Position numbers and translations under genes: made by a program
In this document: one piece after another, positions 1 through 44,283 of the stretch
Numbering within the stretch: position 1 is the first letter of the stretch
How the letters are laid out: each line of letters begins with the position of its first letter
Notes under the pieces: model-generated
Seen by the model: only the letters and a program-made list of their open reading frames with translations
What the model was told of the DNA's origin: nothing
Database searches by the model: none
Source: a virus
DNA length: 44,283 nucleotides
Virus record (IMG/VR): IMGVR_UViG_3300009421_000008
Span: 1-44,283 of that record
Strand: one strand, 5' to 3'

Positions 1-123
1 GACTCTTCCCAAGCTGACTGAAGGTCAGCGTGAAAATCGAAGCCAACTAGCAGATTGTGGGTCTGCTGATTCTCAGTTGATGCTCTATAAGAATCTGCCG
101 CAGTCTGACCAACAAGCCTGGCA
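1..123. repeat. Terminal direct repeat, copy 1 (identical to 44161..44283); assembly or circularisation overlap
   Basis: Base-by-base comparison: gactcttcccaagctgactg...aacaagcctggca occurs at both window ends (123/123 identical). Confidence 0.95.
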
Positions 124-2180
124 ACGACAGACGACGAAGCAGCGGCGGTCGCCAGGTTGTAGTGGAACCTGTTTCGCTCGCCACTCCATCGCCATGCGAC
201 ATTCATGACAGTGAGAATATTTCCATAGACTAAGTTGTCCGCGCCCATCCGAATCGAGATGTGCGATGTCTGACCGTCTTCAAACCAGTTGTAGCGGATG
301 ATGTTGGCGTCAGATTTAACGGTAATGATTTCGCCGTCCGCTCGACTATCGAAGTAGTTCCACTCAACAATCGCACCGGCTTGATCGTCAAGCGTTTCGC
401 TGATAGCGTGACCGTAACCTAAAGCAATAGGCGATCCAGAGTTGCCGCCAGGATTAGGCCCAGGTCTTACGAAGCTATTGTGATGATAGTGATTGCGCTT
501 TGTGACAGCTACAAACTCTGGCGTCAGAGGATTAGTGTCAGGCTGGATAAAGCAAGTACCGTCATTGTCAACGCAATTGTTGTTGGCAATCTCAGTATCG
601 TCACCATAAAAAGCGATACCGTAAGAAGTCATTGCGTCTATTCGGTTGCGAACGAACTTGCAGTGATTTCCTTCAAATCGAACTGAATGATGAAGCCCAC
701 CACAGCCATCCAGATCCATACCGCGCATGACAATGTAGTCAGGAAATATCCTAATATACATTGTGCCGGTGAACTTCACGCCCTCAAGTGTTTGAGGCAA
801 AACATATATCCGATTGGTTGCAGTCCCATCGGCACCATTACACACGACGTTACCCCAATCGGTGTAGGTGCCGTCCTGAACTCTGATGCAGCCACCTGGC
901 GCAATTGTCGAGAAAGCGGCTGCAAATTCCGATTCGTTAGTAACTAGAATTTCTTGGGAGAACGTTGCCGGAATCTCGTTGCCTGAATCGGCTTGAACGC
1001 CAAACAACTGGCGATAAACATCAAGCGGTTTCAGCACGACTTCTGTAAAAGTGGCCGCTTTGGTCGGGAGCCCTGGCAGCGAATGTACAGCTAAGCCGTC
1101 GCTTACCACTCGCTCAATCTGAGCGTCAGTCAAATGATCTGGCGTGTAAAGCATCCGCCGAATAGATAATCGATTACCTGAGTTTGCTGGTATTCCAAAT
1201 CGGAATGTAGACCAAACTGGCAAGGCTCCATCGGAGTCCTTTACCTCAACCGCTCCTGACCTCAGCAAAAAATCATCTGTTTTCAGCCTAAGCCCTATAA
1301 CCTCGCGCTGATCAGCAACTAGATTTGCGCTTGACAGGCTGGCTTGTGCCGCATTACCTGACTTTACATATAGATGTCGTTTGCTACTGACGGGGTATAA
1401 GATCAACTGATCTTGTGCAGCACCGTTGGCGCTATAGGCGTCCATGACTCTATCAAGAGTAGAAGTTGTAATCGTCCCAGCTTCCACTTCAAAGAAGAAC
1501 GTACCGCCAGCCGACTCATACCAGTCGCCGGGTAGTAGTGTAAACCGCTGCCCGCTGGCCGTTCCATCTAGCAAAGCGCCTTTATTGGTCTCATCAGGAA
1601 CCGGGAACCCGTCTGCATCTGTGTTGTCCCAATCGCTTGATGGCAATTCTCTACCGCCAACAATCGCCATACGTGACGGGCCAGCAACTGCTGTGTTGTT
1701 GCCTGCATAATCGCCAAACGCTGTAGAAGCGGTGTTGCCATTAAACGTTAAGTCAGGATGATCTGTAACGTCAGGGTGTCCAAAATCAAGCGCCAAGTCC
1801 CATGCGATCTGATTGACAGTAACGTCAACCTCCAGCGTTATTGAGTCGCCTTCACTTAATGTAGCTCGAACAACATAGCTGATGTCTCCAAGTAAATAGT
1901 CAACGCCAGCAGAGCTGTCAACCGTCACATCAGCAGTCGCGCCGTTGTCCGTCAGGTTGAATACAGCACCGCCCGTCTCCAGCGACCACCCCGTAACCGT
2001 CACGCCATTAGGCAGATTCCCTACGCTGTGCTTTGCAACCGCATCGCCTGACTCTGATAGCGCGGTGATGGGTTGCAGGTTGGCGGTGAGGATTGAAGGC
2101 AGCAATATAATTTCCTTGCGAAGCCTGAACCGAACATCTACTCCAACACCAACATCGATTCTGTTTGACACGCCAACCAT
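1..2180 (-). CDS. Tailspike-like polysaccharide lyase (PL6 / chondroitinase-B-like beta-helix), 5' portion. The ORF continues across the junction into 43869..44160, 823 aa in total.
   Basis: ATG at 2180 overlaps the upstream stop (TAATG). I checked every codon of this minus frame from 2180 to 1 and found no stop. N-terminal PL6-like signature EILVTNESEFAAAFSTIAPGGCIRVQDGTYTDWG (about 861-953). Core GEIITVKSDANIIRYNWFEDGQTSHISIRMGADNLVYGN (about 207-336) resembles the PL6 (x)KS..N.i..N.f...g.l.lRhG pattern. Missing from the ORF track because it has no stop inside the window's left edge. Confidence 0.7.
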   Translation of the reverse strand, partial: MVGVSNRIDVGVGVDVRFRLRKEIILLPSILTANLQPITALSESGDAVAKHSVGNLPNGVTVTGWSLETGGAVFNLTDNGATADVTVDSSAGVDYLLGDISYVVRATLSEGDSITLEVDVTVNQIAWDLALDFGHPDVTDHPDLTFNGNTASTAFGDYAGNNTAVAGPSRMAIVGGRELPSSDWDNTDADGFPVPDETNKGALLDGTASGQRFTLLPGDWYESAGGTFFFEVEAGTITTSTLDRVMDAYSANGAAQDQLILYPVSSKRHLYVKSGNAAQASLSSANLVADQREVIGLRLKTDDFLLRSGAVEVKDSDGALPVWSTFRFGIPANSGNRLSIRRMLYTPDHLTDAQIERVVSDGLAVHSLPGLPTKAATFTEVVLKPLDVYRQLFGVQADSGNEIPATFSQEILVTNESEFAAAFSTIAPGGCIRVQDGTYTDWGNVVCNGADGTATNRIYVLPQTLEGVKFTGTMYIRIFPDYIVMRGMDLDGCGGLHHSVRFEGNHCKFVRNRIDAMTSYGIAFYGDDTEIANNNCVDNDGTCFIQPDTNPLTPEFVAVTKRNHYHHNSFVRPGPNPGGNSGSPIALGYGHAISETLDDQAGAIVEWNYFDSRADGEIITVKSDANIIRYNWFEDGQTSHISIRMGADNLVYGNILTVMNVAWRWSGERNRFHYNLATAAASSSVVARLVGQTAADSYRASTENQQTHNLLVGFDFHADLQSAWEE

Positions 2181-2557
2181 TAATTCTGTCCTTTAATAGC
2201 AGAGCCCCAAGCACTGATCTTGCCGTCACTCACAACCAAAGTCACTTGAACAGACCAATCAGAAGTCTCACCGCCTATAATCTGTCTAGCGCGTATGGTA
2301 TGCGTACCTATGCTAACTGCCAATGAGTAGCCCCAATTTCCAGAGTTGTCCACAACGTTTGCATTCTTAATCAGTGCACCGTCGTATTCTAGCTCAATTA
2401 TGGCCCCCGGTGAACCATTTCCTTTGACCAGTATGGTCTGATTATCTAGAGCATCTCCTGACAATCCAGGAGGCAGTAGATCAATGCTAGTAATGCTAGG
2501 GGCCCAGGCATTGCCACCGTACTCATTCAATGCTGGGCTCCAGTCTTTAGTAGGCAT
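2180..2557 (-). CDS. Small Ig-like domain tail or fibre accessory protein
   Basis: 125 aa. The pattern ILVKGNGSPGAIIELEYDGALIKNANVVDNSGNWGYSLAVSIGTHTIRARQI is typical of bacterial Ig-like (Big) domains. It sits between two depolymerase-like genes. Confidence 0.5.
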   Translation of the reverse strand: MPTKDWSPALNEYGGNAWAPSITSIDLLPPGLSGDALDNQTILVKGNGSPGAIIELEYDGALIKNANVVDNSGNWGYSLAVSIGTHTIRARQIIGGETSDWSVQVTLVVSDGKISAWGSAIKGQN

Positions 2558-2565
2558 TTCGTCTC

Positions 2566-5127
2566 CTAAGCCTCGAGCAAAAGCCCGCCTTCGAACTCAA
2601 CCCATGCCCTGCCGTCAGATCTTATAACAGCCTGCCTGACAACGCGATCAATCACCTGGTTGCAGAACAACCCTGCTTGTGATAAAGTAACGTTTTCAGA
2701 AGGAGAACCATAAGTTTGCCTGCCGTTGCTTTTGCCGAATGTCCTCGTATGCGGCACATCATTGTAGTGCGTGATACCAACACACTTCTGGCGACTGGCG
2801 TTACCAATGGCTAGCAAAGTGGTTCTCTTCATGTTGCGAGCAAGAGTGTCGTACCCAGCCTGTCCTTGGTTATCGATAATCCAAGACCCAGTGCCATACT
2901 GGCCGTCCACACCTGTCGTTGCCTCGTGCCCAGTCTCGTTAGCGTGAATAATAATATCCGCAATTTCAGGCCTTCCAAGATGAACAGCGAGCCACTCGAG
3001 CTGGGCGCGATAGCCGTCAATTTCAAACTGCATTCTTGCCGGGTCGTAGTTATACATGTACGGGTGGAAGAACACAACATCGACGTGGTCGATACCGATT
3101 CCACCGGCTCCATCACTAGACAAAGCCCACGCTTGGAAAAACGAGTAAGCAGCGTTGGGGTTAGCAATAGTCTTACCTTGAGAATCGCCTTCCCAACCAC
3201 CGACAGAAACTTTAACGCCGGCCGGCACATTCTCCTTGCACACTCTGCAACCAATAGCTAGCTCGCTGAAAGTGTGTAAGTTAAACGCTCTGGGCGGGTT
3301 TCCAGAGTAGGGGTGGTCCCACCACCTTGATGTGCTGTTCGGTATTACGTCACCAAATTTCTGCTCATTACTATACTCAACCACAGGGTGGCTGTCTACA
3401 GTAAACCCAGCGCCAAACGGCTCTGCGCCAGGGCCATCTACGTCTTTGGGCCTGTAACACCACCTTATATACTCGGCAAGATACTCCCAATTTTCCGGTG
3501 GCATAGGCCCGTAAGGATATGAAGGCCAGCGACCAGCGCCGTGTATCTGCCCATACGAGTTTTCGTTGCCGTACCTGTTTCTAATTTCCTGTTGGTGCGC
3601 AGCCGATACACCCCATTTAGGAGTTAGATACGCAGCCAGAATTTTAGGGCAGCCTCCATTCATCGTCTTGCTTTCTTCTGCCCTGTCGTAATCGTAGTTA
3701 TGCCTACCAGCTTGCGCTATACGACCCCAAACAAAGCCGGCATCATCTAAGTTGCTAGCTGGGAAAGATCCTAGTATCCGAGCGTGAGGCAAAGAGAACC
3801 CAGGCTGCGTGACTGTTGCATACCGATGCCAGCCATTTCCTAGCGGACCGATCTTGTACGGGGTGTCGGTAGGAGACATAAGAACACGCACGGTGTCTGA
3901 CGGTTGGGTCGACGGCACGTAGTTAGGATCTGGGTCTACGTATCCTCCAAACGTTCCAGAGCCGTCTCCCGTGTTGTTTCCGCCGCCAGTGTTTGTATTC
4001 ACGTCGACAAATTGAACACGCTTAATCTTCCTGGGCCCGGGCACGTTGAATATTTGCCCGCTTCCAATTGTCTGGTTTGCTATTCTGTCAGTGGTATTGG
4101 TGTCTGACGTAATGACAACGTCGTAAGAATCTTCCGGTACATTCAGCTGAACAGACTGCCCGGTCAAAAGATCCAAGTATGATACAGACCCGGTCTGGTC
4201 TCTTCCAGACTCGTCGCCCGTGAAAAAGTCCATGCCCCAGACAGATATATCCAGCGAGTCTCCCGTCGCGGCTAGATCAAATGAAAACCAGTTGCTTGCT
4301 ATGTTTCCTACCGTATGAAACCTCTGCCAGTTCGGAGTAGCGGCCAGCACTTGATAGTTGCTGTCAGCTAAGCTTCTGAAGAACACATTTTGGTTAACGC
4401 CTGTATTGCTCTTGATCCAAATATGGTTGGTGTGCTGTCCAGGAGTAAGGCCGGACATTGCGTGTCTCAATCCCACATTTGCGTTACCCGCCGGTACAAC
4501 CATACGCGTAGCAGTTTGATCACCGTTAGGTGACTGCGAATAGTTCTCAGTAAGCGACGGAGCTCCGCCAAGATTTGCCCAAGCCGGAGAGAACCCTACC
4601 TTAGGCGCTGTTGTTACAAGCCCCGGTGTGTAAGCTGATGACGTAGTAAATCGATCGGGATCACTGATAGACGCACCAGGCGGTTCGACGCCCAGCGTGA
4701 AATCAAAGTCAGTGTATTTTGTAGTATCACCATCACCGCCACCGCCGGGATTAGTAGGAGCTTCCCCGCCGCCTGTAGGAGTTCCTACTCCATCTTGCAC
4801 AAACAACGGGCGGCTAGACATGATTGTCTTAACGCCAGAAGAGTCCAAGTGTTCTTCAACATACGTGATAGCTTTTAATTCATCCGCGGCCGTGTAGGTA
4901 TACGAGTCACCTATTTGCCCGGCGACTGTAAATAACCAGCGCCTCCAGTATTTAGTGACGCTCACGGAACCTGAGTAAATAGCATCAGCAGTCACTATAG
5001 CAGAACCCAACCCGTTGTCTTCAATAACTGGCCGGGCTATCATTCTAGGTCCTCTGTTTTCAGACGACGGCCTGCGAAGTATGTTAATTGATTTCAGACT
5101 AAATGTCGTCGGATCTGGTGTAGTCAT
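2566..5127 (-). CDS. Tail-associated glycoside hydrolase-like protein (clan GH-A TIM barrel, C-terminal half)
   Basis: 853 aa. Asn-Glu acid/base-like motif VVEYSNEQ (NE at 3364-3369). Nucleophile-like motif IIIHANETGHE (E at 2935-2937). The spacing fits a 4/7 (beta/alpha)8 hydrolase. The N-terminus has a Gly-rich linker, as in fibre and spike proteins. Confidence 0.5.
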   Translation of the reverse strand: MTTPDPTTFSLKSINILRRPSSENRGPRMIARPVIEDNGLGSAIVTADAIYSGSVSVTKYWRRWLFTVAGQIGDSYTYTAADELKAITYVEEHLDSSGVKTIMSSRPLFVQDGVGTPTGGGEAPTNPGGGGDGDTTKYTDFDFTLGVEPPGASISDPDRFTTSSAYTPGLVTTAPKVGFSPAWANLGGAPSLTENYSQSPNGDQTATRMVVPAGNANVGLRHAMSGLTPGQHTNHIWIKSNTGVNQNVFFRSLADSNYQVLAATPNWQRFHTVGNIASNWFSFDLAATGDSLDISVWGMDFFTGDESGRDQTGSVSYLDLLTGQSVQLNVPEDSYDVVITSDTNTTDRIANQTIGSGQIFNVPGPRKIKRVQFVDVNTNTGGGNNTGDGSGTFGGYVDPDPNYVPSTQPSDTVRVLMSPTDTPYKIGPLGNGWHRYATVTQPGFSLPHARILGSFPASNLDDAGFVWGRIAQAGRHNYDYDRAEESKTMNGGCPKILAAYLTPKWGVSAAHQQEIRNRYGNENSYGQIHGAGRWPSYPYGPMPPENWEYLAEYIRWCYRPKDVDGPGAEPFGAGFTVDSHPVVEYSNEQKFGDVIPNSTSRWWDHPYSGNPPRAFNLHTFSELAIGCRVCKENVPAGVKVSVGGWEGDSQGKTIANPNAAYSFFQAWALSSDGAGGIGIDHVDVVFFHPYMYNYDPARMQFEIDGYRAQLEWLAVHLGRPEIADIIIHANETGHEATTGVDGQYGTGSWIIDNQGQAGYDTLARNMKRTTLLAIGNASRQKCVGITHYNDVPHTRTFGKSNGRQTYGSPSENVTLSQAGLFCNQVIDRVVRQAVIRSDGRAWVEFEGGLLLEA

Positions 5128-5139
5128 TATTAACCCAGG

Positions 5140-8100
5140 TTAAAGTGGTGTAGGTAAAAAAGTCGGCATAGGAGGCGGATTATCAATGAGCTGCTGAACA
5201 CTCATAACCTTGTCCGTACCTACTACTCCCCAAGGCCAATTAGGCCCGTCAGAAGCGCTGTATCCATCTGCCCAAGGCGGCCTTGGACCAACGATAGCTT
5301 TTGTGGGACCAACACTCGTTGCGGTGAAAAACTTGGGGACGGGCGTAAGCGTTTTATATCGTCCATGCCCACCGTCCATAGCTCTGAACGGATAATCTGA
5401 CGGTGGTCGTTGGTTGCCCGGTTTGCTCGATTGGTATTCGTACAGGTCAAAACCTTGGCAGGCCTGCCATTTGACAAGATCTTTATCATTGCCCTCAACC
5501 CAAGCAACAAATCTGAAGTGCCAGCCTTTGAAGCCTGACATAAGCGCCCTGTTCTGGAATGTATAGAAGGGATCTGTCCAAAGTTCTAGCGGCCTATCCT
5601 GGCTAACCTTAAGGAGTGTCAATTCGTTGCCTCGTGCTGGTTGTGGACCTTGGCCGTTAATGTCTGGGCCTTCGTCGTTTAGATCACTGAACCCGCCGCC
5701 GTTAACGTAGCCTTTGCCTCTCTTATCAAAGAAAACTTTGACCCATTCGTTCTGGTTATTGAGGATGAATCCTTCCATGTAGCCCATAACAATAATGGCG
5801 TCACTATGTTGGTTACCACTTTGTTCCCAAAACCAGCTCCAAGGAACGGCAGTATCACAAATGGTATGCAGCGTGCCACCTTGTCTTCCGTACACGGTCG
5901 GGCCGACGCACATTTGTGTTAACGCCGCAGCGGTAGGCGCGTAGGCACTGGCTTTAATGCTTGCCCCAGAAAACCCGGATCCAGTTCTTGAACCCACTCC
6001 GTCGTTATCAAACTGCATATCACCAACAATAGTATCCAACCATTCAGCTTCTGTCATAATCCCATCGTTGGTAGGTGGTGTGACAACTGTTGTTTCAAAG
6101 GGTTCTTCTTCAAATGGTTCTTGGAATCCGTCATTGCCATTGGCAATAGCGAGATTCATAAGAACTGTCATATCCTCGAACGCAATGTTATCACCTGAAT
6201 GAACAAGACGGCCGTCAAAATACCATCTAATTCGGTTGTATTCCCACAAGCACTGTATGTAGTGCTCGTCTTCTATGCCGCCACCAGCTGGGAATTCTAT
6301 TAACTCACTCGGCTGTCTGGTATTAGCTGAGCTATAAACCTGCTCATTCTCATCTGGCAAATGCGTGTTAAGACTTACCTTTCCTCTTTCTTCTGGGCGC
6401 GTGCTAGCGGTTTCAATAATATCTATTTCGGCACTTTCAAGCCCGCTTTCTGGAAGCATCCAAAGAGCAAACCAAACTCCTGGACCCGACATACCAGAAA
6501 CACGAAAACCAAATGACCCATATTTGGTCGAAAACAATCCTCTGAGAGAAAGCAACCCTGACAACCAGGCCAATCCGCTTCTTTTCCATTGGCCAGATTT
6601 AGGGGACGACGTCGAGTACATATACCAAAACGTATTGTCTTCTGCAACTCTTACCCTGTGCTGCCAACCTCTCTGAGAATTAGGCGGGGCAAACCCAGTT
6701 AACGATTGCCGCTCTAAATGAGTCGCGTACGTATGGATAACAGACGTGTCGTTTATGTACAACCTTTCTTGAAGTGTTGCTCTCCTTGCAGAAATATTCA
6801 ACCCTTCAGAATCAAACGTGAACGGGTCGTGTTGTATCTTCGTAGGTGACGGATTAGGAGTGTTCCCCCTGTAGTCAGGTCCTGACACGTAGTCTTGAGC
6901 TTCTTCATTAATGACTGTTGGATACCATCTGGGCTTGTCAATGAACTCAACGCCTCCTGAGGACACCGGCCCTATAATTCCTCTGTTCTGATTTTCAGTG
7001 AAATCCCTGTAGAACAATTCGGCAAAAATGTCGTTGACTGGTATTTGATCCTCATCGGAGCCATTTCCAACGCCTCCTTGTATCTCCATAACAGGAGACC
7101 CAGAACCAGCATTACCACCCATCTTTCCAACTAACCAATTTCCTACGGACACGTCAGTGAAATTGAAAAGTACATTTGGTCCTGCTGAAGGATCTATCGT
7201 CACTGAGCATGCGCCCGTCAATCTATTTCTTACAACAGAAATTTCTACTTCTGTTATTGCGGCGTCTAAGCTAACCCCCGATTCCTCAATAGATTCAGAC
7301 GCCGCGCCGCCGTTATTGACGTACTTAACTACTTGTGTCTGCCACGAATCTGTGTTGCTACCCCGACTTATTTTAATCGATAGCCCAGAAGCATTTGGCG
7401 CCCCGTTGTACAGGCTAAACTCGGCGTTAGTTGCCTCAAATTGCAACTCCATCCAAAATGCGTTGTTGTTAATAGACGACCATTTAATTTTGTGGTTGAA
7501 CGAATCAACGTCTAACTCTGCAGATACGTGGGCAGCGCCGTAATTCGTATTGTTGATCATGGCAAGACCACCACCGGCTAACCTCTTAATATTCTCTGAC
7601 CGATACTTCAAGCCGGCGGGCGCAGACGGTTGCGGAGGTTGATCGTTGACGTTATCACTGGCTAGAATTTCGCTACTAAACTCTTCTACAATCTCAGCTG
7701 CTGGCAAATCTGCAGACTCAAGTATCACCTCAGATGAGTAATAGCTAACACCTCCGACAACATCTTCGGCTTTCAACCGGCCTTTGAAATCAGCGATAGT
7801 CCCAATGAATGTTCTATCGGTTGGATACATGCGTTTGCCGTTTACAACCCACCAAGACTTTTCAATGGGGGACCTTAGCCCGGGAGTGTAAGACATTTGG
7901 CTACGAACTTTGCCGGCCCCAGAAATAGTAGGAGCCAGAGGATCGGACGAAACACCGCCGCCGGTACCGTTGACGTCAAATGGCGGCAGCTCTATAACTC
8001 TCGGGTCCCGAGCAATTCTAGTAAACGTTTCAACGCCGCCGGGAAGCGCGACCACGTACATCCTAATTTCATCGCCGGTTTGTAGCACCGGCCCGCCGGT

Positions 8101-8595
8101 TACTGGGAGCTCAACGAATATAACAGCTTCTTGTTGGCCGGTGTCTGGGTTTAGTTCAAGAGTGTCTTGAAATTTAGCGCCAGTTATTCTTGCAATGAGG
8201 TCTCCAGCCATGAAGGTGCCGTCGTCTGGAGGATACCAAATCTGAACTTCACAGTCATCAACTCCTTTTGCCGACGCGTCTGTGAACATTTTTCCGTATA
8301 GGCCAAAAAGCTGCTGTTCAACGACATTGGAATAGCCAGACACTCCGCTTGAATTGGAGGCATTAACTCGGAATTGATAAATTGTCTTTGGTAGAAGCAG
8401 GTTTATGGACGCAAACGCAAAATTAGCGTCCACTGCAACAGGAACCCAAGATGACCAGTTTCCAGTAGATGTTTTATACCTACGCTCAAGCGTGAACCCG
8501 GTTTCGTCTGACGAATTATCCTGCCAAGTCAAATTTACACTTTGGCTTGAATAGCTGGAAATTGCTAGATTAGAAGGGGCTAAGGGAACTGGCAT
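5140..8595 (-). CDS. Large tail fibre/spike protein with an N-terminal FN3 domain and an internal GH16 (laminarinase/agarase-type) domain
   Basis: 1151 aa. FN3: APSNLAISSYSSQSVNLTWQDNSSDETGFTLERR...YQFRVNASNSSG. GH16 catalytic motif EIDIIE (6412-6429) preceded by GVWFALWMLPE and followed by WYFDGRLV. Confidence 0.7.
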   Translation of the reverse strand: MPVPLAPSNLAISSYSSQSVNLTWQDNSSDETGFTLERRYKTSTGNWSSWVPVAVDANFAFASINLLLPKTIYQFRVNASNSSGVSGYSNVVEQQLFGLYGKMFTDASAKGVDDCEVQIWYPPDDGTFMAGDLIARITGAKFQDTLELNPDTGQQEAVIFVELPVTGGPVLQTGDEIRMYVVALPGGVETFTRIARDPRVIELPPFDVNGTGGGVSSDPLAPTISGAGKVRSQMSYTPGLRSPIEKSWWVVNGKRMYPTDRTFIGTIADFKGRLKAEDVVGGVSYYSSEVILESADLPAAEIVEEFSSEILASDNVNDQPPQPSAPAGLKYRSENIKRLAGGGLAMINNTNYGAAHVSAELDVDSFNHKIKWSSINNNAFWMELQFEATNAEFSLYNGAPNASGLSIKISRGSNTDSWQTQVVKYVNNGGAASESIEESGVSLDAAITEVEISVVRNRLTGACSVTIDPSAGPNVLFNFTDVSVGNWLVGKMGGNAGSGSPVMEIQGGVGNGSDEDQIPVNDIFAELFYRDFTENQNRGIIGPVSSGGVEFIDKPRWYPTVINEEAQDYVSGPDYRGNTPNPSPTKIQHDPFTFDSEGLNISARRATLQERLYINDTSVIHTYATHLERQSLTGFAPPNSQRGWQHRVRVAEDNTFWYMYSTSSPKSGQWKRSGLAWLSGLLSLRGLFSTKYGSFGFRVSGMSGPGVWFALWMLPESGLESAEIDIIETASTRPEERGKVSLNTHLPDENEQVYSSANTRQPSELIEFPAGGGIEDEHYIQCLWEYNRIRWYFDGRLVHSGDNIAFEDMTVLMNLAIANGNDGFQEPFEEEPFETTVVTPPTNDGIMTEAEWLDTIVGDMQFDNDGVGSRTGSGFSGASIKASAYAPTAAALTQMCVGPTVYGRQGGTLHTICDTAVPWSWFWEQSGNQHSDAIIVMGYMEGFILNNQNEWVKVFFDKRGKGYVNGGGFSDLNDEGPDINGQGPQPARGNELTLLKVSQDRPLELWTDPFYTFQNRALMSGFKGWHFRFVAWVEGNDKDLVKWQACQGFDLYEYQSSKPGNQRPPSDYPFRAMDGGHGRYKTLTPVPKFFTATSVGPTKAIVGPRPPWADGYSASDGPNWPWGVVGTDKVMSVQQLIDNPPPMPTFLPTPL

Positions 8596-11500
8596 TATGT
8601 TATCTCAATTAAAATGGAACTGGATGAAATGTTGGAAGCCGCTGCAGCACCGCTTGCGTAAACAAATACTTCTAGCAACGTTTCGCCCGTCGCGTTAGCG
8701 ATAAGATCCTGAATATTTGTTTCAGATCCAGTTCGACGAGTATTGGCGATTGGTGCGCCGTCGTACAACGCGTCAAACCTTATCTTTTGCTCGTTGCTTC
8801 CGGCACCTAGTTTTACAGTCACGTTAATGGCGCCAATTGCAGCTGATGAAGTTGTTATTGACCCATTTATTGTGGTAGTCAAAGTAACGCGCTGCCCGAC
8901 CGTCAGATTTATCGTTTTTGACAACACCTTATTGACAAAATTAGCGTGAATAGTATCACTGCTATTTATTGGTATTATTTCCCGGTACGTTACAAGTGGC
9001 GGCCCGTCTTGCCATGCTGGCGCAAGCTTTTGAGTTTTATCAGCGATTGACAACATGGGCTGAGCGAAATCTATTTGCGAAAATCCTGCACCCGGCCCAC
9101 CAATTCCTCCTTTGACTAAAGAAACTAATGCGTCAAAAGTATTGGGAGGAGCCGTAAAAAATCCGTGCATAGTTCTTGGTGTGGACCCGTCTACAGGATC
9201 TGACAAATTGCCCAACAACTTGTCTGTTCTGAATATTTCCAGACGATTACCTTCTTTGTCAAACGGGTCTATTTGCATGTAACCAGTCGAATACCGATTG
9301 GCTGATTTGAATTGGACACAATATCTGACTCCCGGCTCCAACCTAACTTTTCTGTTGTGTATGAAAAAGGTTGCCTCATCAGTTGGCGTGTCTTGTCTTA
9401 GCGTCACAGGAGCCGGCAAAGATTCTGCGACTGGGTCGCCTTGGGGTCTGACCAGTTTATTGGCCGGCGAAGAACCGGCTGAAAAAATCCTCCATCCAAT
9501 AGCATTATCTGCGAAAGAAGCGTTTTGCAATCTGTTGCCCGTAAATAAATTCCCAGATTGGTTGCTTGGTATATCTGATGAGACACTGTGAGTTACGTCC
9601 ACTTGATCTGATTTTGTTCCAACGCCGCTGTAAGCTATTGCGTAGACATTAATAAGCTGTCCGGGAACAACGGGCCTGATCAAATATTCAACCGTGTCAG
9701 CAGATACTTTTTCTCGCCTGTACGTCGTCTCGGAAGAATACTTCCACCAAATCTCAATGTAACCACCGAGTAATATGGTTGACGACGTGATTGCATCCCA
9801 AGAGCATTCTACGTGAGCGGCAACTGTACCGTCGTCCAAAACAGTGTAACTAGAAGCATTGGAATTTACTTCGAACCTCGTTATAGCAGGCACGAATCTA
9901 GGATCGGGCAGCTTAGTATTGGGCGCAGGATCCGGTGTTTTCAAATCGTCGAAAAACTCGCTGTAAATCTCTGGCGCATCTTCTTGGGCATCGACGTATA
10001 CGGCCATTTCCTCGTAAGAGAATCTAACCGAATTTACACGGAACACTTTTTCGTCAAACCCAGCGTACGGCAACGTAAATCTAAAAGTGTCAAACGGCCG
10101 CAACCTCAACGCTTTGAGACCGAACGGAAAATTACCTCTGACAGCTTGCCTAGATTTAGCCACGTGCAGTTTTGCAAGGCGCTGAGCAACAAGAGCTGAT
10201 TTAACAAAAGGAAAATTAAGCGGTTTCCTAAACGTACGGCCGTTGTCTTCCGCAACGTAAGCAAGAGCCTTATACTCAGGATAGCTATTAGACCTAAACC
10301 CAATGAGTTCGTCTATGAAAGTTCCGCGAACGGTATTGACAAGATCTACGCGCTCCATCCTAGAGCTCATCGTAATAGAGCCTTCGGCGAGATCGTTTTG
10401 ATCTAGCGACATTTCGGGCGCCATGTACTGCGACGACTTCAGAGTCCATTTCCCACCCGACCAAATAAGCCCACCTAGATTACTAGTTAGCAGCTGTTCG
10501 AGCGACGCACTAGGGGCCTCATCAGCGTAAACCATACCGTTGATGGTGAATCTGTTTTGTCCGTTATTAACGCCGTTTTCTAAAATGGGTTGTTGACTCA
10601 AATTTGCTTCGGCTGAGAAGTTGATTTCATCGATGTCTGCGCGATTGACTGAGTACCCGTAATCATGCATTAAAAAATCTGAAATAACAAGGGCCGCGTT
10701 GTCAGTTGACACGTAATTACTGTTTCTGAAATCTAAGACGTATCTGCCTTTGAGTTTTGCGGCGATGCCGGGCAATCCTGTACTGCCGAAAATATCTTGG
10801 TCAAATTCTATTCGTATGTGTATCCGAGCAACCCCATAACCTTTTTGGCTAGAGGTCCAAACGCCTGGAAAATCTTGCTCAAGTGTTACGTCTCGAAGAT
10901 TGTCACCTTCTTCGCGGCCTGTGTATTTGAATATTCTTACAAGCGGTTTACCGTCGTCGTAAACGTAGGTAATGACTAGTTTTTTGCCTTTGGCCCTATC
11001 GTTGACGAATATGATGCCTCTATCTGTGTTGATATAATCTGTGTTTCTGATAAAATGTTCGACAACCGGTGTATCTGCTTCACCATGGACTACGTAAGAC
11101 GTACTAACAGACTCGACTCGCTGGTATCTAATGGGGTCTAGTAATTCAACCTCACCACCTCTGCCCGGGCCGGTCACTTCTATTGACTTGTGCTTAAGCT
11201 CTCGCTTCCAAAATCGAGATCCTTTTTGGACAAATCCAAATTCGTCCAAACCACCAATTGATTCGTTGTCGAACAAAACATCGTCGATGCTGGTGCAAGC
11301 GTCTGATAGCGTTATAACTAAATGCAGATATTTATTGAACTCACCAGATGGTCGTATAAAAGTCAAATTGCCGCCGGCCATGGCGGTGCCATATGGTATT
11401 CTTCTAGATGCTACTGACGACGTAGTGGTAATTTCTCTGTCTTGAAGGCTGCTGTTGTAGTTAGCCCTGGCAAGTCTAGATGCGCGCCGCGAGCTAGACA

Positions 11501-11651
11501 CTCCGTAAGCTGTTGCAGCAGCTGACGCGTAAGTAGCAAAAGCGGCCTGTCCTGTAAACGAAGACGCACTCAAACCGCCTGTAAGATAAGCAACATAGAG
11601 ACCAGCTGCAGCGGTCGCCAATCCTACGAACTCATCCTTAAATTTTCCCAC
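8595..11651 (-). CDS. Host-specificity / central tail fibre protein (lambda gpJ / RcGTA g15-like)
   Basis: 1018 aa, immediately downstream of the NlpC/P60-like gene. N-terminal RRIPYGTAMAGGNLTFI and central FDTFRFTLPYAGFDEKVFRVNSVRFS segments resemble gpJ-family proteins. Confidence 0.7.
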   Translation of the reverse strand: MGKFKDEFVGLATAAAGLYVAYLTGGLSASSFTGQAAFATYASAAATAYGVSSSRRASRLARANYNSSLQDREITTTSSVASRRIPYGTAMAGGNLTFIRPSGEFNKYLHLVITLSDACTSIDDVLFDNESIGGLDEFGFVQKGSRFWKRELKHKSIEVTGPGRGGEVELLDPIRYQRVESVSTSYVVHGEADTPVVEHFIRNTDYINTDRGIIFVNDRAKGKKLVITYVYDDGKPLVRIFKYTGREEGDNLRDVTLEQDFPGVWTSSQKGYGVARIHIRIEFDQDIFGSTGLPGIAAKLKGRYVLDFRNSNYVSTDNAALVISDFLMHDYGYSVNRADIDEINFSAEANLSQQPILENGVNNGQNRFTINGMVYADEAPSASLEQLLTSNLGGLIWSGGKWTLKSSQYMAPEMSLDQNDLAEGSITMSSRMERVDLVNTVRGTFIDELIGFRSNSYPEYKALAYVAEDNGRTFRKPLNFPFVKSALVAQRLAKLHVAKSRQAVRGNFPFGLKALRLRPFDTFRFTLPYAGFDEKVFRVNSVRFSYEEMAVYVDAQEDAPEIYSEFFDDLKTPDPAPNTKLPDPRFVPAITRFEVNSNASSYTVLDDGTVAAHVECSWDAITSSTILLGGYIEIWWKYSSETTYRREKVSADTVEYLIRPVVPGQLINVYAIAYSGVGTKSDQVDVTHSVSSDIPSNQSGNLFTGNRLQNASFADNAIGWRIFSAGSSPANKLVRPQGDPVAESLPAPVTLRQDTPTDEATFFIHNRKVRLEPGVRYCVQFKSANRYSTGYMQIDPFDKEGNRLEIFRTDKLLGNLSDPVDGSTPRTMHGFFTAPPNTFDALVSLVKGGIGGPGAGFSQIDFAQPMLSIADKTQKLAPAWQDGPPLVTYREIIPINSSDTIHANFVNKVLSKTINLTVGQRVTLTTTINGSITTSSAAIGAINVTVKLGAGSNEQKIRFDALYDGAPIANTRRTGSETNIQDLIANATGETLLEVFVYASGAAAASNISSSSILIEIT

Positions 11652-12056
11652 TCAAACTCTCCAAGCTTTGGTAGCACGCGCTCTAGAAATAAAGACCAGG
11701 CCAGTTTCACCTGGGCCCGCAATTCTTGTTCCTAAGAAGACCCCCAAGGAATTTCGCCCGTCTATCTCAAGCATTGCTATGTCGCCCGTTCCTGCGTACG
11801 CGGGGTCTATTTCTTCTGCCCATTGCATAACTACCGTAATGTCATTGTCAACTTCTGCCAACCGCTGCGCCGCTTCTTTAGTGTTGGACCACGGCTCAAC
11901 TCCGATGTCTTGGTTAACACCCGTTATTGCTTTAGCGCTGCCAATGGCGAATAAAACACAGTCTTGCTTGCCGTACGCAAATGGAATGCTGCTACACTTA
12001 GCTAGATAACTGTCAAGCAGCTTAGGCCAATTAGAAAATCTCACTACTTCCTCCAA
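11652..12056 (-). CDS. Phage NlpC/P60-like tail peptidase (RcGTA g14-like)
   Basis: About 130 aa with a GKQDCVLFA Cys motif, in the position between the g13-like and J-like genes. The likely true start is GTG at 12044 (GGAGG N5 GTG, overlapping the upstream stop) rather than TTG at 12056. Confidence 0.55.
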   Translation of the reverse strand: MEEVVRFSNWPKLLDSYLAKCSSIPFAYGKQDCVLFAIGSAKAITGVNQDIGVEPWSNTKEAAQRLAEVDNDITVVMQWAEEIDPAYAGTGDIAMLEIDGRNSLGVFLGTRIAGPGETGLVFISRARATKAWRV

Positions 12057-12628
12057 AAATCAGCGGTTGGCCACTTTGTGGTTGTTACTTGATCAGCAGA
12101 CTGCGGCCCGTGTTTGAAGAAATCATCTCCCGGATATTTGTCTTGCTGGTCGGCATCATTGTAGACTGATCCATCTGGTGTAGACCACCTTGCAGCGTGC
12201 GACTCGGATGCCAATGAAACAACGGCTTGGTTGTCAGACACTTGGATTTTAGCAGTATCACAAAACCCTCTGTAAAGTTCCATGGGAGTATCGATGATCT
12301 GACCACTTTCGTCAAACAATCCAAAATAAATTGTAAGCGGCCTATCCTGTAAATTTTCGCGGAGCACAAAAGAGACCGTGGCCTCGTCCATACCGGACAA
12401 GATAACCTCAGCTCCTTCGGGGGCCAAATCATTGGTCTCTTGCAAATCATTGAGGGCAAGCAGATTACCCGCTCCTCTCCAATTAACGCCGCGAAACTCT
12501 CTGTCGGCGCCCAATGTGGTGTATCTTAGGGCAAGATCGTTATCAAGGAGAACTTCCACGGCCACAAAGGCATATAAGGTCTTGTCAGTTTCAAACGAAT
12601 CCACAATATTTTGAAGCGCGTCAAGCAT
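12044..12628 (-). CDS. Minor tail protein (RcGTA g13 / DUF2163-like position)
   Basis: Preferred start is ATG at 12628 (GGAG N7 ATG; ATGCTTGA overlap with the upstream stop). The track's TTG at 12661 is an alternative. The call rests mainly on synteny with GTA-type tail modules. Confidence 0.5.
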   Translation of the reverse strand: MLDALQNIVDSFETDKTLYAFVAVEVLLDNDLALRYTTLGADREFRGVNWRGAGNLLALNDLQETNDLAPEGAEVILSGMDEATVSFVLRENLQDRPLTIYFGLFDESGQIIDTPMELYRGFCDTAKIQVSDNQAVVSLASESHAARWSTPDGSVYNDADQQDKYPGDDFFKHGPQSADQVTTTKWPTADFWRK

Positions 12629-13235
12629 TAAATATCTCCACCCATCTAACGGCAAATTCAAGGCCTGAACGCCGATTAGATGGGATCATAACCAATGGTT
12701 CTGCGGATACAAAACGGGCCGTAGGACGACTTGAAATGATAGGGCTAGCGGTAAACGACTCCCTTACTTTCGGCGCGACTCGGGCGAATCCTGACCCATC
12801 TGACTGCAAATTAGCGGCCTCTTTAACCATGAAGAGGTGCTCTCCGGCAGAAAACATGTCTCCTTTGAGCAAAGTGGAGAACGGCGGGCCGTTTGTGATA
12901 TACAACTGGTCCGAATCGTTTGTGGTTTGCGCTCTAGCAAGAGAGTTGGTTAAAGCCACAAAAGTTCCGCGCGGATTTTCACGGTTGGGGTGCCACATCA
13001 TAACGTCGTTTGCCTGGCCCTCGACCTCAGCAAAAAAGGCTTCTCGCTCAGCAAGATCTGGGAGGCTGCACGCGTTGTACTGCATATCGCAAACCCACCG
13101 GCTACCGGGCAGAACCACTCGCCTGAATTCAGCTCCCAACGACGCTTGTATATTCACAAGCACGTTGGATCTAAGACCGAAGCTAATTTCTTCCGGCCAC
13201 AACGCCCGGGTTGTAGGGTAGAGTATTTGGCTCAT
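12621..13235 (-). CDS. Distal tail / minor tail protein (RcGTA g12-like position)
   Basis: 204 aa. ATGA overlap with the tape-measure stop. The call rests on position directly after the tape measure. Confidence 0.5.
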   Translation of the reverse strand: MSQILYPTTRALWPEEISFGLRSNVLVNIQASLGAEFRRVVLPGSRWVCDMQYNACSLPDLAEREAFFAEVEGQANDVMMWHPNRENPRGTFVALTNSLARAQTTNDSDQLYITNGPPFSTLLKGDMFSAGEHLFMVKEAANLQSDGSGFARVAPKVRESFTASPIISSRPTARFVSAEPLVMIPSNRRSGLEFAVRWVEIFNA

Positions 13236-15157
13236 GCTAGTACCTTGCCTCGTTTTTCAGCGTCTTGCAAGCCCTGAACTGTGGCCCGAGATGATCTCTT
13301 CACTGCGGCATTAACCTCTTGTATAGTCACCCCGTTACCTGTTACTTTGAGGTCGTTGTTGATCGTAACACCTGCACCAGAACCGGTCGCTTGAGCAGAC
13401 AAAGACGCTTTAGAAGATGGCGTGAACGTGTTGTTTCTATTTTCTACGGGCGCAGGAGGTTGCTGCGGTGTGCCCGTACTACCACCAATTCCAGCAGCTT
13501 GGGCTAACGGCGCAAACAAATTTTGGCGAAGAAACAATTTGGCGTAATCTTGGAAAAGAGCTTTGATTACGTCACTTAGTTTTTCTGCCTCAAAAATTGC
13601 GTCTTCAGCGCCCGACTGAAATGAGGCCCAAAAATCAGCAGAAAGTTCTTTGGTCTTATCGAGGCTTTCACCGAATTTACTGACGGCTTTATCCCCGGTT
13701 GAAAATGAATTAATAGCCCTCTGAACCATATCATCTGAAATTGCGCCGCCGGCACGCTTCGCGATGTCTTCGATCTCTTGTATTTGTCTTGCAATACTCG
13801 CAAAAGGATCCGCCAAATCTTTGACTTTCTGGATATCCGCTTGCAATTGGTCAGAGGCCTTTTTAGTAGAGCTAGCTATCAACTCGTCTAATTGGCGCTG
13901 CGCTTCTTTTTCAGTATTGAGCTTTTTCTGTAAATCTATTCTAGTTGCAAGGTTGATAGCTTCTTTGGCTTCACTCTCAGAAACGCTGGAAGATTTTCTA
14001 GAAAGCTCCAAACCTATTTTTTGAACCTCGTTGAGGTTTTGAGTAGCCTCCAGTCGCCTGCTCAATTGGGCGATAAGCTTTTCACCGTCACTAAGTTTTT
14101 TGGCGTTTGCGGCTTGTTCCGCGGAATCTTCACCGGCTGGGTTGAACCCTTGTGGTCTTTGCTTGCGCTGCGGAAACGATTCGTTAACAGTCCCTTTCAG
14201 CGCTTGTACGCGATCATTGATAGCTTCGTTCTGGGCCTGCAAAATAGCAAGCTCATCTTTCAGTCTACGTATGCGCTGTGGGCTGGTCTCACCATCTAAC
14301 TTAGCCTGAACATCTGCGATCTCTTGGAGCTTTTCAATGCCGGCTTGCGCCGCCCTCTCAAGCTCATTAGAACTAAATACGGCCTCGATCGTTTCAATGA
14401 AGCTTTTCCCGGATTTTCTAGTGGCGATGAACGCGTCACTCAGATCGGCTAGAGTGTTGATAAGCGGGCCGGCGAGGTAGACTTGAAGCGCACCGGCAGC
14501 TTTGCCGATTCTGTTCATGTTATCATTAAGCCGCTCAGCAGCTTGCGCTGCATCTGTGCCAATGATTAAACCTAGCGCTTCGGCCTCTTCCGTCATTTCG
14601 CGGATTCCGGCAGCGCCTGAATTCAAAAGCGGAACTAAATCTGCACCTGCCCGCCCAAACAGCTGCATAGCGATGGCGGTTTTCCTGGCGCCGTCTGGAA
14701 GATCTTTGAACCGGTCGGCAAGAACCTTCATTAGGTCAGATGCGTTATCGAATTTCGATACGTCGATGTTAAGTTTGCCGAAGGCTATGACGGCTTCACC
14801 GGTGCCGTCCTTAGCCTCTTCAAGCCTACGTCCTAAGTTTGCCAGGCCTTTGTCAAGAGTGCCTACACCCACGCCTGCAAAATCCGCGGCGTACCTAAGT
14901 CCAGAAAGCTGCTCTACCGTAACGCCTACGCCCTGCGCTTTTTTCGCCAGATCGTCAAATTGCGCCGCAACGTTGGTTAACGAGCGGGTAAGGGCCCCGA
15001 ATACAGCGGCGCCGCCTATAAGAGTTAGCGCACTTCCAAGACCTTTGAGTGCTTTAGAAACTCCACCAACCATTCTAGACGTGTCAGATTCAATTTTTTT
15101 AAGTGAATCACTGAATTCGGCGAACCTGGCTTTGATATCAATTCTAAGTTCTGGCAT
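13232..15157 (-). CDS. Tail tape measure protein
   Basis: 641 aa, Ala/Leu/Gln-rich and coiled-coil-like. It directly follows the frameshifted chaperone pair. Confidence 0.85.
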   Translation of the reverse strand: MPELRIDIKARFAEFSDSLKKIESDTSRMVGGVSKALKGLGSALTLIGGAAVFGALTRSLTNVAAQFDDLAKKAQGVGVTVEQLSGLRYAADFAGVGVGTLDKGLANLGRRLEEAKDGTGEAVIAFGKLNIDVSKFDNASDLMKVLADRFKDLPDGARKTAIAMQLFGRAGADLVPLLNSGAAGIREMTEEAEALGLIIGTDAAQAAERLNDNMNRIGKAAGALQVYLAGPLINTLADLSDAFIATRKSGKSFIETIEAVFSSNELERAAQAGIEKLQEIADVQAKLDGETSPQRIRRLKDELAILQAQNEAINDRVQALKGTVNESFPQRKQRPQGFNPAGEDSAEQAANAKKLSDGEKLIAQLSRRLEATQNLNEVQKIGLELSRKSSSVSESEAKEAINLATRIDLQKKLNTEKEAQRQLDELIASSTKKASDQLQADIQKVKDLADPFASIARQIQEIEDIAKRAGGAISDDMVQRAINSFSTGDKAVSKFGESLDKTKELSADFWASFQSGAEDAIFEAEKLSDVIKALFQDYAKLFLRQNLFAPLAQAAGIGGSTGTPQQPPAPVENRNNTFTPSSKASLSAQATGSGAGVTINNDLKVTGNGVTIQEVNAAVKRSSRATVQGLQDAEKRGKVLA

Positions 15158-15820
15158 TCTTAATCACCTTTCCAAAAAACTCGGCCGGGTCCACTGAATC
15201 TTCTTCGTCTACTTCCACGCTGTCAAATGGAGAGTAATCTTTCCAACCTAGGTTTTCACTAGACGTAGAAATTTTACCTGCCATGTTGTGTATCGTAGCT
15301 GCGATGTTAGCCAAATTGACATCGCTTCTTCGATCGCCCCACGGGTTTCTAGCATACTCGAGCATCCACATAACATACTCATCGGCGCTGATCGATTCCA
15401 AAAGTTCATCAACGCTGCGCCCAAGAGTCCTTGCGAGCATCATTGCGAATTGCCAATCAGCGCTATCTACTTTTTTTGAGCTCTGGTTGCACTCCCTGTA
15501 GCATCCATGGCTTTGCCAGCAAGTTCCAAAAACCGGTCGTGTGGAACGTGCTCGTTTGTTGACCATTCTCGCCAGTCTAAAGCCGACATAAGTTCTTCGC
15601 CGTCTTCATCTAGAACTGTCACCGCCAACGTATGAAAAATAGGGTCTATCTCTTGATCTTTCTTCGACCTAGAGGAAAGATTAAAGCGTTGGCCGGCATC
15701 CAGAGACTTGACGAAGACAATGCATTCTTCTTCGGAATTCTCTGGAACCAGACCAGGTACTACAACTTCTATAACCCGCCTTTTGAACGCAGCGGTTTCT
15801 CCCCGTTTTATTTTTCTCAT
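15144..15820 (-). CDS. Tail assembly chaperone -1 frameshift fusion (gpGT-like, about 225 aa)
   Basis: Slipping at A_AAA_AAG moves translation into the 15144..15566 frame, giving ...AQKK|VDSADWQFAMMLARTLG..., which matches the track translation of that ORF. Confidence 0.75.
15467..15820 (-). CDS. Tail assembly chaperone (gpG-like, zero-frame product)
   Basis: 117 aa between the major tail protein and the tape measure. It ends ...AQKK-TAG immediately after a slippery heptamer. Confidence 0.8.
   Translation of the reverse strand: MRKIKRGETAAFKRRVIEVVVPGLVPENSEEECIVFVKSLDAGQRFNLSSRSKKDQEIDPIFHTLAVTVLDEDGEELMSALDWREWSTNEHVPHDRFLELAGKAMDATGSATRAQKK
15470..15476 (-). promoter_or_regulatory. Programmed -1 ribosomal frameshift slippery heptamer A_AAA_AAG
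   Basis: The minus strand reads GCT CAA AAA AAG TAG. The heptamer is in the correct X_XXY_YYZ phase, one codon before the zero-frame stop. Confidence 0.75.
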
Positions 15821-15823
15821 GGG

Positions 15824-16468
15824 TTAGTTCTCGTAGAAAGTCGGATTTCCAAACATGGTGATCGTAGCGCTAGATACGACTTTATCCCCGGCTTGTCCAG
15901 TTGGGAGCCCCGGCGCTGATGCATACCCAGTAAACACCACCCGTGTCCCGTTACGAAACTGGAACATCATACCGGCTAGCTGCTGGGTGTCGGACAACTT
16001 CTTCAGCGCCTTTGTACCGGCGTCCGTTGGGTCCCACAGGTTTTCGAAAGTGTAGCTGATGGCAGATGGGTTGCCCGGAATTTGCTTCTCTTGATCGTCG
16101 TGAATTGTGGTCACGTCAATAAAGTTGGGCTCACCGCCCGACGCGTTCAGACTTGTAGCAGTAGTCAAATCGGTATCAAGATCGACCTTGAAAACATTGC
16201 CACTTTGGAATGTTCCGTATGAAGCCGAATCTTCTCCTTCGAATGTAACATCATCACCAGCAACCGCGCTAATTCTAACGAGGCGGCCGTTGAGCTCATT
16301 CATGCCGAGACTTTCAATTCGGACATAATCGTTGACGGCCAGCCCATGACCAGTTTCCACAGTGGCAACTGCAGGATCTGCCTTGGTGACTGCTGAAATT
16401 GCAATGGCGGCCCCAACGGCCGATTGGATTTTTACGGCGACTTTCGTCCAGGTTGTGACCTTTGCCAT
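15824..16468 (-). CDS. Major tail (tube) protein
   Basis: 214 aa, positioned between the tail-completion proteins and the chaperones, with a strong-looking AGGAG-type leader. Confidence 0.75.
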   Translation of the reverse strand: MAKVTTWTKVAVKIQSAVGAAIAISAVTKADPAVATVETGHGLAVNDYVRIESLGMNELNGRLVRISAVAGDDVTFEGEDSASYGTFQSGNVFKVDLDTDLTTATSLNASGGEPNFIDVTTIHDDQEKQIPGNPSAISYTFENLWDPTDAGTKALKKLSDTQQLAGMMFQFRNGTRVVFTGYASAPGLPTGQAGDKVVSSATITMFGNPTFYEN

Positions 16469-16480
16469 GACTCTAAACTC

Positions 16481-16852
16481 CTAGTTAAATGAATGCCAAT
16501 ATTCCAGTCCTAGAATTGACAACTCTACGTCTTCGTCTAAGTCTGTAATTTTTTCGCTAGTTTGTGAAACAATCTGAAAATCAGAACTACCCAGCTCGTT
16601 GTAAACAACCCCTGCCAATTCTTCTGCCTCTGATCTTTTGTCAGCGAAGCAATGGATTTCAAAATAAACTTTCTCAGCTACAGGGGCCGATGTATGTATG
16701 GTTCTAACAAATTCTGTTGAAATTCTAGCGTACACAATGCATGGAAGCGTGGCCTTTTTTGGCGACGCGTCTGGCCAAACTCTATTGGCCACAATCCCAG
16801 AAATGCCGGTATTGGTTACCAATTGTGAATGTAGAATTTCTTCAGAAGTCAT
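16481..16852 (-). CDS. Tail completion / tail terminator-like protein (DUF3168-like)
   Basis: 123 aa. Motif VWPDASPKKATLPCIVY, and position upstream of the major tail protein. Confidence 0.55.
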   Translation of the reverse strand: MTSEEILHSQLVTNTGISGIVANRVWPDASPKKATLPCIVYARISTEFVRTIHTSAPVAEKVYFEIHCFADKRSEAEELAGVVYNELGSSDFQIVSQTSEKITDLDEDVELSILGLEYWHSFN

Positions 16853-17376
16853 CTTATTCTGCTCGATGCTAGAGCAAGCTCGCTTGAAAGCTTGTCATTA
16901 AAGGCGGACAGCGCACGCCCACGTGAGGCAGCAAAAGCTCGGCTCAGGAATTTATTTGGCGGCACTTCTCTTGCGCCCGATCTTCTCAATCTAGACCTTT
17001 GTAGCTCTCTTGATCTGCGACCGCCTTGCAATTTTTGGCCGGGGCCCCTGACAATGTGACCACGAATAACAAACCGCGCGTAATAAGCGTCGTTATTTTT
17101 GCCGCGTTTACCGACTGATCTGTACCTAGCGCCCGATTTTATTTTGACTGACGCGGCTTTTTCCGTGCCTACCGCGTTTCTGACGCGGACCGATTTAACA
17201 TATATGCCTCGTCTCAATCTACCAGAATCGACTGGAGCGGCCGCTCGCGCGGCGTCACGAAAAACTCTTGCACCGGCTGCTACTGCTCTAGCAACTACAC
17301 GTCTGCGCGTTACCGTATCTAATCTCCGCAACTGTCTTCGGAAATCAGGTATATTGGTTCTTATCGTGGCAGTCAT
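16849..17376 (-). CDS. HK97 gp10-family head-tail joining protein
   Basis: 175 aa. The AVAAGARVFRDAARAAAPVDSGRLRRGIY pattern is typical of the HK97 gp10 family. Overlapping start and stop codons on both sides. Confidence 0.65.
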   Translation of the reverse strand: MTATIRTNIPDFRRQLRRLDTVTRRRVVARAVAAGARVFRDAARAAAPVDSGRLRRGIYVKSVRVRNAVGTEKAASVKIKSGARYRSVGKRGKNNDAYYARFVIRGHIVRGPGQKLQGGRRSRELQRSRLRRSGAREVPPNKFLSRAFAASRGRALSAFNDKLSSELALASSRIR

Positions 17377-17696
17377 GACGCGTCCGCAAAACCTAGTATC
17401 ACCAGCTCTGTTCTTCCGGCGTCAGTATCGATAACTTCAGAAATGTTATAGTCCTTGCCACCGTATTCGATCACCATGTCTGGCACAATGTTTTTAATAT
17501 GGCGCATCTTAAACTCAGTCGTTGCCATAGCTTTATCTTGCCTAAATCTTTCTTGCTCAGTCCCGGACAGCGGCGACACGCGGGCCCAGGTTCTGATATG
17601 CGTAGACCAAACGTACTGCTCCGACCCGTAAGAATCTTTTCCAGTAGAGGTTCTTTTCTTGATGCTGATTCTCTGCATCAGAGGTCCGGATCTCAT
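17373..17696 (-). CDS. Head closure / head-tail adaptor (SPP1 gp16-like family)
   Basis: 107 aa. MRSGPLMQRISIKKRT...WARVSPLSGTEQ matches the usual head-tail adaptor pattern. Confidence 0.65.
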   Translation of the reverse strand: MRSGPLMQRISIKKRTSTGKDSYGSEQYVWSTHIRTWARVSPLSGTEQERFRQDKAMATTEFKMRHIKNIVPDMVIEYGGKDYNISEVIDTDAGRTELVILGFADAS

Positions 17697-18247
17697 AGCG
17701 TAAACCTTCTAGTGCTATCAAGGAGGCCATCAGCAAATGGAACCGGATCAGAAGACAAGTTGTTATCAGTCTCACGGTTGATGTACAGGGCCGCGGCTCT
17801 CATAAGTACCCAGCTATCCATATCTTCTGGTGGAGTTGAATAGCCGGCAGTAAACGTAATGACGACAGGATCTGCCGCGTCTTTCGCAAGCTCTGGAAGC
17901 TCAAAACCAGATCTGAGAACTAGGTTGGCACCATACGACTTCTTGATAAACACAAACGCAGCGCTATCCAGCGCGGAAGTTGTCAGCACAGAACCAACAA
18001 GATGCTTGTACTCAATACTAACCAAAGAAACAAACGGCGCGGCCGCAATTACGATTGGATCAGACCAAGCTTGAAGTTCTTTGGTCAGATTCTTCTGTGA
18101 AAAAATTCTGCTCGTGTCGTGCTCGCATTGCCGGATTGCCGCAGCCAAATAGCGGTTGAGTTCATTGTCAAGATCGGCTTGGATAGAAGCATCCGCCGGA
18201 TCGTCAACGAGTTTCAGTTGGTACTTAAGCTGCGACAATGTTGCCAT
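17693..18247 (-). CDS. gp6-like head-tail connector protein
   Basis: 184 aa. The N-terminal LSQLKYQLKL...AAIRQCEHDTSRIF helix pattern and synteny after the capsid genes support the call. Confidence 0.6.
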   Translation of the reverse strand: MATLSQLKYQLKLVDDPADASIQADLDNELNRYLAAAIRQCEHDTSRIFSQKNLTKELQAWSDPIVIAAAPFVSLVSIEYKHLVGSVLTTSALDSAAFVFIKKSYGANLVLRSGFELPELAKDAADPVVITFTAGYSTPPEDMDSWVLMRAAALYINRETDNNLSSDPVPFADGLLDSTRRFTL

Positions 18248-18259
18248 GTTTAATCCTTA

Positions 18260-18580
18260 TCAGCTATTCTTCGCGGCCGCTACAGCTTCTTCAGAAGAAT
18301 CCAGCTGGGCACTAGACTCAGCAACTTCTGGATCTACCATAACAACATCATTCGGCCGTCCGTACTTACAACGGATGAGAACTCTGGCCTCTACCAGATT
18401 CTCGTTTTCTTCTGCTTCCGCTTTAGCGGCGACAGCTTCAGCTTCTTTGTCCGCTCTGATTTTTGCGGCGATAGCTTCTTCTTCCTCAATTTTAGCTTTC
18501 TTCGCGGCCTCTGCAGCCGCTACAGTAGCAGCGTCTTCTTCAGCTTTCTTCGCGGCCGCCGTTTGATTTTTTGTAGCCAT
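18260..18580 (-). CDS. Ala/Glu/Lys-rich head-module protein of unknown function
   Basis: 106 aa. The N-terminal roughly 60 aa are almost entirely A/E/K. The C-terminal part, ARVLIRCKYGRPNDVVMVDPEVAE, looks globular. Confidence 0.5.
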   Translation of the reverse strand: MATKNQTAAAKKAEEDAATVAAAEAAKKAKIEEEEAIAAKIRADKEAEAVAAKAEAEENENLVEARVLIRCKYGRPNDVVMVDPEVAESSAQLDSSEEAVAAAKNS

Positions 18581-18602
18581 GTCTTTGTCCTCTATTCATT
18601 TT

Positions 18603-18638
18603 CTAAAAGTGCTCCGAGGCATTTAGATACCCCGGAGC
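18603..18638 (-). terminator. Hairpin + U-tract just downstream of the major capsid gene (probably a partial terminator)
   Basis: Minus strand: GCTCCGGGG-N10-CCTCGGAGC (9 bp including one G.U) followed by ACTTTTAG. Confidence 0.45.
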
Positions 18639-18674
18639 TAAACTACTGAACTTCCAGCAGCGGAGGAGAAACTA

Positions 18675-19916
18675 TTACGAAGCGGCGTTCTGGAAAACTT
18701 TACAAGAATCGCCGTTGTCAGTGAATTTGCCATCTGCGCGGAACCACGCCAAGAATCCGATCTGGCCTTTCTCGATGTACTTAGAATCAGCAAACCGGAA
18801 GAGCGAAACGGCCATCACGTCGCGAATGATGTACTTGCTCATGTCACCAAACACGATCGACTTAGCGCTAGCTGCCATTTCAGGCATATCCTGATTGATG
18901 GTAATGCCGCGGCCAAGCAAAGTCATGGGCATGCTGTCTGACAAGTCGCGCGAAGCCGCCCAAAATAGTGGACGACCTTCGCCGTCGACAAGCTTGTACA
19001 AGCCTTGCAAAGAGCTGTCGTGCATCATCCATTTGGCAGAAGCCCGGTATGCCGGGTCAACCGAGTGCATCAGATCGACAAGAGAATCATAACTAGTCGC
19101 AGTCACTTGGCTAGAGCCATTGGACGCAGCTACTCCGACGCCGATTCCTGGAATAATTCCTTCTGGTTGGGCGGTGCCAGTGCCGACTGTAAAGTGCTGG
19201 TTCTCGATTCGTGCGATTCGTTCAACAAGCCGTCGATTGACTAATGCCTCAACGTCGACCTCTGAATCTTGCATCAGCTCGAATGGCACGGTCACGATCT
19301 TCGAAGAATACTTATAAGCCCCAATTGCCACTGTCCCGAACGTGATGTCCTGAGAACCGGCTTGCGTGTTCTGAGCGACAATCTCACCAACTTCAGAAGT
19401 TCCGTCTGTCGTCGGCCAGTTGATAGGGTTACCTTTGCTCGTGTTCAGCAACTGGGCAACAGTCCGCATGCCGCCAAATGCCTTCAAACGCTCGATCAAG
19501 TCGGAAGAAACTTCTGACTGAACTGTATAACCGCCTTCAGCATCTGTCGTAGTCGACATAGCGTTCCGAAGCTCGGAAATTTCGTCCATATTGAACCCGC
19601 CCCAGCCATTACGCAGAAACCGGTCGAAGTTCTTAGCGGTAATGTCCTTGCGCGCATCATTGCGCTCGTCGCGCTCATTCTGTTTAATAGTAGGAGGAGC
19701 AGTGTCCGTGACCTCACTTGCTTTTGTTGTGCGCTCAATGTCGGCGTCGACGTCGGCGATCTCAGCCATGAGTGCATCATACACCGGCTGATCCTTTTCC
19801 TTGTCCCATTTTCGACCAGACTTGCCTTCAGTCGAGTCGGTTTCGTTCATGAGCTTCGCGAGCTCGGCAGATTTCGCATTTCGTTGCTCCCGCAACTGCT
19901 TTAGGCGAGTCTTCAT
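18675..19916 (-). CDS. Major capsid protein, HK97 fold
   Basis: 413 aa from ATG 19916 (AAGGAG upstream). Coiled-coil delta-like N-terminus MKTRLKQLREQRNAKSAELAKL. It follows a ClpP-like protease. The track's longer ORF starts at 19952. Confidence 0.85.
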   Translation of the reverse strand: MKTRLKQLREQRNAKSAELAKLMNETDSTEGKSGRKWDKEKDQPVYDALMAEIADVDADIERTTKASEVTDTAPPTIKQNERDERNDARKDITAKNFDRFLRNGWGGFNMDEISELRNAMSTTTDAEGGYTVQSEVSSDLIERLKAFGGMRTVAQLLNTSKGNPINWPTTDGTSEVGEIVAQNTQAGSQDITFGTVAIGAYKYSSKIVTVPFELMQDSEVDVEALVNRRLVERIARIENQHFTVGTGTAQPEGIIPGIGVGVAASNGSSQVTATSYDSLVDLMHSVDPAYRASAKWMMHDSSLQGLYKLVDGEGRPLFWAASRDLSDSMPMTLLGRGITINQDMPEMAASAKSIVFGDMSKYIIRDVMAVSLFRFADSKYIEKGQIGFLAWFRADGKFTDNGDSCKVFQNAAS

Positions 19917-19978
19917 TGTGTTGCCACTCCTTAGTTGAAAGCCCGAAGGCAAAATTGCTGATGCGCAGTTGCGTCAGC

Positions 19979-20713
19979 TTACTGAATACCGATCATAAGG
20001 GCAGCTGCACGCCTGTTGTGCAACTCCCAGTCAAATTCATCTTCTGGAACGGGCTTCGGCTCAGGCGCATTTTTATAAGCCTTGGTCATATTCCACTTGT
20101 TGTCTGCTTCTTTTCCGTCATCGACCAAATCCGCGAAATTAGCTTCTTTGGCTTCATCAGCCGTGAACCAAGTTTCATCTTGCAACCACTGGGTAAGCTG
20201 CTTGCGATCTTGGCCGGTTCTAGCGGCGTAGTCATCAATGATTGTTCCGTCGATCTTATCCAAAAGGTCGGCGGTGGCCCTCATCTCTTGCGCATTGCCG
20301 TAAGCAGCGCCCCATGACTGGTGGATCATGAGAAACGATCCTTTGGACATGGTCACAGAATTACCCGCGGTTGCAATCCAGCTAGCGGCCGATGCGGCGA
20401 TTCCGTCAACGTACGTGTTGAATTTGCCGTGATTGCGAAGGGCAGAAAGAATAGCGCGGGCCTCAAACACTGAGCCGCCAGGTGAATTCAACCTGACGTT
20501 TAGTGGGGATCCCTTTTGAACATTCTGAAGGGCCTCAATAACCATCGTTGCGCTGACACCCCAGAATTGGTCAATGATGTCGTAGATGTAGAGGTCGGTT
20601 GCGCCGCCTTCGTTAGTTGGCTCGACAACATTGAAAAGCTTTTCAACGCCTGAGTTATCAAGCGTCAAATTAGCCATGATGGCGTGGCCGTCAGGCCTCT
20701 TCTTCATTTTCAT
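19979..20713 (-). CDS. Prohead (head maturation) serine protease, ClpP-like
   Basis: Motifs LNSPGGSVFEA and GIAASAASW. Preferred start is ATG 20713 (GAGGA N8 ATG). The track ORF extends to 20809, inside the portal gene. Confidence 0.8.
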   Translation of the reverse strand: MKMKKRPDGHAIMANLTLDNSGVEKLFNVVEPTNEGGATDLYIYDIIDQFWGVSATMVIEALQNVQKGSPLNVRLNSPGGSVFEARAILSALRNHGKFNTYVDGIAASAASWIATAGNSVTMSKGSFLMIHQSWGAAYGNAQEMRATADLLDKIDGTIIDDYAARTGQDRKQLTQWLQDETWFTADEAKEANFADLVDDGKEADNKWNMTKAYKNAPEPKPVPEDEFDWELHNRRAAALMIGIQ

Positions 20714-22043
20714 CTTCGTTTTCCTCGGGGTCTTCACCCTTGTCAGATTTATCTTCGTCTTCGGGCTCAGAACTGCCCATGCCAGTAAACAACTCGTCAC
20801 CACCGTCAACCTTGGGCAGCCTCTCGAGCTTACGAATCTCGTTGGTGGTCATCCAGCCAGGGCCTTGCGAGCCGCCAATAGATTGCCTGTAAGCGGCCGT
20901 TCTGCTTACGAGATCAGATCTTGCAATCGCAGAAACGTTGAATTCGCAAAATCTGCCAATCTCAGAATCAGATTCGAAAAGCTTATAGCTCAACTCTTGT
21001 GTAATCTCGTCGATGATGGGCTGAACAGAGTAGATCAAAAATCCACGCCCCATCTCTTCAAGGCCCTTGCCAAAGGCCGTCACTTTGGTAGTAGCACCAA
21101 TCAAATGGGGCGGCACTCCGCATACGCGGGCGATTTCTTCAACTTGGAAATTTCGAGTCTCAAGCAATTGCGCGTCTGACGCCTTCATGCTGATTGAGCT
21201 AACGTCCATGCCGCCAGTAAGAATGAACGGCAACATACGAGCAGGCTGATTAATGAGATCCTCGTATTGTGACCTGAGATCGTCCTTTTGCGCGGAGCTC
21301 ATTTTATTGGGCGACGTGAAGACGTGCCTGCCAACGCCGCCAGAGCCAAACATGGAACCTTGTTGTTTCTCAGCTGTTCCAGCGACTGAGATGGCGTTTC
21401 GAGCCCCCCATGAAAGCAGGCTCATGCCATGCTCGCCGTCAAATCCGAAACCGGGAAAGTGCAGCATGTCATCGGAAGGCACTTTGATAACCCTGCCGTC
21501 AGATAACGTAACCCAGTAATCTAAATCACCTTGCTCTGTGTTAGCCTCAACTCTGACCTGTGCAGGGTTGAGCGGAATGATTTGAGATACCTCTAAAGCG
21601 CTGGATCTTCCACGGCCAATCTTCTTGCGGATAACCCAAGCGTAGCCATCGCCGCGCAGAAAAATGCAGAGCAGGATCCATTTCCAAAACGCCGCCGCGG
21701 TGAACCTAAAATTGGGCCGCATATTAAGCAAAGGCGCAAGTGGGTCGCCGATAATGCGTTCTTTATCGCCCTCTGCATTTTGCTCATAAATATGAATGGG
21801 CAAAGTTGATATAACACCGCAAAGAAGTGTGATGCACCTGTAAAACGCGGAAATACGCATCGCCGAATCAGGATTAACCGAGTAATCAGTCACTCCTGGC
21901 GGCATATTGAACAGTTCGCCCATTGCTACGTTATCTGAAGAGACAACGGTCGTTTGAATCATATTGCTAAGACTTGGAATAGCAATCTCTCTAGATTCTG
22001 ACGTGATGGCGGCTTCGGCCAAGAATGGGTCAAATGGAGTCAT
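20691..22043 (-). CDS. Portal protein (HK97 family-like)
   Basis: 450 aa, between TerL and the protease, with an acidic C-terminal tail (EDEDKSDKGEDPEENEDENEEEA). TAATG overlap with TerL. Confidence 0.85.
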   Translation of the reverse strand: MTPFDPFLAEAAITSESREIAIPSLSNMIQTTVVSSDNVAMGELFNMPPGVTDYSVNPDSAMRISAFYRCITLLCGVISTLPIHIYEQNAEGDKERIIGDPLAPLLNMRPNFRFTAAAFWKWILLCIFLRGDGYAWVIRKKIGRGRSSALEVSQIIPLNPAQVRVEANTEQGDLDYWVTLSDGRVIKVPSDDMLHFPGFGFDGEHGMSLLSWGARNAISVAGTAEKQQGSMFGSGGVGRHVFTSPNKMSSAQKDDLRSQYEDLINQPARMLPFILTGGMDVSSISMKASDAQLLETRNFQVEEIARVCGVPPHLIGATTKVTAFGKGLEEMGRGFLIYSVQPIIDEITQELSYKLFESDSEIGRFCEFNVSAIARSDLVSRTAAYRQSIGGSQGPGWMTTNEIRKLERLPKVDGGDELFTGMGSSEPEDEDKSDKGEDPEENEDENEEEA

Positions 22044-23632
22044 TAGATGGTCTCAAAACCTGATTCAGCCTCGAGCATCTCTTTGCTTAACATGCCTTCG
22101 GCCATAACCGCCGCGACAATACCGTCGATGCGCCCAGTTGATTTCACTTTGTCAAGTTTCCTGTTTCCAGACGGGTCTTGAACAATAACGGCGTTTGCGG
22201 CGCACCAGTTGAGCACCGGGTTATCGCCGTGGTTGACATTTCCTTGGACCATGTGGGTTTCAACCTGCTCAATAGCAGGCGACATGTCTTTGAACCCTTG
22301 GCCAAACGGTTCCATGGGGAAGTCAAGATCGTACCGTTCAATTTCTTTGTTCAAAAAGTCCATTCTCCATCGGTCAAACCCAATGGCTCTAAGATCCAAG
22401 TCTTCACAAATCTCATGCATATCGCGAACAACAACGCCGTAATCAATGACTTTCCCTGGAACTGCGCGGATGAACCCTTGGTCTACCCACAATTGATAAG
22501 GTGCCTTGTCTCTATCTTGCCGGTCTCTAATCGTGTCCAACGGAGTCCAAAAATATGTGTGCCAATGCTGTCTTTCATCTTCGTCCACACCTATTAAGTG
22601 GAACGCTGTTAAGTCAAGTGATTGCGACAGATCAAGGCCTCCGACCACAACACACTCGTCTAAGCTCCTTGGTTTACCGTTATTTTTGTTCCACACACTC
22701 CTTGCAATGAAGGGTGAAAACATCTGAACTCTCTGGTTCAGTGTGAGATTTCTGAAAGTGTTCTCTGCACTTGGCATTCTTTTGGCTTGCTTGGCCTGCT
22801 CTTCAACGTCCACAAGACTTCTGAATGACCCAATTGCCGGATTAGCTGCTTTCCAAGCTTCTGGATCGTCCACATCCGCATCCTGTTCTGCCGCGTATAA
22901 GTGGCAAACTATCTTCGGATCTTTGGATTCTAGTGCATCATCTATCCAAATTGACAATAAATCGGCGTCTGTGGGCGCCTGAGTGGAGATTGCCATGAGA
23001 ATTGGGGCCTCGTGGGCGCCCTGGCTGGTCGTAATTGCGTCGATAAACGCATCCTGGGGCCCCTGGACCTGCCCGACTTCGTCGAGAATAGCAAGTATAG
23101 GGCTAAGGCCGTGGGCCGTCGTACCGTCTGCTGCAAGCGCCCTGTACTCAACATTCTTGTTGACTCCGACCAATCGTTTACTCGACGGGACAATTTTCAC
23201 AAGGTTTCGGAGGATGGCCGACAGATTAATCATCTTGGCTGCAAGGTTGAACACAAGCGCTGCTTGATCTCGGCTCCTTGCACCAGAAACAACTTGGCTG
23301 TTCTGAATTGCCTCAGGGCCACAAACGTGAGCCAAGACAAGAGCGGCAATGAGCGCAGTCTTTCCGTTTTTTCTCGCAATCGACAAATATGCGCGTCTTG
23401 TGCCCGCTGGATTGTCGTAAACAGCAATAATGAAGTTCTTTTGGAACGGATCGAGCAGCATCTTTTGCCCGACTTTAGTTCCTTCTGGGATCAAACAGTA
23501 GTTCTCGATAAACGCGACAACCTTTTCACCGCGCGTCATCGTTGATAAATCACCCACCGCAGCGGCAATTTTGGTCTTTTTTGGCGCCGCTTTCTTGCGC
23601 GGAATTGCAGGTTTCTTACGCGGAGTTACCAT
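22043..23632 (-). CDS. terL: Terminase large subunit
   Basis: 529 aa. ATPase-like region LSIARKNGKTALIAALVL (Walker A-like) and ILAILDEVGQ (Walker B-like). A nuclease half follows. Its position is between TerS and the portal. Confidence 0.85.
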   Translation of the reverse strand: MVTPRKKPAIPRKKAAPKKTKIAAAVGDLSTMTRGEKVVAFIENYCLIPEGTKVGQKMLLDPFQKNFIIAVYDNPAGTRRAYLSIARKNGKTALIAALVLAHVCGPEAIQNSQVVSGARSRDQAALVFNLAAKMINLSAILRNLVKIVPSSKRLVGVNKNVEYRALAADGTTAHGLSPILAILDEVGQVQGPQDAFIDAITTSQGAHEAPILMAISTQAPTDADLLSIWIDDALESKDPKIVCHLYAAEQDADVDDPEAWKAANPAIGSFRSLVDVEEQAKQAKRMPSAENTFRNLTLNQRVQMFSPFIARSVWNKNNGKPRSLDECVVVGGLDLSQSLDLTAFHLIGVDEDERQHWHTYFWTPLDTIRDRQDRDKAPYQLWVDQGFIRAVPGKVIDYGVVVRDMHEICEDLDLRAIGFDRWRMDFLNKEIERYDLDFPMEPFGQGFKDMSPAIEQVETHMVQGNVNHGDNPVLNWCAANAVIVQDPSGNRKLDKVKSTGRIDGIVAAVMAEGMLSKEMLEAESGFETI

Positions 23633-23634
23633 AT

Positions 23635-24189
23635 TTAGGCCAAAAGTCCAATGTTTGGGTCTTTAGGTGGCTCATTCTCGTCCACTGGTGGAGTTTCGCC
23701 TTTGATTTGTGATTGCATGTTTCTAGCATCTCGCTCGTACGCGCGTTTTCTAGTTTTTTCAAACGCCCTGCCGCTTTGTGTTGGCTGAATTAGCAAAGTG
23801 CGCATCAATCTGCGGGCGCGCTCGGACAATTCTGAAATTACAGCAATTCTGGGATTTGGTTCGCGGCCGTCGATCTTAATTGTGATGGACCCCTCAAGAT
23901 CTAGTATGCGCTCTTCTTCTTGTATTCTATAAACGCACTTTACGAGATCTTCGGCCAAGAAAAAATCTTGTTCGTTAAGCCATTCGTCTTTGGCTCGAGA
24001 ATTCATGACCATTTCCCAGGCGGGCAAATGATGTGGCCTCAAATCTGTAAAAGCTGGCGGCGAGATCGGGCCCGCTGCAGCATCTTCAGCCGCTTTCAAA
24101 AGCCCTTCGACTGTGTTAACTATCGGCTTTTTCCTTGGTCCGACGGCGCCTTTTCTATTCGCCACAATCACCTCACAATCAAAACCCAA
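23635..24189 (-). CDS. terS: Terminase small subunit (P27-family-like)
   Basis: 184 aa directly upstream of TerL. The N-terminal basic segment NRKGAVGPRKKP is typical of P27-type TerS proteins that pair with an HNH endonuclease. The start codon is uncertain (TTG at 24189). Confidence 0.65.
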   Translation of the reverse strand: MGFDCEVIVANRKGAVGPRKKPIVNTVEGLLKAAEDAAAGPISPPAFTDLRPHHLPAWEMVMNSRAKDEWLNEQDFFLAEDLVKCVYRIQEEERILDLEGSITIKIDGREPNPRIAVISELSERARRLMRTLLIQPTQSGRAFEKTRKRAYERDARNMQSQIKGETPPVDENEPPKDPNIGLLA

Positions 24190-24273
24190 TTCAAAATGAC
24201 TGGGGGGACGTAGTCCAGGGGGCCCGCCCTAAGCTTTTAGGTACCGGCCCCTAAACTACATGGTTACTTGATA

Positions 24274-24287
24274 AATAACTAGTTATT
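24274..24287. promoter_or_regulatory. Perfect 14-bp palindrome AATAACTAGTTATT (operator-like) between HNH and TerS
   Basis: The string is its own reverse complement. Near-identical copies sit inside three plus-strand promoters at 28796, 30215 and 36429. Confidence 0.6.
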
Positions 24288-24445
24288 AACTACGAACTTA
24301 CTAATTGAATCGCAAAGTTTGTTAAGCTCTAAGACTCCGTCAACCTCAATCGTGTCGTCGTCCTCGTTGTATAAATCCAAACAACCTAAATCTTGCTGTT
24401 GGTTTCTCAACTCTTCAACGATAACATCTCGCAGAGTTTTCTTTG

Positions 24446-24790
24446 TTACTTGTTCCATGGGTGCTCCGGGTCGTTGGGTACGCCATCAGCGTTGCAACCT
24501 GCTCTGCGTATCCATCCTCTCTCTTTAATACTCTTGTTAGCGTGATGTCGCTTACACAACGATTGAAAGTTAGACTCGTCGTCCTTGCCACCCTTGTGTA
24601 TTGGTACCACGTGGTCCACCTCTTCAGCAGCAACTAAATAACCTTGCTTCTTACAGTGTACGCACAGTGAGTGCTCACGTAGCCACCGTGCTCTGCGCTT
24701 GACTGCTCTGCTACCTGTGAGGCGTGCGTGTACCATGCAGCGATTATACTCTTGCGCTCGTAGTGGGGGCGCTCTATGGGCCGTAATCAT
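24446..24790 (-). CDS. HNH endonuclease (packaging-associated)
   Basis: CVHCKKQG...VDHVVPIHKGGKDDESNFQSLCKRHHANK. Located just upstream of TerS. ATG 24790 is preferred over TTG 24802, which lies inside the inverted repeat. Confidence 0.85.
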   Translation of the reverse strand: MITAHRAPPLRAQEYNRCMVHARLTGSRAVKRRARWLREHSLCVHCKKQGYLVAAEEVDHVVPIHKGGKDDESNFQSLCKRHHANKSIKERGWIRRAGCNADGVPNDPEHPWNK

Positions 24791-24797
24791 GCAGGCC

Positions 24798-24820
24798 CAC
24801 AAAGTTGCCTGTTGCCTTTA
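24798..24820. repeat. Left arm of a perfect 23-bp inverted repeat (cacaaagttgcctgttgccttta)
   Basis: It is the exact reverse complement of 24913..24935. The arms flank a 92-bp AT-rich spacer. Confidence 0.9.
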
Positions 24821-24912
24821 TAAAACGCAGATCTATCTACTACTACCCTAATTTATTACTTACTTTTCTTTTTATGTTAAATTCCTCCCCCTATTCTAGA
24901 ATATAAAGAAAG

Positions 24913-24935
24913 TAAAGGCAACAGGCAACTTTGTG
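24913..24935. repeat. Right arm of the perfect 23-bp inverted repeat (taaaggcaacaggcaactttgtg)
   Basis: It is the exact reverse complement of 24798..24820. Confidence 0.9.
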
Positions 24936-25023
24936 AGGGCCCCCACAGAGCAGGGCGCAGGGCGCATAGTTATTGCACAGTACGCCGCATAAGTGCTTGA
25001 TTACCAAGGACATATCGCCCCTG

Positions 25024-25053
25024 TTGTACGTAATTAAAATAACAGCATACGAT
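25024..25053 (+). promoter_or_regulatory. Candidate early sigma70-type promoter (TTGTAC N18 TACGAT)
   Basis: It has the same -35 hexamer and 18-nt spacing as the three internal plus-strand promoters. The spacer contains the half-site AAATAAC. It lies upstream of the first plus-strand ORF. Confidence 0.45.
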
Positions 25054-25068
25054 TACTCAACAAATTTT

Positions 25069-25114
25069 CTCAGTTGCCTTGTTGCCTTTTGGTCGCGCGA
25101 CAAAGGCAACTGAG
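25069..25114. promoter_or_regulatory. Imperfect palindrome built from GTTGCC/GGCAAC units around a GTCGCGCGAC core
   Basis: ctcagttgcctt (25069-25080) pairs with aaggcaactgag (25103-25114). The central 10-bp palindrome is at 25092-25101. Confidence 0.6.
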
Positions 25115-25153
25115 CTCTAAAATCGCTGAAGAAACAGACCAAAAAGGACTCAA

Positions 25154-25603
25154 ATGGGTACAAAAACGGGGCCAGAATTGGCCCAAAAAAGCTTCATTTC
25201 CATCATTTTGTTGCTCTCTTCGCGCAACCAGAGGGCCTTGGGGCAACAGATAAGGCAACTAGGCAACTACTTAAAGATGGCAGAAAGTGAGCTTGAATCA
25301 CTTGTTTTGCCGCCTATAGAAGAGAAATCTCCACCAGGAAGGCCAGCTAAGAAGTACCTGGCCGGTTGGGGCTACACCCATGACGTAAAGGCCGCAAATG
25401 AGACTATGACCCTTTCAGAAATTTCTAAAATAGTCAATCACAGTCCCCCCGCCATAGCAGCTAAGATGTCAAGGCACAAAATGGGCATCGCTCAATACAT
25501 GATCCAAGAAAACAAAACTACTCCAGGATCCTACGGGCCTCCAGATGAGAGTGAAGCTATACCATTCACAGTGTTCAGAGATAATCCTAATGAGGCGGAG
25601 TGA
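25154..25603 (+). CDS. First early protein, possible HTH DNA-binding protein
   Basis: AAGGA N5 ATG at 25154. An alternative start is ATG 25277. The segment MTLSEISKIVNHSPPAIAAKMSRH looks helix-turn-helix-like. Confidence 0.45.
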   Translation: MGTKTGPELAQKSFISIILLLSSRNQRALGQQIRQLGNYLKMAESELESLVLPPIEEKSPPGRPAKKYLAGWGYTHDVKAANETMTLSEISKIVNHSPPAIAAKMSRHKMGIAQYMIQENKTTPGSYGPPDESEAIPFTVFRDNPNEAE

Positions 25604-25605
25604 TC

Positions 25606-27675
25606 ATGGCGCAGGGGCAGTACAGCCAGGCAGCAATAGAAAAGCTTGCGTCATCGGGGCTCACAGTAGCAGACGCTAAAAAGCTTCATATAGACTATCT
25701 CAGTAGGGAGAGAACGGCCAAAGAAAACAAATCGTACAAGCCACTAGAAAGCCTCCGCTTCGCTTACCTAGAGCCCAGTGGAAAGAAGATGGGTAATGGA
25801 GTCGCGTACACGCGCATCAGATACCTAGAGCAAGAAGCAGGATTTGCTCAGCAGACCAAGGGCAAGAAGTTATCCTACATGCAAGCAGCGGGCAGTGAGA
25901 CGTATGCCTACTATCCACCTAACCAAGATTGGAGCATTCTCAATGACCCAACCATACCACTCATCATTACGGAAGGCGAGCTCAAAGCGGCTAAGGCTTG
26001 TAAGGAAGGATTCCCAACGATTGCGGTTGGTGGCGTCTGGGCGTGGCGTAGTGTCAACCAAGGGCACACATGGCTACCATCACTCGATTTTCCGGTTTGG
26101 TATGGCAGGCACGTTTATATTTGTTTCGATGCCGACTACCATGGTAACGCCAACGTCTCCCGGGCTCTTATCGCCTTGGCAGAGGAATTGGTTGACAGAG
26201 GCGCTCACCCGCATTTAGCCATTACGCCCGAGGTGGCGGAGATAGAGAAGACCGGCATCGACGATTTCCTGACCTACGGGGGCAAGGATGCTAATGAGCA
26301 ATTTGCGCTCATGCTCCACGCGTCTCCTATGATAGGCTTGTGCAAACATCTAATTGCCATGAACAAGAAATACATCTACGTCCAAGACCCGGGCGTGATA
26401 GTCAACCTGAAGAGTCTGCATAAAATCACCCCATCTGCTTTCAAAGAGCATACAGAGTCCAAAGAGAAGATCTTAGAGCTCACGCTCACGCCCGAAGGAG
26501 AGACTCAAGCTAAACGAGCATCGGCAGCAGCTGCTTGGATACGCTGGCCTATGCGCAACGAGTGTGGCAGATTAACCTACCGGCCAGGGGCCGAGAAAAT
26601 AGTGGAGAAAGAAAATGAGCTCGAGCTCAATATATGGAAAGGTTGGGGTTGTGATTCTAGACGTGGATCAACTAAGCCGTTTGAACAACTTATTGAGCAT
26701 TTATTCACAGGAGCTAATAGAGCTACAAAAGAATGGTTCCTTGATTGGTGTGCTTATCCCATCCAGAATCCTGGATCAAAAATGTCTAGCGCAGCTGTTA
26801 TCCACGGAGTGCAACAGGGAACTGGAAAGTCAATGGTCGGTTATTCGCTCGGACGGATCTACGGGGATAATTTCAGCGAGATTGACCACGCAGACCTTCA
26901 GTCTCCTTTTAATGAATGGGCGGAAGGAAAACAGTTTGTCATGGGAGACGACGTTGCGGGAAGTAATAAGAGGGCTGACGCAGACAGATTGAAGAAGATG
27001 ATCACTCAGCAAGAGATTCGGATCAATGGCAAATACGTCCCTAGCTACGCCATACCAGACTGCGTCAACTACTTCTTTACGGCCAACCACTCAGATAGCT
27101 TCTATCTTGAGGACTCAGACCGCCGCTTCTTTATCCATGAGGTAACAGTACCCCCACTAGATGAGCAGTTCTACACAAACTATATGAACTGGTTGGAAAA
27201 TGGCGGGGCGGAAGCTCTCTTCTATTATTTCCAGCACAGAGACATCTCGAAATTTAACCCCAAGGCCCCTGCGCTGCGTACAGCTGCTAAGGACAGCATG
27301 ATCAGCTCGGTGCAATCCGACCATGGCGCATGGGTCAGGGAGCTTAGGGACGACCCAGATAGTATGCTGATGATAGGGTCTGCCAGAATTCAGCGTGACC
27401 TATTCACGGCGCAGGAGCTCTACGCTCTCTATAACCCAGACGATAGGCCGATGCGGGTCACTGCGGGCACTATAGGTAGAGAGCTTTCGAATGCAGGCTT
27501 TGCCAAGGCCAATGGGGGTTCTAAGCTATTCTGCAACATCGACGGTCGCAGGCGGACGCTTGTGTTTTATATAGTGCGCAATAAAGAGAAATGGTTAAGC
27601 GCGTCAACCAAGGAAATGACCGCGCACATTAACGCTGCTGAGAAGAAGTTCAAAGCGGCAACAGCGAGAGGGTGA
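25606..27675 (+). CDS. Primase-helicase: Toprim-like N-terminal domain + SF3 (D5/P4-type) helicase
   Basis: Toprim-like IPLIITEGELKAAK...VYICFDADY. Walker A GVQQGTGKS. Walker B-like FVMGDD. GGAG N5 ATG at 25606 (GTG 25600 is an alternative). Confidence 0.75.
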   Translation: MAQGQYSQAAIEKLASSGLTVADAKKLHIDYLSRERTAKENKSYKPLESLRFAYLEPSGKKMGNGVAYTRIRYLEQEAGFAQQTKGKKLSYMQAAGSETYAYYPPNQDWSILNDPTIPLIITEGELKAAKACKEGFPTIAVGGVWAWRSVNQGHTWLPSLDFPVWYGRHVYICFDADYHGNANVSRALIALAEELVDRGAHPHLAITPEVAEIEKTGIDDFLTYGGKDANEQFALMLHASPMIGLCKHLIAMNKKYIYVQDPGVIVNLKSLHKITPSAFKEHTESKEKILELTLTPEGETQAKRASAAAAWIRWPMRNECGRLTYRPGAEKIVEKENELELNIWKGWGCDSRRGSTKPFEQLIEHLFTGANRATKEWFLDWCAYPIQNPGSKMSSAAVIHGVQQGTGKSMVGYSLGRIYGDNFSEIDHADLQSPFNEWAEGKQFVMGDDVAGSNKRADADRLKKMITQQEIRINGKYVPSYAIPDCVNYFFTANHSDSFYLEDSDRRFFIHEVTVPPLDEQFYTNYMNWLENGGAEALFYYFQHRDISKFNPKAPALRTAAKDSMISSVQSDHGAWVRELRDDPDSMLMIGSARIQRDLFTAQELYALYNPDDRPMRVTAGTIGRELSNAGFAKANGGSKLFCNIDGRRRTLVFYIVRNKEKWLSASTKEMTAHINAAEKKFKAATARG

Positions 27676-27676
27676 T

Positions 27677-28159
27677 ATGGAAAAATCTGCTTATCTGAGT
27701 GCCGACGGTAAATATAGATACAGTCTTTGGCGAAGGTGGGGAGAGACTCACAGAAATGTAATGTTTATAGGATTGAATCCTTCTACAGCCGATGCGCAAA
27801 ATGACGACCCTACTATCAGGCGTTGTGTAGGGTACGCAAAAGAATGGGGGTTCGATGCTTTGTCAATGACAAATCTTTATGCCTACAGATCGCCGTTTCC
27901 AGAAGGATTGTACGGCCCAGAAGATCCTGTTGGCTTCCATAATGATTTTGTGTTGAGAACTCAAGCTAAAAGAGCCGACCTTATTATTGCTGCTTGGGGC
28001 TCAATGGCAAAAATGTTTGGCAATAGACATGAACAGGTGGCTTCTATGATACCAAATTTACACTGTCTTAAATTGAATAAAGACGGAGCACCGGCGCACC
28101 CCCTGTACCTAAAAAAAGATTTAACGCCGTTTTTGTTTGCGGCTCCGGTTAGAGGGTGA
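27677..28159 (+). CDS. DUF1643-family protein
   Basis: YRYSLWRRW...MFIGLNPSTADAQNDDPTIRRCVGYAKEWGFDALSMTNLYAYRS matches my recollection of the DUF1643 signature. Confidence 0.65.
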   Translation: MEKSAYLSADGKYRYSLWRRWGETHRNVMFIGLNPSTADAQNDDPTIRRCVGYAKEWGFDALSMTNLYAYRSPFPEGLYGPEDPVGFHNDFVLRTQAKRADLIIAAWGSMAKMFGNRHEQVASMIPNLHCLKLNKDGAPAHPLYLKKDLTPFLFAAPVRG

Positions 28160-28160
28160 T

Positions 28161-28370
28161 ATGAACGGACCAACGGGACAAGAGTACTTGTCTGGCCTAG
28201 CGCACAGTAACAGTAGCGAGAACAGATCTAGTGCAGCCCAAATCAGAGTGTTGACCGATTTGGCTAATCAACTTTTGACTAAAATAGGGAAGCTCGAAGA
28301 CCGGGTTGAAATTCTCGAGTCGGACTACGCATCACGCTACGGGTATCTACCAACTACAAAGGAGAAGTAG
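28161..28370 (+). CDS. Hypothetical protein (69 aa)
   Basis: The ATG is 1 nt after the upstream TGA. The sequence is coiled-coil-like, LTDLANQLLTKIGKLEDRVEILE. Confidence 0.45.
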   Translation: MNGPTGQEYLSGLAHSNSSENRSSAAQIRVLTDLANQLLTKIGKLEDRVEILESDYASRYGYLPTTKEK

Positions 28371-28371
28371 C

Positions 28372-28800
28372 ATGAACGAAAGAGGTACAGGACGCACAAC
28401 TAGAATGCTGCAAGACGCGGTGGCTAGGTGTTTTGAAACTCAACGACCAGTTGCGGTGGTCATCCACAATAAACAATTTTTTGGGTACTGCGCGAGTCTT
28501 GTGAATGACGTCGTTCTTAGAGGGTCGGAAAACACCATTATAGATCCTAGGCGCCAACGGATTAGTTTTGGAGACAACAGAATTCTTTTCTTTAGCGTCG
28601 AGGAAATTGTGAATTCTCATAGACTGAGAGGGCTTGAATTGGGTGGGCTGTTCATCGACCATTCAGTATCAACTATAGTGCCCAACCATTCTGCGCTGAT
28701 TCGTCTTGAGCAAGAAATAGAAGTTGCCTTTGCTGGAATTCGGGGGCAACAAAATTGTAAGCGGCGGAAAACCCGAATAAACCGTTGTACAAGTAAATAA
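28372..28800 (+). CDS. Hypothetical protein with a degenerate P-loop-like motif
   Basis: AAGGAG N7 ATG. Starts MNERGTGRTTRML and has a hydrophobic-Asp stretch GGLFIDH. Confidence 0.5.
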   Translation: MNERGTGRTTRMLQDAVARCFETQRPVAVVIHNKQFFGYCASLVNDVVLRGSENTIIDPRRQRISFGDNRILFFSVEEIVNSHRLRGLELGGLFIDHSVSTIVPNHSALIRLEQEIEVAFAGIRGQQNCKRRKTRINRCTSK

Positions 28801-28814
28801 CTAGTTAGTATAAT
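28785..28814 (+). promoter_or_regulatory. Sigma70-type promoter with embedded palindrome (TTGTAC N18 TATAAT)
   Basis: ttgtac-aagtaaataactagttag-tataat. The spacer carries AATAACTAGTTAG (13/14 of the palindrome). Confidence 0.6.
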
Positions 28815-28863
28815 TTTGAAAGCCTATTCAGAGGCTGTTACCCAACCAATGGAGAAATACCAA

Positions 28864-29103
28864 ATGAGCAAATTGCTTGAAGATCCGAAAGTCGCCGCGC
28901 TTGTTGACAAATCTGTTACAAAAGCAAAGAAAGAAGCTGCAAAAGCTGCTGCCGACGTTGTTCAAAACTTGCTTGATAATTTGAAGGCCGATGGCGAAGT
29001 GCCCAGCGGCAAAGTTGCTTATGCTTCTACTCTACGCGACCTCAAATCTGGCATCAAAGCCGTCGGCACCGCGGATCTTTCCAACCCGCCGGCATCTAAG
29101 TAA
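28864..29103 (+). CDS. Hypothetical small protein (79 aa)
   Basis: GGAGA N7 ATG at 28864, downstream of the predicted transcription start. The track's TTG at 28816 abuts the -10 box, upstream of the expected transcription start. Confidence 0.5.
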   Translation: MSKLLEDPKVAALVDKSVTKAKKEAAKAAADVVQNLLDNLKADGEVPSGKVAYASTLRDLKSGIKAVGTADLSNPPASK

Positions 29104-29135
29104 CTAAGTAAGCAGCTACGATTGCGACAAGTACT

Positions 29136-29160
29136 CTAGGCCCTTAGCGGCCTAGTTTTC
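29136..29160 (+). terminator. Weak rho-independent terminator
   Basis: ctaggcc-cttagc-ggcctag followed by ttttc. Confidence 0.4.
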
Positions 29161-29174
29161 ATTGAGGAGCAAAA

Positions 29175-29678
29175 ATGAACGAGCACCCACTATTCCCCAT
29201 CTTCTTAGAGGCCATAGCGCAATGCACAAGGGGCAAGGGAGACAGGCACGGAGGAGAGCGCGTCGACTTCATGAAGCAACCATGGAACCACTATGGCGAG
29301 TTGCACGGACGTGGGTTTCTAACTGGCCAAGCCGCCAAGAAGCTTGAGGAAGCGGCATCAATTAAATACGACGAGGAATTTGTCAATGAAGCGCTTGGAG
29401 CAATCGTCTACATCGGGATGGCTATCATCCACGAGCGTAACCGCATCACAGATATTGACCGCATTGGCAGTATTGAGACTGAAACCTTCGGCAACCTTGA
29501 TACAGGTCAGAGCGGCAAAGAGACGATTGTCTCAGCAGTTGCATCCGGACAAATCGATCCAACCGTCATCAACCCACCAATCGGAAGGCGCATCGACGCA
29601 AGAACAGTCACCGATGCCGACCTTCGACGAGGTCCAGAAAAGCGCAGCCCTTCTTATCGAGCTACTCGAAACACCTAA
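29175..29678 (+). CDS. All-alpha MazG/DUF1599-like protein (N-terminal about 92 aa); the C-terminal tail overlaps the J-domain gene
   Basis: GAGGAG N6 ATG. GKGDRHGG...LTGQAAKKLEEAAS...NEALGAIVYIGMAIIHE resembles four-helix NTP-pyrophosphohydrolase-like families. The last roughly 76 aa look low-complexity. Confidence 0.45.
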   Translation: MNEHPLFPIFLEAIAQCTRGKGDRHGGERVDFMKQPWNHYGELHGRGFLTGQAAKKLEEAASIKYDEEFVNEALGAIVYIGMAIIHERNRITDIDRIGSIETETFGNLDTGQSGKETIVSAVASGQIDPTVINPPIGRRIDARTVTDADLRRGPEKRSPSYRATRNT

Positions 29679-29802
29679 AGAATGCCCGTCTTGTGACGGT
29701 AAGGGGAGGATAGAAGTGCGCCGCGGATTCAGCACTACTTACTGGCGGTGCGGCGACTGTGGCGGCCAGAGAACTAAGAGGAGAATTAAATGCGAGCTGT
29801 AA
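29386..29802 (+). CDS. J-domain + DnaJ-type zinc-finger protein ('mini-DnaJ', about 138 aa)
   Basis: GAGGA N8 ATG at 29386. LAVLRLKPSATLIQVRAAKRRLSQQLHPDK aligns without gaps to E. coli DnaJ [30 protein letters not shown] (HPD at 29542-29550). Helix-III-like FDEVQKSAALLIELL. Two CxxCxGxG-type motifs, CPSCDGKG and CGDCGGQR. Confidence 0.6.
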   Translation: MKRLEQSSTSGWLSSTSVTASQILTALAVLRLKPSATLIQVRAAKRRLSQQLHPDKSIQPSSTHQSEGASTQEQSPMPTFDEVQKSAALLIELLETPKECPSCDGKGRIEVRRGFSTTYWRCGDCGGQRTKRRIKCEL

Positions 29803-30200
29803 CGCCCAAGAGATCTAAGCTCAGGATGCCCAAAACCATTGGAGCATGTGCTGACCTACTGTATAAACTCAGAGATGAGAAGGCAGCAGCTAAGAAAGTG
29901 GTCGATGCTATCGAAGCTGATGAGAAGATGGTCAAGGAGTACATTATCCAGACATTGCCCAAGTCCAATGCTGAGGGCGTGACTGGCAAAGTTGCTAATG
30001 TAGCCGTAGTCCGCAAGGAAGTGCCTCAGGTCAAGGACTGGGATAAATTCTATGCACACGTCAAACGGACCAACGCGTGGGATCTTATGCAGCGCCGGCT
30101 ATCTGACTCTGCTGTTAAAGAGCGGTGGGAGGCCGGTAAGAAGATTCCGGGCGTAGAAGTGTTCACGGCTGTGTCTGTTAGTTGCACAAAAGCAAAATAA
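29790..30200 (+). CDS. Hypothetical protein (136 aa)
   Basis: AAGAGGAG N6 ATG. I recognised no motif. Confidence 0.5.
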   Translation: MRAVTPKRSKLRMPKTIGACADLLYKLRDEKAAAKKVVDAIEADEKMVKEYIIQTLPKSNAEGVTGKVANVAVVRKEVPQVKDWDKFYAHVKRTNAWDLMQRRLSDSAVKERWEAGKKIPGVEVFTAVSVSCTKAK

Positions 30201-30202
30201 CG

Positions 30203-30232
30203 GTGTACATCTCAAATAACTAGTTATATTAT
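30203..30232 (+). promoter_or_regulatory. Sigma70-type promoter with embedded palindrome (GTGTAC N18 TATTAT)
   Basis: gtgtac-atctcaaataactagtta-tattat. It is nearly identical over about 45 bp to the element at 36417. Confidence 0.6.
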
Positions 30233-30261
30233 CTAGATTCTTAATCCAAGGAGCAGTAACC

Positions 30262-31095
30262 ATGGCAGCAAAGAAACCAGGTACAGAGGTAATCAATTGG
30301 CAAGAGCGGCTTGAAAAAGAAGCCAACATTGCGGCCGAGCAAGAGAAGAATATCGGCAGCGGCGCTTTCTTCAGCCTTAAAGGCGGCATCCTTAGCTGGA
30401 ACGGAGAGGCGCTGCTTGAAAACAAGATGGCAGTTGTCATCTGCGACTCGGTCCTTGAGAACGTGTTTTACGAAGAAGAATACGACCCAGATGAGCCGGC
30501 CCCTCCGACATGCTACGCTTTTGGCCGCGACGAGGACACGATCGCCCCGTTTGAGAAAGTAGTCAAGGATGGCAATGCTCAAGCCGACCAATGTGACGGT
30601 TGCCAGTTCAATGAGTGGGGCTCAGCGGACAAGGGGCGCGGAAAAGCGTGTCGTAACGGGCGGCGCTTGGCACTAATCTCAGCCGGGCAGTTTGACAAGA
30701 AAACCGGAGAATTTGAGCTAGAGAGTAACAAGGCTCTTCAGACTGCGGCACTCGGCTTTATGAAACTGTCCCCAACCAACATTAAGGCTTACGCGACCTA
30801 CGTCAAGCAGCTGAGTTCCATTGCCAAGCGGCCGCCATGGGCCATGGTGACAGAAATCAGTGTTGTTCCGGATCCTAAGAATCAATTCCGGGTTATTTTT
30901 GAAGCATTACAGGATGTGCCAGATGAATTACTTGAAACTGTTTCCGCCCGCCATGACGAAGCCAAAGCCTCAATCGAATTTCCGTACGCAGACTTTGATG
31001 ATGAACCAGAAGCTGCGTCAAGAGGAAGGTCGCCTAAAGGCCGGAAAGCTCCTGCTAAAAAAGCGGCGGCAAAATCACGCGGAAGGAAATACTGA
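30262..31095 (+). CDS. Putative ssDNA-binding / annealing protein with a Cys cluster
   Basis: 277 aa. QCDGCQFNEWGS...GKACRNGRRLAL. The acidic-aromatic segment FPYADFDDEPE is reminiscent of SSB C-tails and is followed by a basic KGRKAPAKKAAAKSRGRKY tail. The functional call is tentative. Confidence 0.35.
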   Translation: MAAKKPGTEVINWQERLEKEANIAAEQEKNIGSGAFFSLKGGILSWNGEALLENKMAVVICDSVLENVFYEEEYDPDEPAPPTCYAFGRDEDTIAPFEKVVKDGNAQADQCDGCQFNEWGSADKGRGKACRNGRRLALISAGQFDKKTGEFELESNKALQTAALGFMKLSPTNIKAYATYVKQLSSIAKRPPWAMVTEISVVPDPKNQFRVIFEALQDVPDELLETVSARHDEAKASIEFPYADFDDEPEAASRGRSPKGRKAPAKKAAAKSRGRKY

Positions 31096-31305
31096 GATAG
31101 ATTTCAGAGATTTTCTCGCCGAGACTGGGCCCGTTAAATACGCGCGGGCTCTTAAATGTGTTGGCGGCATCAAGGTTCTTGAATATGGATCTTGGGAAGA
31201 CGCCGCCAATCTGATTGATTTGCCACTTTATGGCCTAGATTGGATGGGGCCTGTTAGGCAAATTGATGGGCCGGGCGCGTTGTCCGAGCATTACTAAGGA
31301 TTACC

Positions 31306-31515
31306 ATGCCAAAACGATCTACTAAGGGGGCCCTCGATTCGTGGGCCGACCTCAACAAATTTCTCCTAGATGCCGATGAAGGAGAGTGCGTTCAATTGTC
31401 TAGTGAAGAGAGGCGTGGTCGGCGGCGCCAACAATTTCTGCTTCGTATTCATTCGCGGTTCAATAAGGTGCGGGCTGAGAATGAGAGGCTGCGGATCAAG
31501 GAGGACGTATCATGA
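31306..31515 (+). CDS. Hypothetical small basic protein (69 aa)
   Basis: ATG ORF. Its TGA stop overlaps the next gene's ATG (ATGA). Confidence 0.45.
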   Translation: MPKRSTKGALDSWADLNKFLLDADEGECVQLSSEERRGRRRQQFLLRIHSRFNKVRAENERLRIKEDVS

Positions 31516-31811
31516 CCGTTGAAGAGAAAATGTCGTTCTGGTATTTGTTCATTGGCTCGTTTCCAAAGACTATATCAATTGTATTTGGGGTTGCATTTAT
31601 AGGAGCAGCCATTTTTTCCTGCGCCACGTTTATGAACGAGCTTATGAACGAGCCGCTTGGCATAAAACACACCGAAGCACTGGGAAATGCTCTTTCAACT
31701 ACATTGCTTATCGGCATGTTGTGTTTTATGTTGTTTGGATTTGTAGGAACTTTGATTATTCAATTGATCCTTAAGCCAATTGTATATGTGACCTACTGGA
31801 TGTTGTTTTAA
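31512..31811 (+). CDS. Small membrane protein (about 3 TM segments)
   Basis: Hydrophobic stretches FWYLFIGSFPKTISIVFGVAFIGAAIFS and LLIGMLCFMLFGFVGTLIIQLIL. Confidence 0.5.
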   Translation: MTVEEKMSFWYLFIGSFPKTISIVFGVAFIGAAIFSCATFMNELMNEPLGIKHTEALGNALSTTLLIGMLCFMLFGFVGTLIIQLILKPIVYVTYWMLF

Positions 31812-32018
31812 ATGGAGACTAAAATGACAACCATTTTGATAATTGCAATCGTTTCAATTTTACTGGGCGGTCTTAACGGGTTGAACCGTATGTGGCTTAA
31901 ACCGGGCGCAATCACCAATGACGTGAAAGCTTACTATATTTTTGGTGTTGGCGGCGTAACGGCTATAGTCTTGTTTTGCGCTTTGACTCTCTTCGCTGTA
32001 CTGTGGGGCTTCATATGA
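31812..32018 (+). CDS. Small membrane protein (2 TM segments)
   Basis: TILIIAIVSILLGGLNGL and YYIFGVGGVTAIVLFCALTLFAVLWGFI. ATGA overlap with the polymerase start. Confidence 0.5.
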   Translation: METKMTTILIIAIVSILLGGLNGLNRMWLKPGAITNDVKAYYIFGVGGVTAIVLFCALTLFAVLWGFI

Positions 32019-33916
32019 GCCATCCGGCTCCAGTCACCATTGACTTTGAGACACTGGGCATTCAGAAGCGGCCGCTGTATCCGCCGTGTCCGGTCGGCGT
32101 GTCTATTAAATACCCGGGCAAGCCTGCTAAGTATTACGGGTGGGGCCATCCGACTGGCAACAACTGTACTTGGGCGCAGGGCTACAAGGCACTAAGCAAG
32201 GCGTGGAAGCATCATGATGGGCTACTCTTTCAGAACGGAAAATTCGACGTCGACGTGGCAACCACCCACATGGGTGTTGAGATGCCGAACTGGAGACGAA
32301 TCCATGACACAATGTTCCTTCTCTTTCTTGATTCTCCACACGAGAATAGTCTCAGCCTTAAGCCCTCCGCTGAACGGCTTCTCGATATGCCGCCAGAGGA
32401 ACAAGATGCCGTGGGTGAGTGGCTCATTGAGAATCAGCCCATTACTGGTATCAAGATCACCAGAGGAAAGGGGGGGCAACACTATTTCGGTAGGTACCTC
32501 GCCTACGCGCCGGGCTCCCTTGTCGGAGTGTACGCTGATGGTGATGTTATACGGACTGAAAAGCTCTTCAATCTACTGTATGCCAAGATTGTTGAACAAA
32601 ATATGGTACCGGCGTATGACCGCGAACGGGAACTCATGCCGTGCCTGTTGGACATGGAGAGACAGGGACTTCCCGTTGACCACAAGAAGCTCGATTCAGA
32701 CGTTAAGAAGTATGCCACTTGGTTGGAAACCATTGACAGTTGGATCTATAAGCGAATCAAATGCGAAATCAATCTCAACAGCGGGGAACAGCTTGTTGAA
32801 GCAATGGTTGCATCAGGAAGAGCTGATCCGGAACTCATACCGCTAACACCGACCGGTAAGTATCAAACAAACAAGGATGCGTTGCTACTGGGAGTGACAG
32901 ACAAAACGCTTCTAGCGGTGCTTAAGTATCGCACTCAGCTCAACACATGCATGAGCACCTTCATGAAGCCGTGGCTTGAGATAGCCGATATGTCTGGCGG
33001 TCTTATCTACACCACGTGGAATCAGATTAAGTCGGCTCTAGGCGGTGGCAGCGTGGGGACAAAGTCGGGCAGGCTGTCATCTACACCGAACTTTCAAAAT
33101 ATCCCAAATGATTTTCAGCCCATTTTTGCTCACGAGCAGAAAGGTCTGGCTAAATGCCCATGGAAAGACCTGCCGCATTTACCATCAGTACGCCAATACA
33201 TTGTTCCGTTCCCTGGGCACATGTTCATTGACCGGGATTACTCTCAGCAAGAGCCGCGCATTCTGGCAGACTTTGACGGAGATGCTTTGCTAGAGCAGTA
33301 TCTTGAGAATCCTTGGCTTGATTTCCATGACAACGCGCAAGAGAAGCTTGCAGAGCGCGGCAAGATATACGATCGCAAACCGGTGAAAAACACAAACCTA
33401 GGCCTCATCTACGGCATGGGTGTGGGTACTCTTGCTGAGCGCAATGATATGGAAGTGATCGAAGCCAAGAGTTTGAAGAATGCTATTCTTGAAATGTATC
33501 CCGGCCTTAAGGAAATGTATAAGGAGATGAAGCGCCGAGCCAAGGCCGGCGAGCCCATCAGAACATGGGGTGGTAGAGTCTACTACTGCGAAGAGCCGAA
33601 GCTAGTCCGCGGCAGGCTGATGCACTTCGATTACAAGATGGTGAACATACTTATTCAAGGGTCAGGGGCTGACTGCACTAAGGAAGCGATTATCAGGTTC
33701 TATAAGTTCAAGCAGCCTGATTGGAAGCTTGTGCTTAACGTGCATGATCAGCTGACTGTCTCCATTGAGCCGAGGTGGTTGGGCCGTGCTATGCCGACCC
33801 TTAAGAAGGCAATGGAAGAACTTGATTTCGACGTGCCCATGTTAACTGAGGGCGCTGTGTCGAGAACGAATTGGGGTGAATTAATTGACTACGACAAGAA
33901 AGGAGTAATGCTATGA
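32015..33916 (+). CDS. DNA polymerase, family A (T7-like, with 3'-5' exonuclease domain)
   Basis: ExoI IDFETLG. Motif A DRDYSQQEPRILA. Motif B RKPVKNTNLGLIYGMG. Motif C NVHDQL. ATG 32015 overlaps the upstream stop. Confidence 0.9.
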   Translation: MSHPAPVTIDFETLGIQKRPLYPPCPVGVSIKYPGKPAKYYGWGHPTGNNCTWAQGYKALSKAWKHHDGLLFQNGKFDVDVATTHMGVEMPNWRRIHDTMFLLFLDSPHENSLSLKPSAERLLDMPPEEQDAVGEWLIENQPITGIKITRGKGGQHYFGRYLAYAPGSLVGVYADGDVIRTEKLFNLLYAKIVEQNMVPAYDRERELMPCLLDMERQGLPVDHKKLDSDVKKYATWLETIDSWIYKRIKCEINLNSGEQLVEAMVASGRADPELIPLTPTGKYQTNKDALLLGVTDKTLLAVLKYRTQLNTCMSTFMKPWLEIADMSGGLIYTTWNQIKSALGGGSVGTKSGRLSSTPNFQNIPNDFQPIFAHEQKGLAKCPWKDLPHLPSVRQYIVPFPGHMFIDRDYSQQEPRILADFDGDALLEQYLENPWLDFHDNAQEKLAERGKIYDRKPVKNTNLGLIYGMGVGTLAERNDMEVIEAKSLKNAILEMYPGLKEMYKEMKRRAKAGEPIRTWGGRVYYCEEPKLVRGRLMHFDYKMVNILIQGSGADCTKEAIIRFYKFKQPDWKLVLNVHDQLTVSIEPRWLGRAMPTLKKAMEELDFDVPMLTEGAVSRTNWGELIDYDKKGVML

Positions 33917-34656
33917 GTTGGAAGAAACCCACGCAGATTGTGGCTTGGTCATTCAGTCGGTACAGCACTTACAAGCAGTGCCCGTTGAAGGCAAAGCTGA
34001 AGTTCATTGATAAAATCGACGAGCCCAGTAACAAGGCCATGGAGCGAGGTAGCGACATACACAATATGGCGGAGCACTATATCAAGGGAGTTTTGGCCAG
34101 GATTCCTAAGGAGCTGAAACTCTTCGAGAAAGAGATGAAGGCGCTACGCAAACTGTATCGTGAACGGAACAAGAAAGGCATCATCATGGCGGTTGAGGAC
34201 ACATGGGCCTTTACTAAAGAGTGGGATCAAACCACTTGGAACGACTGGGCTAACTGTTGTGTCCGCATTAAGCTTGACTGCGCCGTTGAGGAGAATGAGG
34301 GCCACTTGATTGTGACCGACTGGAAGACTGGCCGGTTACGTCATGAGCAGTCAGAGGATTACAACGAGCAGCTCGAGCTCTACGCGCTGGGCGCTTTTTT
34401 GATGTTTCCAGACATCCACACTGTCGAGCCGCGACTGGCTTATCTGGATCATGGGATCACGTACCCAGAGCTCGAAGGGTCTATGACATACAAGCGCGAC
34501 GACGTTCCTAAGTTGCTTAAAGCTTGGAACAACCGCGTTCGCCCTATGCTCAAGGACAAGAAGTTTGCGCCGCGGCCGAATGATAAGTGCCACTGGTGTT
34601 ACTACTCTGCAGCTAAGTGTCGCGACCGCGGCGTTGAGCCACTCTGTAAGTACTAG
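33913..34656 (+). CDS. PD-(D/E)XK exonuclease, Cas4/RecB-like with a C-terminal Cys cluster
   Basis: YKQCPLKAKLKF, DWKTG, and the C-terminal CHWCYYSAAKC. Together with the N-terminal Cys these give the Cas4-type four-Cys pattern. Confidence 0.7.
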   Translation: MSWKKPTQIVAWSFSRYSTYKQCPLKAKLKFIDKIDEPSNKAMERGSDIHNMAEHYIKGVLARIPKELKLFEKEMKALRKLYRERNKKGIIMAVEDTWAFTKEWDQTTWNDWANCCVRIKLDCAVEENEGHLIVTDWKTGRLRHEQSEDYNEQLELYALGAFLMFPDIHTVEPRLAYLDHGITYPELEGSMTYKRDDVPKLLKAWNNRVRPMLKDKKFAPRPNDKCHWCYYSAAKCRDRGVEPLCKY

Positions 34657-35024
34657 TGAAGCCAACTCTTGAATCCAAGATAGAGCGGGATGCTTGCAAA
34701 GAGATCTTCAACTATCTTGGCATTAAGAACTCAAAGCTGAAGACCGATGAGAACGGCTTTCCAGACAGGATGTTCTGGATGCCTAACGGCAAGCCGTTTT
34801 TCATTGAGTTCAAGAGGCCGGGAGAAGTGCCAGAAAAGTTGCAAGCCCATAGGCACACCTTCTTAGAATCGCTGGGCTACACAGTAGAGACTCACGACAA
34901 TGTTGCAGACGCTTTTCAGGCTGTATTCGAAAAAGTGGACACCAAAAGGCTACCACTTGAAAGCCTTGAAATTCTTGATCGAGCATCAAAGCGGCTTGCT
35001 GCTCTTAGATCCAGGGCTCGGTAA
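34656..35024 (+). CDS. VRR-NUC domain nuclease
   Basis: GFPDRMFWMPNGKPFFIEFKRPGEVPEKLQAHRHTFLESLGY. The last roughly 32 codons overlap the SNF2 gene. Confidence 0.7.
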   Translation: MKPTLESKIERDACKEIFNYLGIKNSKLKTDENGFPDRMFWMPNGKPFFIEFKRPGEVPEKLQAHRHTFLESLGYTVETHDNVADAFQAVFEKVDTKRLPLESLEILDRASKRLAALRSRAR

Positions 35025-36378
35025 GACATCAATCACACTGGCCGCCATCGCCTTTCTTAAGAAGAAGGGGCTCATACAGAAGGTGCTCATCGTTGCTCCT
35101 ATTCGTGTGTGCCAGTTAGTGTGGCCCGCAGAGCGCAACAAATGGAAAGATTTTCACGGCCTATCTATGGTGCTGCTCCACGGCCCAGATAAAGAGGAGC
35201 TGCTTCAGATTCCAGCTGACATCTATCTAGTGAACCCAGAAGGCCTAGACTGGCTGCTCGGTGTTGAGAAGCAGATGACTAAATCTGGCAAACAGTCAAT
35301 TAAACCAGACCGCAAGCGATGGAAGAAGTTTGGGTTCGATACCATTGTCATTGACGAAATCAGCAAGTTCAAGCACCACGGCAGCGGGCGGTTTAGAGCG
35401 TTGAAACAAGTGAACGATACACTTCAGCGTCGGTGGGGGTTAACCGGGTCACCGGCATCCAACGGGCTCATGGGTCTGTTCGGCATCTGCTTCATTGTTG
35501 ATGGCGGCCGCACATTTGGCCAATTCATCAGCCACTACCGTCGCAAGTACTTCCACCAGAGCTACAACGGGTTTGGTTGGGAACTACAAGAAGATGCAGA
35601 GGAGAAGATCTACGATCGCATTGCTCCACTGGCGCTTAGAATGGCGGCCGAAGATTACATCAAAATGCCCACTCTGGTGCCCAACTATATTAAGGTGAAA
35701 TTGCCCGACAAAGCCCGTCGGATTTACGATGAGGTGTGGAAGGATCTGATAGCTGAGATTGACGAGCGAGTTGTCACAGCGGCTAACAGTGGGGTGCGGA
35801 TAAACAAGTGTCGTCAGATAGCCAATGGAGCCATCTACTTAGATCCTGATGTTCAAGCTCTGTTGAAGCTGCCTACTAAGAACCGCGAGTGGGTTGAGGT
35901 GCATGACGAGAAGATCAAAGCGCTTGATGATCTTATAGACTCACTTCAAGGCACTCCGCTCTTCGTTGCCTACGACTATGGGCACGATTTAGAACGGCTG
36001 CTCAAGAAGTTTGGCAAAGACACTCCCAATATAGGTAGTGGAGTGACAGCAGCCAGAGCGCAGGATATAGAGAGACAATGGAACGCAGGCGAGATACCTC
36101 TGCTTTTGGGACATCCTCAATCTGTGGGGCACGGCTTGAACTTGCAGAACGACAAGAAGCACATCTGTTGGTTCAGCATGATCTACGACTTCGAACTGTA
36201 CGACCAATTCATTCGCAGAATTAGACGCAACGGAAACAAAAGTGGCCGTGTCTTCGTGCACCATATTCTGGCAGAAGACACAGTTGATGATGACATGCTC
36301 TTAGCAATGTCTGCTAAGAACAAGAGTCAACAGGAATTGTTTTCAGCCCTTAAAAAGCGAGCCAAGATGAAGTACTGA
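34900..36378 (+). CDS. SNF2-family (SF2) helicase
   Basis: LLLDPGLGKTS (motif I), VIDEISKFKH (motif II), HPQSVGHGLNLQ (motif V/VI region). Confidence 0.8.
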   Translation: MLQTLFRLYSKKWTPKGYHLKALKFLIEHQSGLLLLDPGLGKTSITLAAIAFLKKKGLIQKVLIVAPIRVCQLVWPAERNKWKDFHGLSMVLLHGPDKEELLQIPADIYLVNPEGLDWLLGVEKQMTKSGKQSIKPDRKRWKKFGFDTIVIDEISKFKHHGSGRFRALKQVNDTLQRRWGLTGSPASNGLMGLFGICFIVDGGRTFGQFISHYRRKYFHQSYNGFGWELQEDAEEKIYDRIAPLALRMAAEDYIKMPTLVPNYIKVKLPDKARRIYDEVWKDLIAEIDERVVTAANSGVRINKCRQIANGAIYLDPDVQALLKLPTKNREWVEVHDEKIKALDDLIDSLQGTPLFVAYDYGHDLERLLKKFGKDTPNIGSGVTAARAQDIERQWNAGEIPLLLGHPQSVGHGLNLQNDKKHICWFSMIYDFELYDQFIRRIRRNGNKSGRVFVHHILAEDTVDDDMLLAMSAKNKSQQELFSALKKRAKMKY

Positions 36379-36416
36379 GGTTTGTGGCCATTGTTACAAA
36401 TTAATTGGCCAAAAGA

Positions 36417-36446
36417 GTGTACATCTCAAATAAATAGTTATATTAT
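36417..36446 (+). promoter_or_regulatory. Sigma70-type promoter with embedded palindrome (GTGTAC N18 TATTAT)
   Basis: gtgtac-atctcaaataaatagtta-tattat. It shares its downstream leader (attcttcaatc vs attcttaatc) with the 30203 element. Confidence 0.6.
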
Positions 36447-36503
36447 TAATTCTTCAATCAGACGTACACACACACTTAACACAGCACCCCAGGAGAAACA
36501 AAA

Positions 36504-36920
36504 ATGACTATCAAATCATACGCAAAACGTGACTCGGCTACCGCAGCTCTTCGTAAGATGGGCCTTGGAAGATCTTCGTACGACCAACTGCTTAATTTAG
36601 ACTCTGACGATCGTTGGTACTTCAACGCCGACGAGGCTGCCGCGTTGCTCAAGTCTTTTGATGATCAAATCGCGCGAATTACTAAATCAGACGTTGACAA
36701 AGCAATCATCAAACCAAAGCCAACCAAAAAATCCAAGCCGGCTAAGAAGGCTTCGACTAACGGCAAAGAAACTGTGTCTAGCCGCATTCGCTCGTTGATC
36801 AACGAAGGACACAGCAACTCAGAAATCTGGGAAATTGTGCAGCCCGAGTATGATCTTGACGACAAAAAGCGCAGCTACCCAGCATGGTATCGCAGCCAAA
36901 TGAAACGCGCGGCCGAATAA
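36504..36920 (+). CDS. Hypothetical protein with a Lys-rich linker and a C-terminal domain shared with the 37240..37923 product
   Basis: AGGAG N9 ATG. KPKPTKKSKPAKKAS linker, then SRIRSLINEGHSNSEIWEIVQPEYDLDDKKRSYPAWYRSQMKR. Confidence 0.6.
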   Translation: MTIKSYAKRDSATAALRKMGLGRSSYDQLLNLDSDDRWYFNADEAAALLKSFDDQIARITKSDVDKAIIKPKPTKKSKPAKKASTNGKETVSSRIRSLINEGHSNSEIWEIVQPEYDLDDKKRSYPAWYRSQMKRAAE

Positions 36921-37024
36921 TGGATCTCGAAACCACGCGAGAAATCTTAGTTAACGCCATCGCTTGGGCTGTTGTTTTATACGTCGGGTGGTGGCTTTTC
37001 GGGAGAGATGACGATGACGATTGA
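36920..37024 (+). CDS. Possible 34-aa single-TM peptide (below the track's length cut-off)
   Basis: TAATG coupling to the upstream stop. MDLETTREILVNAIAWAVVLYVGWWLFGRDDDDD. It overlaps the next gene's ATG. Confidence 0.3.
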   Translation: MDLETTREILVNAIAWAVVLYVGWWLFGRDDDDD

Positions 37025-37274
37025 AATCATCGATGAATCCTACGCTGGGCTAGAAATCCATCAACTCTACATCGATGGCGGTAGAGCTGTAGCCGCTATT
37101 CGTAGACCGGGCCAACCGGTTGAATTATCTTGGCAAGTGTATGGCCCGCAATTCTGGCCAGATGCCCAGAAAATTATCCAAGGATTGGTACAGCTGTCTT
37201 TCATAGCTGATCAAATGCATTCAACAGGGAGAGTTTCAAATGCCGGCAAGAAAACAAGAGCCAAAAGAAAGTAG
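37014..37274 (+). CDS. Hypothetical protein (86 aa)
   Basis: GGGAGA N7 ATG at 37014. The track's TTG at 36972 is an alternative. Confidence 0.45.
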   Translation: MTIEIIDESYAGLEIHQLYIDGGRAVAAIRRPGQPVELSWQVYGPQFWPDAQKIIQGLVQLSFIADQMHSTGRVSNAGKKTRAKRK

Positions 37275-37923
37275 TTTGTCTCCGGGCGTGTTCTCAGATA
37301 AAAAACGGCATACCTGCATACTGTGCTCGTCGTCATCTGGCAAAGCGCAGTACATTCCGCTCTGCATAGCGGACGGCATGGTTGTGCGTGAAGTATCTGT
37401 AGATGAATTCCAAAACACTTGGAAAGCAATACCTGAGTATCCTCTTGATCGCGCAGCTGATTTGTATATCCAATACGCGCTAGACATTGGCGCTGAATCA
37501 GATGCCATCGACTATCTTTCAAAGATGACTAAGAACCAGAAAGAAGCGATTGCTAAGGTCAAAGCCAATGGCCCACGCGATGTCAAGCAAGTCATGCGTA
37601 AAAAATCAGGCCCCATGAGTCCAGCCGGTATGACAGAAGAAAAGGCAAGAGCTAAACCTTCAGGTCCACCACCAGTTTTTAAGGAGAACAAAAAGCAAGC
37701 GTCTAAGAAAGCGCCGGCTAAAAAGGCCGTAGGACCCAAGAAGCCGTCAGCAGCATCACGGTTTAGAGAGTTAATTATGGAGGGCAAGCTTAGCGATCAG
37801 CAGATCTTTGCTGCCGTCCAAAAGGAATTCGGCTTGGATGATAAGCGATTCACTTACGTTAAGTGGTACCGCGACAAGCTGCGCAAAGATGGATTGAACC
37901 CACCAGAAGCCAAGGAGAAATAG
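37240..37923 (+). CDS. Hypothetical protein with a Lys-rich linker and a C-terminal domain paralogous to the 36504..36920 product
   Basis: GGGAGAG N7 ATG. KKQASKKAPAKKAVGPKKPS linker, then SRFRELIMEGKLSDQQIFAAVQKEFGLDDKRFTYVKWYRDKLRK. Confidence 0.6.
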   Translation: MPARKQEPKESSLSPGVFSDKKRHTCILCSSSSGKAQYIPLCIADGMVVREVSVDEFQNTWKAIPEYPLDRAADLYIQYALDIGAESDAIDYLSKMTKNQKEAIAKVKANGPRDVKQVMRKKSGPMSPAGMTEEKARAKPSGPPPVFKENKKQASKKAPAKKAVGPKKPSAASRFRELIMEGKLSDQQIFAAVQKEFGLDDKRFTYVKWYRDKLRKDGLNPPEAKEK

Positions 37924-37924
37924 C

Positions 37925-38692
37925 ATGCCTAAAACACGGGAGATTTTAAGAGATGATAGGGATTACGATACAACACAGCTTCGAGAAGCCGGACACGGAC
38001 GTACACTTCACCGCGACTATTCAGCTCACTTCTGGCGATGGTCTTTCGCCCGACGATTTATCACACCTAAGGACAATGTGCTCGAAATTGGTTGCGGAGA
38101 AGACCGCCCGTTATCTAAAATCCTTACAGGTGGAGCTGCCGCAAGCGTCGGCCGGTATACTGGCGTGGACATCAATAAACTTAAGCCATCTCAGTCTCAG
38201 CGTCTCACCTTCCACGGGGAGTTTAATTTCGTCACAGAACACAAGAAGCTCTTGACTGGCGAGAACGCAGATGGGTTTGACGTAGTCGTGCATCTTGAAG
38301 TGATTGAGCACATGAAGGTGGAGCACGGCCGCAAGCTGCTTCGAAATGCATTCGCATGTTTGAAGCCGGGCGGAACGATGCTCATGTCTACCCCGTGCTA
38401 CGACGGTAAGCGGCATGCTGCTAACCATATTCATGAGTACACTGTTCCTGAGCTTCAGAAGGCTACTGAGAAGGCTGGCTTCGAAGTTGTGAAACGCTAC
38501 GGTGCATTCATGGACATCAAGCACATCGGCAAGAAAGACCGCAGCAACAATGAGTGTACCGATGCTGCCATTACCGAGGTGTACCAAGCGCTCAGGGAGT
38601 ATTACGACAACGATGCACTGAGCTGCTTCTTTGCTCCGCTGTATCCTGACAACGCCCGCAACAACTTGTGGGTTTGCCGCAAACCAAATTAA
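37925..38692 (+). CDS. Class I SAM-dependent methyltransferase (substrate unknown)
   Basis: Motif I VLEIGCGEDRP, then VVVHLEVIEHM and LKPGGTMLMSTP. I found no DPPY/NPPY or PC/ENV DNA-methyltransferase motifs. Confidence 0.7.
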   Translation: MPKTREILRDDRDYDTTQLREAGHGRTLHRDYSAHFWRWSFARRFITPKDNVLEIGCGEDRPLSKILTGGAAASVGRYTGVDINKLKPSQSQRLTFHGEFNFVTEHKKLLTGENADGFDVVVHLEVIEHMKVEHGRKLLRNAFACLKPGGTMLMSTPCYDGKRHAANHIHEYTVPELQKATEKAGFEVVKRYGAFMDIKHIGKKDRSNNECTDAAITEVYQALREYYDNDALSCFFAPLYPDNARNNLWVCRKPN

Positions 38693-38702
38693 GGAGAAAT
38701 CA

Positions 38703-39134
38703 ATGAGAAAGAATTTTGATGACGTGCGTGAATTGCACGAGAGTTTTGCTATTGCCGTCAACGACACACCGCATCTGTTGTGTCGTCGGTTAGCCCAAGA
38801 GCGGATAGATTTCATTGGTGAAGAACTCGATGAATTGTACGATGCCATGAGTGCTGACGACATCAACGAAATAGCCGATGCGCTGATCGACATTGTGGTC
38901 GTTGCTATGGGCACTGCGGCTATGATGGGCCTCCCGTGGCAAGAACTGTGGGACGACGTGCATCGCGCCAACATGGCTAAGGAGCGAGGAGTAGGGAAGC
39001 GAGGCAATGCAGTCGACCTCATCAAGCCTGAGGGCTGGGTGCCGCCTCACACACGAGATATTCTGCAAGAAGCGGGGTATAACTTTGACAATCCACCGGA
39101 GCCTCATGATGACAGACGCACAAAGATTTCCTGA
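38703..39134 (+). CDS. MazG-like all-alpha nucleoside triphosphate pyrophosphohydrolase
   Basis: AAGGAG N7 ATG. IDFIGEELDELYDA...EIADALIDIVVVAMG gives the EExxE...D metal-binding helices. Confidence 0.65.
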   Translation: MRKNFDDVRELHESFAIAVNDTPHLLCRRLAQERIDFIGEELDELYDAMSADDINEIADALIDIVVVAMGTAAMMGLPWQELWDDVHRANMAKERGVGKRGNAVDLIKPEGWVPPHTRDILQEAGYNFDNPPEPHDDRRTKIS

Positions 39135-39642
39135 GAAGCAAATCGTAATCTTTGAAGGTTGCGATTGCACTGGCAAGACCACCGCTGCCAAGGCCTACGC
39201 GGCAGCGACTGGGGCCGATTACATCCACAACGGGCCGTATTTGGGCAAGACCGGGTCTGAGCTGTTTAACGTTTATTTTAATCAGATGGAATTCTCTAGA
39301 CTCAACGACATTCCAGTTGTCATTGATCGTTGTTGGGTCAGTGAGAATATTTACGGACGGGTGCTGCGCGGAGGATCTAGGTTATCTCCTGACCAGACAA
39401 CTGAGTTACTCGAAATGGCAGAGCATTTAGACGTTGAATTCATCGTCTGCGACCCTGGGTTAGACCAAGTTAAAAACACTTGGTTATCTCGCCGACAAAC
39501 TGAGCTGGTAGTGGATACTGAGAACCTTGAGAAGGTTTGGAATTATTACTCTGCGCTTGGTAATGCCAGGGCAAAGATTTACGACTGGCTCGAGTTCAAG
39601 GACTGCTCGATGGATGACCTTATCAACTTCATAGAGGATTAA
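39106..39642 (+). CDS. Thymidylate-kinase-like dNMP kinase
   Basis: P-loop IVIFEGCDCTGKTT and the downstream VVIDR motif, as in the TMK family. The start is at ATG 39106 or 39109. Confidence 0.6.
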   Translation: MMTDAQRFPEKQIVIFEGCDCTGKTTAAKAYAAATGADYIHNGPYLGKTGSELFNVYFNQMEFSRLNDIPVVIDRCWVSENIYGRVLRGGSRLSPDQTTELLEMAEHLDVEFIVCDPGLDQVKNTWLSRRQTELVVDTENLEKVWNYYSALGNARAKIYDWLEFKDCSMDDLINFIED

Positions 39643-39645
39643 AAC

Positions 39646-40449
39646 ATGTTTGACACAAATAGAAGCTACATCGAAACTGCGGACGCCGTCATTGCGTACG
39701 GAGGCGGGGTTAACCCACGGGGGCAAGGCACTGTGGAAGTTATTGGTCATCAGACAGCGGTAAATATGAGGAAGCCTATTATCACGCTGCCAAGTCGTGC
39801 GCTTAACTACCAATTCATGTTTGCAGAGGCCGCTTGGATTCTGAGAGGTGATGACAGTCTAGCGCCTTTGGTTAAACACATCAACAGGATGAAAGACTTC
39901 AGTGACGACGGTGAAACGCTGTCTGGCGCTTACGGCCCACGTTACGTCGATCAACGCGACTATGTTTTGGATGCCTTACTGAGTGATCCTACAACTCGGC
40001 AGGCTGGTTTGACATTGTGGAAACCCAGTCCTACGCCAAGTAAAGATATACCATGCACCCTTGCACTGTGGTTCTTAATCCGAGAAGGCCACTTGTGGGT
40101 ACATGCTTTCATGCGGAGTAGCGACGTTTGGCTGGGGTTGCCGTACGACATCTTCAGCTTCAGTATGATAGGCCATGACATTTGTGCACGGTATAACTTA
40201 AACAACGGCGGCGAAACCATCAAGCCGGGCGGTTTAATTATCTCTGCCGCGTCGACCCACGTGTATGACAGAGATGCCGACCTCGTTAAGAACATGGTCA
40301 AAGAGTCTACGGAGTATAGGAATAGGCCACTACAGTTGGAAACACCCAGCGCGTTGCACACAGACCCGATGTTCCTGATGCACTGGCTTGAGGACACATC
40401 CAATGATCCTGAAGCCGCCAGAAACTGCTGGAAAGTTGATGGGATCTAG
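39646..40449 (+). CDS. ThyA-family pyrimidine-C5 transferase with Asp at the Asn177 position; predicted dCMP hydroxymethylase or dCMP methyltransferase rather than thymidylate synthase
   Basis: It aligns to E. coli ThyA: PRGQGT / DRTGTGT; AEAAWIL / HELLWFL; DIPCTLALWF / LAPCHAFFQF (Cys137, 40054-40056); MRSSDVWLGLPYDIFSF / YQRSCDVFLGLPFNIASY (Asp168, 40147-40149). The Cys-to-Asp spacing is 31 residues, the same as C146-N177. Confidence 0.65.
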   Translation: MFDTNRSYIETADAVIAYGGGVNPRGQGTVEVIGHQTAVNMRKPIITLPSRALNYQFMFAEAAWILRGDDSLAPLVKHINRMKDFSDDGETLSGAYGPRYVDQRDYVLDALLSDPTTRQAGLTLWKPSPTPSKDIPCTLALWFLIREGHLWVHAFMRSSDVWLGLPYDIFSFSMIGHDICARYNLNNGGETIKPGGLIISAASTHVYDRDADLVKNMVKESTEYRNRPLQLETPSALHTDPMFLMHWLEDTSNDPEAARNCWKVDGI

Positions 40450-40936
40450 AATCTCAACCTACGCATGGTTATCTGAGATGGCACAGATAACTGCCAAGAG
40501 ATCTACGTGTGCACGCCGTCAGGTCGGTTGTGTTCTTGTGGACTGGCATAATAAGGTTCTATCTACGGGGTACAACGGCACGCCGGTGGGTTTCAAGAAC
40601 TGCTCAGAGGCTCGTGCACGAGACGGAGGTGGTCTGGTGTGCTCTGCCAGAAACTCTCCTTCTGGAGAAGATCTTGGTGGGTGCCACGCCGTGCATGCGG
40701 AACAGAACGCGCTGCTCCAGTGCCCGGATGTTAACACAATCAAGACCTGCTTTGTCACGACCAGCCCGTGTGTCCACTGTGTGAAGATGCTACTCAACAC
40801 ATCTTGTGATCAAATAGTTTTCTTAGAACCTTACGCTCATGAAGCAACTTCTCGAGAGCTGTGGTTGAGCTCTCCTATAGAGAGACACTGGAAGTTCTGG
40901 GCACTAGAAGGATACGAGCTGTCTGGCAGAAACTAA
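40439..40936 (+). CDS. dCMP deaminase (cytidine/deoxycytidylate deaminase zinc-binding family)
   Basis: AKRSTCARRQVGCVLVD, HAEQNAL and PCVHCVKML. Start at ATG 40439, overlapping the upstream gene's end. Confidence 0.8.
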   Translation: MGSRISTYAWLSEMAQITAKRSTCARRQVGCVLVDWHNKVLSTGYNGTPVGFKNCSEARARDGGGLVCSARNSPSGEDLGGCHAVHAEQNALLQCPDVNTIKTCFVTTSPCVHCVKMLLNTSCDQIVFLEPYAHEATSRELWLSSPIERHWKFWALEGYELSGRN

Positions 40937-40975
40937 TCAGGATCGATCTAGTTTAACCTCCTAGCTGAAGTGTTA

Positions 40976-41012
40976 AGGCCCTCTACGTTAGCGCGTCTGA
41001 GGGCCTCTTTTT
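40976..41012 (+). terminator. Rho-independent terminator ending the plus-strand arm
   Basis: aggccctc-N15-gagggcct followed by cttttta, 40 nt after the deaminase stop. Confidence 0.7.
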
Positions 41013-41020
41013 ATTCCGCA

Positions 41021-41054
41021 ATAAGAAAAACCCAAGGCCTTTCAGCCCCGGGTT
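41021..41054 (-). terminator. Rho-independent terminator ending the minus-strand arm
   Basis: Minus strand: AACCCGGGGC-TGAAAG-GCCTTGGGTT (10 bp including two G.U pairs that form only in this orientation), running into TTTTTCTTAT. Confidence 0.6.
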
Positions 41055-41117
41055 AACAAGAATCTTCACAACATAAAGAACAGTCGTTGTGGCGCCTAGT
41101 CCACAACCAATCCTCCA

Positions 41118-41495
41118 TCAAGGATCTCGCTTGGGCCAAGGGTCTCTCTTGCCGCCCGAATATTGTCTAGCCAGCCCTTTGTCAATCATCACAGCCGACA
41201 GCTCTCGCCCGTCTTTAAGTGTGATTGTGGCAATGAACCTTCCGTACTTGCCAGTTTTATCCTTGAACGTCTGGATATGGTCGATGCCGTCAGACGTAAG
41301 GAGGCGGGCGTAGTCCGTAGCCTCATTGTAGAACATGTCGCCGCGCTCAGGAGTGTCGTGGTTTGCACACCTGAATTGGGCCTTGCGCAGCACATCCATC
41401 CCCAGATCCATCAGAGCATTGAACGTGTCGCCGTCTACCCAGCGCGTGATTTCAACGTGCCAATAGATAAACTTCATGTTTTCTTGGCCGCTCAT
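41118..41495 (-). CDS. Staphylococcal-nuclease-like (SNase/thermonuclease) protein
   Basis: WVDGDTF, RCANHDTPE, GKYGRFIATI and IDKGLA match the SNase core motifs. ATGA overlap with the upstream gene at 41495. Confidence 0.7.
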   Translation of the reverse strand: MSGQENMKFIYWHVEITRWVDGDTFNALMDLGMDVLRKAQFRCANHDTPERGDMFYNEATDYARLLTSDGIDHIQTFKDKTGKYGRFIATITLKDGRELSAVMIDKGLARQYSGGKRDPWPKRDP

Positions 41496-41767
41496 TTCTG
41501 TAACCACCTTGGCCATTTGGCTAACCAGCCGAACGCGTCAACTGCGGCGAAATATACTTTGGCTACAGCTCTCCACGCCCGGTCTCTTACTGCTGCGCAC
41601 AAGCAGCATTCTTTGAACTCATGATCAGATAGCGCTCTGGCTTTAGTTGGATTTTTGTAGTCCTCGTCGTGCTGCTTACAACAGGCGTTGAACTTTTGGC
41701 TCAACCATTTCCGTAACCATTTTGGCCACCCCTGCGGCCCACAGTAATAAGGTGGTTTTATGCCCAT
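41492..41767 (-). CDS. Small protein with secreted-phospholipase-A2-like motifs
   Basis: 91 aa. YYCGPQG resembles the Ca-loop YCGxGG. ACCKQHDEDY matches the catalytic CCxxHDxxY (His-Asp at 41666-41671). Further Cys residues at ECCLC. The ATG is 1 nt after the o-spanin stop. Confidence 0.5.
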   Translation of the reverse strand: MGIKPPYYCGPQGWPKWLRKWLSQKFNACCKQHDEDYKNPTKARALSDHEFKECCLCAAVRDRAWRAVAKVYFAAVDAFGWLAKWPRWLQK

Positions 41768-41768
41768 G

Positions 41769-42050
41769 CTAATCCTGATATGTCCGGCGGAACCACTCTT
41801 GTAACCCCAGCAACTTTTCTCTGGCCGGGTACATCAATTCGCCGTAGTTAAGGCCGCAGACAAAAAGCTGTTTGTCTTTGTCTGGCGGGTAATCGAAATG
41901 GCTGTGAGGTTTAATGGGAGGTTCCAGCAGATTATCTGGCGGAGGGACTGGGAGCTTCGGAGCCGGGCAATCCGGGACTCTGTAAACTATCTTTTCTACG
42001 GGTTCCTGTGGCGAGATCATCGAGCAGCCCGCGAACACGGTCAGCAACAT
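41769..42050 (-). CDS. o-spanin (outer-membrane lipoprotein, Rz1-like), overlapped architecture
   Basis: Lipobox LTVFAGC followed by a Pro-rich mature region (PAPKLPVPPPDNLLEPPIKP). It is in the +1 frame, overlapping the i-spanin 3' end. The start is uncertain (ATG 42050, GTG 42080, or upstream ATGs up to 42188). Confidence 0.65.
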   Translation of the reverse strand: MLLTVFAGCSMISPQEPVEKIVYRVPDCPAPKLPVPPPDNLLEPPIKPHSHFDYPPDKDKQLFVCGLNYGELMYPAREKLLGLQEWFRRTYQD

Positions 42051-42426
42051 CGCACTCAGAAAGACGTTTGCCAAACTCACTGCTAAGGGCCGACAAAGCT
42101 GCTTCTCGGTCTTTTGTAACCTGTCTCGCCCGCCGCGCTGCTCTAGCGTTTGCATCTGCTCTCTCCTTTTCTTGCTTGACCCGTTCATTCATCTGCTCTA
42201 GCTCTGCGTCAAGCAAGTTCTTTAGTTTAGCCGCTTCTGATTCTTGCCAGTTAAGCCGGTCTGATCTTCTTCCATCTATGCAGGCTGACAAGCCCGATTC
42301 GGCGTCTGATACTTTCTTTTCAAGGCTGTTAACAACACTGTTGTGGTACATCCACGCGGCAAGGGCAATTGCTCCTGCGCCAATGATGGGCAGGAACGGT
42401 CTAACAACTAGAAGGGCTGGATGCAT
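41932..42426 (-). CDS. i-spanin (Rz-like)
   Basis: N-terminal TM segment PFLPIIGAGAIALAAWMY, then a long charged coiled-coil region. TAATG coupling to the endolysin. Confidence 0.7.
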   Translation of the reverse strand: MHPALLVVRPFLPIIGAGAIALAAWMYHNSVVNSLEKKVSDAESGLSACIDGRRSDRLNWQESEAAKLKNLLDAELEQMNERVKQEKERADANARAARRARQVTKDREAALSALSSEFGKRLSECDVADRVRGLLDDLATGTRRKDSLQSPGLPGSEAPSPSAR

Positions 42427-42830
42427 TAGTCAGGCCTTTTCATTTGTATGTGTGGGCCGTCCTTAGATTTCCAACGGCCTCCCCATGTCAATTCTACTCC
42501 GATCTGAATGCTTGCTGGTCTGTAACACCCAAGCCAAACTCTCTCGTAAGGAGCCATCTCTTGGACGACCTTGTTGCGATGGACCAAAGCAAAATCGATT
42601 GCATAGGCCTTGCCGTCTTTCCAAGGAAGGTGGTAGCTATCCATCGTCCACGATGCTCCCGCTCTGACGTATTCTTCTTGCTCGGCAAGGGTTCTGACCC
42701 CGTCAGTAATGACCATAGCGCAGCCAGACAACTGAGTGACTTCATAGTCGAAGTAATCAAATGCTTTGATGGCAACCAACTGAAGCTTGTCAGCTACGCC
42801 AATCAAATTTCTCGTAGACCTTTTATCCAT
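42426..42830 (-). CDS. Endolysin, peptidase M15 (VanY / L-alanyl-D-glutamate peptidase-like)
   Basis: DGVRTLAEQEEYV, MDSYHL...AYAIDF and WGGRWKSKDGPHIQM give the H/D/H zinc-ligand pattern of M15 peptidases. Confidence 0.75.
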   Translation of the reverse strand: MDKRSTRNLIGVADKLQLVAIKAFDYFDYEVTQLSGCAMVITDGVRTLAEQEEYVRAGASWTMDSYHLPWKDGKAYAIDFALVHRNKVVQEMAPYERVWLGCYRPASIQIGVELTWGGRWKSKDGPHIQMKRPD

Positions 42831-43000
42831 TATCCGACCGGCTGTTTAGTCAACTCGCGCAAGAAAATGTTTGCCAGCGAAGACCCTAGTAAAACGTAAG
42901 GTGACCAGGATCCAAATACAGAGGACTGGGTCTCTAGAACCGCCAGCGCTAGAATGGCGCAGTTGAACCAGTATGTCTTACTTTTGTATCGTGGCTTCAT
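42830..43000 (-). CDS. Holin candidate (56 aa, two TM segments), not in the ORF track
   Basis: MKPRYKSKTYWFNCAILALAVLETQSSVFGSWSPYVLLGSSLANIFLRELTKQPVG. The ATG lies 1 nt after the upstream stop, and its TAA overlaps the endolysin ATG (TAATG). Confidence 0.6.
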   Translation of the reverse strand: MKPRYKSKTYWFNCAILALAVLETQSSVFGSWSPYVLLGSSLANIFLRELTKQPVG

Positions 43001-43001
43001 G

Positions 43002-43547
43002 TCACTCTCCGAATATCATTTTGCTCAGGGTCACCTTCTTGGGGTCTTCAATGACAAACGGAATCGGCTCCACAAACAGACTTACCTGATACCCAATCAA
43101 ATTGAGCTGATGCCCAAACAATTGAAAGTTAACCGCATGACATGAGTAAACAATCTCTGACGCATAGAACCCCGCTCCAGGATTCATCCAAGACGGCACC
43201 CGGAATCGAATAGGCGCACGACTGATTGCCGCCTGAGAGCGTGCAATCAAATCCTTGAAGCTGACCCTGACGGTTCTTAGTTCTTCTTTCCATCGTTTGG
43301 CGTCGGTCACTGTTCGATAAATTGTCATATTGCAATGGTGGTCAAGCGCACGTTGTCGATCTACCTCGATCCACATTTCAACCCGCTTGCCTGGTGCGGC
43401 GTTTTTCACCGACACAACATCTATCACCCTAGCCGGTGGCGTTCTTTCAAGCGCTTTCACCCAAACAAAAACAGCTAAAGCAGGGATTGCAAGCAGCCAC
43501 AGCCAATTATGGTGGCGCTCAAACCATCTATATCCTCGGTCTATCAT
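43002..43547 (-). CDS. Membrane-anchored protein of unknown function (181 aa from ATG 43547)
   Basis: ATGA overlap with the upstream ORF. N-terminal TM segment WLWLLAIPALAVFVWV, then a roughly 130-aa soluble domain. Confidence 0.5.
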   Translation of the reverse strand: MIDRGYRWFERHHNWLWLLAIPALAVFVWVKALERTPPARVIDVVSVKNAAPGKRVEMWIEVDRQRALDHHCNMTIYRTVTDAKRWKEELRTVRVSFKDLIARSQAAISRAPIRFRVPSWMNPGAGFYASEIVYSCHAVNFQLFGHQLNLIGYQVSLFVEPIPFVIEDPKKVTLSKMIFGE

Positions 43548-43774
43548 TGATTCAACCACTCTAAAATTGCGGCCTTCGCAATCCACACCAAGAAACCGCC
43601 GATGATGGTCAAAGGTGAAAGCACTTTCAGAACGCGGAAATACCCGTCTATCTGCCATTGCTTGAATTTCCCTTTGTCAATGAGTTCTTGAATTGACTTT
43701 TCATTTTCTAACAATCTGAAAAGAGCTGCAGTTTGCTCGCGAGATAAATTTGGCGGGATGTGTTCATTGCTCAC
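43544..43774 (-). CDS. Small C-terminally anchored membrane protein (76 aa)
   Basis: A single TM segment LSPLTIIGGFLVWIAKAAIL after a hydrophilic N-terminus. It is the first gene after the tailspike. Confidence 0.45.
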   Translation of the reverse strand: MSNEHIPPNLSREQTAALFRLLENEKSIQELIDKGKFKQWQIDGYFRVLKVLSPLTIIGGFLVWIAKAAILEWLNQ

Positions 43775-43868
43775 GGCTCGCTCGCTGACTACAGGTTGAA
43801 GGGATCATGGCCGTTGAACATCCGGGTGCTGGTGTGTGTGGGGGATGGGGTCATCTTTTAGTTGCACT

Positions 43869-44160
43869 CTAGGCAGAGAACGAAATATCGCGAAGCCAAG
43901 GAACCTTCCTCGGATCAATAACAATAGGGCCGTGTATCGGGTTGTTTACTGTGATCACTTGTTGGAAATCAATCGAAATTGCAGACGCTGATATGTAGCG
44001 CCCACCTTTGTCGATTTCCATGAGGGCATTCCCAGAAACTGGATTGAGGCTCAAATACTCAGCCTCGTTGTAAAGACCTTGGCCAGAGAAGCCAGGAAGT
44101 GATGTCGCATTTAAGAACAGATTCTTTTGAGTGATATTCCCGTTCGGACGCGGAGTCTCC
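43869..44160 (-). CDS. 3' portion of the junction-spanning PL6-like tailspike ORF (C-terminal 97 aa)
   Basis: The frame stays continuous when positions 2..1 are joined to 44160: ...AWEES|ETPRPNGNITQKNLFLNATSLPGFSGQGLYNEAEYLSLNPV.... The track's 43869..44054 ORF is the tail of this frame and ends at a TAG. Confidence 0.75.
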
Positions 44161-44283
44161 GACTCTTCCCAAGCTGACTGAAGGTCAGCGTGAAAATCGA
44201 AGCCAACTAGCAGATTGTGGGTCTGCTGATTCTCAGTTGATGCTCTATAAGAATCTGCCGCAGTCTGACCAACAAGCCTGGCA
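44161..44283. repeat. Terminal direct repeat, copy 2 (identical to 1..123)
   Basis: Same 123-nt string as 1..123. It lies inside an open reading frame, so it is not an intergenic terminal repeat. Confidence 0.95.

Follow-up and report, generated by a model that had tools for sequence, protein, structure and literature searches.

The DNA analysed here (the window, 44,283 nucleotides in length) holds a circularly assembled siphovirus genome of 44,160 nt. Its first and last 123 nt are identical (44161-44283 repeat 1-123), which points to an assembly overlap of the circular 44,160-nt genome. On the minus strand, a lambda-J-like gene is followed by four genes, encoding proteins that we call A (1151 residues), B (853 residues), C (125 residues) and D (823 residues). 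The gene order is TMP, J, A, B, C, D and lysis genes, with the tape measure, Dit and J genes upstream of A to D. Within the J-A-B-C-D block, neighbouring genes overlap by 1 nt, as the J-like gene and A do, or are separated by gaps of 8-12 nt.

The initial annotation had given the three large proteins these same lengths and had placed them downstream of a J-like protein; all four reading frames are indeed found on the minus strand, and the J-like gene (8595-11651) abuts A. It had put their extent at 1-8595, about 8.6 kb and some 20% of the genome. The share stands, as A to D in fact span 8,887 nt (20.1% of the genome), but the final 292 nt of D were left out: the gene continues from nt 1 over the circular junction and was rebuilt across the 123-nt overlap. 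In L003, an independent k141 assembly of 44,301 nt (44,160 + 141), the D gene is identical and uninterrupted, encoding 823 residues. The features are as follows.

8595..11651, minus strand: J-like central tail fibre or tip attachment protein, 1018 residues (phrog_5616)
5140..8595, minus strand: protein A, 1151 residues, open reading frame with fn3 and GH16 Pfam matches
8314..8580, minus strand: FN3 domain of A, residues 6-94 (PF00041)
6118..6828, minus strand: GH16 catalytic domain of A, residues 590-826 approximately, Pfam core 688-802 (PF00722)
6412..6429, minus strand: ExDxxE motif of A, Glu723-Ile-Asp725-Ile-Ile-Glu728, residues 723-728, read from the sequence
5143..6090, minus strand: C-terminal domain of A, residues 836-1151
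2566..5127, minus strand: protein B, 853 residues, open reading frame with AlphaFold model
4003..5127, minus strand: conserved N-terminal module of B, residues 1-375
4003-4515, minus strand: beta-sandwich in B, residues 205-375 approximately (Foldseek)
2569..3945, minus strand: (beta/alpha)8 domain of B, residues 395-853 (AlphaFold and Foldseek)
3364..3369, minus strand: Asn587-Glu588 of B, predicted acid/base Glu after Asn
2935..2937, minus strand: Glu731 of B (in HANETGHE), predicted nucleophile
2180..2557, minus strand: protein C, 125 residues
1..2180, minus strand: protein D, first 727 of 823 codons
43869..44160, minus strand: protein D, last 96 codons and stop
213..944, minus strand: PL6 (chondroitinase B-like) domain of D, residues 413-656 (PF14592 Chondroitinas_B)

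The J-like protein matches phrog_5616, annotated as 'tail fiber protein', with an E-value of 7e-53, and is 24-32% identical (tblastn) to lambda-type J and Roseobacter phage tail proteins. The PF13550 domain (Phage-tail_3) is found in its homologs from related phages.

Domains and catalytic residues of the four proteins

Protein A starts with an FN3 domain, followed by a beta-rich region of about 500 residues without domain match, the GH16 domain and a C-terminal domain of 316 residues. The FN3 domain scores 31.6 bits against PF00041 (cut-off 25 bits) and has FN3 and titin matches in the PDB; the GH16 domain scores 31.7 bits against Glyco_hydro_16, PF00722 (cut-off 22). A profile built from four A-family homologs finds 34 GH16 entries in the PDB, the best being the laminarinases 4dfs and 3azx (E = 3e-9, or 3.3e-9 unrounded), although the alignment to known enzymes spans only about 150 residues of A, approximately 674-825. 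In the profile alignment, the EIDIIE sequence of A is in register with GEIDIME of the Thermotoga laminarinase (4dfs/3azx). Glu723, Asp725 and Glu728 are invariant in all four homologs, and a GxWPAxW-like strand is also present. The top NCBIfam match is the endo-1,3-1,4-beta-glycanase EglC (E = 1.2e-11), with 44 bits against a family cut-off of 700. The AlphaFold model of A has a mean pLDDT of 36.6, with values below 35 across the GH16 region and of 65-82 in the FN3 part only. The C-terminal domain, 57-60% identical in P0005 and P0006, has no PDB match by profile and no Pfam match.

Protein B consists of a conserved N-terminal module, a CBM-like beta-sandwich and a (beta/alpha)8 domain. The 853-residue start is backed by the conservation of residues 1-28 in P0002 and P0003. 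Residues 1-204 are modelled with a pLDDT below 50, and residues 181-304 give a weak match to NCBIfam GTA_spike_fiber (24 bits, cut-off 36). The beta-sandwich resembles CBM4 (3p6b), 1ulo and a CBM22-GH10 enzyme; this enzyme is the top Foldseek match of B and shares its domain order. Residues 395-853 are modelled as eight strand-helix units (AlphaFold, DSSP) with a pLDDT mostly of 75-95, the alignment behind the model containing only 11 sequences. In the PDB, Foldseek matches this barrel to GH10, GH2, GH51, GH5, GH42, GH35, GH26 and GH44 enzymes, with E-values from 2e-6 to 3e-3 and modest TM-scores (at most 0.47 on the target).

Structure prediction, proposed earlier as a check and run on B, thus gives a fold-level likeness to clan GH-A enzymes, and the topology of the Asn-Glu and Glu motifs agrees with the clan GH-A guess made from the sequence. 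The tripeptide ETG occurs once in B (residue 731) and the dipeptide NE three times (521, 587 and 730); family conservation singles out Asn587-Glu588 and Glu731. Asn587-Glu588 lies just past strand beta4 (residues 582-585), His688-x-Tyr690 after beta6 and Glu731 at the end of beta7 (residues 726-732). Arg450, Glu584, Asn587, Glu588, His688, Tyr690 and Glu731 are all invariant in the 11-sequence alignment of the domain. The family is rare: a search of 1.84 billion proteins gives 14 representatives (at 50% identity). For B and ten homologs, no Pfam family was found at E-values up to 0.01, and no PDB chain was found for B at E-values up to 10 in sequence or profile searches. Judged against Pfam and the PDB, the catalytic domain is predicted from the model to represent a clan GH-A-like family that is as yet uncharacterised; it may already be listed in CAZy, in a family that has neither a Pfam entry nor a structure.

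In the relatives as well, protein C always comes directly after B (45-47% identity), and both of its termini are invariant among homologs. All four homologs match Big_6 and Big_3_5 below threshold (best E-value 7.9e-4, for Big_6), and a profile search gives no PDB match. A small Ig-like protein between B and D had been described before; the gene and its place are confirmed, and the sub-threshold matches lend weak support to its Ig-like character. C is a small conserved protein that may be Ig-like, and it is a candidate adaptor linking B and the next fibre.

In protein D, 410 residues without domain match precede the PL6 domain and about 165 follow it. The domain scores 41.4 bits against PF14592 (cut-off 24), and a Beta_helix Pfam match of 16 bits is sub-threshold. 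The PDB matches are weak, with E-values from 1.7e-3 to 9e-3, among them the PL6 enzyme 6qps (1.7e-3) and chondroitinase B (6.5e-3). In the HMMER alignment with 1dbg, Asn580, Asp615, Glu617, Lys622 and Arg644 fall on Asn213, Glu243, Glu245, Lys250 and Arg271. The first three of these chondroitinase B residues are reported to make up the Ca2+ site, with Lys250 as the base and Arg271 as the acid (Michel et al. 2004). By alignment, Asn580, Asp615 and Glu617 of D would form the Ca2+ site, with Lys622 (nt 315-317) as base and Arg644 as acid; one Ca2+ ligand is altered conservatively, from Glu to Asp (Asp615). No relatives of D were detected in related phages, GenBank phages or IMG/VR, and it has no recognisable N-terminal anchor in common with other fibres.

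The initial annotation had read the 1151-residue protein as FN3 plus GH16 with a canonical EIDIIE motif, and both Pfam scores above threshold and the alignment of the motif to laminarinases agree with this. Its PL6-like lyase also appears correct, given a Pfam score above cut-off and catalytic positions kept in the alignment. With the modelled barrel of B being clan GH-A-like, the three proteins are predicted to carry three different carbohydrate-active domains, as it had proposed.

Such domains may also serve for binding only. CBM-like or inactivated enzyme domains do so in many phage fibres, and the enzyme folds of these receptor-binding proteins might be lectin-like adhesins that keep the phage on surface glycans but leave these uncut. 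The CBM4/22-like sandwich of B and its weak match to GTA head-spike fibres would fit this, as would the FN3 domain of A and the putatively Ig-like C (such modules being typically adhesive), the partial alignment of the GH16 domain to known enzymes and the Asp replacing a Ca2+-binding Glu in D. However, all defining catalytic residues of GH16, clan GH-A and PL6 are present, and those of A and B are invariant though the homologs are 24-65% identical; adhesin derivatives usually lose them. We therefore regard a purely adhesive role as improbable.

Conserved scaffold and exchanged heads in related phages

Across the relatives, the J-like protein, A and C are kept; B retains its N-terminal part but has its catalytic domain replaced, as are the genes downstream of C. 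Protein A is 48-55% identical in three relatives. In L001, L002 and L006, residues 1-375 of B and protein C are conserved, with different B C-termini and downstream genes; the N-termini of P0002 and P0003 are 61-62% identical to B and their C-termini unrelated. One of the downstream genes of the relatives encodes a pectate-lyase-like beta-helix. B thus has the design of a tailspike: its gene lies in the tail module, its putative N-terminal attachment part is conserved and its C-terminal head can be exchanged. In L005, P0007 is an in-frame fusion of residues 1-826 of A and 2-853 of B, in which the whole of B replaces the C-terminal domain of A, suggesting that A and B share one physical assembly. 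A, B and D have no match in 50,697 deposited phage genomes (tblastn in the case of A).

A constant A with a swapped B head and D slot is a pattern typical of specificity-determining tailspike modules. The initial annotation had proposed either a successive breakdown of a complex capsule, EPS or biofilm matrix or a broader host range. The enzymes might be used in parallel, each opening a host or serotype of its own, in the manner of the branched multi-tailspike phages CBA120, K1-5 and PhiK64-1, with the array as a host-range device. This has in its favour that otherwise similar phages have swapped the B catalytic domain and the contents of the D slot, like serotype-specific tailspikes, and that the predicted chemistries differ, two being hydrolases and one a lyase requiring uronic acid. 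The constancy of A in all relatives speaks more for a common substrate than for a switch of host range. Parallel use, which differs from the reading we prefer below solely in the logic of use, is possible but the less probable of the two.

Outside the lineage, the domain of B terminates large proteins in two other phage types, a P22-like prophage (in a Burkholderiaceae MAG) and a phage region of the SU10-adaptor type. The three cellular homologs examined (P0139, P0140 and P0134) are Tat-signal proteins of about 400 residues, all encoded within Wzx/Wzy polysaccharide-synthesis clusters containing a flippase, Wzy polymerase, glycosyltransferases, a deacetylase and Wzz. The algal substrates suggested before (laminarin, agar and alginate) are consequently not favoured for B.

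Environmental or algal glycans such as laminarin and alginate, or a biofilm matrix, would be the targets if the proteins were soluble enzymes released at lysis or products of auxiliary metabolic genes, serving progeny escape or host feeding rather than forming part of the virion. Laminarinases are the best structural relatives of the GH16 domain of A, PL6 includes alginate lyases of the 6qps type and D adjoins the lysis cassette. One B-domain homolog is assigned to an uncultured member of Paraglaciecola, a degrader of polysaccharides in the sea; however, its own locus is a phage structural region. The genes described here lie within the tail operon, coupled directly to J, and encode large multidomain proteins whose non-catalytic N-termini are common to relatives and whose heads are swapped. 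A is fused to B in one relative, and A, B and D show no sign of the signal peptides that the cellular homologs have. A role away from the virion thus seems unlikely.

Proposed role at the tail tip

The reading we favour, with a probability of about 0.65, is that A, B and D, together with C, make up a modular array of polysaccharide depolymerases that the virion carries on its siphovirus tail; we infer that A, B and D are present in the virion and enzymatically active on polysaccharide. The array would be a distal host-recognition module, in which a scaffold of the J-like protein, A, the B N-terminus and C bears exchangeable polysaccharide-degrading heads. The GH16 domain of A is predicted to act as a retaining endo-beta-glycanase, of the type seen in laminarinases or rhizobial EPS glycanases. 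B would combine a carbohydrate-binding beta-sandwich with a retaining (beta/alpha)8 hydrolase, using Glu588 as acid/base and Glu731 as nucleophile, and D would be a PL6 lyase that depends on Ca2+ and cleaves a polymer with uronic acids by beta-elimination. At host contact, the enzymes would bind and cut capsule, exopolysaccharide or O-antigen layers, clearing the way for the tail tip to the outer membrane; there, the J-like protein would commit the phage to infection. A would be constant in the lineage, the B head and D being strain- or serotype-specific parts gained by module exchange.

Comparison with known systems

Protein A shares the ExDxxE motif and the GxWPAxW-like strand with GH16 laminarinases and the rhizobial enzymes ExoK, ExsH and EglC. 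It differs from these in its length of 1151 residues and in having the GH16 domain between an FN3-led region and a 316-residue C-terminal domain. It may also be likened to the glycanase/laminarinase predicted in the baseplate cluster of the Sinorhizobium phages PhiM9 and PhiM12; the PhiM9_121 product, a predicted glycanase/laminarinase resembling host ExsH, is encoded among baseplate and neck structural genes (PMC4621102).

With clan GH-A (GH5, GH10, GH26, GH39 and GH51, among others), B has in common the barrel, the Asn-Glu after beta4, the His-x-Tyr after beta6 and the Glu ending beta7; unlike the described families of the clan, its own is rare and without Pfam or PDB sequence or profile match. 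PslG (GH39) is an EPS-locus glycanase of this clan, and the B family resembles PslG-type glycanases in that its cellular members are secreted and encoded in polysaccharide-synthesis loci. D resembles the PL6 chondroitinase B (1dbg/1ofl) and alginate lyases (6qps) in matching PF14592 and in having Ca2+ ligands, a Lys base and an Arg acid at the aligned positions. It departs from chondroitinase B in having Asp for one Ca2+-binding Glu, and in the 410 residues before and about 165 after the PL6 domain.

Multi-depolymerase phages such as PhiK64-1 of Klebsiella, K1-5/SP6 of E. coli and CBA120 of Salmonella and E. coli carry branched sets of tailspikes or fibres. The locus described here resembles them in its side-by-side receptor-binding proteins, predicted to degrade polysaccharide, with conserved N-terminal attachment parts, exchangeable catalytic heads and a small adaptor-type protein in between. 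In those phages, nearly all of the enzymes are right-handed beta-helices that form trimers, whereas in this locus D alone is predicted to have a beta-helix, and the carrier is a lambda-J-type siphovirus tail. Among the depolymerase folds detected in deposited phages, 85.8% are beta-helices and 1.0% TIM barrels, the jelly-roll of GH16 being outside the folds screened in that survey (DepoScope preprint, doi 10.1101/2024.01.15.575807). The three-enzyme module appears to be an unusual form of a known phage route through bacterial slime layers.

Genome organisation and the tail module

The first 123 nt of the window recur exactly as nt 44161-44283, and this terminal identity makes the unique sequence a circle of 44,160 nt. 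A second, independent assembly of the same phage (44,301 nt, k=141) yields the same 44,160-nt unit. The genome is that of a complete HK97-type siphovirus: the minus strand carries the genes for TerL, portal, capsid, tail tube and tape measure, and genes for replication and nucleotide metabolism make up an arm on the plus strand. The sign of the GC skew flips near 25 kb, the meeting point of the two divergent arms, and no tRNAs were found in the genome. The closest TerL match reaches 59% and the closest capsid protein match 46%; these similarities would loosely connect the phage to phages of Proteobacteria and cyanobacteria. A Megablast search with 25 kb gave zero matches among deposited phages, and proteins A, B and D gave none in 50,697 deposited phage genomes (tblastn for A and B).

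The replication arm (25600-36378, plus strand) encodes a DUF3854/DUF5906/VapE-like primase-helicase-type protein (25600-27675), a DUF1643 protein (27677-28159), a family A DNA polymerase (31976-33916), a PD-(D/E)XK nuclease (33913-34656) and a SNF2 helicase (34900-36378), all on the plus strand. A further plus-strand cluster (37925-40936) contains a SAM-methyltransferase (37925-38692), a thymidylate-synthase-like protein (39646-40449), a dCMP deaminase (40388-40936) and, by the annotation of the second assembly (L003), a PRA-PH/MazG-like gene; DNA base modification or nucleotide salvage is a possible function of this cluster. The tail genes follow each other on the minus strand.

Tail genes of the phage, with positions in the window and strand
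13232-15157, minus: tape measure
12621-13235, minus: Dit-like protein
12044-12661, minus: tail protein
11652-12056, minus: DUF6950 protein
8595-11651, minus: J-like protein (phrog_5616, E=7e-53)
5140-8595, minus: protein A, 1151 aa
2566-5127, minus: protein B, 853 aa
2180-2557, minus: protein C, 125 aa
2180 down to nt 1, then 44160-43869, minus: protein D, 823 aa

Genes A to D span 8,887 nt, or 20.1% of the genome. The initial annotation had described three carbohydrate-active domains in consecutive tail proteins, an observation that is confirmed overall; its ORF sizes are all correct, and so are its coordinates, except that the wrapped 292 nt of D had been missed. The independent assembly has the gene for D uninterrupted and with identical sequence, which rules out that its passage across the junction is an assembly artefact. 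Lysis-type genes, including an M15 peptidase (42426-42830), lie downstream of the tail module, and beyond them is a staphylococcal-nuclease-like gene (41118-41516, minus strand; PF00565, 30.8 bits).

The GH16 protein A and the PL6 protein D

Protein A contains Pfam domains fn3 (aa 6-94) and Glyco_hydro_16 (aa 688-802), each above the gathering score, with the EIDIIE motif at aa 723-728. FN3-only matches dominated the homolog search with the full-length protein, leaving only three true homologs (P0005, P0006 and P0007; 48-55% identity) among 5.8 billion clustered proteins. None of the three varies at E723, D725 or E728. A viral-contig scan for more relatives returned nothing, and the 80 loci obtained in a metagenome scan all align to the N-terminal FN3 region only. 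A profile made from the four GH16 regions retrieves 34 PDB sequences, all GH16, the best being Thermotoga laminarinases (E=3e-9); 'saEIDIvE' is aligned on their 'cGEIDIME', and 'GpGvWlaaWl' on 'GkGiWpalWm'. The top NCBIfam match, the rhizobial endo-1,3-1,4-beta-glycanase EglC (E=1e-11), is far under the equivalog cut-off. Sequence and catalytic motif thus support A as a predicted GH16 member. Searches with aa 96-590 and the C-terminal 316 aa gave no usable match, and the AlphaFold model of A (pLDDT 36.6, four-sequence alignment) is usable for the FN3 domain only.

In protein D, aa 413-656 match the Pfam family Chondroitinas_B (PL6) with 41.4 bits (cut-off 24), and the PDB matches are the PL6 lyase 6qps and chondroitinase B. 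Residues N580, D615, E617, K622 and R644 align on N213, E243, E245, K250 and R271 of 1dbg, which are reportedly the Ca2+ ligands, Brønsted base and acid of chondroitinase B (Michel et al. 2004). The first 410 and last ~165 residues gave no usable match in searches, and no homologs of D were found in the related phages, GenBank phages or IMG/VR.

Protein B and the relatives of its catalytic domain

As a whole, protein B has no sequence match in Pfam, PHROG or the PDB. Its residues 1-375 share 61-62% identity with the N-termini of the proteins occupying the same position in two related phages, P0002 (L001, 10001-13321) and P0003 (L002, 9349-11424), the C-termini of which are unrelated to that of B. 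These two proteins have a different C-terminal module in common, without a Pfam match, which is presumably another exchangeable head. Public gene calls place the start of B 28 codons downstream, giving a protein of 825 aa (the first 28 codons are at 5044-5127). Conservation with P0002 and P0003 begins at residue 1-2 and covers residues 1-28, and for this reason the 853-aa start is preferred.

Searches with the N-terminus of B gave no usable match, and a BFVD fold search with B returned only beta-sandwich-driven matches to assorted tail proteins. The region from about aa 205 to 375 has Foldseek matches to CBM4/CBM22-type sandwiches. Residues 181-304 (4216-4587) give a sub-threshold match to NCBIfam 'GTA_spike_fiber' (24 bits, cut-off 36), and DUF6950 and PF13550-type proteins are also present in the tail module; together, these matches hint at a kinship with tail and fibre parts of alphaproteobacterial phages and gene transfer agents.

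With aa 395-853 as the query, an exhaustive HMMER scan recovered only 14 proteins from 1.84 billion representatives. Pfam domains were absent from the 10 homologs scanned, and a profile of the family drew a blank in the PDB although E-values up to 10 were allowed; judged against Pfam and the PDB, the catalytic family is apparently undescribed. Eight residues are invariant in the family: R450, E584, N587, E588, H688, Y690, E731 and G733. The AlphaFold model (11-sequence alignment) has pLDDT values of 75-95 across most of aa 400-853 and contains eight strand-helix units, with the Asn-Glu pair directly after strand 582-585, the HxY motif after strand 684-687 and E731 ending strand 726-732. Clan GH-A, the 4/7 superfamily, is defined by an Asn-Glu after strand 4 and a Glu at the end of strand 7. 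Of the catalytic-type motifs proposed for B in the initial annotation, NE occurs three times, N587-E588 being the conserved pair, and ETG starts with the family-invariant E731. Foldseek matches in the PDB are to GH10, GH2, GH51, GH5, GH42, GH35, GH26 and GH44 (E 2e-6 to 3e-3), the multidomain query keeping the TM-scores modest; the GH10 match carries a CBM22, in the same domain order as B. Tail proteins such as these might be adhesins that bind polysaccharide only, but the conservation of the catalytic residues disfavours this, and we favour enzymes.

Four cellular homologs of the domain (P0134, P0138, P0139 and P0140) are 403-424 aa long, occur as stand-alone proteins and carry twin-arginine-type signal sequences. 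Where the genomic context was looked up (three of three), the cellular homologs lie inside Wzx/Wzy-type polysaccharide synthesis loci, flanked by two GT2 genes and with Polysacc_synt flippase, Wzy_C polymerase, polysaccharide deacetylase, GT4, Bac_transf, Wzz and sugar epimerase genes as neighbours. Bacteria house glycanases that trim their own exopolysaccharide in such loci, for example ExoK and PslG. The core of GT2, homolog of the B domain and GT2 is conserved in L088, L089, L092 and L093, and the polysaccharide deacetylase comes next in the first three of these polysaccharide loci, which suggests that the natural substrate of the family is a partly deacetylated exopolysaccharide. Laminarin or alginate as primary targets are less likely for B, given the EPS-locus context of its homologs.

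In a Burkholderiaceae MAG, a prophage protein of 1308 aa that adjoins a P22-type portal ends in the domain found in B, and so does a 616-aa protein attributed to an uncultured Paraglaciecola and encoded in a phage structural region that also has an SU10-type adaptor. The domain would thus be a mobile depolymerase head akin to host EPS-processing enzymes, present in at least three phage architectures.

Exchange of heads, fibre assembly and known systems

Four related phage loci (L001, L002, L005 and L006) keep the backbone of TMP, Dit, tail protein, DUF6950, J and A. In L001, L002 and L006 the N-terminal part of B and protein C are kept as separate, adjacent genes, and variation is found in the C-terminal head of B and in the genes after C.

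Genes following C in the related loci
L001: a 140-aa protein and a 509-aa pectate-lyase-like beta-helix protein
L002: four proteins without assignment
L006: four proteins without assignment

The copies of C in these relatives are 45-47% identical to C, with invariant N- and C-terminal stretches, and all four copies match the Ig-like models Big_6 and Big_3_5 below threshold; C is a candidate adaptor, conserved and probably Ig-like. Across the module (1-11651) the GC content rises, with values of 0.458 for J, 0.471 for C, 0.476 for A, 0.497 for the N-terminal part of B, 0.502 for D and 0.518 for the catalytic head of B; the related phages have 54-59% GC and this genome 48.9%. The slightly higher values of the B head and D, compared with J and A, are a weak hint that these may have been acquired from elsewhere.

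In L005, a single gene (P0007, 10001-15088) encodes a 1695-aa protein in which A(1-826) is joined in frame to B(2-853), omitting the C-terminal 316-aa domain of A; the contig stops 36 nt after the gene, and this apparent fusion comes from the contig of that one relative. As a 'Rosetta stone' fusion, it suggests that A and B may be parts of one fibre, and that the N-terminus of B may normally dock on the C-terminal domain of A. Such docking, if true, would make the array a branched scaffold into which depolymerases plug. The alternative that these are soluble or auxiliary enzymes acting on algal glycans is disfavoured by the operon position of the genes, the conservation of their non-catalytic parts and the A-B fusion.

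The best-supported reading is that A, B and D would form a virion-borne, modular array of predicted depolymerases. A would be a lineage-constant GH16 glycanase, B an exchangeable CBM plus GH-A-type hydrolase and D an exchangeable PL6 lyase; together they would remove polysaccharide from the surface and so open the way to the membrane for the J-type tip. The swap pattern favours the head of B and D as the specificity determinants. The interpretation in the initial annotation is supported in part: it holds for the three carbohydrate-active domains, and either of its functional alternatives, sequential degradation of a complex matrix or a broadened host range, may apply. A more far-reaching proposal, to which we give somewhat less than even odds, is that the B domain represents a new clan GH-A family from EPS loci, captured by at least three phage lineages and combined with plug-in fibre assembly. 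Its cellular members would be glycanases that are exported by the Tat route and belong to Wzx/Wzy loci for exopolysaccharide synthesis, and its putative captors may be unrelated tailed-phage lineages: the J-type siphovirus described here, a P22-like prophage and a phage with the SU10 type of adaptor.

The Wzx/Wzy link offers a route to substrate assignment for the B domain, whose likely substrate is the polysaccharide that these loci produce, and the domain could yield new enzymes against exopolysaccharides and biofilms. The A-B fusion provides a testable model of fibre assembly. None of this alters the general understanding of capsule penetration by phages, and phages with multiple depolymerases and exchangeable heads are well known. 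Knowledge of phage depolymerases, and the tools for predicting them, rest overwhelmingly on beta-helix tailspikes from phages that infect a small number of pathogens. One siphovirus tail with a GH16 jelly-roll, a TIM-barrel hydrolase of an apparently undescribed family and a PL6 lyase, all predicted, would widen the known fold repertoire, with predicted catalytic heads swapped on a conserved scaffold. In Sinorhizobium phages, predicted GH16-type glycanases are encoded in structural clusters (PMC4621102). Among the depolymerase folds that one survey detected in deposited phages, 85.8% are beta-helices and only 1.0% TIM-barrels, jelly-rolls not having been screened (doi 10.1101/2024.01.15.575807). 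The strategy is ordinary; the mix of folds is unusual.

Follow-up and report, generated by a model that had tools for sequence, protein, structure and literature searches.

The field of ten GGCAAC/GTTGCC hexamers described here appears, on balance, to be an origin of replication, used by a self-loading SF3 primase-helicase and with a control site attached to it. The support for this reading is substantial but circumstantial and comes from the conservation of the layout in related phages, the linkage of the field to a replication module, the stability of the core, the class of the helicase, and an anatomy resembling that of SaPI origins. An origin had already been proposed in the initial annotation. 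With respect to layout, module linkage, the least stable core, and the SF3 helicase this proposal is borne out, and binding of the repeats and initiation at this site are what we infer from these observations. Since a divergent intergenic region must hold promoters, it would be AT-rich and contain protein sites in any case, which counts against the origin reading, and transcription control is probably interwoven with the field.

Repeat field and AT-rich core

The window, i.e., the whole stretch of 44,283 nt that was analysed, is a circularly closed assembly with the same 123 bases at both ends, which leaves a genome of 44,160 bp with 48.9% G+C. GGCAAC or its complement occurs 43 times in the window, compared to 25.9 +/- 5 copies in dinucleotide shuffles. 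Ten of these copies are located in 24804-25267 and 33 in the remaining ~43.8 kb. All ten positions given in the initial annotation were exact on recount, namely GTTGCC at 24804, 24811, 25073, and 25081 and GGCAAC at 24917, 24924, 25105, 25242, 25254, and 25262. The claimed density far above chance was observed as well, whereas the number of copies expected per 470 bp is about 0.27-0.35 instead of about 0.2. Random placement of 43 sites in 20,000 trials never resulted in more than 7 copies in 470 bp, compared to the observed maximum of 10. Furthermore, six of the seven exact copies of the octamer AAGGCAAC in the window are situated inside the field, and repeats of the GGCAAC type are essentially confined to this one locus of the genome. 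A possible secondary site is given by the inverted pair GTTGCCTTTG...GGGCAACAAAA at 28723-28750, approximately 35 bp upstream of a promoter-like site at 28786. Due to a chance probability of roughly 0.02-0.05 this site is uncertain.

Four of the hexamers form two opposed doublets with a period of 7 bp. The left arm of a 23-nt inverted repeat (24798-24820, minus strand) contains the iterons at 24804 and 24811, with the GGCAAC arrows pointing away from the core, and the right arm (24913-24935, plus strand) contains those at 24917 and 24924. The arms are 100% complementary and separated by a spacer of 92 nt, and their centres are approximately 115 bp apart, corresponding to about 11 helical turns. 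The enclosed core (24821-24912), whose top strand is pyrimidine-rich, has an A+T content of ~73%, compared to 51% for the genome. Among all 92-bp windows of the 44,160-bp genome it has the lowest duplex stability, with -102.9 kcal/mol versus a mean of -129.3 kcal/mol (sd 5.6), and it is proposed to act as the DNA-unwinding element. Thus, both parts of the earlier description, a perfect 23-bp inverted repeat and 92 bp of AT-rich DNA between its arms, were verified. According to an alignment of the family, the core is palindromic in itself, with a CT-rich, a TATA, and an AG-rich part. In the two other comparable assemblies of the same phage, the core occurs in the same orientation where they overlap with it.

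A third doublet, with the 8-bp period that is also observed for 25254/25262, consists of the iterons at 25073 and 25081. As previously described, it is part of a larger palindrome around GTCGCGCGAC, which spans 46 bp (25069-25114), includes the GGCAAC at 25105, and has perfect 12-nt arms (25069-25080 and 25103-25114) as well as an inner palindrome at 25089-25104. We propose this group as an auxiliary or autoregulatory site. As RNA, the palindrome folds with -26.1 kcal/mol (z = -4.4). In the window, no Rfam family was matched at the gathering threshold, and a known RNA was rejected as an explanation; on the inverted repeat, there are only sub-threshold, hairpin-type matches to plant miRNA models.

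The three remaining iterons (25242-25267, plus strand) are embedded in the coding sequence of orf149. This follows from the start of orf149 at 25154, for which an AAGGA ribosome-binding site and the N-terminal alignment with its ORF family provide support. Hence, the assignment of the field to the divergent control region holds for seven copies and fails for these three. Likewise, the field is not located next to the primase-helicase gene, as had been assumed. With orf149 situated in between, 340-800 bp separate it from the start of that gene, which is downstream. Apart from the arm doublets, six of the ten iterons occur on one side of the core, and we count this against the origin reading.

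Between the right arm and the palindromic group, an IHF-consensus site (AATCAAGCACTTA = WATCAANNNNTTR) is located on the minus strand at 24990-25002, one of only two matches in the window. Considering related loci, 18 of 59 have a match to the consensus at most 250 bp from the core on either side, and the density of matches near the core is 0.74/kb compared to 0.047/kb elsewhere, an approximately 16-fold difference that is inflated by the AT-rich composition. Due to the AT-rich consensus, the IHF-consensus site at the core is supportive only. A DnaA box (TTATCCACA, up to one mismatch) was absent from 21634-26701, which fits an origin that is independent of the host initiator. The minimum of the GC skew is found at 25-26 kb and coincides with the switch in gene orientation. 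It is therefore non-discriminating for an origin.

Gene order and conservation of the layout

On the minus strand to the left of the field, the genes for TerL (22043-23632), the HK97-type small terminase TerS (23635-24189), and an HNH endonuclease (24446-24736/24802) are located together with a 59-aa ORF (orf59), and the field is directly upstream of the HNH gene. The gap between HNH and terS at 24190-24278 contains a GC-rich block and a palindrome of its own. On the plus strand, orf149 (25154-25603) is followed by a primase-helicase gene (25606-27675; 689 aa) and by genes encoding a DUF1643 protein, DNA polymerase A, a PD-(D/E)XK nuclease, an SNF2 helicase, thymidylate synthase, and dCMP deaminase. 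RNA polymerase-like ORFs were not found in the genome.

Among deposited phages, neither megablast nor blastn identified relatives at the nucleotide level. In case of the primase, more than 1,000 homologues were obtained at E <= 1e-50, with identities of ~48% to Stenotrophomonas phage AXL3 and Pseudoxanthomonas phage PW916, 61% to the metagenomic contig L010, and 40-53% to others among the matches listed. The corresponding loci have a layout in common, in which an AT-rich core of 45-115 bp is flanked by short units, one to four per side, in opposite polarity. As in the present phage, this locus is located between the terminase arm and the small ORF plus primase. From left to right, the core of the relatives passes from a CT-rich part through a TATA-like centre to an AG-rich part, and it is homologous to the core of the phage. 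Two or more units on both sides were observed for at least 16 loci, e.g., L015, L077, L086, L090, L035, and L037, and an additional palindromic pair of units is present in many loci. The cultured isolates AXL3 and PW916 also carry the layout. Judging from these sequence comparisons, it is conserved across dozens of related, uncultured phages.

With the unit itself the situation is different. Most relatives contain (G)CTACAG(A), except for L077, L090, and L029 with CTACAC, and the GTTGC unit is restricted to this phage and its closest relative L010 (CTCAGTTGCtAGTTGC ... GCAACTGAG). A repeat sequence that varies by clade within a constant layout is expected of a co-evolving pair of initiator and origin. 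An interpretation of GCAACA as a one-base variant of GCTACA was rejected due to the opposite polarity relative to the core.

Considering the flanking genes, tblastn against ~80 related loci gave no match for TerS, TerL, portal, and orf59, and only a single distant match (L030) for HNH, in each case with the exception of the same phage. Since the relatives keep the element in spite of different packaging genes, it is part of the same module as the small ORF and the primase-helicase, i.e., the replication module.

The clade carrying this module consists of siphoviruses and is large and almost entirely uncultured, and it includes the therapeutic candidate AXL3. The origin reading, if correct, assigns an origin and a likely initiator to a widespread and barely studied group of environmental phages. 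The published AXL3 paper does not discuss the region of the element, and no paper was found that links DUF3854 phage primases to an origin. We consider the element, as a probable origin, to be of a known kind that has not yet been described for this phage lineage. A new principle is not involved, as the reading of iteron-flanked unwinding elements by a helicase-linked winged helix is established for SaPIs and P4.

Candidate initiator and related replication systems

The primase-helicase is composed of a Toprim domain (DUF3854), a D5-like SF3 helicase (DUF5906), and a C-terminal domain; its Pfam domains include DUF5906 and a VapE-like domain, and its sequence matches the NrS-1 helicase. An AF2 model of the helicase and C-terminal region (pLDDT 89.8) matched the C-terminal region of NrS-1 in a structure search (E 5e-19, TM 0.65) and, furthermore, poxvirus D5/E5 and the ASFV PrimPol. 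A match to the SaPI PriRep1-dsDNA complex 7PDS (E about 1e-9, 358-370 aligned columns) spans nearly the full length of the helicase and C-terminal region of the phage protein, whereas sequence homology to SaPI Rep was not detectable. P4 alpha was not among the matches in structure searches with the primase-helicase models. With regard to its fold class, as modelled, the protein is a D5-like SF3 helicase.

The C-terminal domain (27268-27672) is predicted to be winged-helix-like and is the proposed reader of the iterons. Modelled alone, the last 135 residues (pLDDT 84.7) adopt a helix-strand-helix-helix-hairpin topology. The best Foldseek matches of this isolated domain are winged-helix DNA binders (among them 7PDS, RTP, Cdt1, and ORC), all of them non-significant with a best E of 0.28. 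The putative recognition helix is TAGTIGRELSN in this phage and TPGTIGRELSN in L010, compared to TTANGLGRELAR, and the wing of both is three residues longer and arginine-rich (RRR or RR motif). Helix and wing of the CTACAG group (TTANGLGRELARAG...DGSQGR) are 75% identical between phages, and L077 and L090 with their CTACAC repeats show a third variant of helix and wing. An exception is L029, which has a TTANG helix yet contains CTACAC repeats. In terms of conservation, the helix-wing segment ranks 29th of 97 primase windows and thus is only moderately above the rest. The apparent covariation of clade-specific helix and wing differences with the iteron type can only be called suggestive, as it goes back to essentially a single evolutionary event and phylogeny is a confounder.

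As an alternative reader, the HTH-like product of orf149 had been suggested. For this protein, PHROGs and Pfam gave nothing significant, a profile search of the PDB was uninformative, and homology searches identified only the protein itself and two distant profile matches. It has a weak HTH signature and is a member of a family of 25 small ORFs linked by BLASTP, which are always flanked by the repeat field and the primase gene and of which some have weak HTH_17 or MerR matches. The HTH segment is only ~25% identical among ten phages that have the CTACAG repeat in common. This poor conservation in spite of a common repeat weakens the suggestion, and the orf149 product is disfavoured as a reader of the repeats. 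The primase-helicase is the better candidate.

Following the origin reading, the winged-helix-like C-terminal domain of the primase-helicase would recognise (A)AGGCAAC(T) units. The opposed doublets of the two arms (24798-24820 and 24913-24935) would place two helicase assemblies at the flanks of the 92-bp core, and the core between these assemblies would melt. An IHF-type bend at 24990-25002 may bring in the palindromic group at 25069-25114 and perhaps the three iterons of orf149. As the palindromic group is located just downstream of a candidate promoter at 25025-25053, its occupancy by the initiator would throttle transcription of orf149 and the primase gene.

A more tentative proposal, which we regard as possible rather than probable, concerns the whole family. 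In this case, the element would be a family-wide origin sharing its divergent region with the early promoter, the C-terminal domain would have switched its specificity naturally from CTACAG/CTACAC to GTTGCC through an altered recognition helix and an arginine-rich wing extension of three residues, and the same protein would autoregulate its operon via the palindromic group. If true, this would provide orthogonal pairs of initiator and origin as well as a readable code of winged-helix/iteron recognition. Such natural specificity variants would offer material for the study of origin recognition by self-loading SF3 helicases.

Among the closest counterparts is the SaPI origin, in which 6-12 penta- or hexanucleotide iterons are arranged around an AT-rich centre, with at least two per side and in opposite directions (PMC9371898). 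The protein that reads these iterons, by means of its C-terminal winged-helix domain, is the self-loading SF3 Rep, and it is presumed to place one hexamer on either flank of the origin (PMC9371898). The ten hexamers within 470 bp of the present field are inside this range, and the doublets 24804/24811 (minus strand) and 24917/24924 (plus strand) flank the AT-rich core in a similar way. In both systems, a neighbouring gene encodes an SF3 (D5-like) helicase that is fused to or paired with a primase. Differences are given by the position, as the SaPI ori is situated immediately downstream of rep, whereas in the phage the helicase gene comes after the field, with a small ORF in between, and the field is part of a divergent promoter region, and by the primase domain, which is of the Toprim/DUF3854 type here. 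The IHF-consensus site, the palindromic iteron group at a promoter, and the iterons inside a gene are additional features of the phage.

Other systems resemble the field in part. P4 alpha is a single polypeptide that is both primase and SF3 helicase and carries a winged-helix domain for origin binding at its C-terminus. It reads octamer iterons (TGTTCACC) in both orientations, and a second iteron cluster, crr, is located kilobases apart from ori. The crr cluster recalls the additional groups at 25069-25114, 25242-25267, and 28723-28750, but iteron sequence and arrangement of P4 are unlike those of the phage. In iteron plasmids (pSC101, R6K, F, P1) and lambda ori, direct iterons occur beside an AT-rich unwinding region and an IHF site; where iteron copies are inverted, at the promoter of the initiator gene, they serve as an autoregulatory operator, and the lambda iterons are situated inside the coding sequence of the O gene. 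The plasmid Rep and lambda O proteins are dedicated initiators that depend on DnaA boxes and bring in the DnaB of the host, and their iterons are 17-22 bp long, whereas the phage has iterons of 6-8 bp, its own SF3 helicase, and no DnaA box. SV40 large T, which binds GAGGC pentamers, and papillomavirus E1 are SF3 initiators as well, with opposed repeats beside an AT tract and two hexamers. These are eukaryotic viruses with a different origin-binding fold, and the homology is limited to the SF3 core.

Promoters of the region and competing explanations

In the plus-strand arm, a promoter type TGTACA-N4-AAATAACTAGTTA-TATWAT (TGTACA-N17-TATWAT) was found at 28786, 30204, and 36418, in each case in an intergenic AT-rich gap. 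The 12-bp palindrome ATAACTAGTTAT occurs four times in the genome (0.05 copies expected), three times in the spacers of these promoters and once upstream of terS, and represents a putative control motif that is separate from the field and lacks GGCAAC. A diverged copy of the promoter type, TGTACG-N17-TACGAT, is located on the plus strand at 25025-25053, between the IHF-consensus site and the palindromic group, and is a candidate for the rightward early promoter. The palindromic group starts approximately 10 bp past the expected transcription start, where an autoregulatory operator would sit. In the opposite direction, two sigma-70-like sites (24893-24928, minus strand), TTGCCT-N17-TATATT and TTGCCT-N17-TAGAAT, use the right-arm iterons as -35 hexamers. 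They are matches to the consensus only and the sole sigma-70-like matches in the region, and constitute a possible promoter for the HNH/terminase arm.

Due to these sites, a purely transcriptional operator array has to be considered, although we hold it to be the less probable explanation. A phage regulator, either the orf149 product or another protein, would then switch between a leftward promoter for HNH, terminase, and structural genes and a rightward promoter for orf149 and the primase gene; the core would be promoter DNA, and the arms would allow repression by looping or as a roadblock. The initial annotation had named such a switch as its alternative, and this is probably correct in part, considering the promoter copy at 25025-25053 and the overlap of the right arm with the leftward -35-like TTGCCT. 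The position of the field in the divergent control region, the palindromic group directly downstream of the promoter-type copy, and the arm spacing of about 11 helical turns would be in agreement with an operator function, as would the constant occurrence of an HTH-like small ORF as the first gene beside the field and the second inverted pair approximately 35 bp upstream of the promoter at 28786.

However, the small ORF is a poor candidate for the reader, given the ~25% identity of its HTH segment among the CTACAG phages, and the recognisable promoters of the phage are associated with ATAACTAGTTAT at four sites and not with GGCAAC. By inspection, the arm repeats of the relatives form no -35-like hexamer at the correct distance from a -10 element, and the candidate for the rightward promoter is situated outside the AT-rich core and does not need it. 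Direct repeats in tandem, at a period of 7-8 bp, that oppose each other across a melting-prone core are typical of a helicase-loading origin and would be unusual for an HTH operator. For these reasons, we prefer the origin with an attached control site over an array of operators alone.

A packaging site (cos/pac or cosB-like) whose repeats are bound by the small terminase is very improbable. It would be suggested by the location of the field directly upstream of HNH, TerS, and TerL and by two independent contigs that end nearby, as L009 starts at 24941 and L010 ends 50 bp to the left of its own arm. The IHF-consensus site of the field also recalls lambda cosB, in which an IHF site lies beside repeated protein sites. 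Since the assemblies close into a circle, the contig ends are uninformative, and the relatives, which have no homologues of TerS, TerL, and portal, keep the layout with other terminases. Moreover, cos of HK97-like HNH phages is expected between HNH and terS, which corresponds to 24190-24278 instead.

That the field has no function of its own, whether it arose by chance clustering, by a MITE-like insertion, or as an invertible promoter segment, is hardly credible, since its clustering is far beyond chance, its layout is kept at the same locus in dozens of phages, and no recombinase gene was detected among the ORFs scanned with Pfam or PHROGs, a set that leaves out many ORFs, most of those in the structural arm among them. 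A perfect 23-bp terminal inverted repeat around 92 bp does resemble a miniature transposon or an invertible switch. Regarding the former, searches of IMG/VR and GTDB genomes with a 19-mer of the arm and an 18-mer of site C gave chance matches only, in which the arm sequence is part of coding regions; the two viral matches encode the peptide KATGNF, and 20 genome matches were obtained compared to ~17 expected, so that a mobile element was rejected. Regarding the latter, the core at first seemed to be inverted in comparison to L010 and PW916. This apparent inversion is explained by the self-palindromic core, which has one and the same orientation in three assemblies of the phage.

Genome closure and the packaging module

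Positions 1-123 of the window are identical to positions 44161-44283, and due to these identical 123-bp ends the assembly closes into a circle with a true genome length of 44,160 bp. Two further public assemblies of 44,301 and 44,237 bp agree with the same length when it is extended by k-mer overlaps of 141 and 77, respectively. L009, a SPAdes contig obtained independently for this phage, begins at the position equivalent to 24941 of the window, 6 bp rightward of the right arm of the inverted repeat. The contig of the closest relative, L010, terminates 50 bp leftward of its own left arm (positions 1-50) and this end is situated in a tandem repeat of GCACACTCGCCT with about 2.5 copies. The location of both contig ends near the arms may be a coincidence or may reflect assembly or coverage trouble in this region.

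In about 80 relatives with a common replication module (loci L011-L090), no homologue was detectable for the portal, TerL, TerS, and orf59, a 59-aa ORF, of the window (20691-24802). In the same relatives, the HNH gene product has one distant match only, in locus L030. The lack of homologues of packaging genes in relatives that carry the same replication module points to a mosaic exchange, in which the whole packaging module would have been swapped at the origin-like region. The gap that separates orf59 from the gene for the small terminase (24190-24290) contains the GC-rich block GGGGGGACGTAGTCCAGGGGGCCCGCCC and, after it, the palindrome AATAACTAGTTATT, and represents the fourth least stable 92-bp segment of the genome. 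This gap is a candidate for the cos region of the HK97-like HNH/TerS/TerL module.

Promoter-like motifs and gene content of the replication arm

Three gaps between genes of the replication arm share a conserved promoter-like motif, TGTACA-N4-AAATAACTAGTTA-TATWAT (28786-28814, 30204-30232, and 36418-36446). The 12-bp palindrome ATAACTAGTTAT, which lies within the spacer of this motif, occurs in four copies in the window versus 0.05 expected, with the fourth copy being located upstream of terS (24275-24286). The motif set probably represents phage early or middle promoters with a common operator.

Approximately 35 bp upstream of the promoter-like site at 28786, an inverted iteron pair, GTTGCCTTTG ... 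GGGCAACAAAA, is situated in the 3' end of a 142-aa ORF (28723-28750). This pair includes the sole exact AAGGCAAC octamer found outside the iteron field in the whole window, and could be either a secondary site or a chance occurrence (p about 0.02-0.05).

The terminal part of the replication arm carries a gene cluster (37925-40936) that encodes a SAM-dependent methyltransferase, a thymidylate-synthase homologue, and a dCMP deaminase. As in the Stenotrophomonas phage AXL3, the cluster suggests nucleotide-pool remodelling or possibly modified bases.

Conserved elements around the iteron field in relatives

In many relatives, a conserved GC-rich inverted repeat with 12-13-nt arms and a 64-70-nt spacer separates the small ORF from the primase gene, e.g., in L018 (3271-3358), L019 (3270-3359), L085 (3218-3313), and L001 (about 750-850). 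It may correspond to a structured RNA or to a second DNA site. The window, whose small ORF and primase gene overlap, lacks this repeat.

Furthermore, CCTAAGTTATTGA / TCAATAACTTAGG, which fits the IHF consensus, recurs in many relatives, where it flanks the iteron field on one side or on both, e.g., in L014 (about 2598-2610 and directly upstream of the small-ORF start codon), L015 (1120-1132), and L013 (2834-2846). Since it overlaps the small-ORF ribosome-binding site TTAGGAG in some loci, this element may have a second role.

Follow-up and report, generated by a model that had tools for sequence, protein, structure and literature searches.

A candidate mini-DnaJ gene in an out-of-frame overlap with a conserved small gene of a 44-kb tailed phage

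The only functionally characterized phage J-domain protein is Rki (gene 057w) of the T4-like phage RB43, the C-terminal region of which resembles no known protein (PMC3486835). A sequence-only reading of the DNA described here had regarded J-domain proteins as rare in phages, but this was overstated, as a review reports 137 phage genomes carrying J-domain protein genes; nearly all of the surveyed proteins have no second domain (PMC13254874). Among cellular proteins, AtcJ of Shewanella is very small and joins a J-domain to a 21-amino-acid C-terminal extension that binds the client (PMC6715715), and bacterial DnaJ, a class A Hsp40, has 376 amino acids. Overprinted genes, in which the same DNA is read in two frames, are described in phiX174, in the out-of-frame remodelled 'ORgene' families of Escherichia coli (PMC8788219), and among viral overlaps (PMC8227390), with a newer frame that is short and disordered and an older frame that is conserved.

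The window (the whole stretch of DNA that was analyzed, 44,283 nucleotides) is from a 44-kb tailed phage and carries a mini-DnaJ-like co-chaperone gene (for a J-domain and a single zinc finger) within an out-of-frame overlap with an upstream gene, ORF1. ORF1 (frame 0) extends from 29175 to 29678 and codes for 167 amino acids; the ORF in the +1 frame extends from 29344 to 29802 (152 amino acids, or 138 from the ATG at 29386). Both frames are open for 293 nt from this ATG to the ORF1 stop at 29678, in agreement with an initial estimate of about 290 nt. In one relative, L001 (from another sequencing run, SRR24908277), the DNA is diverged by ~25 to 35%, the two frames stand in the +1 relation seen here, and the tail is again open. 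The features are listed below, with the basis for each in parentheses.

29136-29163, + strand: terminator-like hairpin, CTAGGCC..GGCCTAG then TTTT, just 5' of ORF1 (consensus scan, pattern match only)
29164-29177, + strand: ORF1 Shine-Dalgarno (SD) sequence GAGGAG at 29164-29169 and ATG at 29175 (sequence)
29175-29450, + strand: ORF1 core, residues 1-92, of a small helical phage protein family (homologues, L001 comparison, AF2)
29373-29388, + strand: likely mini-DnaJ ribosome-binding site GAGGA at 29373-29377 and ATG at 29386, inside the ORF1 core (sequence)
29386-29451, + strand: mini-DnaJ N-terminal leader, 22 codons, unconstrained, over the last conserved helix of ORF1 (L001, AF2, family alignment)
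29386-29678, + strand: two-frame overlap, ORF1 in frame 0 and mini-DnaJ in frame +1 (same layout in L001)
29451-29678, + strand: ORF1 C-terminal extension in frame 0, 75 codons plus TAA at 29676-29678 (open frame over the J gene)
29452-29550, + strand: J-domain helices I and II and HPD motif, HPD at 29542-29550 (alignment, AF2)
29551-29622, + strand: lineage-specific S/T/Q-rich insertion after HPDK (alignments)
29623-29670, + strand: J-domain helix III, FDEVQKSAALLIELLE (AF2 helix, alignments)
29683-29772, + strand: single DnaJ-type zinc centre, with CPSCDGKG, RGFST, and CGDCGGQR in that order (motifs, phmmer, Foldseek)
29790-29802, + strand: mini-DnaJ gene end (TAA at 29800-29802) over the ATG at 29790 of the next gene, a 13-nt overlap (sequence)

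Motif and profile evidence supports the +1 ORF as a predicted J-domain plus DnaJ-type zinc-finger protein. The HPD, CPSCDGKG, and CGDCGGQR motifs initially claimed for this frame are present, at 29542 to 29550, from 29683, and up to 29772, respectively. The suggested Pfam check is borne out by the family and not by the window ORF alone, which scores 21.3 to 21.5 bits (E = 2.5-3e-4) against PF00226 (DnaJ), below the gathering threshold of 27.8, and 22.7 to 22.9 bits against PF00684 (DnaJ_CXXCXGXG), below the cut-off of 32.7. The PF00226 match covers profile positions 4 to 39 only, because the insertion interrupts the alignment. With both single-sequence scores below threshold, the identification relies on family-level evidence. 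All 35 family members match PF00226 at E <= 0.01 (best, 5.7e-18) and 33 match PF00684, and the family profile matches solved J-domains in the PDB (E = 2.3e-13) as well as the Cys-rich domain of DnaJ (8.5e-10). A leave-one-out family profile scores 88.8 bits with the window ORF, where its alignment begins at 29458, and 45.9 bits with that of L001. HPD occurs without variation in 35 of 35 members and also in L001, and four Cys residues of the zinc centre are invariant in the family alignment.

This family of ~90- to 100-amino-acid 'J + zinc finger' proteins (PHROG 14336, 9210, and 13942; UOF79446.1, a 'putative chaperone protein' of MW202621) has the same architecture and carries the PHROGs label 'unknown function'. 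In several phages the gene likewise lies 3' of an ORF1-family gene. The window and L001 proteins differ from the rest of the family by the extra N-terminal leader and a 14- to 17-amino-acid insertion after HPDK, and they are the only members found inside an out-of-frame overlap. The 152-amino-acid window ORF has no match at E <= 0.01 in a word-index protein search, because the J frame is uncalled in the assemblies, and tblastn against GenBank phages returns no match for the window protein and one full-length match only (MW202621) for a typical family member.

The AF2 model of mini-DnaJ (pLDDT 83) has three helices where they are expected. Those at residues 20 to 29 and 38 to 52 have a pLDDT of 96, and the predicted helix III (residues 80 to 95, pLDDT 89 to 97) lines up with helix III both in DnaJA1 and across the family; helix IV is missing from the model. 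The stretch with helices I and II and HPD aligns without gaps to the J-domain of CbpA, and the best Foldseek matches are DnaJ J-domains (probability ~1.0, E ~0.07 to 0.3, TM ~0.3 to 0.6) and 1exk, the modest E and TM values arising because the model combines a disordered loop with two small domains. The insertion adds ~14 to 17 residues beyond the family length, has a pLDDT of 61 to 79, and is three codons shorter in L001; lying beside the loop that contacts DnaK, it could interfere with function. Only two CxxCxGxG motifs are present, compared with the four motifs and two zinc centres of PF00684, and the final G of the second is replaced by R. This candidate zinc centre matches 1exk, the Cys-rich domain of E. 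coli DnaJ, in phmmer (E = 3.3e-4) and in Foldseek (rmsd 1.5 Å over 34 residues), with the phmmer alignment falling on the CPTCHGSG...CPHCQGRG segment, which corresponds to zinc centre II of DnaJ.

Mini-DnaJ resembles bacterial DnaJ (E. coli 1xbl, 1bq0, and 1exk) in predicted helices I to III, HPD, a basic helix II, and the zinc-finger segment to which it aligns, but at about 115 to 138 amino acids it has two of the four CxxCxGxG motifs and a single zinc centre, with neither a G/F region nor the substrate-binding C-terminal domains (PF01556). The last two absences and a length of only 138 amino acids set it outside class A (type I) DnaJ/Hsp40 proteins, and by convention it is a class C J-domain protein. 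It shares with Rki an origin in a phage genome, a place in class C (type III), and the HPD motif, with host DnaK as the expected target. The description of Rki sets the two apart, since no zinc finger is described for it whereas mini-DnaJ has a DnaJ-type zinc centre and a loop insertion and is without helix IV, and the sigma-32 stabilization mechanism of Rki cannot be carried over to mini-DnaJ. In RB43, sequences like the DnaJ zinc domain occur in small ORFs of their own, whereas a single mini-DnaJ chain carries both the zinc finger and the J-domain. AtcJ is similarly small with a short element C-terminal to the J-domain, and the NCBIfam ActJ model matches mini-DnaJ weakly (E = 1.4e-4); AtcJ, however, is cellular and has its short extension where the phage-encoded protein has a zinc finger.

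Mini-DnaJ probably starts at ATG 29386, as judged from the local sequence. The GAGGA N8 ATG arrangement noted at the outset is present as described, with 8 nt between GAGGA at 29373 to 29377 and the ATG, and its anti-SD duplex (-5.9 kcal/mol) is in the range of this phage's other gene starts. Start codon and SD positions differ in L001, which has ATGs at the equivalents of 29368, 29374, and 29431. TTG codons at 29455, 29464, and 29473, to which family N termini map, were considered as alternatives and rejected as preferred starts, because no SD precedes them (duplex, +0.4 kcal/mol) and L001 lacks start codons at these places. The leader downstream of ATG 29386 is missing from most family members and has an AF2 pLDDT of 63 to 71; its +1 frame is 45% identical to that of L001, and 12 non-synonymous codon changes stand against a single synonymous one.

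ORF1 begins at ATG 29175 with an anti-SD duplex of -8.5 kcal/mol, and the JGI annotation, which starts at M33, truncates the protein, because homologues keep an N-terminal HPLFP motif. Across the 628 homologues of its family, which occurs in phage replication modules, the motif HGRGFLTGQAAKK.EEA does not vary. The core is 81 to 91% identical to L001 at the amino acid level, with changes at frame-0 third positions, and is modeled by AF2 as a helical bundle (pLDDT 89 to 97 across most of the core). ORF1 has no match in Pfam, in NCBIfam, in a PDB profile search, or in Foldseek with the confident AF2 model. The family core ends at 'HER' (29430 to 29438) and J homology begins at 29449 to 29458, in accord with an earlier placement of the domain junction, and homologues terminate fewer than 10 amino acids past 'HER' in 55 of 73 homologous loci. 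Homologues of ORF1 and mini-J are distinct neighboring genes in 6 of 72 IMG/VR loci, often with intervening genes.

Comparison of the window with L001, the frame-conservation check recommended initially, places a switch near 29451. Frame 0 is conserved only 5' of this position and the J frame only 3' of it, where amino acid identity is 65% in the J frame and 24% in frame 0; constraint at the sequence level is thus on one frame only at each position. The region of J-domain helices I and II is likewise 65% identical and has 15 synonymous and 12 non-synonymous codon changes, and this pattern points clearly to purifying selection on the J frame. The ORF1 tail has 2 synonymous and 26 non-synonymous changes. 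Third positions diverge as fast in the J frame (56%) as in the ORF1 core (54%), and there is therefore no sequence-specific constraint on the frame-0 tail.

We favor, with moderate confidence, the interpretation that two separately translated genes share 29386 to 29678, with an ORF1 extension overprinted on the J gene. Both frames are open and independently startable, at ATG 29175 and ATG 29386, each preceded by an SD-like sequence. ORF1 would be a highly conserved small helical protein in which the usual stop past 'HER' is missing in this lineage, so that translation continues for 75 further codons, mostly disordered, over the J gene; the second gene would code for the leader, J-domain, loop insertion, and zinc centre from its probable start. 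The tail would be translated and held open by selection, with its length, its composition, or ribosome transit being what matters rather than its sequence. The resulting configuration is unlike the overprinted genes cited above, in that the newer part is a putative C-terminal extension of a very conserved gene lying over an older J-domain gene. Among the three explanations proposed from the sequence (dual coding, recoding or a frameshift fusion, and an assembly indel), dual coding fits best, and this may be a true case of it.

The alternative that survives best, although we consider it unlikely, is that the ORF1 tail is a non-functional run-on after stop loss (for example, by a deletion compacting the junction), such that the J gene is the only selected content past ~29451 and openness is luck. 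The low tail identity and predominance of non-synonymous changes are consistent with this, as are the family's usual termination soon after 'HER', the different ORF1 stop positions in the window and L001, and the predicted disorder past about residue 108 in the AF2 model. Chance openness of the 75-codon tail is improbable, however. The tail has no stops against an expectation of 0.078 per codon, and synonymous resampling of the J gene gives a probability of 0.005 that frame 0 is open for at least 75 codons in the window, a value that is post hoc because the locus was chosen for its overlap. The corresponding value for the L001 tail is 0.009, and with shared codons held fixed the two become 0.012 and 0.042; just 8 of 54 tail codons are common to the two sequences, yet both are open. 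The resampling null is calibrated (760 stops observed versus 737 expected), no open 76-codon window occurs in that relative frame in 9,730 codons of 24 other window genes, and seven non-overlapped J homologues have 4 to 13 stops there, with longest open runs of 21 to 38 codons.

Composition also argues against a run-on. Within the overlap, T makes up 8% and purines 71% of J-gene third positions, compared with 27% and 47% genome-wide, and the composition reverts 3' of the ORF1 stop; this T depletion exceeds what stop avoidance needs, as none of 206 open resamples has six or fewer T. The tail has a coding-like codon composition, including at first positions, and its codon log-likelihood ratio (+0.085) is above those of all 1,595 null windows when computed with stops ignored, since stop-codon penalties otherwise dominated the score. 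The openness and composition of the tail thus look selected and its sequence does not, although the selection tests are low-powered because only two diverged sequences, the window and L001, carry the overlap. Searches for further carriers with the J protein in IMG/VR, a J alignment in JGI metagenomes, a degenerate nucleotide pattern coding for NEALGAIVYIGM in contigs from metagenomes and viruses, and an ORF1 alignment in GTDB genomes found none, so that in these collections only the two sequences carry the arrangement.

A more ambitious form of dual coding, which we regard as doubtful, would have the overlap functionally join a co-chaperone to its partner: a DnaK-recruiting mini-DnaJ and a selected, disordered extension of the ultra-conserved ORF1, both encoded by the same ~230 to 290 nt, would be coupled in expression or stoichiometry, ORF1 or its tail would be a client or regulator of mini-DnaJ/DnaK, and the unfused ORF1-to-mini-J order elsewhere would be ancestral.

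Programmed +1 (or -2) ribosomal frameshifting at ~29440 to 29460, yielding an ORF1core-J-zinc-finger polypeptide beside the unshifted ORF1 product, is very improbable. It would account for the selected path changing frame exactly at the boundary between ORF1 core and J-domain, for a +1 frame that is open from 29323 in both genomes, and for the unconserved position of the J start and SD. But neither a homopolymer run nor an X XXY YYZ heptamer is present in 29400 to 29480 or its L001 equivalent; the junction sequence is unconserved, with no shift-prone motif, in-frame stop, or rare-codon pause common to the two, and its predicted RNA structure is not significant (z = -1.5). No protein among 273 retrieved homologues carries both HPD and the ORF1 motif, six other phages keep the two genes apart, a good SD and ATG are present at 29386, and a frameshift leaves unexplained the 75 further open frame-0 codons. 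The fusion option accordingly finds no support. A sequencing or assembly indel that shifted the frame between genes really adjacent or fused in frame, for which there is nothing beyond a priori possibility, is effectively refuted by an independently assembled 44,237-bp ENA SPAdes contig (12.7x coverage) that is 100% identical over 6,504 bp, by the exact 167-amino-acid ORF1 on four contigs, and by the same frame structure in diverged L001; the overlap is genuine and not an assembly artifact.

Mini-DnaJ would be predicted to engage host DnaK through HPD and its basic helix II and could steer it to a phage-relevant client. Remodeling of a replication complex is plausible because the gene sits between those for a primase (25600 to 27675) and a DNA polymerase (31976 to 33916). 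Gene callers chose the long ORF1 and passed over the J frame in three contigs, of which two are assemblies of this phage, and mini-DnaJ is absent from protein databases for this reason; overlap-blind annotation can thus conceal real phage host-takeover genes. The family, as yet unstudied, packs a J-domain and a single DnaJ zinc centre into ~95 amino acids and is encoded in replication modules of phages, and this minimal unit would offer a compact tool for asking what a DnaJ zinc centre adds to DnaK action. The ORF1 tail, with its clear frame-by-frame split of constraint, is a tractable candidate for overprinting. We note that the next gene, starting at 29790, has an SD duplex of -9.1 kcal/mol, and that the hairpin at 29136 to 29163 may mark the start of a unit comprising ORF1, the J gene, and this next gene.

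The window is a complete-looking tailed-phage contig of 44.3 kb, and the features that bear on its overlapping genes are as follows.

Minus strand: structural genes (terminase, portal, and major head protein)
Plus strand: replication module (primase, 25600-27675; DNA polymerase, 31976-33916; exonuclease; helicase)
29175-29678, plus strand: ORF1, frame 0, ATG to TAA, 167 aa, inside the replication module
29344-29802, plus strand: open +1 frame
29373-29377, plus strand: GAGGA, 8 nt ahead of an ATG at 29386

The two frames are simultaneously open over 293 nt, and the pairing of GAGGA with the anti-Shine-Dalgarno sequence (-5.9 kcal/mol) falls among those of other starts in this phage (-5.3 to -9.1). 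The +1 ORF ends 13 nt inside the next gene, which starts at 29790.

Searched singly, the +1 ORF has only sub-threshold Pfam matches, both indicating DnaJ (PF00226, 21.3 bits versus a cut-off of 27.8; PF00684, 22.7 bits versus 32.7). When 1.84 billion representatives were searched exhaustively with phmmer, 36 proteins reached E <= 1e-3 (best 3.9e-8), nearly all of 86 to 138 aa and aligned to query residues ~40 to 145; in the alignment of this mini-J family the HPD motif (29542-29550 in the window) and four cysteines are invariant (consensus ..LGL...AT..EVKAA.R.LA...HPD.GG....F..L..AY......P..CP.C.G.G......GF......C..C.G.G). The aligned family matches PF00226 in 35/35 members (best E = 5.7e-18) and PF00684 in 33/35, and its profile matches solved J-domains (E = 2.3e-13) and the Cys-rich domain of Escherichia coli DnaJ, 1exk (E = 8.5e-10). 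A family profile that omits the window sequence, though still partly circular in that the window was the seed for gathering the family, scores 88.8 bits with the window ORF from residue 39 (29458) onward and 45.9 bits with a partial homologue in L001, a diverged relative. The window zinc finger aligns with the 1exk segment CPTCHGSG...CPHCQGRG (E = 3.3e-4), which we take to be zinc centre II, and helices I-II and the HPD can be aligned gap-free with the CbpA J-domain. An AlphaFold2 model (pLDDT 83) has helices at residues 20-29, 38-52, and 80-95 and a two-hairpin zinc ribbon, with Thermus thermophilus DnaJ J-domains and 1exk (rmsd 1.5 Å) as the best Foldseek matches. The +1 ORF is thus predicted to encode a mini-DnaJ; the family profile and the 1exk and CbpA alignments bear out the J-domain and zinc finger proposed in the sequence-only reading, whose two open frames are likewise confirmed. 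Unlike a canonical J-domain it lacks helix IV, and its second Cys motif ends in R, not G. Immediately after HPDK, at the site of a short GGxxxx loop in the rest of the family, the window and L001 have a disordered S/T/Q-rich insertion of 14 to 17 residues (29551-29622), which falls entirely within the overlap with the ORF1 tail.

ORF1 is a member of an extensive phage family of at least 628 clusters, whose strikingly invariant core (HPL..., GKG.RHGG, QPW.HY, and HGRGFLTGQAAKK.EEA) ends at '..GMAI.HE.'; the family has no match in Pfam, NCBIfam, PDB sequences, or Foldseek. The protein ends fewer than 10 residues past 'HER', the last residues of the core (29430-29438), in 55 of 73 loci, and the 79 residues that follow it in the window are exceptional. 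AlphaFold2 models residues 1 to 105 with confidence as a helical bundle and predicts disorder past about 108. The family domain is usually C-terminal, beneath variable N-terminal extensions. Some members (L015 3848-4630; P0119) truly possess a further C-terminal domain, ~120 residues long, with the motif NHPDW.FE..PK.HDW.Y.GF and a Cys-rich end, the last 25 nt of that L015 gene overlapping a mini-J gene start, and a subgroup (L004-L007, L021; P0035, P0096, P0083, P0105, P0113) closes with a Cys/His tail, RRCSHIDSSGNRC.G..GH.GRHSSK, that is basic and conserved and may be a zinc knuckle. A mini-DnaJ gene lies 0.1 to 1 kb downstream of the ORF1 homologue on the same strand in 6 of 72 IMG/VR loci.

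The only close relative, L001, is a 970-bp Logan contig from SRR24908277 whose ORF1 is 67% identical to that of the window (86% in the core). After the core, its frame 0 runs on for 59 residues beyond 'HER' (55 codons from the 29451 equivalent), and its +1 frame reads ...ALRVLGLKPSAMLADVKRARRQLSQQLHPDKGG...PTFDEVQKAADFL...CP before running off the contig end.

Divergence by frame, window versus L001
29175-29384: frame 0, 81% aa identity, 38/54 differences at frame-0 third positions; +1 frame, 39% aa identity
29385-29450: frame 0, 91% aa identity; +1 frame, 45% aa identity, 1 synonymous and 12 non-synonymous codon changes
29451-29553: frame 0, 24% aa identity, 2 synonymous and 26 non-synonymous; +1 frame, 65% aa identity, 15 synonymous and 12 non-synonymous

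Constraint on the sequence thus passes from one frame to the other at about 29451, the very point at which the ORF1 core gives way to the J-domain, with frame 0 conserved before this point and the J frame after it. The J/zinc-finger gene is under selection and its overlap with ORF1 is real; the unconstrained partner appears to be the J leader before the switch (29386-29451) and the ORF1 tail beyond it (29451-29678).

The ORF1 tail could be a mere run-on, as its actual sequence appears to be under no constraint and J third positions diverge as fast as those of the ORF1 core (56% versus 54%). Against this, an open frame here is rare. The same relative frame of 24 other window genes has 0.078 stops per codon and zero open 76-codon windows among 9,730 codons, and the stop-count null is calibrated, because 760 stops were observed versus 737 expected under synonymous resampling. 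Synonymous-codon resampling left frame 0 open for at least 75 codons in 0.5% of trials for the window J gene and for at least 55 codons in 0.9% for L001, or 1.2% and 4.2%, respectively, with the 8/54 codons still common to both genomes held fixed. In seven J homologues without the overlap, that frame is interrupted by 4 to 13 stops and its longest open stretch spans 21 to 38 codons. J third positions are also skewed.

J third-position composition
Window, within overlap: T 8% (6/75), purine 71%
Window, after ORF1 stop: T 20%, purine 49%
L001, within overlap: T 15%, purine 65%
L001, after ORF1 stop: T 43%, purine 35%
Genome-wide: T 27%, purine 47%

The composition in the overlap resembles that of a coding first position (overlap versus downstream, Fisher tests, P = 0.02-0.08), and none of 206 resamples staying open by chance had so few T. 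The stop-ignored codon LLR of the tail (+0.085 in the window, +0.058 in L001) exceeds all 1,595 null windows (mean -0.33, maximum 0.037). Together these suggest, from two genomes only and not conclusively, that the openness of the tail is maintained.

Frameshifting that joins the ORF1 core to the J-domain would fit the lack of positional conservation of the J start, since L001 has ATGs at the equivalents of 29368, 29374, and 29431 with a poorly spaced Shine-Dalgarno sequence. This option of the sequence-only reading fares poorly, however: in neither the window nor L001 does the junction offer a slippery heptamer, a homopolymer, an in-frame stop, or a conserved pause codon, and the local RNA structure is nothing out of the ordinary (z = -1.5). 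The ORF1 motif and HPD never occur together among 273 retrieved homologues, six IMG/VR phages carry the ORF1 homologue and mini-J as separate genes 0.1 to 1 kb apart, sometimes with genes between, and the long open frame 0 would stay unexplained. An assembly indel, also raised there, is excluded by the presence of the exact 167-aa ORF1 on four contigs of 20 to 50 kb, by an ENA SPAdes contig (44,237 bp, 12.7x coverage) that is identical to the window across 6,504 bp, and by the same layout in L001.

A separately translated mini-DnaJ would start at ATG 29386. As all J-domain proteins do, it would engage host DnaK, here through basic helix II (VRAAKRRLSQQL) and HPD, and so set off ATP hydrolysis, and its zinc hairpin may contact a client or help to lock DnaK. 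The position of the gene between those for primase and polymerase, together with what DnaJ/DnaK and the J-domain of SV40 T-antigen do in replication of lambda and SV40, respectively (PMC13254874), makes remodelling of the replication complex a reasonable guess; alternatively, the protein may manipulate the heat-shock response as Rki does (PMC3486835). Rki is, as that reading held, the one characterised phage J-domain protein (PMC3486835), but such proteins are not especially rare in phages, a review citing their genes in 137 phage genomes (49 unique sequences, 48 without a second known domain; PMC13254874). A tblastn search with a mini-J family member matched J-domains in 44 GenBank phage records; a single one of these was a full-length J plus zinc-finger match, annotated 'putative chaperone protein', and the family corresponds to PHROGs 14336, 9210, and 13942, all labelled 'unknown function'. 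The mini-DnaJ is an uncharacterised architecture, set here within an overlap that is a candidate for dual coding. Both long overlaps between reading frames and gene ends remodelled out of frame are already well established (PMC8227390, PMC8788219).

We note that automatic gene calls, compared at window 29175-29802, L001 462-970, and a further locus (L075 3001-3628), take the long frame-0 ORF (JGI, 135 aa from M33; ENA, 167 aa; Logan, 147 aa) and never the J frame, which is why the mini-DnaJ is absent from a 15-billion-protein collection. The 29790-30200 gene matches phrog_13900, 'minor head protein' (E = 5e-21), an odd label given its replication-module location; profiles of DUF7307 (Pam3 gp33-like) and of Mu Gam-like proteins match it weakly. 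Within the searched 28800-30300, it alone resembles a GenBank phage (MW202621) at the DNA level. A terminator-like hairpin (29136-29163; CTAGGCC-loop-GGCCTAG, then TTTT) lies between the 28816-29103 gene and ORF1, directly 5' of the ORF1 Shine-Dalgarno sequence, and 27677-28159, after primase, codes for a DUF1643 (PF07799)/phrog_3230 protein with a homologue also near the mini-J gene of L023.

Follow-up and report, generated by a model that had tools for sequence, protein, structure and literature searches.

A conserved five-gene phage cassette predicted to replace cytosine by 5-hydroxymethylcytosine and containing a Hen1/UbiG-like methyltransferase

The window considered here, i.e., the whole stretch of 44,283 nucleotides that was analysed, is a complete circular assembly with a terminal overlap of 123 bp, and represents the genome of a siphovirus-type tailed phage of 44 kb possessing its own family A polymerase, as the first-pass annotation of this DNA had proposed. 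Between positions 37925 and 40936, five genes follow each other on one strand, with neighbours that either overlap or are separated by no more than 10 nt (Table 1). The family assignments proposed earlier hold for all five of them, with matches to Methyltransf_23 (SAM-dependent methyltransferase), PRA-PH (MazG-like pyrophosphohydrolase), PHROG 761 (TMK-like kinase), Thymidylat_synt (ThyA homologue) and dCMP_cyt_deam_1 (deaminase), and the description of a tightly packed block was accurate down to its end coordinates. The overlaps and the spacing suggest that the five genes are translationally coupled. The hairpin that closes this rightward operon (centroid structure of -19.5 kcal/mol, z = -2.56 with respect to shuffled sequences) faces the convergent terminator-like site of the lysis genes.

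Table 1. Positions of the cassette genes and of the flanking features in the window.
Feature	Position	Strand	Remarks
Upstream 227-aa protein	37240-37923	+	stop 1 nt before the methyltransferase ATG
Methyltransferase	37925-38692	+	ATG 1 nt after the upstream stop; AAGGAG 8 nt upstream
MazG-like gene	38703-39134	+	10-nt gap after the methyltransferase; AAGGAG present
TMK-like kinase	39109-39642 (or from 39106)	+	26-nt overlap with the end of the MazG-like gene
ThyA-like gene	39646-40449	+	3-nt gap after the kinase; GAGGA present
Deaminase	40439-40936 (alternative start 40403)	+	overlaps the end of the ThyA-like gene by 11 or 47 nt
Terminator-like GC-rich hairpin and U-run	40976-41015	+	closes the rightward operon
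Terminator-like site of the lysis genes	41054-41029	-	convergent; faces the hairpin

The protein of 227 aa encoded just upstream, for which Pfam gave no match, consists of a Lys/Pro-rich linker followed by a small C-terminal domain (..SRFRELIxxG..WYRxKL), paralogous to that of the ORF located at 36504-36920 (43% over 49 aa, E 4e-11). A resembling motif was recognized by eye in two fusion proteins, P0127 and P0128, where it separates the C5-transferase domain from the methyltransferase domain. The upstream protein presumably belongs to the module, in which it may assist the methyltransferase as an accessory or DNA-binding protein. Elsewhere in the complete genome, no second thymidylate synthase, ThyX or DHFR was found, nor any TET-like enzyme or glycosyltransferase, the latter in agreement with the earlier reading, nor any homologue of 5-hmU DNA kinases or of aGPT-PPlase.

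The ThyA homologue (PF00303, E 4.5e-23, 82 bits for a cut-off of 24) keeps the catalytic Cys and the residues R166, S167, Y94, H207 and Y209 of the E. coli enzyme. In E. coli numbering, Cys137 corresponds to C146 and Asp160 to the conserved D169, while Asp134, Thr138 and Asp168 represent the replacements L143D, H147T and N177D, respectively. The Asp177-equivalent, located within a GLPYD motif, bears out the cytosine-type active site previously attributed to this protein; the Asp143-equivalent belongs to a SKDIPC motif and precedes the Cys by three residues, as in T4 gp42, MilA and M6 gp58. The full signature (C146, D143, D169, D177), including the Asp at position 177, is common to all of the ThyA-like proteins linked to the methyltransferase (75/75); T4 gp42, MilA and the M6 dUMP hydroxymethylase display it as well, while N143 is found in the Xp12 methylase. 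Replacement of E. coli Asn177 by Asp denotes the use of dCMP in place of dUMP as a substrate (PMC8670742), and an acidic residue at the position of Leu143 lets water in, to yield a hydroxymethyl product (PMC13326640), although the latter rule is correlative and residue 143 of the Xp12 methylase, Asn, is itself polar. Among the PDB entries, the closest match is the CMP hydroxymethylase MilA (E 1.1e-21), ahead of the thymidylate synthases. The association of L143D and N177D with a retained D169 favours a 5-hydroxymethyl over a 5-methyl or a 5-hydroxy product, and the ThyA homologue is predicted to be a dCMP 5-hydroxymethylase (5-hm-dCMP synthase). Where the first-pass annotation had left the choice between 5-hmC, 5-mC or a derivative, the replacement of cytosine is supported and the D143/D177/D169 signature points to the hydroxymethyl form. 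The identity of a 5-hydroxy-dCMP synthase of the RB69 gp48/DLP3 gp80 type, which requires an Asn at position 169, was rejected, the Asp being retained here within RSSD.

The MazG-like protein is readily recognized by PF01503 (E 1.9e-16, 60.7 bits for a cut-off of 21.3) and by PHROG 671 "nucleotide pyrophosphohydrolase" (E 2.2e-26), and contains both metal-binding motifs EExxE and ExxD (GEELDEL, EIADALID). To judge from its context, this all-alpha NTP pyrophosphohydrolase of the MazG type is presumably a dCTPase. The kinase matches PHROG 761 "thymidylate kinase" (E 4e-13), the Pfam P-loop and the NCBIfam/Pfam TMK models remaining sub-threshold, and exhibits a P-loop GCDCTGKTT and a DRxxxSxxxY motif (DRCWVSENIY). 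SPbeta YorR is its top PDB match in both sequence and fold, the fold being taken from a poor AF2 model (pLDDT 55.8), and is followed by deoxynucleoside kinases and TMKs; the protein is presumed to be a P-loop kinase of the TMK/dNK type acting on 5-hm-dCMP. Membership of the 5-hydroxymethyluracil DNA kinases, defined by a similarity to M6 gp54 or ViI gp67 extending beyond the P-loop and by an aGPT-PPlase partner, was rejected, since only 17 aa of the P-loop align to M6 gp54 (E 0.033) and no PPlase-like gene was found in the genome. The deaminase, finally, is a zinc enzyme of the dCMP-deaminase family (PF00383, E 2.5e-17, 63 bits for a cut-off of 25; PHROG 174, E 3.5e-34), with both of the zinc motifs HAE (VHAEQNA) and PCxxC (SPCVHC). 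Selectivity for 5mC or 5hmC, a polyphyletic trait of the so-called methylation-selective cytidine deaminases (mSCD) for which no sequence rule exists, is frequent among deaminases whose genes lie in cis with those of D177 ThyA homologues, and the present deaminase corresponds to them by this genomic criterion only.

The conservation of the cassette was surveyed in 70 informative IMG/VR loci, read downstream of methyltransferase homologues. Since the MazG and ThyA-like genes were found in all of these loci (70/70), and a deaminase after the ThyA-like gene in 65 of them, the arrangement is not due to chance; the kinase is replaced by an unrelated 125-aa protein in 22 of the 70. Gene order is also maintained in a podovirus MAG, despite a methyltransferase identity of only 31%, and in the Stenotrophomonas phage AXL3, which bears the same cassette. 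Across the loci, the methyltransferase shows 70-78% identity compared to 60-64% for the polymerase, and no other gene of the module is as well conserved; it constitutes an obligate, hyper-conserved member of the module rather than a simple neighbour.

The methyltransferase itself (255 aa) matches Methyltransf_23 with an E-value of 4.9e-18, and its top NCBIfam matches, Hen1 and UbiG, both lie far under their cut-offs, the similarity to Hen1 being weak (E 5e-5; 33 bits for TIGR04074, with a cut-off of 340). Compared to the PDB, the profile of the family best matches the bacterial Hen1 3JWI/3JWG and the human HENMT1, with which it has the EVIEH and STP..H..E(Y/W)T motifs in common, and a Foldseek search yielded a generic result. 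No CmoA entry appeared in the NCBIfam (E <= 0.01) or PDB profile (E <= 10) searches. CmoA is represented by models in NCBIfam and by structures in the PDB. Residues E125, E128, H129 and H168 are putative metal ligands: E125/E128/H129 and the N167-H168 pair are aligned to EVIEH and DH, respectively, in CthHen1, whose ligand set is described in PMC10781085, and are invariant in 22 homologues. The protein is a class I SAM-dependent enzyme, Hen1/UbiG-like and probably metal-dependent; an amino-DNA methyltransferase (N6-A or N4-C) was rejected, the 255-aa sequence being devoid of any (D/N/S)PP(Y/F/W) motif. Its homologues are restricted to phages, always in the context of nucleotide cassettes, and 25 of the 150 cluster representatives are fused, in both domain orders, to a domain resembling C5-cytosine DNA methylases. 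These partner domains bear a CmoX-type signature, i.e., an xPPC motif IV and an Arg/Lys at the HhaI-N304 position. Their resemblance to carboxymethyl-transferases, which would offer a carboxylate instead of an alcohol, speaks against the O-methylation of a hydroxyl proposed below. Some loci hold both a fusion and the ThyA cassette, which a simple scheme leaves unexplained.

Reading substrates, products, timing and the target of the methyltransferase from the genes present and their order, from active-site residues, and from conservation and co-occurrence, we consider, with somewhat better than even confidence, that the cassette associates a pre-replicative module for the replacement of cytosine with a post-synthetic capping step. 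The MazG-type enzyme would convert dCTP into dCMP, thereby starving the polymerase of dCTP and feeding the next enzyme, the ThyA homologue, which would use methylene-tetrahydrofolate to form 5-hydroxymethyl-dCMP. The TMK-like kinase would yield the diphosphate and the NDP kinase of the host the triphosphate, to be incorporated by the family A polymerase of the phage, so that a C5-modified cytosine would take the place of cytosine in the virion DNA; this modified base is very probably 5-hydroxymethylcytosine produced through the five-gene module. The deaminase would provide dUMP to the thymidylate synthase of the host or, alternatively, deaminate part of the pool of modified dC nucleotides, like the 5mC/5hmC-selective deaminases of other phages. 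The Hen1-like methyltransferase would then methylate the modified cytosine, most plausibly by O-methylation of the 5-hydroxymethyl group on DNA.

An objection to the last of these steps is that the methyltransferase may not act on DNA bases at all, being merely co-transcribed with a cassette functioning as outlined above. As a Hen1-like 2'-O-methyltransferase, it might have an RNA 3' end or a ribonucleotide as its substrate, e.g., a primer or a defence signal; otherwise it might be a small-molecule methyltransferase. RNA 3'-end 2'-O-methyltransferases indeed provide the best profile matches; the E-x-x-E-H and distal (D/N)-H ligands and the STP motif of Hen1/HENMT1 are kept, all four metal ligands included, and neither the fold search nor the missing (D/N/S)PP(Y/F/W) motif speaks for a DNA enzyme. 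Unlike Hen1, however, the phage protein has no RNA-binding domains and no Pnkp partner, and neither Pnkp nor a cellular RNA-repair context was seen for any of the surveyed homologues, which are always located beside cytosine-C5 enzymes. Considering the co-occurrence with the ThyA cassette in 70 out of 70 loci, the repeated fusions in both orders and the Lys-rich tails of some homologues, a function outside DNA appears unlikely, albeit worthy of consideration, and the target of the enzyme is probably the C5-modified cytosine.

With respect to known systems, the parallel drawn earlier with the T4 enzymes gp56, gp42, gp1 and cd is valid for function, i.e., the common logic of dCTP removal, ThyA-type hydroxymethylation of dCMP, phosphorylation and dCMP deamination, but not for homology, since the dCTPase is of the MazG/PRA-PH type instead of the gp56 type and the kinase is TMK/dNK-like instead of gp1-like, both being analogues. 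T4 gp42 shares C146, D143, T147, D169 and D177 with the phage ThyA homologue at an identity of only 21%. T4 possesses a glucosyltransferase, whereas the present phage of 44 kb has none and groups its genes, together with a SAM methyltransferase, in a single compact operon. MilA, the CMP 5-hydroxymethylase of mildiomycin biosynthesis (PDB codes 5B6D and 5JNH), resembles the phage protein in its two Asp residues, at 143 and 177, and in the I-A-x-(F/Y) sequence that replaces the W80 region; it belongs to an antibiotic pathway of bacteria and its substrate is a ribonucleotide, CMP, while the deaminase, the dNMP-kinase-like enzyme and the DNA polymerase imply dCMP as the substrate in the phage. The closest described systems are not T4 but Xp12 and the MetaGPA deaminase/ThyA(D177)/PRA-PH/PolA neighbourhoods: Xp12, PaMx74 and the latter similarly combine a deaminase beside a D177 ThyA homologue, an NTP pyrophosphohydrolase and PolA (10.1101/2024.12.05.627091; PMC8670742), and occur in siphoviruses of Xanthomonadaceae and in metaviromes.

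This resemblance raises the question of an Xp12-like chemistry, in which the ThyA homologue would be a dCMP methylase, the DNA would contain 5mC, the deaminase would convert 5-methyl-dC nucleotides into thymidylate and the methyltransferase would act elsewhere. D177 alone predicts only the use of dCMP, and in the sole screen to have tested the function of D177 ThyA homologues linked to deaminases, five of the seven enzymes yielded 5-methyl-dCMP, so that the base rate favours 5mC; a phage lacking a thymidylate synthase of its own would, moreover, benefit from a way of turning 5-methyl-dCMP into dTMP. The residues argue otherwise, with Asp at 143 as in the hydroxymethylases and Thr at 147, where Xp12 has Asn and Pro, and membership of the Xp12-type methylases was rejected on D143, on an identity of only 27% and on the genome being devoid of the DHFR which adjoins the Xp12 methylase and would recycle its dihydrofolate; the rank of MilA above the thymidylate synthases and the methyltransferase and kinase included in the operon likewise set the phage apart. 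The cassette-bearing AXL3 also differs in its DNA, which was left uncut by all 35 tested enzymes with G/C in their site, including KpnI and Eam1105I (PMC7504290). The 5mC-bearing DNA of Xp12 is fully cut by KpnI and AhdI, and Eam1105I likewise cuts 5mC DNA, so that the DNA of AXL3 is more restriction-resistant than 5mC DNA. An Xp12-type pathway is, on balance, rather improbable.

A modification on the thymine side, where 5-hydroxymethyl-dCMP would be deaminated to 5-hydroxymethyl-dUMP and 5-hmU or a derivative would replace some of the thymine, with or without modified cytosine, finds some backing in the production of 5hmdU in vivo, from a 5hmdC pool, by several deaminases that phages encode in cis with D177 ThyA homologues, and in the overlap between the deaminase and ThyA-like genes. 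Such a pathway is, however, very improbable: in AXL3 DNA, cleavage occurs at AATT and TTAA and fails only at G/C-containing sites (PMC7504290), 5hmdU stops only about 8% of enzymes, and neither a 5-hmU DNA kinase nor an aGPT-PPlase homologue was found in the genome, whose kinase matches M6 gp54 in the P-loop only. An ordinary supply of thymidylate for canonical DNA, through dCMP deaminase, thymidylate synthase and thymidylate kinase, agrees with the family-level annotations and with the interpretation given in the AXL3 and PW916 papers, but can hardly be reconciled with the Asp177 of all 75 homologues, with AXL3 encoding ThyX besides and having such resistant DNA (PMC7504290), or with the enrichment of the gene set on modified-cytosine contigs, where MetaGPA found Thymidylat_synt, dCMP_cyt_deam_1, PRA-PH, DNA_pol_A, PDDEXK_1 and SNF2_N.

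Returning to the favoured reading, i.e., replacement by 5-hydroxymethylcytosine followed by capping, precedents exist for a 5hmC hydroxyl capped after synthesis by a ThyA homologue, namely the 5-hydroxymethylcytosine carbamoyltransferase of MetaGPA (PMC8670742) and the glucosyltransferases of the T-even phages, although both differ from this methyltransferase in chemistry and enzyme family. In the CmoX/CmoA/CmoY system of Synechococcus phage S-B43, which produces 5-carboxymethylcytosine (PMC12783734), CmoX displays the signature found in the fusion partners of the methyltransferase relatives; the present genome has no CmoX-like gene and its methyltransferase is not CmoA-like. The enzyme may act as a methyl-esterifying or ether-forming methyltransferase, for which 5-methoxymethylcytosine would be one candidate product; no report of a methyl ether of 5hmC was found in the phage modified-cytosine literature searched. 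Relative to the earlier reading of this DNA, the conservation of the methyltransferase, its Hen1-type ligands and the fusions of its relatives to CmoX-like C5 transferases are new, and this conserved enzyme points to a further decoration of the modified cytosine.

The window, a metagenome contig (ENA ERZ511480, NODE_957), begins with 123 nucleotides (1-123) identical to its last 123 (44161-44283), and these identical ends mark it as the complete, circularly assembled genome of a phage, about 44.16 kb long. The circular junction is spanned by a gene for a fibre or depolymerase, which has a Chondroitinas_B match in the public gene calls. The gene layout is of the siphovirus type, the genes for the terminase, portal, ClpP-type protease, major head protein, non-contractile major tail protein, tape measure protein, distal tail protein and fibres all lying on the minus strand. 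An HNH endonuclease gene adjoins that of the small terminase subunit, an arrangement typical of HNH-assisted cos packaging. The tightly packed five-gene block reported by the first-pass annotation is real and its coordinates are exact, as judged by the open reading frames, the junctions and the family matches; it forms the end of the plus-strand block that also encodes the DNA polymerase. Four of the five starts are preceded by Shine-Dalgarno sequences of the AAGGAG/GAGGA type, and the operon is closed by a hairpin followed by a U-run, opposite which lies a terminator-like site belonging to the convergent lysis genes. The staphylococcal-nuclease-like endonuclease gene, which adjoins these lysis genes and opens the convergent minus-strand block, could serve for the degradation of unmodified host DNA.

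Location of the features discussed, in the window and in related loci (L handles)
Feature	Record	Position	Strand	Remarks
Small terminase subunit	window	23635-24189		
HNH endonuclease	window	24446-24802	-	PF01844, E 1.4e-9
Primase-helicase, DUF1643, family A DNA polymerase, PD-(D/E)XK exonuclease, SNF2 helicase	window	25.1-40.9 kb (block ending with the five-gene cassette)	+	
DUF1643 protein	window	27677-28159	+	between primase-helicase and polymerase genes; E 5e-43; PHROG 3230, unknown function
ORFs sharing a C-terminal domain	window	36504-36920; 37240-37923		
Methyltransferase	window	37925-38692	+	ATG 1 nt past preceding stop; Methyltransf_23, E 4.9e-18
MazG-type enzyme	window	38703-39134	+	10-nt gap; PRA-PH, E 1.9e-16; PHROG 671, E about 2e-26
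Kinase	window	39109-39642	+	26-nt overlap; PHROG 761 'thymidylate kinase', E 4e-13
ThyA homologue	window	39646-40449	+	3-nt gap; Thymidylat_synt, E 4.5e-23
Deaminase	window	40439 (or 40403)-40936	+	11- or 47-nt overlap; dCMP_cyt_deam_1, E 2.5e-17; PHROG 174, E 3.5e-34
Hairpin and U-run	window	40976-41015		
Staphylococcal-nuclease-like endonuclease	window	41118-41516	-	PHROG 452, E 2e-22
Kinase with extra domain	L003 (AXL3 gp29)	5019-6002		
Kinase with extra domain	L009	9375-10232		
Kinase with extra domain	L011	8027-8944		
Kinase with extra domain	L001	about 5080-6000		
125-aa protein replacing the kinase	L007	9193-9570		no Pfam match
Histone-deacetylase/acetylpolyamine-amidohydrolase family gene	L007; L008	10850-11722; 9003-9869		PF00850, E 4e-21; also in L020, L023, L035, L082
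Five-gene cassette	L099 (MW202510.1)	4929-8171		directly upstream of DNA polymerase
Fusion and cassette	L016	10001-12307 and 15354-17923		L016 also carries ThyX

The nature of the cassette is best read from its ThyA homologue. According to published work, Asn at position 177 (N177 of E. coli ThyA) goes with dUMP and Asp with dCMP, an acidic residue at position 143 (E. coli L143) correlates with a hydroxymethyl product (PMC13326640), and Asn at position 169 (E. coli D169) marks the 5-hydroxy-dCMP synthases. The window protein was aligned with E. coli ThyA, T4 gp42, the CMP 5-hydroxymethylase MilA, the experimentally verified 5-methyl-dCMP synthase of phage Xp12 and the M6 dUMP hydroxymethylase. 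It displays D143, C146, T147, D169 and D177, the last of which bears out the cytosine-type active site ascribed to it at first reading. T4 gp42 and MilA possess the same residue pattern, and MilA is also the top solved relative, ahead of all true thymidylate synthases, whereas the Xp12 enzyme has N143 and P147, and the M6 enzyme shares D143 but has N177. On this pattern and the published correlation, the homologue is predicted to be a dCMP 5-hydroxymethylase. Its reading as a 5-hydroxycytosine synthase was rejected, since D169 is kept.

The kinase is the weakest of the five family calls. Pfam and NCBIfam detect the P-loop only, a TMK-like DRxxxSxxxY motif is present, and SPbeta YorR comes first among the solved relatives, both by sequence and by a low-confidence fold model, with deoxynucleoside and thymidylate kinases next. 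Built from a two-protein, word-indexed homologue search, the model is poor (pLDDT 55.8), so its fold matches are indicative only, and the protein is read as a mononucleotide kinase. A 5-HMUDK-type DNA kinase was considered and rejected, only the P-loop being common to the M6 5-hydroxymethyluracil DNA kinase. In most relatives, the kinase is extended at its C-terminus by a further domain, about 150 aa long and marked by GE...PF...HPQ motifs, which is missing from the window protein; a faint UDG-superfamily match (E 0.026) would make this domain a base-flipping-type fold joined to the kinase.

From the observed gene content, residues and co-occurrence, we infer a route in which the MazG-type enzyme would convert dCTP to dCMP, the ThyA homologue would hydroxymethylate dCMP, the TMK-like kinase and then the host NDP kinase would phosphorylate the hydroxymethylated product, and the phage polymerase would incorporate the modified nucleotide. 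The deaminase would either provide dUMP for the host thymidylate synthase, the role of cd in T4, or skim modified dC nucleotides in the manner of the methylation-selective cytidine deaminases. The methyltransferase would perform the last step, most plausibly a metal-dependent O-methylation of the 5-hydroxymethyl group in DNA. It is quite likely that this route yields a C5-modified cytosine, and reasonably probable that the modified base begins as a 5-hydroxymethyl rather than a 5-methyl derivative. The parallel initially drawn with the T4 pathway holds for function, but family membership is shared with the T4 counterparts only by the ThyA homologue and the deaminase; the closest described systems are those of Xp12/PaMx74 and the neighbourhoods found by MetaGPA (10.1101/2024.12.05.627091; PMC8670742). 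As first noted, a family A polymerase is encoded and no glycosyltransferase was found in the rest of the genome, where searches for a second thymidylate synthase, ThyX, DHFR and TET-like enzymes were equally negative.

No match to the region came up by megablast among 50,697 phage records, and relatives were reached through protein searches only. These five genes are present, identically ordered, in the cultured Stenotrophomonas phage AXL3 and Pseudoxanthomonas phage PW916, in a Manatee Spring siphovirus MAG and in many metagenome contigs. They recur in a podovirus-type MAG (L099), whose methyltransferase is 31% identical, a comparison from which the module is older than, or mobile between, phage lineages. 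Seven phage-sized contigs with the full cassette (L100-L106) have been binned into GTDB representative MAGs of unrelated phyla (Lentisphaera, Thiobacillus, Chromatiales, Saccharibacteria, Flavobacterium, Nitrospira); they are almost certainly mis-binned phage genomes, which explains the 'Nitrospira' best matches reported for AXL3. Among 70 IMG/VR loci in which the sequence extends at least 3.5 kb downstream from a methyltransferase homologue, the MazG-type and ThyA-like genes are present in all, the deaminase in 65 and the TMK-like kinase in 47, including 38 with the extra C-terminal domain. An unrelated 125-aa protein replaces the kinase in 22, about a third of the related cassettes. The (T/S)KDxPCT and PYD motifs are found in all 75 linked ThyA homologues. 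A few related cassettes have a PF00850 gene after that of the deaminase, which could be the sign of another variant of the modification. In the MetaGPA screen, Thymidylat_synt, dCMP_cyt_deam_1, PRA-PH, DNA_pol_A, PDDEXK_1 and SNF2_N are the most enriched Pfam families of modified-cytosine contigs, and the window gene set matches them; it also fits the later-described neighbourhoods of deaminases, many of which favour 5mC/5hmC. The absence of generic Methyltransf_* families from the MetaGPA list is uninformative, because such families abound in bacteria. It is well supported that the module is a real modified-cytosine cassette with one unexplained component, the methyltransferase.

This methyltransferase is the most conserved protein of the region, with 70-78% identity between the window and the other loci, compared with 60-64% for the DNA polymerase, 51-58% for the SNF2 helicase, 39-51% for the ThyA homologue and 34-40% for the kinase, and about 90 positions are invariant among 22 homologues. 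The family, practically restricted to phage contigs, forms 696 clusters in a metagenome protein collection and is represented among the 50,697 phage records only by AXL3, PW916 and two MAGs. The top solved relatives of its profile are bacterial Hen1 (3JWI/3JWG) and human HENMT1, with which it shares an identical EVIEH motif and a similar STP...H..E(Y/W)T motif, and therefore E125, E128, H129 and H168 line up with the four residues that bind Mg/Mn in HEN1 enzymes. Hen1 and UbiG also rank on top in NCBIfam, both far under the cut-offs. An AlphaFold2 model (pLDDT 70.7, disordered N-terminus) gave only generic class I matches in Foldseek, with a TM of about 0.45, which did not identify the substrate. 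There is a minor yet real chance that this one protein works on RNA or a small molecule and has no connection with DNA.

A role on DNA is suggested by the neighbours of the family, which in every context inspected lies beside, or fused to, an enzyme adding a carbon substituent to cytosine C5. Fusions to a C5-cytosine DNA methylase-like domain (PF00145), in both orders, occur in 25 of the 150 best cluster representatives at 50% identity. The fused PF00145 domains have an xPPC motif IV and, at the position of M.HhaI Asn304, Arg (11) or Lys (8), never Asn, which is the signature of CmoX (R350), the cytosine-C5 carboxymethyltransferase of Synechococcus phage S-B43 (PMC12783734), and of the engineered M.MpeI N374K. 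Within the stretch examined, certain fusion-bearing contigs are devoid of the ThyA cassette; others (L016, L084, L088-L090, L096) combine a CmoX-like fusion with a ThyA(D143/D177)-deaminase cassette, giving one genome two routes to a C5-modified cytosine. No TET/JBP dioxygenase, which would have supplied the fusion proteins with 5hmC as a substrate, is recorded near the fusions in the loci examined, although divergent ones could be missed. Certain members of the family carry Lys-rich C-terminal tails. The two ORFs just upstream of the window methyltransferase share a small C-terminal domain (43% over 49 aa, motif SRxRxLIxxG...WYRxxL) to which neither Pfam nor PHROG assigns a function; by eye, a resembling motif separates the C5-transferase and methyltransferase domains of the fusion proteins P0127 and P0128, and the domain may serve the system in DNA binding or as an adaptor. 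The methyltransferase as a maker of carboxy-SAM (CmoA) for the fused CmoX-like domains was rejected, because neither the NCBIfam scan nor the PDB profile search listed a CmoA match and CmoX is absent from the window.

We tentatively suggest that the methyltransferase could act on the modified cytosine. A more speculative possibility is that it is a DNA-base O-methyltransferase capping the cytosine C5 substituent, from 5hmC to 5-methoxymethylcytosine or, in the CmoX-like fusions, to the methyl ester of 5-carboxymethylcytosine. 5-Methoxymethylcytosine, itself a doubtful candidate for the specific product, would in that case be found in the window phage, in AXL3 and PW916, and in hundreds of uncultivated relatives.

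The sole wet-lab evidence within the clade comes from restriction digests of AXL3. Fully 5mC-substituted Xp12 DNA is completely digested by KpnI and AhdI, which partially cut the DNA of the Xp12-like phage AXL1. AhdI is an isoschizomer of Eam1105I. AXL3 DNA, in turn, is cut by just two of the 37 enzymes tried, both with A/T-only sites, and resists the 35 others, including KpnI and Eam1105I (PMC7504290). About 82% of enzymes are blocked by fully 5hmC DNA and about 94% by glucosyl-5hmC DNA, so that resistance to 35 out of 35 weakly hints at a base bulkier than 5mC or bare 5hmC. These digests, together with residues 143 and 147 and the lack of DHFR, render an Xp12-type 5mC pathway unlikely, despite the base rate in a single functional screen, which favours it. 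Diversion to 5-hmU, possible as a side flux, would leave the G/C-specific block unaccounted for and is quite improbable. The AXL3 and PW916 papers, which did not identify the base, annotate the genes as ordinary dTMP synthesis, a very improbable reading contradicted by D177 in every member; in AXL3, which encodes ThyX, the ThyA homologue is dispensable for dTMP.

Cytosine replacement via a ThyA homologue is textbook knowledge in T-even phages and has lately been found common in metaviromes, so the core of the finding is already known in kind. The literature searched, with most subscription journals outside its range, describes neither the methyltransferase, nor its linkage to the ThyA(D143/D177) cassette, nor the CmoX-like fusion, and reports no methyl ether of 5hmC in phage DNA; 5-methoxymethylcytosine has yet to be reported as a natural base. 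What is new with respect to this literature is that the methyltransferase is invariant in one large cassette clade, of which it is the best-conserved member, and that members of the same family recur as fusions with CmoX-like cytosine-C5 DNA transferases. A new enzyme capping 5hmC or 5cxmC would be useful for epigenetic sequencing chemistry, like the related deaminases and carbamoyltransferase. For the phages themselves, the cassette linkage and the CmoX-like fusions offer a concrete lead to a new cytosine hypermodification, which may account for the resistance of AXL3 to every G/C-site enzyme tried.

Follow-up and report, generated by a model that had tools for sequence, protein, structure and literature searches.

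A phage thymidylate synthase homologue predicted to be a dCMP C5-hydroxymethylase

A five-enzyme cassette in the replication module

The stretch of DNA analyzed here (the window, comprising all 44,283 nucleotides of IMG/VR record IMGVR_UViG_3300009421_000008) is a metagenomic phage represented by a single known assembly, ERZ27241780, and a megablast search of a phage collection returned no near-identical DNA. A scan for tRNA genes found none, and promoter-like matches are no more frequent than expected by chance. Within the phage replication module, near the DNA polymerase, lies a cassette with a conserved operon order: a SAM methyltransferase, a MazG-like pyrophosphatase, a P-loop kinase, a thymidylate synthase (TS) homologue and a dCMP deaminase. 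All five genes are encoded on the plus strand.

Directly upstream of the methyltransferase, positions 37240-37923 (plus strand) encode a conserved protein of 227 aa that has no Pfam match, belongs to phrog_17205 and has a homologue in 74 of the 87 sequences compared, including Xp12 and PaMx74. The first enzyme gene of the cassette (37925-38692, plus strand) encodes a class I SAM-dependent methyltransferase of 255 aa (Methyltransf_23, E 5e-18). It is followed by a MazG-like/PRA-PH NTP pyrophosphohydrolase of 143 aa (38703-39134, plus strand; PF01503, E 2e-16; phrog_671), a candidate for the dCTP-to-dCMP step. This protein matches the DR2231 MazG-like NTP-PPase in the PDB (E 1e-9) and is 39-40% identical to the pyrophosphohydrolase found beside the TS homologue in Xp12 and PaMx74. 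The P-loop kinase (177 aa, 39109-39642, plus strand) matches phrog_761, 'thymidylate kinase', with an E of 4e-13 and is the putative kinase for modified dCMP; Pfam and NCBIfam recognize the P-loop alone, and the protein carries no HMUDK helical domain. It may therefore be either a nucleotide kinase or a DNA kinase. It is present in 52 of the 87 sequences and shares 35% identity with AXL3 gp29 over the N-terminal half of the latter. Overlapping the end of the TS gene is a zinc deaminase of the dCMP deaminase family (40403-40936, plus strand, starting from an ATG at 40403 or 40439; PF00383, E 2e-17; phrog_174), whose PDB matches are the dCMP deaminases 2hvv (E 6e-15) and T4 Cd and which comes after the TS homologue in 84 of the 87 sequences. 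An 11-bp GC-rich hairpin followed by a T-run (41029-41054, minus strand) separates the convergent deaminase and nuclease genes and marks the end of the cassette.

The TS homologue itself spans 39646-40449 on the plus strand and encodes 267 aa. The ATG at 39646 follows the preceding gene's stop by 4 nt and an AGAGGA by 8 nt, and the reading frame closes with TAG at 40447-40449. The protein scores 82.2 bits against Pfam PF00303 (Thymidylat_synt), for which the cutoff is 24.3, and falls below every NCBIfam thymidylate synthase equivalog cutoff (33.5-66.9 bits versus 108-405). The best PDB sequence match is MilA, with an E of 1e-21. Inspection of an AF2 model (pLDDT 93.8) by Foldseek returned MilA for all of the top seven matches (TMq 0.76-0.80), where the full range across MilA and TS structures is 0.71-0.80. 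The open reading frame is real, and its product is a member of the thymidylate synthase superfamily.

Active-site residues and their conservation

Residue equivalences were read from four independent alignments, namely phmmer against E. coli ThyA, MAFFT with reference enzymes, an HMM of 47 family members and direct codon reading. Invariance was assessed in the alignment of 47 sequences, along with 80 IMG/VR relatives (78 matched by motif scan and two by eye). All four alignments bear out the first-pass annotation in its placement of the catalytic residue at Cys137 (tgc, 40054-40056) and in its identification of the RSxDxxLGLP motif downstream. Pro136-Cys137 aligns with E. coli Pro145-Cys146, and R157-S-S-D160-V-W-L-G-L-P-Y-D168-I aligns with R166-S-C-D169-V-F-L-G-L-P-F-N177-I, such that the 31 residues separating the catalytic Cys from Asp168 match the spacing in E. 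coli. Asp168 (gac, 40147-40149, plus strand) occupies the position of E. coli Asn177 and T4 dCMP hydroxymethylase (dCH) Asp179, which determines the pyrimidine accepted. That assignment, also made on first reading, recurs in each of the four alignments, including the family HMM and the MAFFT alignment with reference enzymes. Asp is found at the Asn177 position in 78 of 78 motif-scan IMG/VR relatives and, by inspection, in the two others.

The residue following the catalytic Cys is likewise altered, as had been noted from the PCT that stands in place of PCH. Thr138 (acc; Cys-Thr pair at 40054-40059, plus strand) aligns with His147. C137, T138, D160 and D168 are all invariant in the 47-sequence alignment, and Cys137, Thr138 and Asp168 are invariant among more than 120 relatives. 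Asp160 (40123-40125, plus strand) retains the Asp169 of E. coli. Thr is also the Cys+1 residue of T4 dCH and MilA, with Pro in Xp12 and PaMx74 and His in ThyA.

Three residues before the catalytic Cys, Asp134 (gat, 40045-40047, plus strand) aligns in MAFFT and in the family HMM with T4 dCH Asp145, an Asp of MilA and Leu143 of E. coli. This residue is kept in 47 of 47 family sequences and in 79 of the 80 IMG/VR relatives (77 by motif scan, two by eye). At Cys-3, ThyA has Leu, and the dCMP methylases of Xp12 and PaMx74 have Asn. An alternative placement of Ile135 at the Leu143 position, produced by a phmmer gap beside the Cys, was rejected, as MAFFT and the family profile move the gap into a loop and align Asp134 instead.

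The remainder of the active site combines retained and lost TS elements. E61, Y96, R25, R157, H205 and Y207, equivalent to Glu58, Tyr94, Arg21, Arg166, His207 and Tyr209, are all invariant, as are S158 and R118, which correspond to the deoxyribo-selecting Ser167 and Arg126 of TS. The position of the ThyA phosphate ligand Arg127 is an invariant Gln119 in the family. Trp80 is deleted, likewise in MilA, according to MAFFT and the family HMM. The TS-type C-terminal tail is absent, and the C-terminus found in its place is unrelated. Finally, no Ser/Thr stands at position -2 relative to the catalytic Tyr. This stretch is S93-G94-A95-Y96 in the query and G-A-Y in the family consensus, compared with T-A-Y in MilA and S-N-Y in T4.

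Predicted substrate, product and pathway

Several lines of evidence support a cytosine rather than a uracil nucleotide as the substrate. Replacement of Asn177 by Asp and loss of His147 are the top two residues distinguishing TS homologues on cytosine-modified phage contigs (eLife 2021, PMC8670742), and both published markers are present here. The enzymology cited in the first-pass annotation, in which T4 carries Asp179 and an Asn-to-Asp mutation turns TS into a dCMP methylase, holds in the literature (PMC8670742, PMC6400193, PMC5175136). Since both markers are already published, the Asp-for-Asn argument is an established, widely used diagnostic and the kind of enzyme is already known. The cytosine assignment is further supported by failure to reach any NCBIfam ThyA equivalog cutoff, by the closest solved relatives being structures of the cytosine-specific hydroxymethylase MilA, and by a cassette with dCTPase, kinase and deaminase genes such as has been reported in cytosine-modified phages. 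It also gains support from the cultured relative AXL3: of 37 restriction enzymes, 35 leave its DNA uncut. These 35 comprise all tested enzymes with G/C in their site, and those with A/T-only sites cut.

A uracil-directed enzyme, either a thymidylate synthase or a dUMP hydroxymethylase supplied with dUMP by the deaminase as in SPO1-type phages, is what public annotations propose. A dCMP deaminase, an NTP pyrophosphatase and a kinase together are also the layout of 5-hmdU phages. We nonetheless regard this reading as highly improbable: an invariant Asp replaces the Asn that TS and the SPO1 dUMP hydroxymethylase both retain (PMC5175136), His147 is lost, the ThyA equivalog scores lie far under their cutoffs, and AXL3 DNA is cut only by enzymes without G/C in their sites.

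Ser158 and Arg118, which match TS and T4 dCH, indicate a deoxyribonucleotide rather than a ribonucleotide substrate. MilA owes its ribo preference to Ala176 and Lys133, and an A176S/K133R double mutant loses CMP activity (PMC5175136). There is accordingly little to recommend a CMP hydroxymethylase like MilA or BcmA, feeding a nucleoside-type product or RNA modification, despite MilA being the closest characterized relative in sequence and structure. The two MilA positions are Ser and Arg in the phage protein, whose gene neighbors that of a dCMP deaminase and belongs to a phage replication module with a DNA polymerase close by, such that we give this alternative only a slight chance.

With respect to the product, the statement in the first-pass annotation that sequence cannot tell 5-hm-dCMP from 5-m-dCMP is too pessimistic. 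The published hydroxymethylase signature comprises an Asp/Glu at Cys-3, which activates the substrate water, and a Ser/Thr two residues before the catalytic Tyr, and a T4 dCH D145N mutant makes no 5hm-dCMP (PMC6400193). A hydroxymethyl product is favored here because Asp134 corresponds to the water-activating Asp145 of T4, because the protein has lost Trp80 and the C-terminal tail of TS, and because MilA, a hydroxymethylase, is nearest by both sequence and fold. The TS homologue is 36% identical to MilA and 25% identical to each of the Xp12 and E. coli enzymes, and the family HMM scores MilA, Xp12 and T4 gp42 at 105, 84 and 39 bits, respectively. The absence of DHFR also favors this product. 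None is encoded in the 44-kb window (tblastn with three DHFRs, Pfam on 30 ORFs) or in ~150 related loci (80 fetched by the TS homologue and 80 by the methyltransferase, the sets overlapping). A DHFR adjoins the cassette in both 5mC phages, Xp12 and PaMx74, and is reported to be encoded in all eight Pamexvirus genomes. Lastly, sister cassettes point the same way. Where relatives lack the methyltransferase, its slot is taken either by the helical domain of 5-hmdU DNA kinases (PF18723, E 1e-43) or by a module of three genes, one of them for a PLP enzyme; the TS active-site motifs of these relatives are the same. From these features, we infer that the protein is probably a dCMP-specific member of the superfamily with dCMP hydroxymethylase activity. 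Its most likely product is 5-hydroxymethyl-dCMP, which would allow the phage to replace cytosine in its DNA.

Five observations count against this assignment. The Ser/Thr-x-Tyr half of the signature is absent, and an invariant Gln occupies the Arg127 position. The arrangement of PRA-PH protein, TS homologue and deaminase is shared with the 5mC phages Xp12 and PaMx74, and when one screen tested seven TS homologues linked to deaminases, five produced 5mdCMP. Homologues of C5 DNA methylases are present in some relatives. An acidic Cys-3 residue is also insufficient alone, as the RB69 and DLP3 enzymes with Glu at this position make 5-hydroxy-dCMP (PMC13326640).

The incomplete signature, the shared gene order and the outcome of the screen lend some weight to an Xp12-type dCMP methylase that would carry out the full TS reaction on dCMP with hydride transfer, yielding 5-methyl-dCMP and dihydrofolate, after which the deaminase would convert part of the 5-methyl-dC pool to thymidine nucleotides. 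Substituting Asp for Asn177 is by itself enough to make TS a dCMP methylase. Such a 5mC-to-T route would also neatly explain why no Asn-type ThyA or ThyX was found in the phage, the search for ThyX having covered the window by tblastn with AXL3 ThyX and by Pfam on 30 ORFs. The residues flanking the catalytic Cys argue otherwise, since both known natural methylases have Asn at Cys-3 and Pro at Cys+1 where this protein has Asp and Thr. Both methylases also retain the TS-like tail and Trp80 lost here, and the protein is closer to MilA than to the Xp12 enzyme. A methylase, moreover, oxidizes one folate per cytosine, at odds with the lack of DHFR in the genome and related loci, and the kinase domain in one sister cassette requires a hydroxymethyl group. 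On balance we consider the methylase unlikely, albeit with an appreciable chance of being correct. Far less probable is a 5-hydroxy-dCMP synthase of the RB69/DLP3/RL38J1 type, which would place a hydroxyl directly on C5 of dCMP for later glycosylation. Such enzymes likewise pair Asp at Asn177 with an acidic residue at Leu143, but their marker is an Asp169-to-Asn change (PMC13326640), which is absent here as Asp160 is retained and invariant, and no glycosyltransferase was found among the window ORFs scanned.

For the preferred dCMP hydroxymethylase, a mechanism can be proposed. Cys137 would attack C6 of dCMP while Asp168 recognizes cytosine at its N3/N4 face and protonates it there; an Asn in place of Asp168 would select uracil. 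Glu61 and Tyr96 would help move the one-carbon unit from 5,10-methylene-tetrahydrofolate to C5. Rather than receiving a hydride from folate, the exocyclic methylene intermediate would be attacked by water activated by Asp134, giving 5-hydroxymethyl-dCMP and tetrahydrofolate. The surrounding genes can be fitted to this chemistry. The MazG-like pyrophosphatase would convert dCTP to dCMP, thereby removing the competing nucleotide and supplying substrate, and the P-loop kinase would phosphorylate the modified monophosphate. Its incorporation into DNA would then fall to host NDP kinase and the phage family-A polymerase. The deaminase may supply dUMP for host thymidylate synthesis or deaminate part of the modified pool, and the linked SAM methyltransferase may further tailor the product.

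The methyltransferase is the sole potentially novel element of the cassette. It is the most conserved gene, with 60-80% identity across relatives whose TS homologues are 40-48% identical, and the TS homologue is present in 72 of 72 IMG/VR loci that have the methyltransferase and at least 3 kb of downstream sequence. Searches of the PDB, NCBIfam and homologues, together with AF2 and Foldseek, revealed only generic class I methyltransferases (SpnF, RebM, CmoM, UbiG). Its constant linkage and high conservation, and the filling of its slot elsewhere by enzymes typical of hydroxymethyl-pyrimidine hypermodification (the 5-hmdU DNA kinase domain or PLP module), speak for a dedicated tailoring enzyme whose target would be 5-hydroxymethyl-cytosine, methylated either as the nucleotide or as the DNA base; O-methylation to 5-methoxymethyl-cytosine would be one example. 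This proposal is speculative and we hold it with low confidence. The methyltransferase may instead be unrelated to the pathway, aimed for instance at a host molecule and merely travelling with the cassette; DNA methylases also fill the slot in some relatives. No literature report of methoxymethyl-cytosine was found. If the tailoring role were true, AXL3-like phages would carry an undescribed cytosine hypermodification and possibly a new DNA base.

Cytosine replacement lets phages escape restriction enzymes and many CRISPR nucleases, and the enzymes responsible now serve as tools for epigenetic sequencing. The large MilA-like branch of cytosine-directed TS homologues to which this gene belongs occurs in at least 496 IMG/VR viral contigs and 935 protein clusters, and siphoviruses carry it, among them cultured phages that are candidates for therapy against Stenotrophomonas. 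Annotation as thymidylate synthase, routine for members of the branch, is erroneous. If the product were firmly assigned, the uncuttable AXL3 DNA would be explained, many annotations could be corrected and the predictive power of the published residue rules would be tested.

Comparison with characterized enzymes and related phages

MilA, the CMP 5-hydroxymethylase of Streptomyces rimofaciens (PDB 5b6d, 5jnh, 5jp9), is the best match by sequence (36% over 202 aa) and by structure (TMq up to 0.80). Asp stands at the Asn177 position in both proteins, which also share the local motif xDxxCTLALxFLIR(D/E), and MilA uses methylene-THF to form a hydroxymethyl product, as predicted for the phage protein. 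In contrast, MilA serves an antibiotic pathway in a bacterium, is 325 aa long and differs in its C-terminal region, and it prefers the ribonucleotide CMP where the phage protein has the deoxy-type Ser and Arg.

T4 gp42 dCMP hydroxymethylase (PDB 1b5d; ternary complex, PMC6400193) resembles the phage protein in predicted reaction and biological role. Both have the Asp179-equivalent, Asp at Cys-3, Thr after the Cys and no TS C-terminal tail, and gp42 likewise has a dCTPase, a dNMP kinase and a dCMP deaminase as partners. Despite these likenesses, gp42 is only 27% identical to the TS homologue, over 118 aa, and keeps Trp82 and Ser94-x-Tyr96, the Ser of which is replaced by Gly in the phage family. 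T4 also differs in having these genes dispersed instead of gathered in one operon, and in adding glucosyltransferases.

The TS homologues of Xp12 and PaMx74 (Pamexvirus group) are dCMP methylases of phages in which 5mC replaces C. They share the Asp at the Asn177 position, and their genes lie in a siphovirus replication module in the order pyrophosphohydrolase, TS homologue and deaminase, where the pyrophosphohydrolases and the upstream conserved protein are homologous to those in the window. Unlike the TS homologue described here, they keep Trp80 and a 'YNPxPEV(I/V)E' C-terminal tail, have Asn at Cys-3 and Pro after the Cys, and are accompanied by a DHFR beside the deaminase. Their cassettes are without the Methyltransf_23 gene and the P-loop kinase, and TS identity to the query is 25-28%.

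The closest counterparts at the level of the whole cassette are two cultured phages, Stenotrophomonas phage AXL3 (gp27-gp31) and Pseudoxanthomonas phage PW916, both of which have an identical five-gene order. No characterized modification in AXL3, PW916 or Pelagibacter phage relatives was found in the literature. Genome G+C is ~63% in AXL3 versus 49% here, and AXL3 differs from the window in encoding a ThyX and in having a kinase lengthened by an additional C-terminal domain. The methyltransferases of AXL3 and PW916 are 75-76% identical to that of the window, and their TS homologues are 39-40% identical to the query and share its KD(V/I)PCT and PYD motifs. Public annotation labels AXL3 gp28, like most database relatives, a thymidylate synthase and the PW916 orthologue a dUMP hydroxymethylase, labels that the active-site residues contradict.

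Active site and phage context

The open reading frame at 39646-40449 (plus strand), called a ThyA homologue in the first-pass annotation, encodes a 267-residue protein. Its ATG lies 4 nt past the stop of the upstream gene and is preceded by an AGAGGA ribosome-binding site, it ends in TAG (40447-40449), and it matches PF00303 (Thymidylat_synt) with 82 bits against a Pfam cutoff of 24.3, which together confirm the assignment. Residue equivalences were taken from three alignments: phmmer against E. coli ThyA, MAFFT with reference enzymes, and an HMM of 47 family members. All three place Pro136-Cys137 on ThyA Pro145-Cys146, Thr138 on His147, Asp160 on Asp169, and Asp168 on Asn177. Codon reading locates Cys137 (tgc) at 40054-40056 and Asp168 (gac) at 40147-40149, 31 residues apart as in E. 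coli. The annotation was therefore right about the catalytic Cys and its spacing, the Asp at the Asn177 position, and the replacement of the His after the Cys (PCT); Asp168 also keeps its position when the protein is aligned with T4 dCH (gp42, the dCMP hydroxymethylase), the phage Xp12 enzyme and ThyA. Because Cys137, Thr138, Asp160 and Asp168 are invariant across the 47-sequence alignment and occur in virtually all of the 80 IMG/VR relatives inspected, the substitution is a fixed property of the family, not noise. Inspection of Arg118-Gln119 (39997-40002) reveals a further family trait, an invariant Gln at the E. coli Arg127 position, whereas ThyA, T4 dCH, Xp12 and MilA (the CMP 5-hydroxymethylase of Streptomyces rimofaciens) carry an Arg-Arg phosphate-binding pair.

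The gene is phage-borne. In the window (48.9% G+C), genes for structure and lysis form a minus-strand block, and a plus-strand replication block encodes a primase-helicase, DUF1643, family-A DNA polymerase, PD-(D/E)XK nuclease and SNF2 helicase. The DUF1643 protein (27677-28159, plus strand; E 5e-43) has a counterpart in AXL3 gp55. No near-identical DNA was found in the phage collection searched. For the thymidylate synthase homologue, the top match is in the uncultured siphovirus MW202621 (44% identity), and the nearest cultured relatives are those of Stenotrophomonas phage AXL3 and Pseudoxanthomonas phage PW916 (39-40%). The family is large, since its motifs matched at least 496 viral contigs in IMG/VR, and 935 clusters passed E <= 1e-10 in the protein search.

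Probable cytosine specificity

In the MetaGPA study, the positions numbered 177 and 147 in E. coli best separate the thymidylate synthase homologues of cytosine-modified phage contigs from the rest, with Asn177 replaced by Asp in the modified set (PMC8670742). According to the MilA paper (PMC5175136), Asn is kept in thymidylate synthases and the SPO1 dUMP hydroxymethylase, and Asp is found in MilA, BcmA and T4 dCH. A later preprint from the MetaGPA group reports that 70% of dCMP-deaminase genes on modified contigs adjoin a thymidylate synthase homologue, with PRA-PH and family-A polymerase domains among their commonest neighbours, and the window shows this same arrangement. The protein falls below all NCBIfam thymidylate-synthase equivalog cutoffs, and AXL3 DNA reportedly resists all but 2 of 37 restriction enzymes, those two having A/T-only sites. 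The homologue is very probably a cytosine-nucleotide C5-modifying enzyme; cytosine specificity is supported here as an idea already known from the literature.

Publicly, the orthologues are annotated as 'thymidylate synthase' (gp28 of AXL3, our locus L003) and 'deoxyuridylate hydroxymethyltransferase' (PW916, L002), as are most tblastn matches. Both names are probably wrong because the Asp at the Asn177 position is invariant.

Methyl or hydroxymethyl product

The first-pass annotation held that sequence cannot separate a methyl from a hydroxymethyl product. We applied tests derived from the literature, and several lines favour hydroxymethyl. In the T4 dCH ternary complex, Asp145, three residues before the Cys, activates the substrate water, and a D145N mutant makes no 5hm-dCMP; an Asp or Glu here together with Ser/Thr-x-Tyr was proposed as a hydroxymethylase signature (PMC6400193). 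The equivalent residue is Asp134, conserved in 47 of 47 family sequences and 79 of 80 IMG/VR relatives. T4 dCH and MilA likewise have Asp, in contrast to Asn in the dCMP methylases of Xp12 and PaMx74, phages with 5mC in place of C, and Leu in ThyA. MilA is the nearest characterised enzyme by BLAST (36% identity, versus 25% for Xp12 and E. coli) and by family-HMM score, and it provides all top seven Foldseek matches to the structural model (pLDDT 93.8; TMq up to 0.80). Two features needed for hydride transfer, both retained by the enzymes of Xp12 and PaMx74, are missing: the protein shares with MilA the loss of Trp80, and its C-terminus bears no relation to the thymidylate synthase tail. For every cytosine it modifies, a methylase oxidises one folate. 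DHFR adjoins the deaminase in Xp12 and PaMx74 and is reported in 8 of 8 Pamexvirus genomes; none was detectable in the 44-kb window or the flanks of related loci.

An Xp12-type dCMP methylase, though unlikely, would draw on the pyrophosphatase, thymidylate synthase homologue and deaminase synteny that the window shares with 5mC phages. There, the deaminase converts 5-methyl-dC nucleotides to thymidine nucleotides (MetaGPA group preprint), a route that would neatly explain why this phage lacks its own thymidylate synthase. Half of the published hydroxymethylase signature is also missing, Ser/Thr-x-Tyr being absent because position -2 is Gly. Other products carry small probabilities: the acidic residue before the Cys occurs also in 5-hydroxy-dCMP synthases, but their marker, Asp169 to Asn (PMC13326640), is absent because Asp169 is retained as Asp160. 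Ser158 and Arg118 are deoxy-type residues at positions where MilA has Ala and Lys, the source of its preference for CMP (PMC5175136). The interpretation is supported and narrows to a probable dCMP hydroxymethylase; we hold this only as the favoured reading, and give the methylase the lesser place stated, because of the half-missing signature, the acidic residue that 5-hydroxy-dCMP synthases also have, and the shared synteny.

The cassette and its apparent tailoring slot

The homologue lies in a tightly packed or overlapping plus-strand operon (37240-40936) encoding a protein without assigned function (37240-37923), a class I SAM methyltransferase (Methyltransf_23; 37925-38692), a MazG-like/PRA-PH NTP pyrophosphohydrolase (38703-39134), a 177-residue P-loop kinase (39109-39642) and, after the homologue, a dCMP-deaminase-family enzyme (40403-40936). 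This order is common to AXL3, PW916, MW202621 and the majority of the 80 IMG/VR loci retrieved by family motif. In a comparison of 86 loci plus the window, the partners detected were the deaminase (84), pyrophosphatase (77), methyltransferase (69) and kinase (52). The kinase matches only the N-terminal ~146 residues of the ~320-340-residue kinases of AXL3 and many relatives. AXL3 gp29 (L003:5019-6002) has an extra C-terminal domain containing 'IVGEDFGEH' and 'VPHPQYW', which we take to be reminiscent of uracil-DNA-glycosylase family motifs. Between the deaminase and nuclease genes, 3' of the cassette, lies a strong 11-bp hairpin with a T-run (41029-41054). The converging staphylococcal-nuclease-like gene (41118-41516, minus strand; PF00565, E 4e-7) possibly encodes a nuclease against unmodified host DNA.

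The methyltransferase is the most conserved cassette gene, with 60-80% identity among phages whose thymidylate synthase homologues share only 40-48%, and the homologue follows it in all 72 methyltransferase-bearing IMG/VR loci with enough downstream sequence. Sequence and fold searches place it no more precisely than among generic class I SAM methyltransferases, with weak resemblance to small-molecule and tRNA-wobble O-methyltransferases; it carries an invariant His-rich motif, R163-H-A-A-N-H-I-H-E171. Relatives lacking it have other enzymes in the same slot: a 5-hmdU-DNA-kinase helical domain in one locus (L060:5803-6636; PF18723, E 1e-43), and in five loci a conserved three-gene module with a PLP-dependent enzyme (phrog_7093; for example L070:3069-6120, L085:3763-6823 and L081:9106-11970). 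Both enzyme types are known from hydroxymethyl-pyrimidine hypermodification, which counts towards a hydroxymethyl product. The KD(I/V)PCT and PYD motifs are unchanged in these relatives, which suggests interchangeable tailoring modules around one core.

Since it occupies this apparent tailoring slot, the methyltransferase might conceivably modify 5-hydroxymethyl-cytosine. The idea is speculative, and the literature searched describes no such modification. Against it, ordinary DNA methylases fill the slot in other relatives. Homologues of C5-cytosine DNA methylases, divergent in sequence (PF00145, E 1e-12 to 1e-19; 343-483 residues), are inserted in such cassettes at L020:5110-6465, L022:5212-6558, L064:5446-6555, L067:1742-2788, L075:4308-5339 and L078:6514-7965, sometimes alongside Methyltransf_23. 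Such an enzyme is puzzling in a phage expected to carry C5-substituted cytosines. The thymidylate synthase homologue reads as one more representative of a well-known class of phage enzymes; the methyltransferase is the cassette's one unusual element, absent from the 5mC phages Xp12 and PaMx74.
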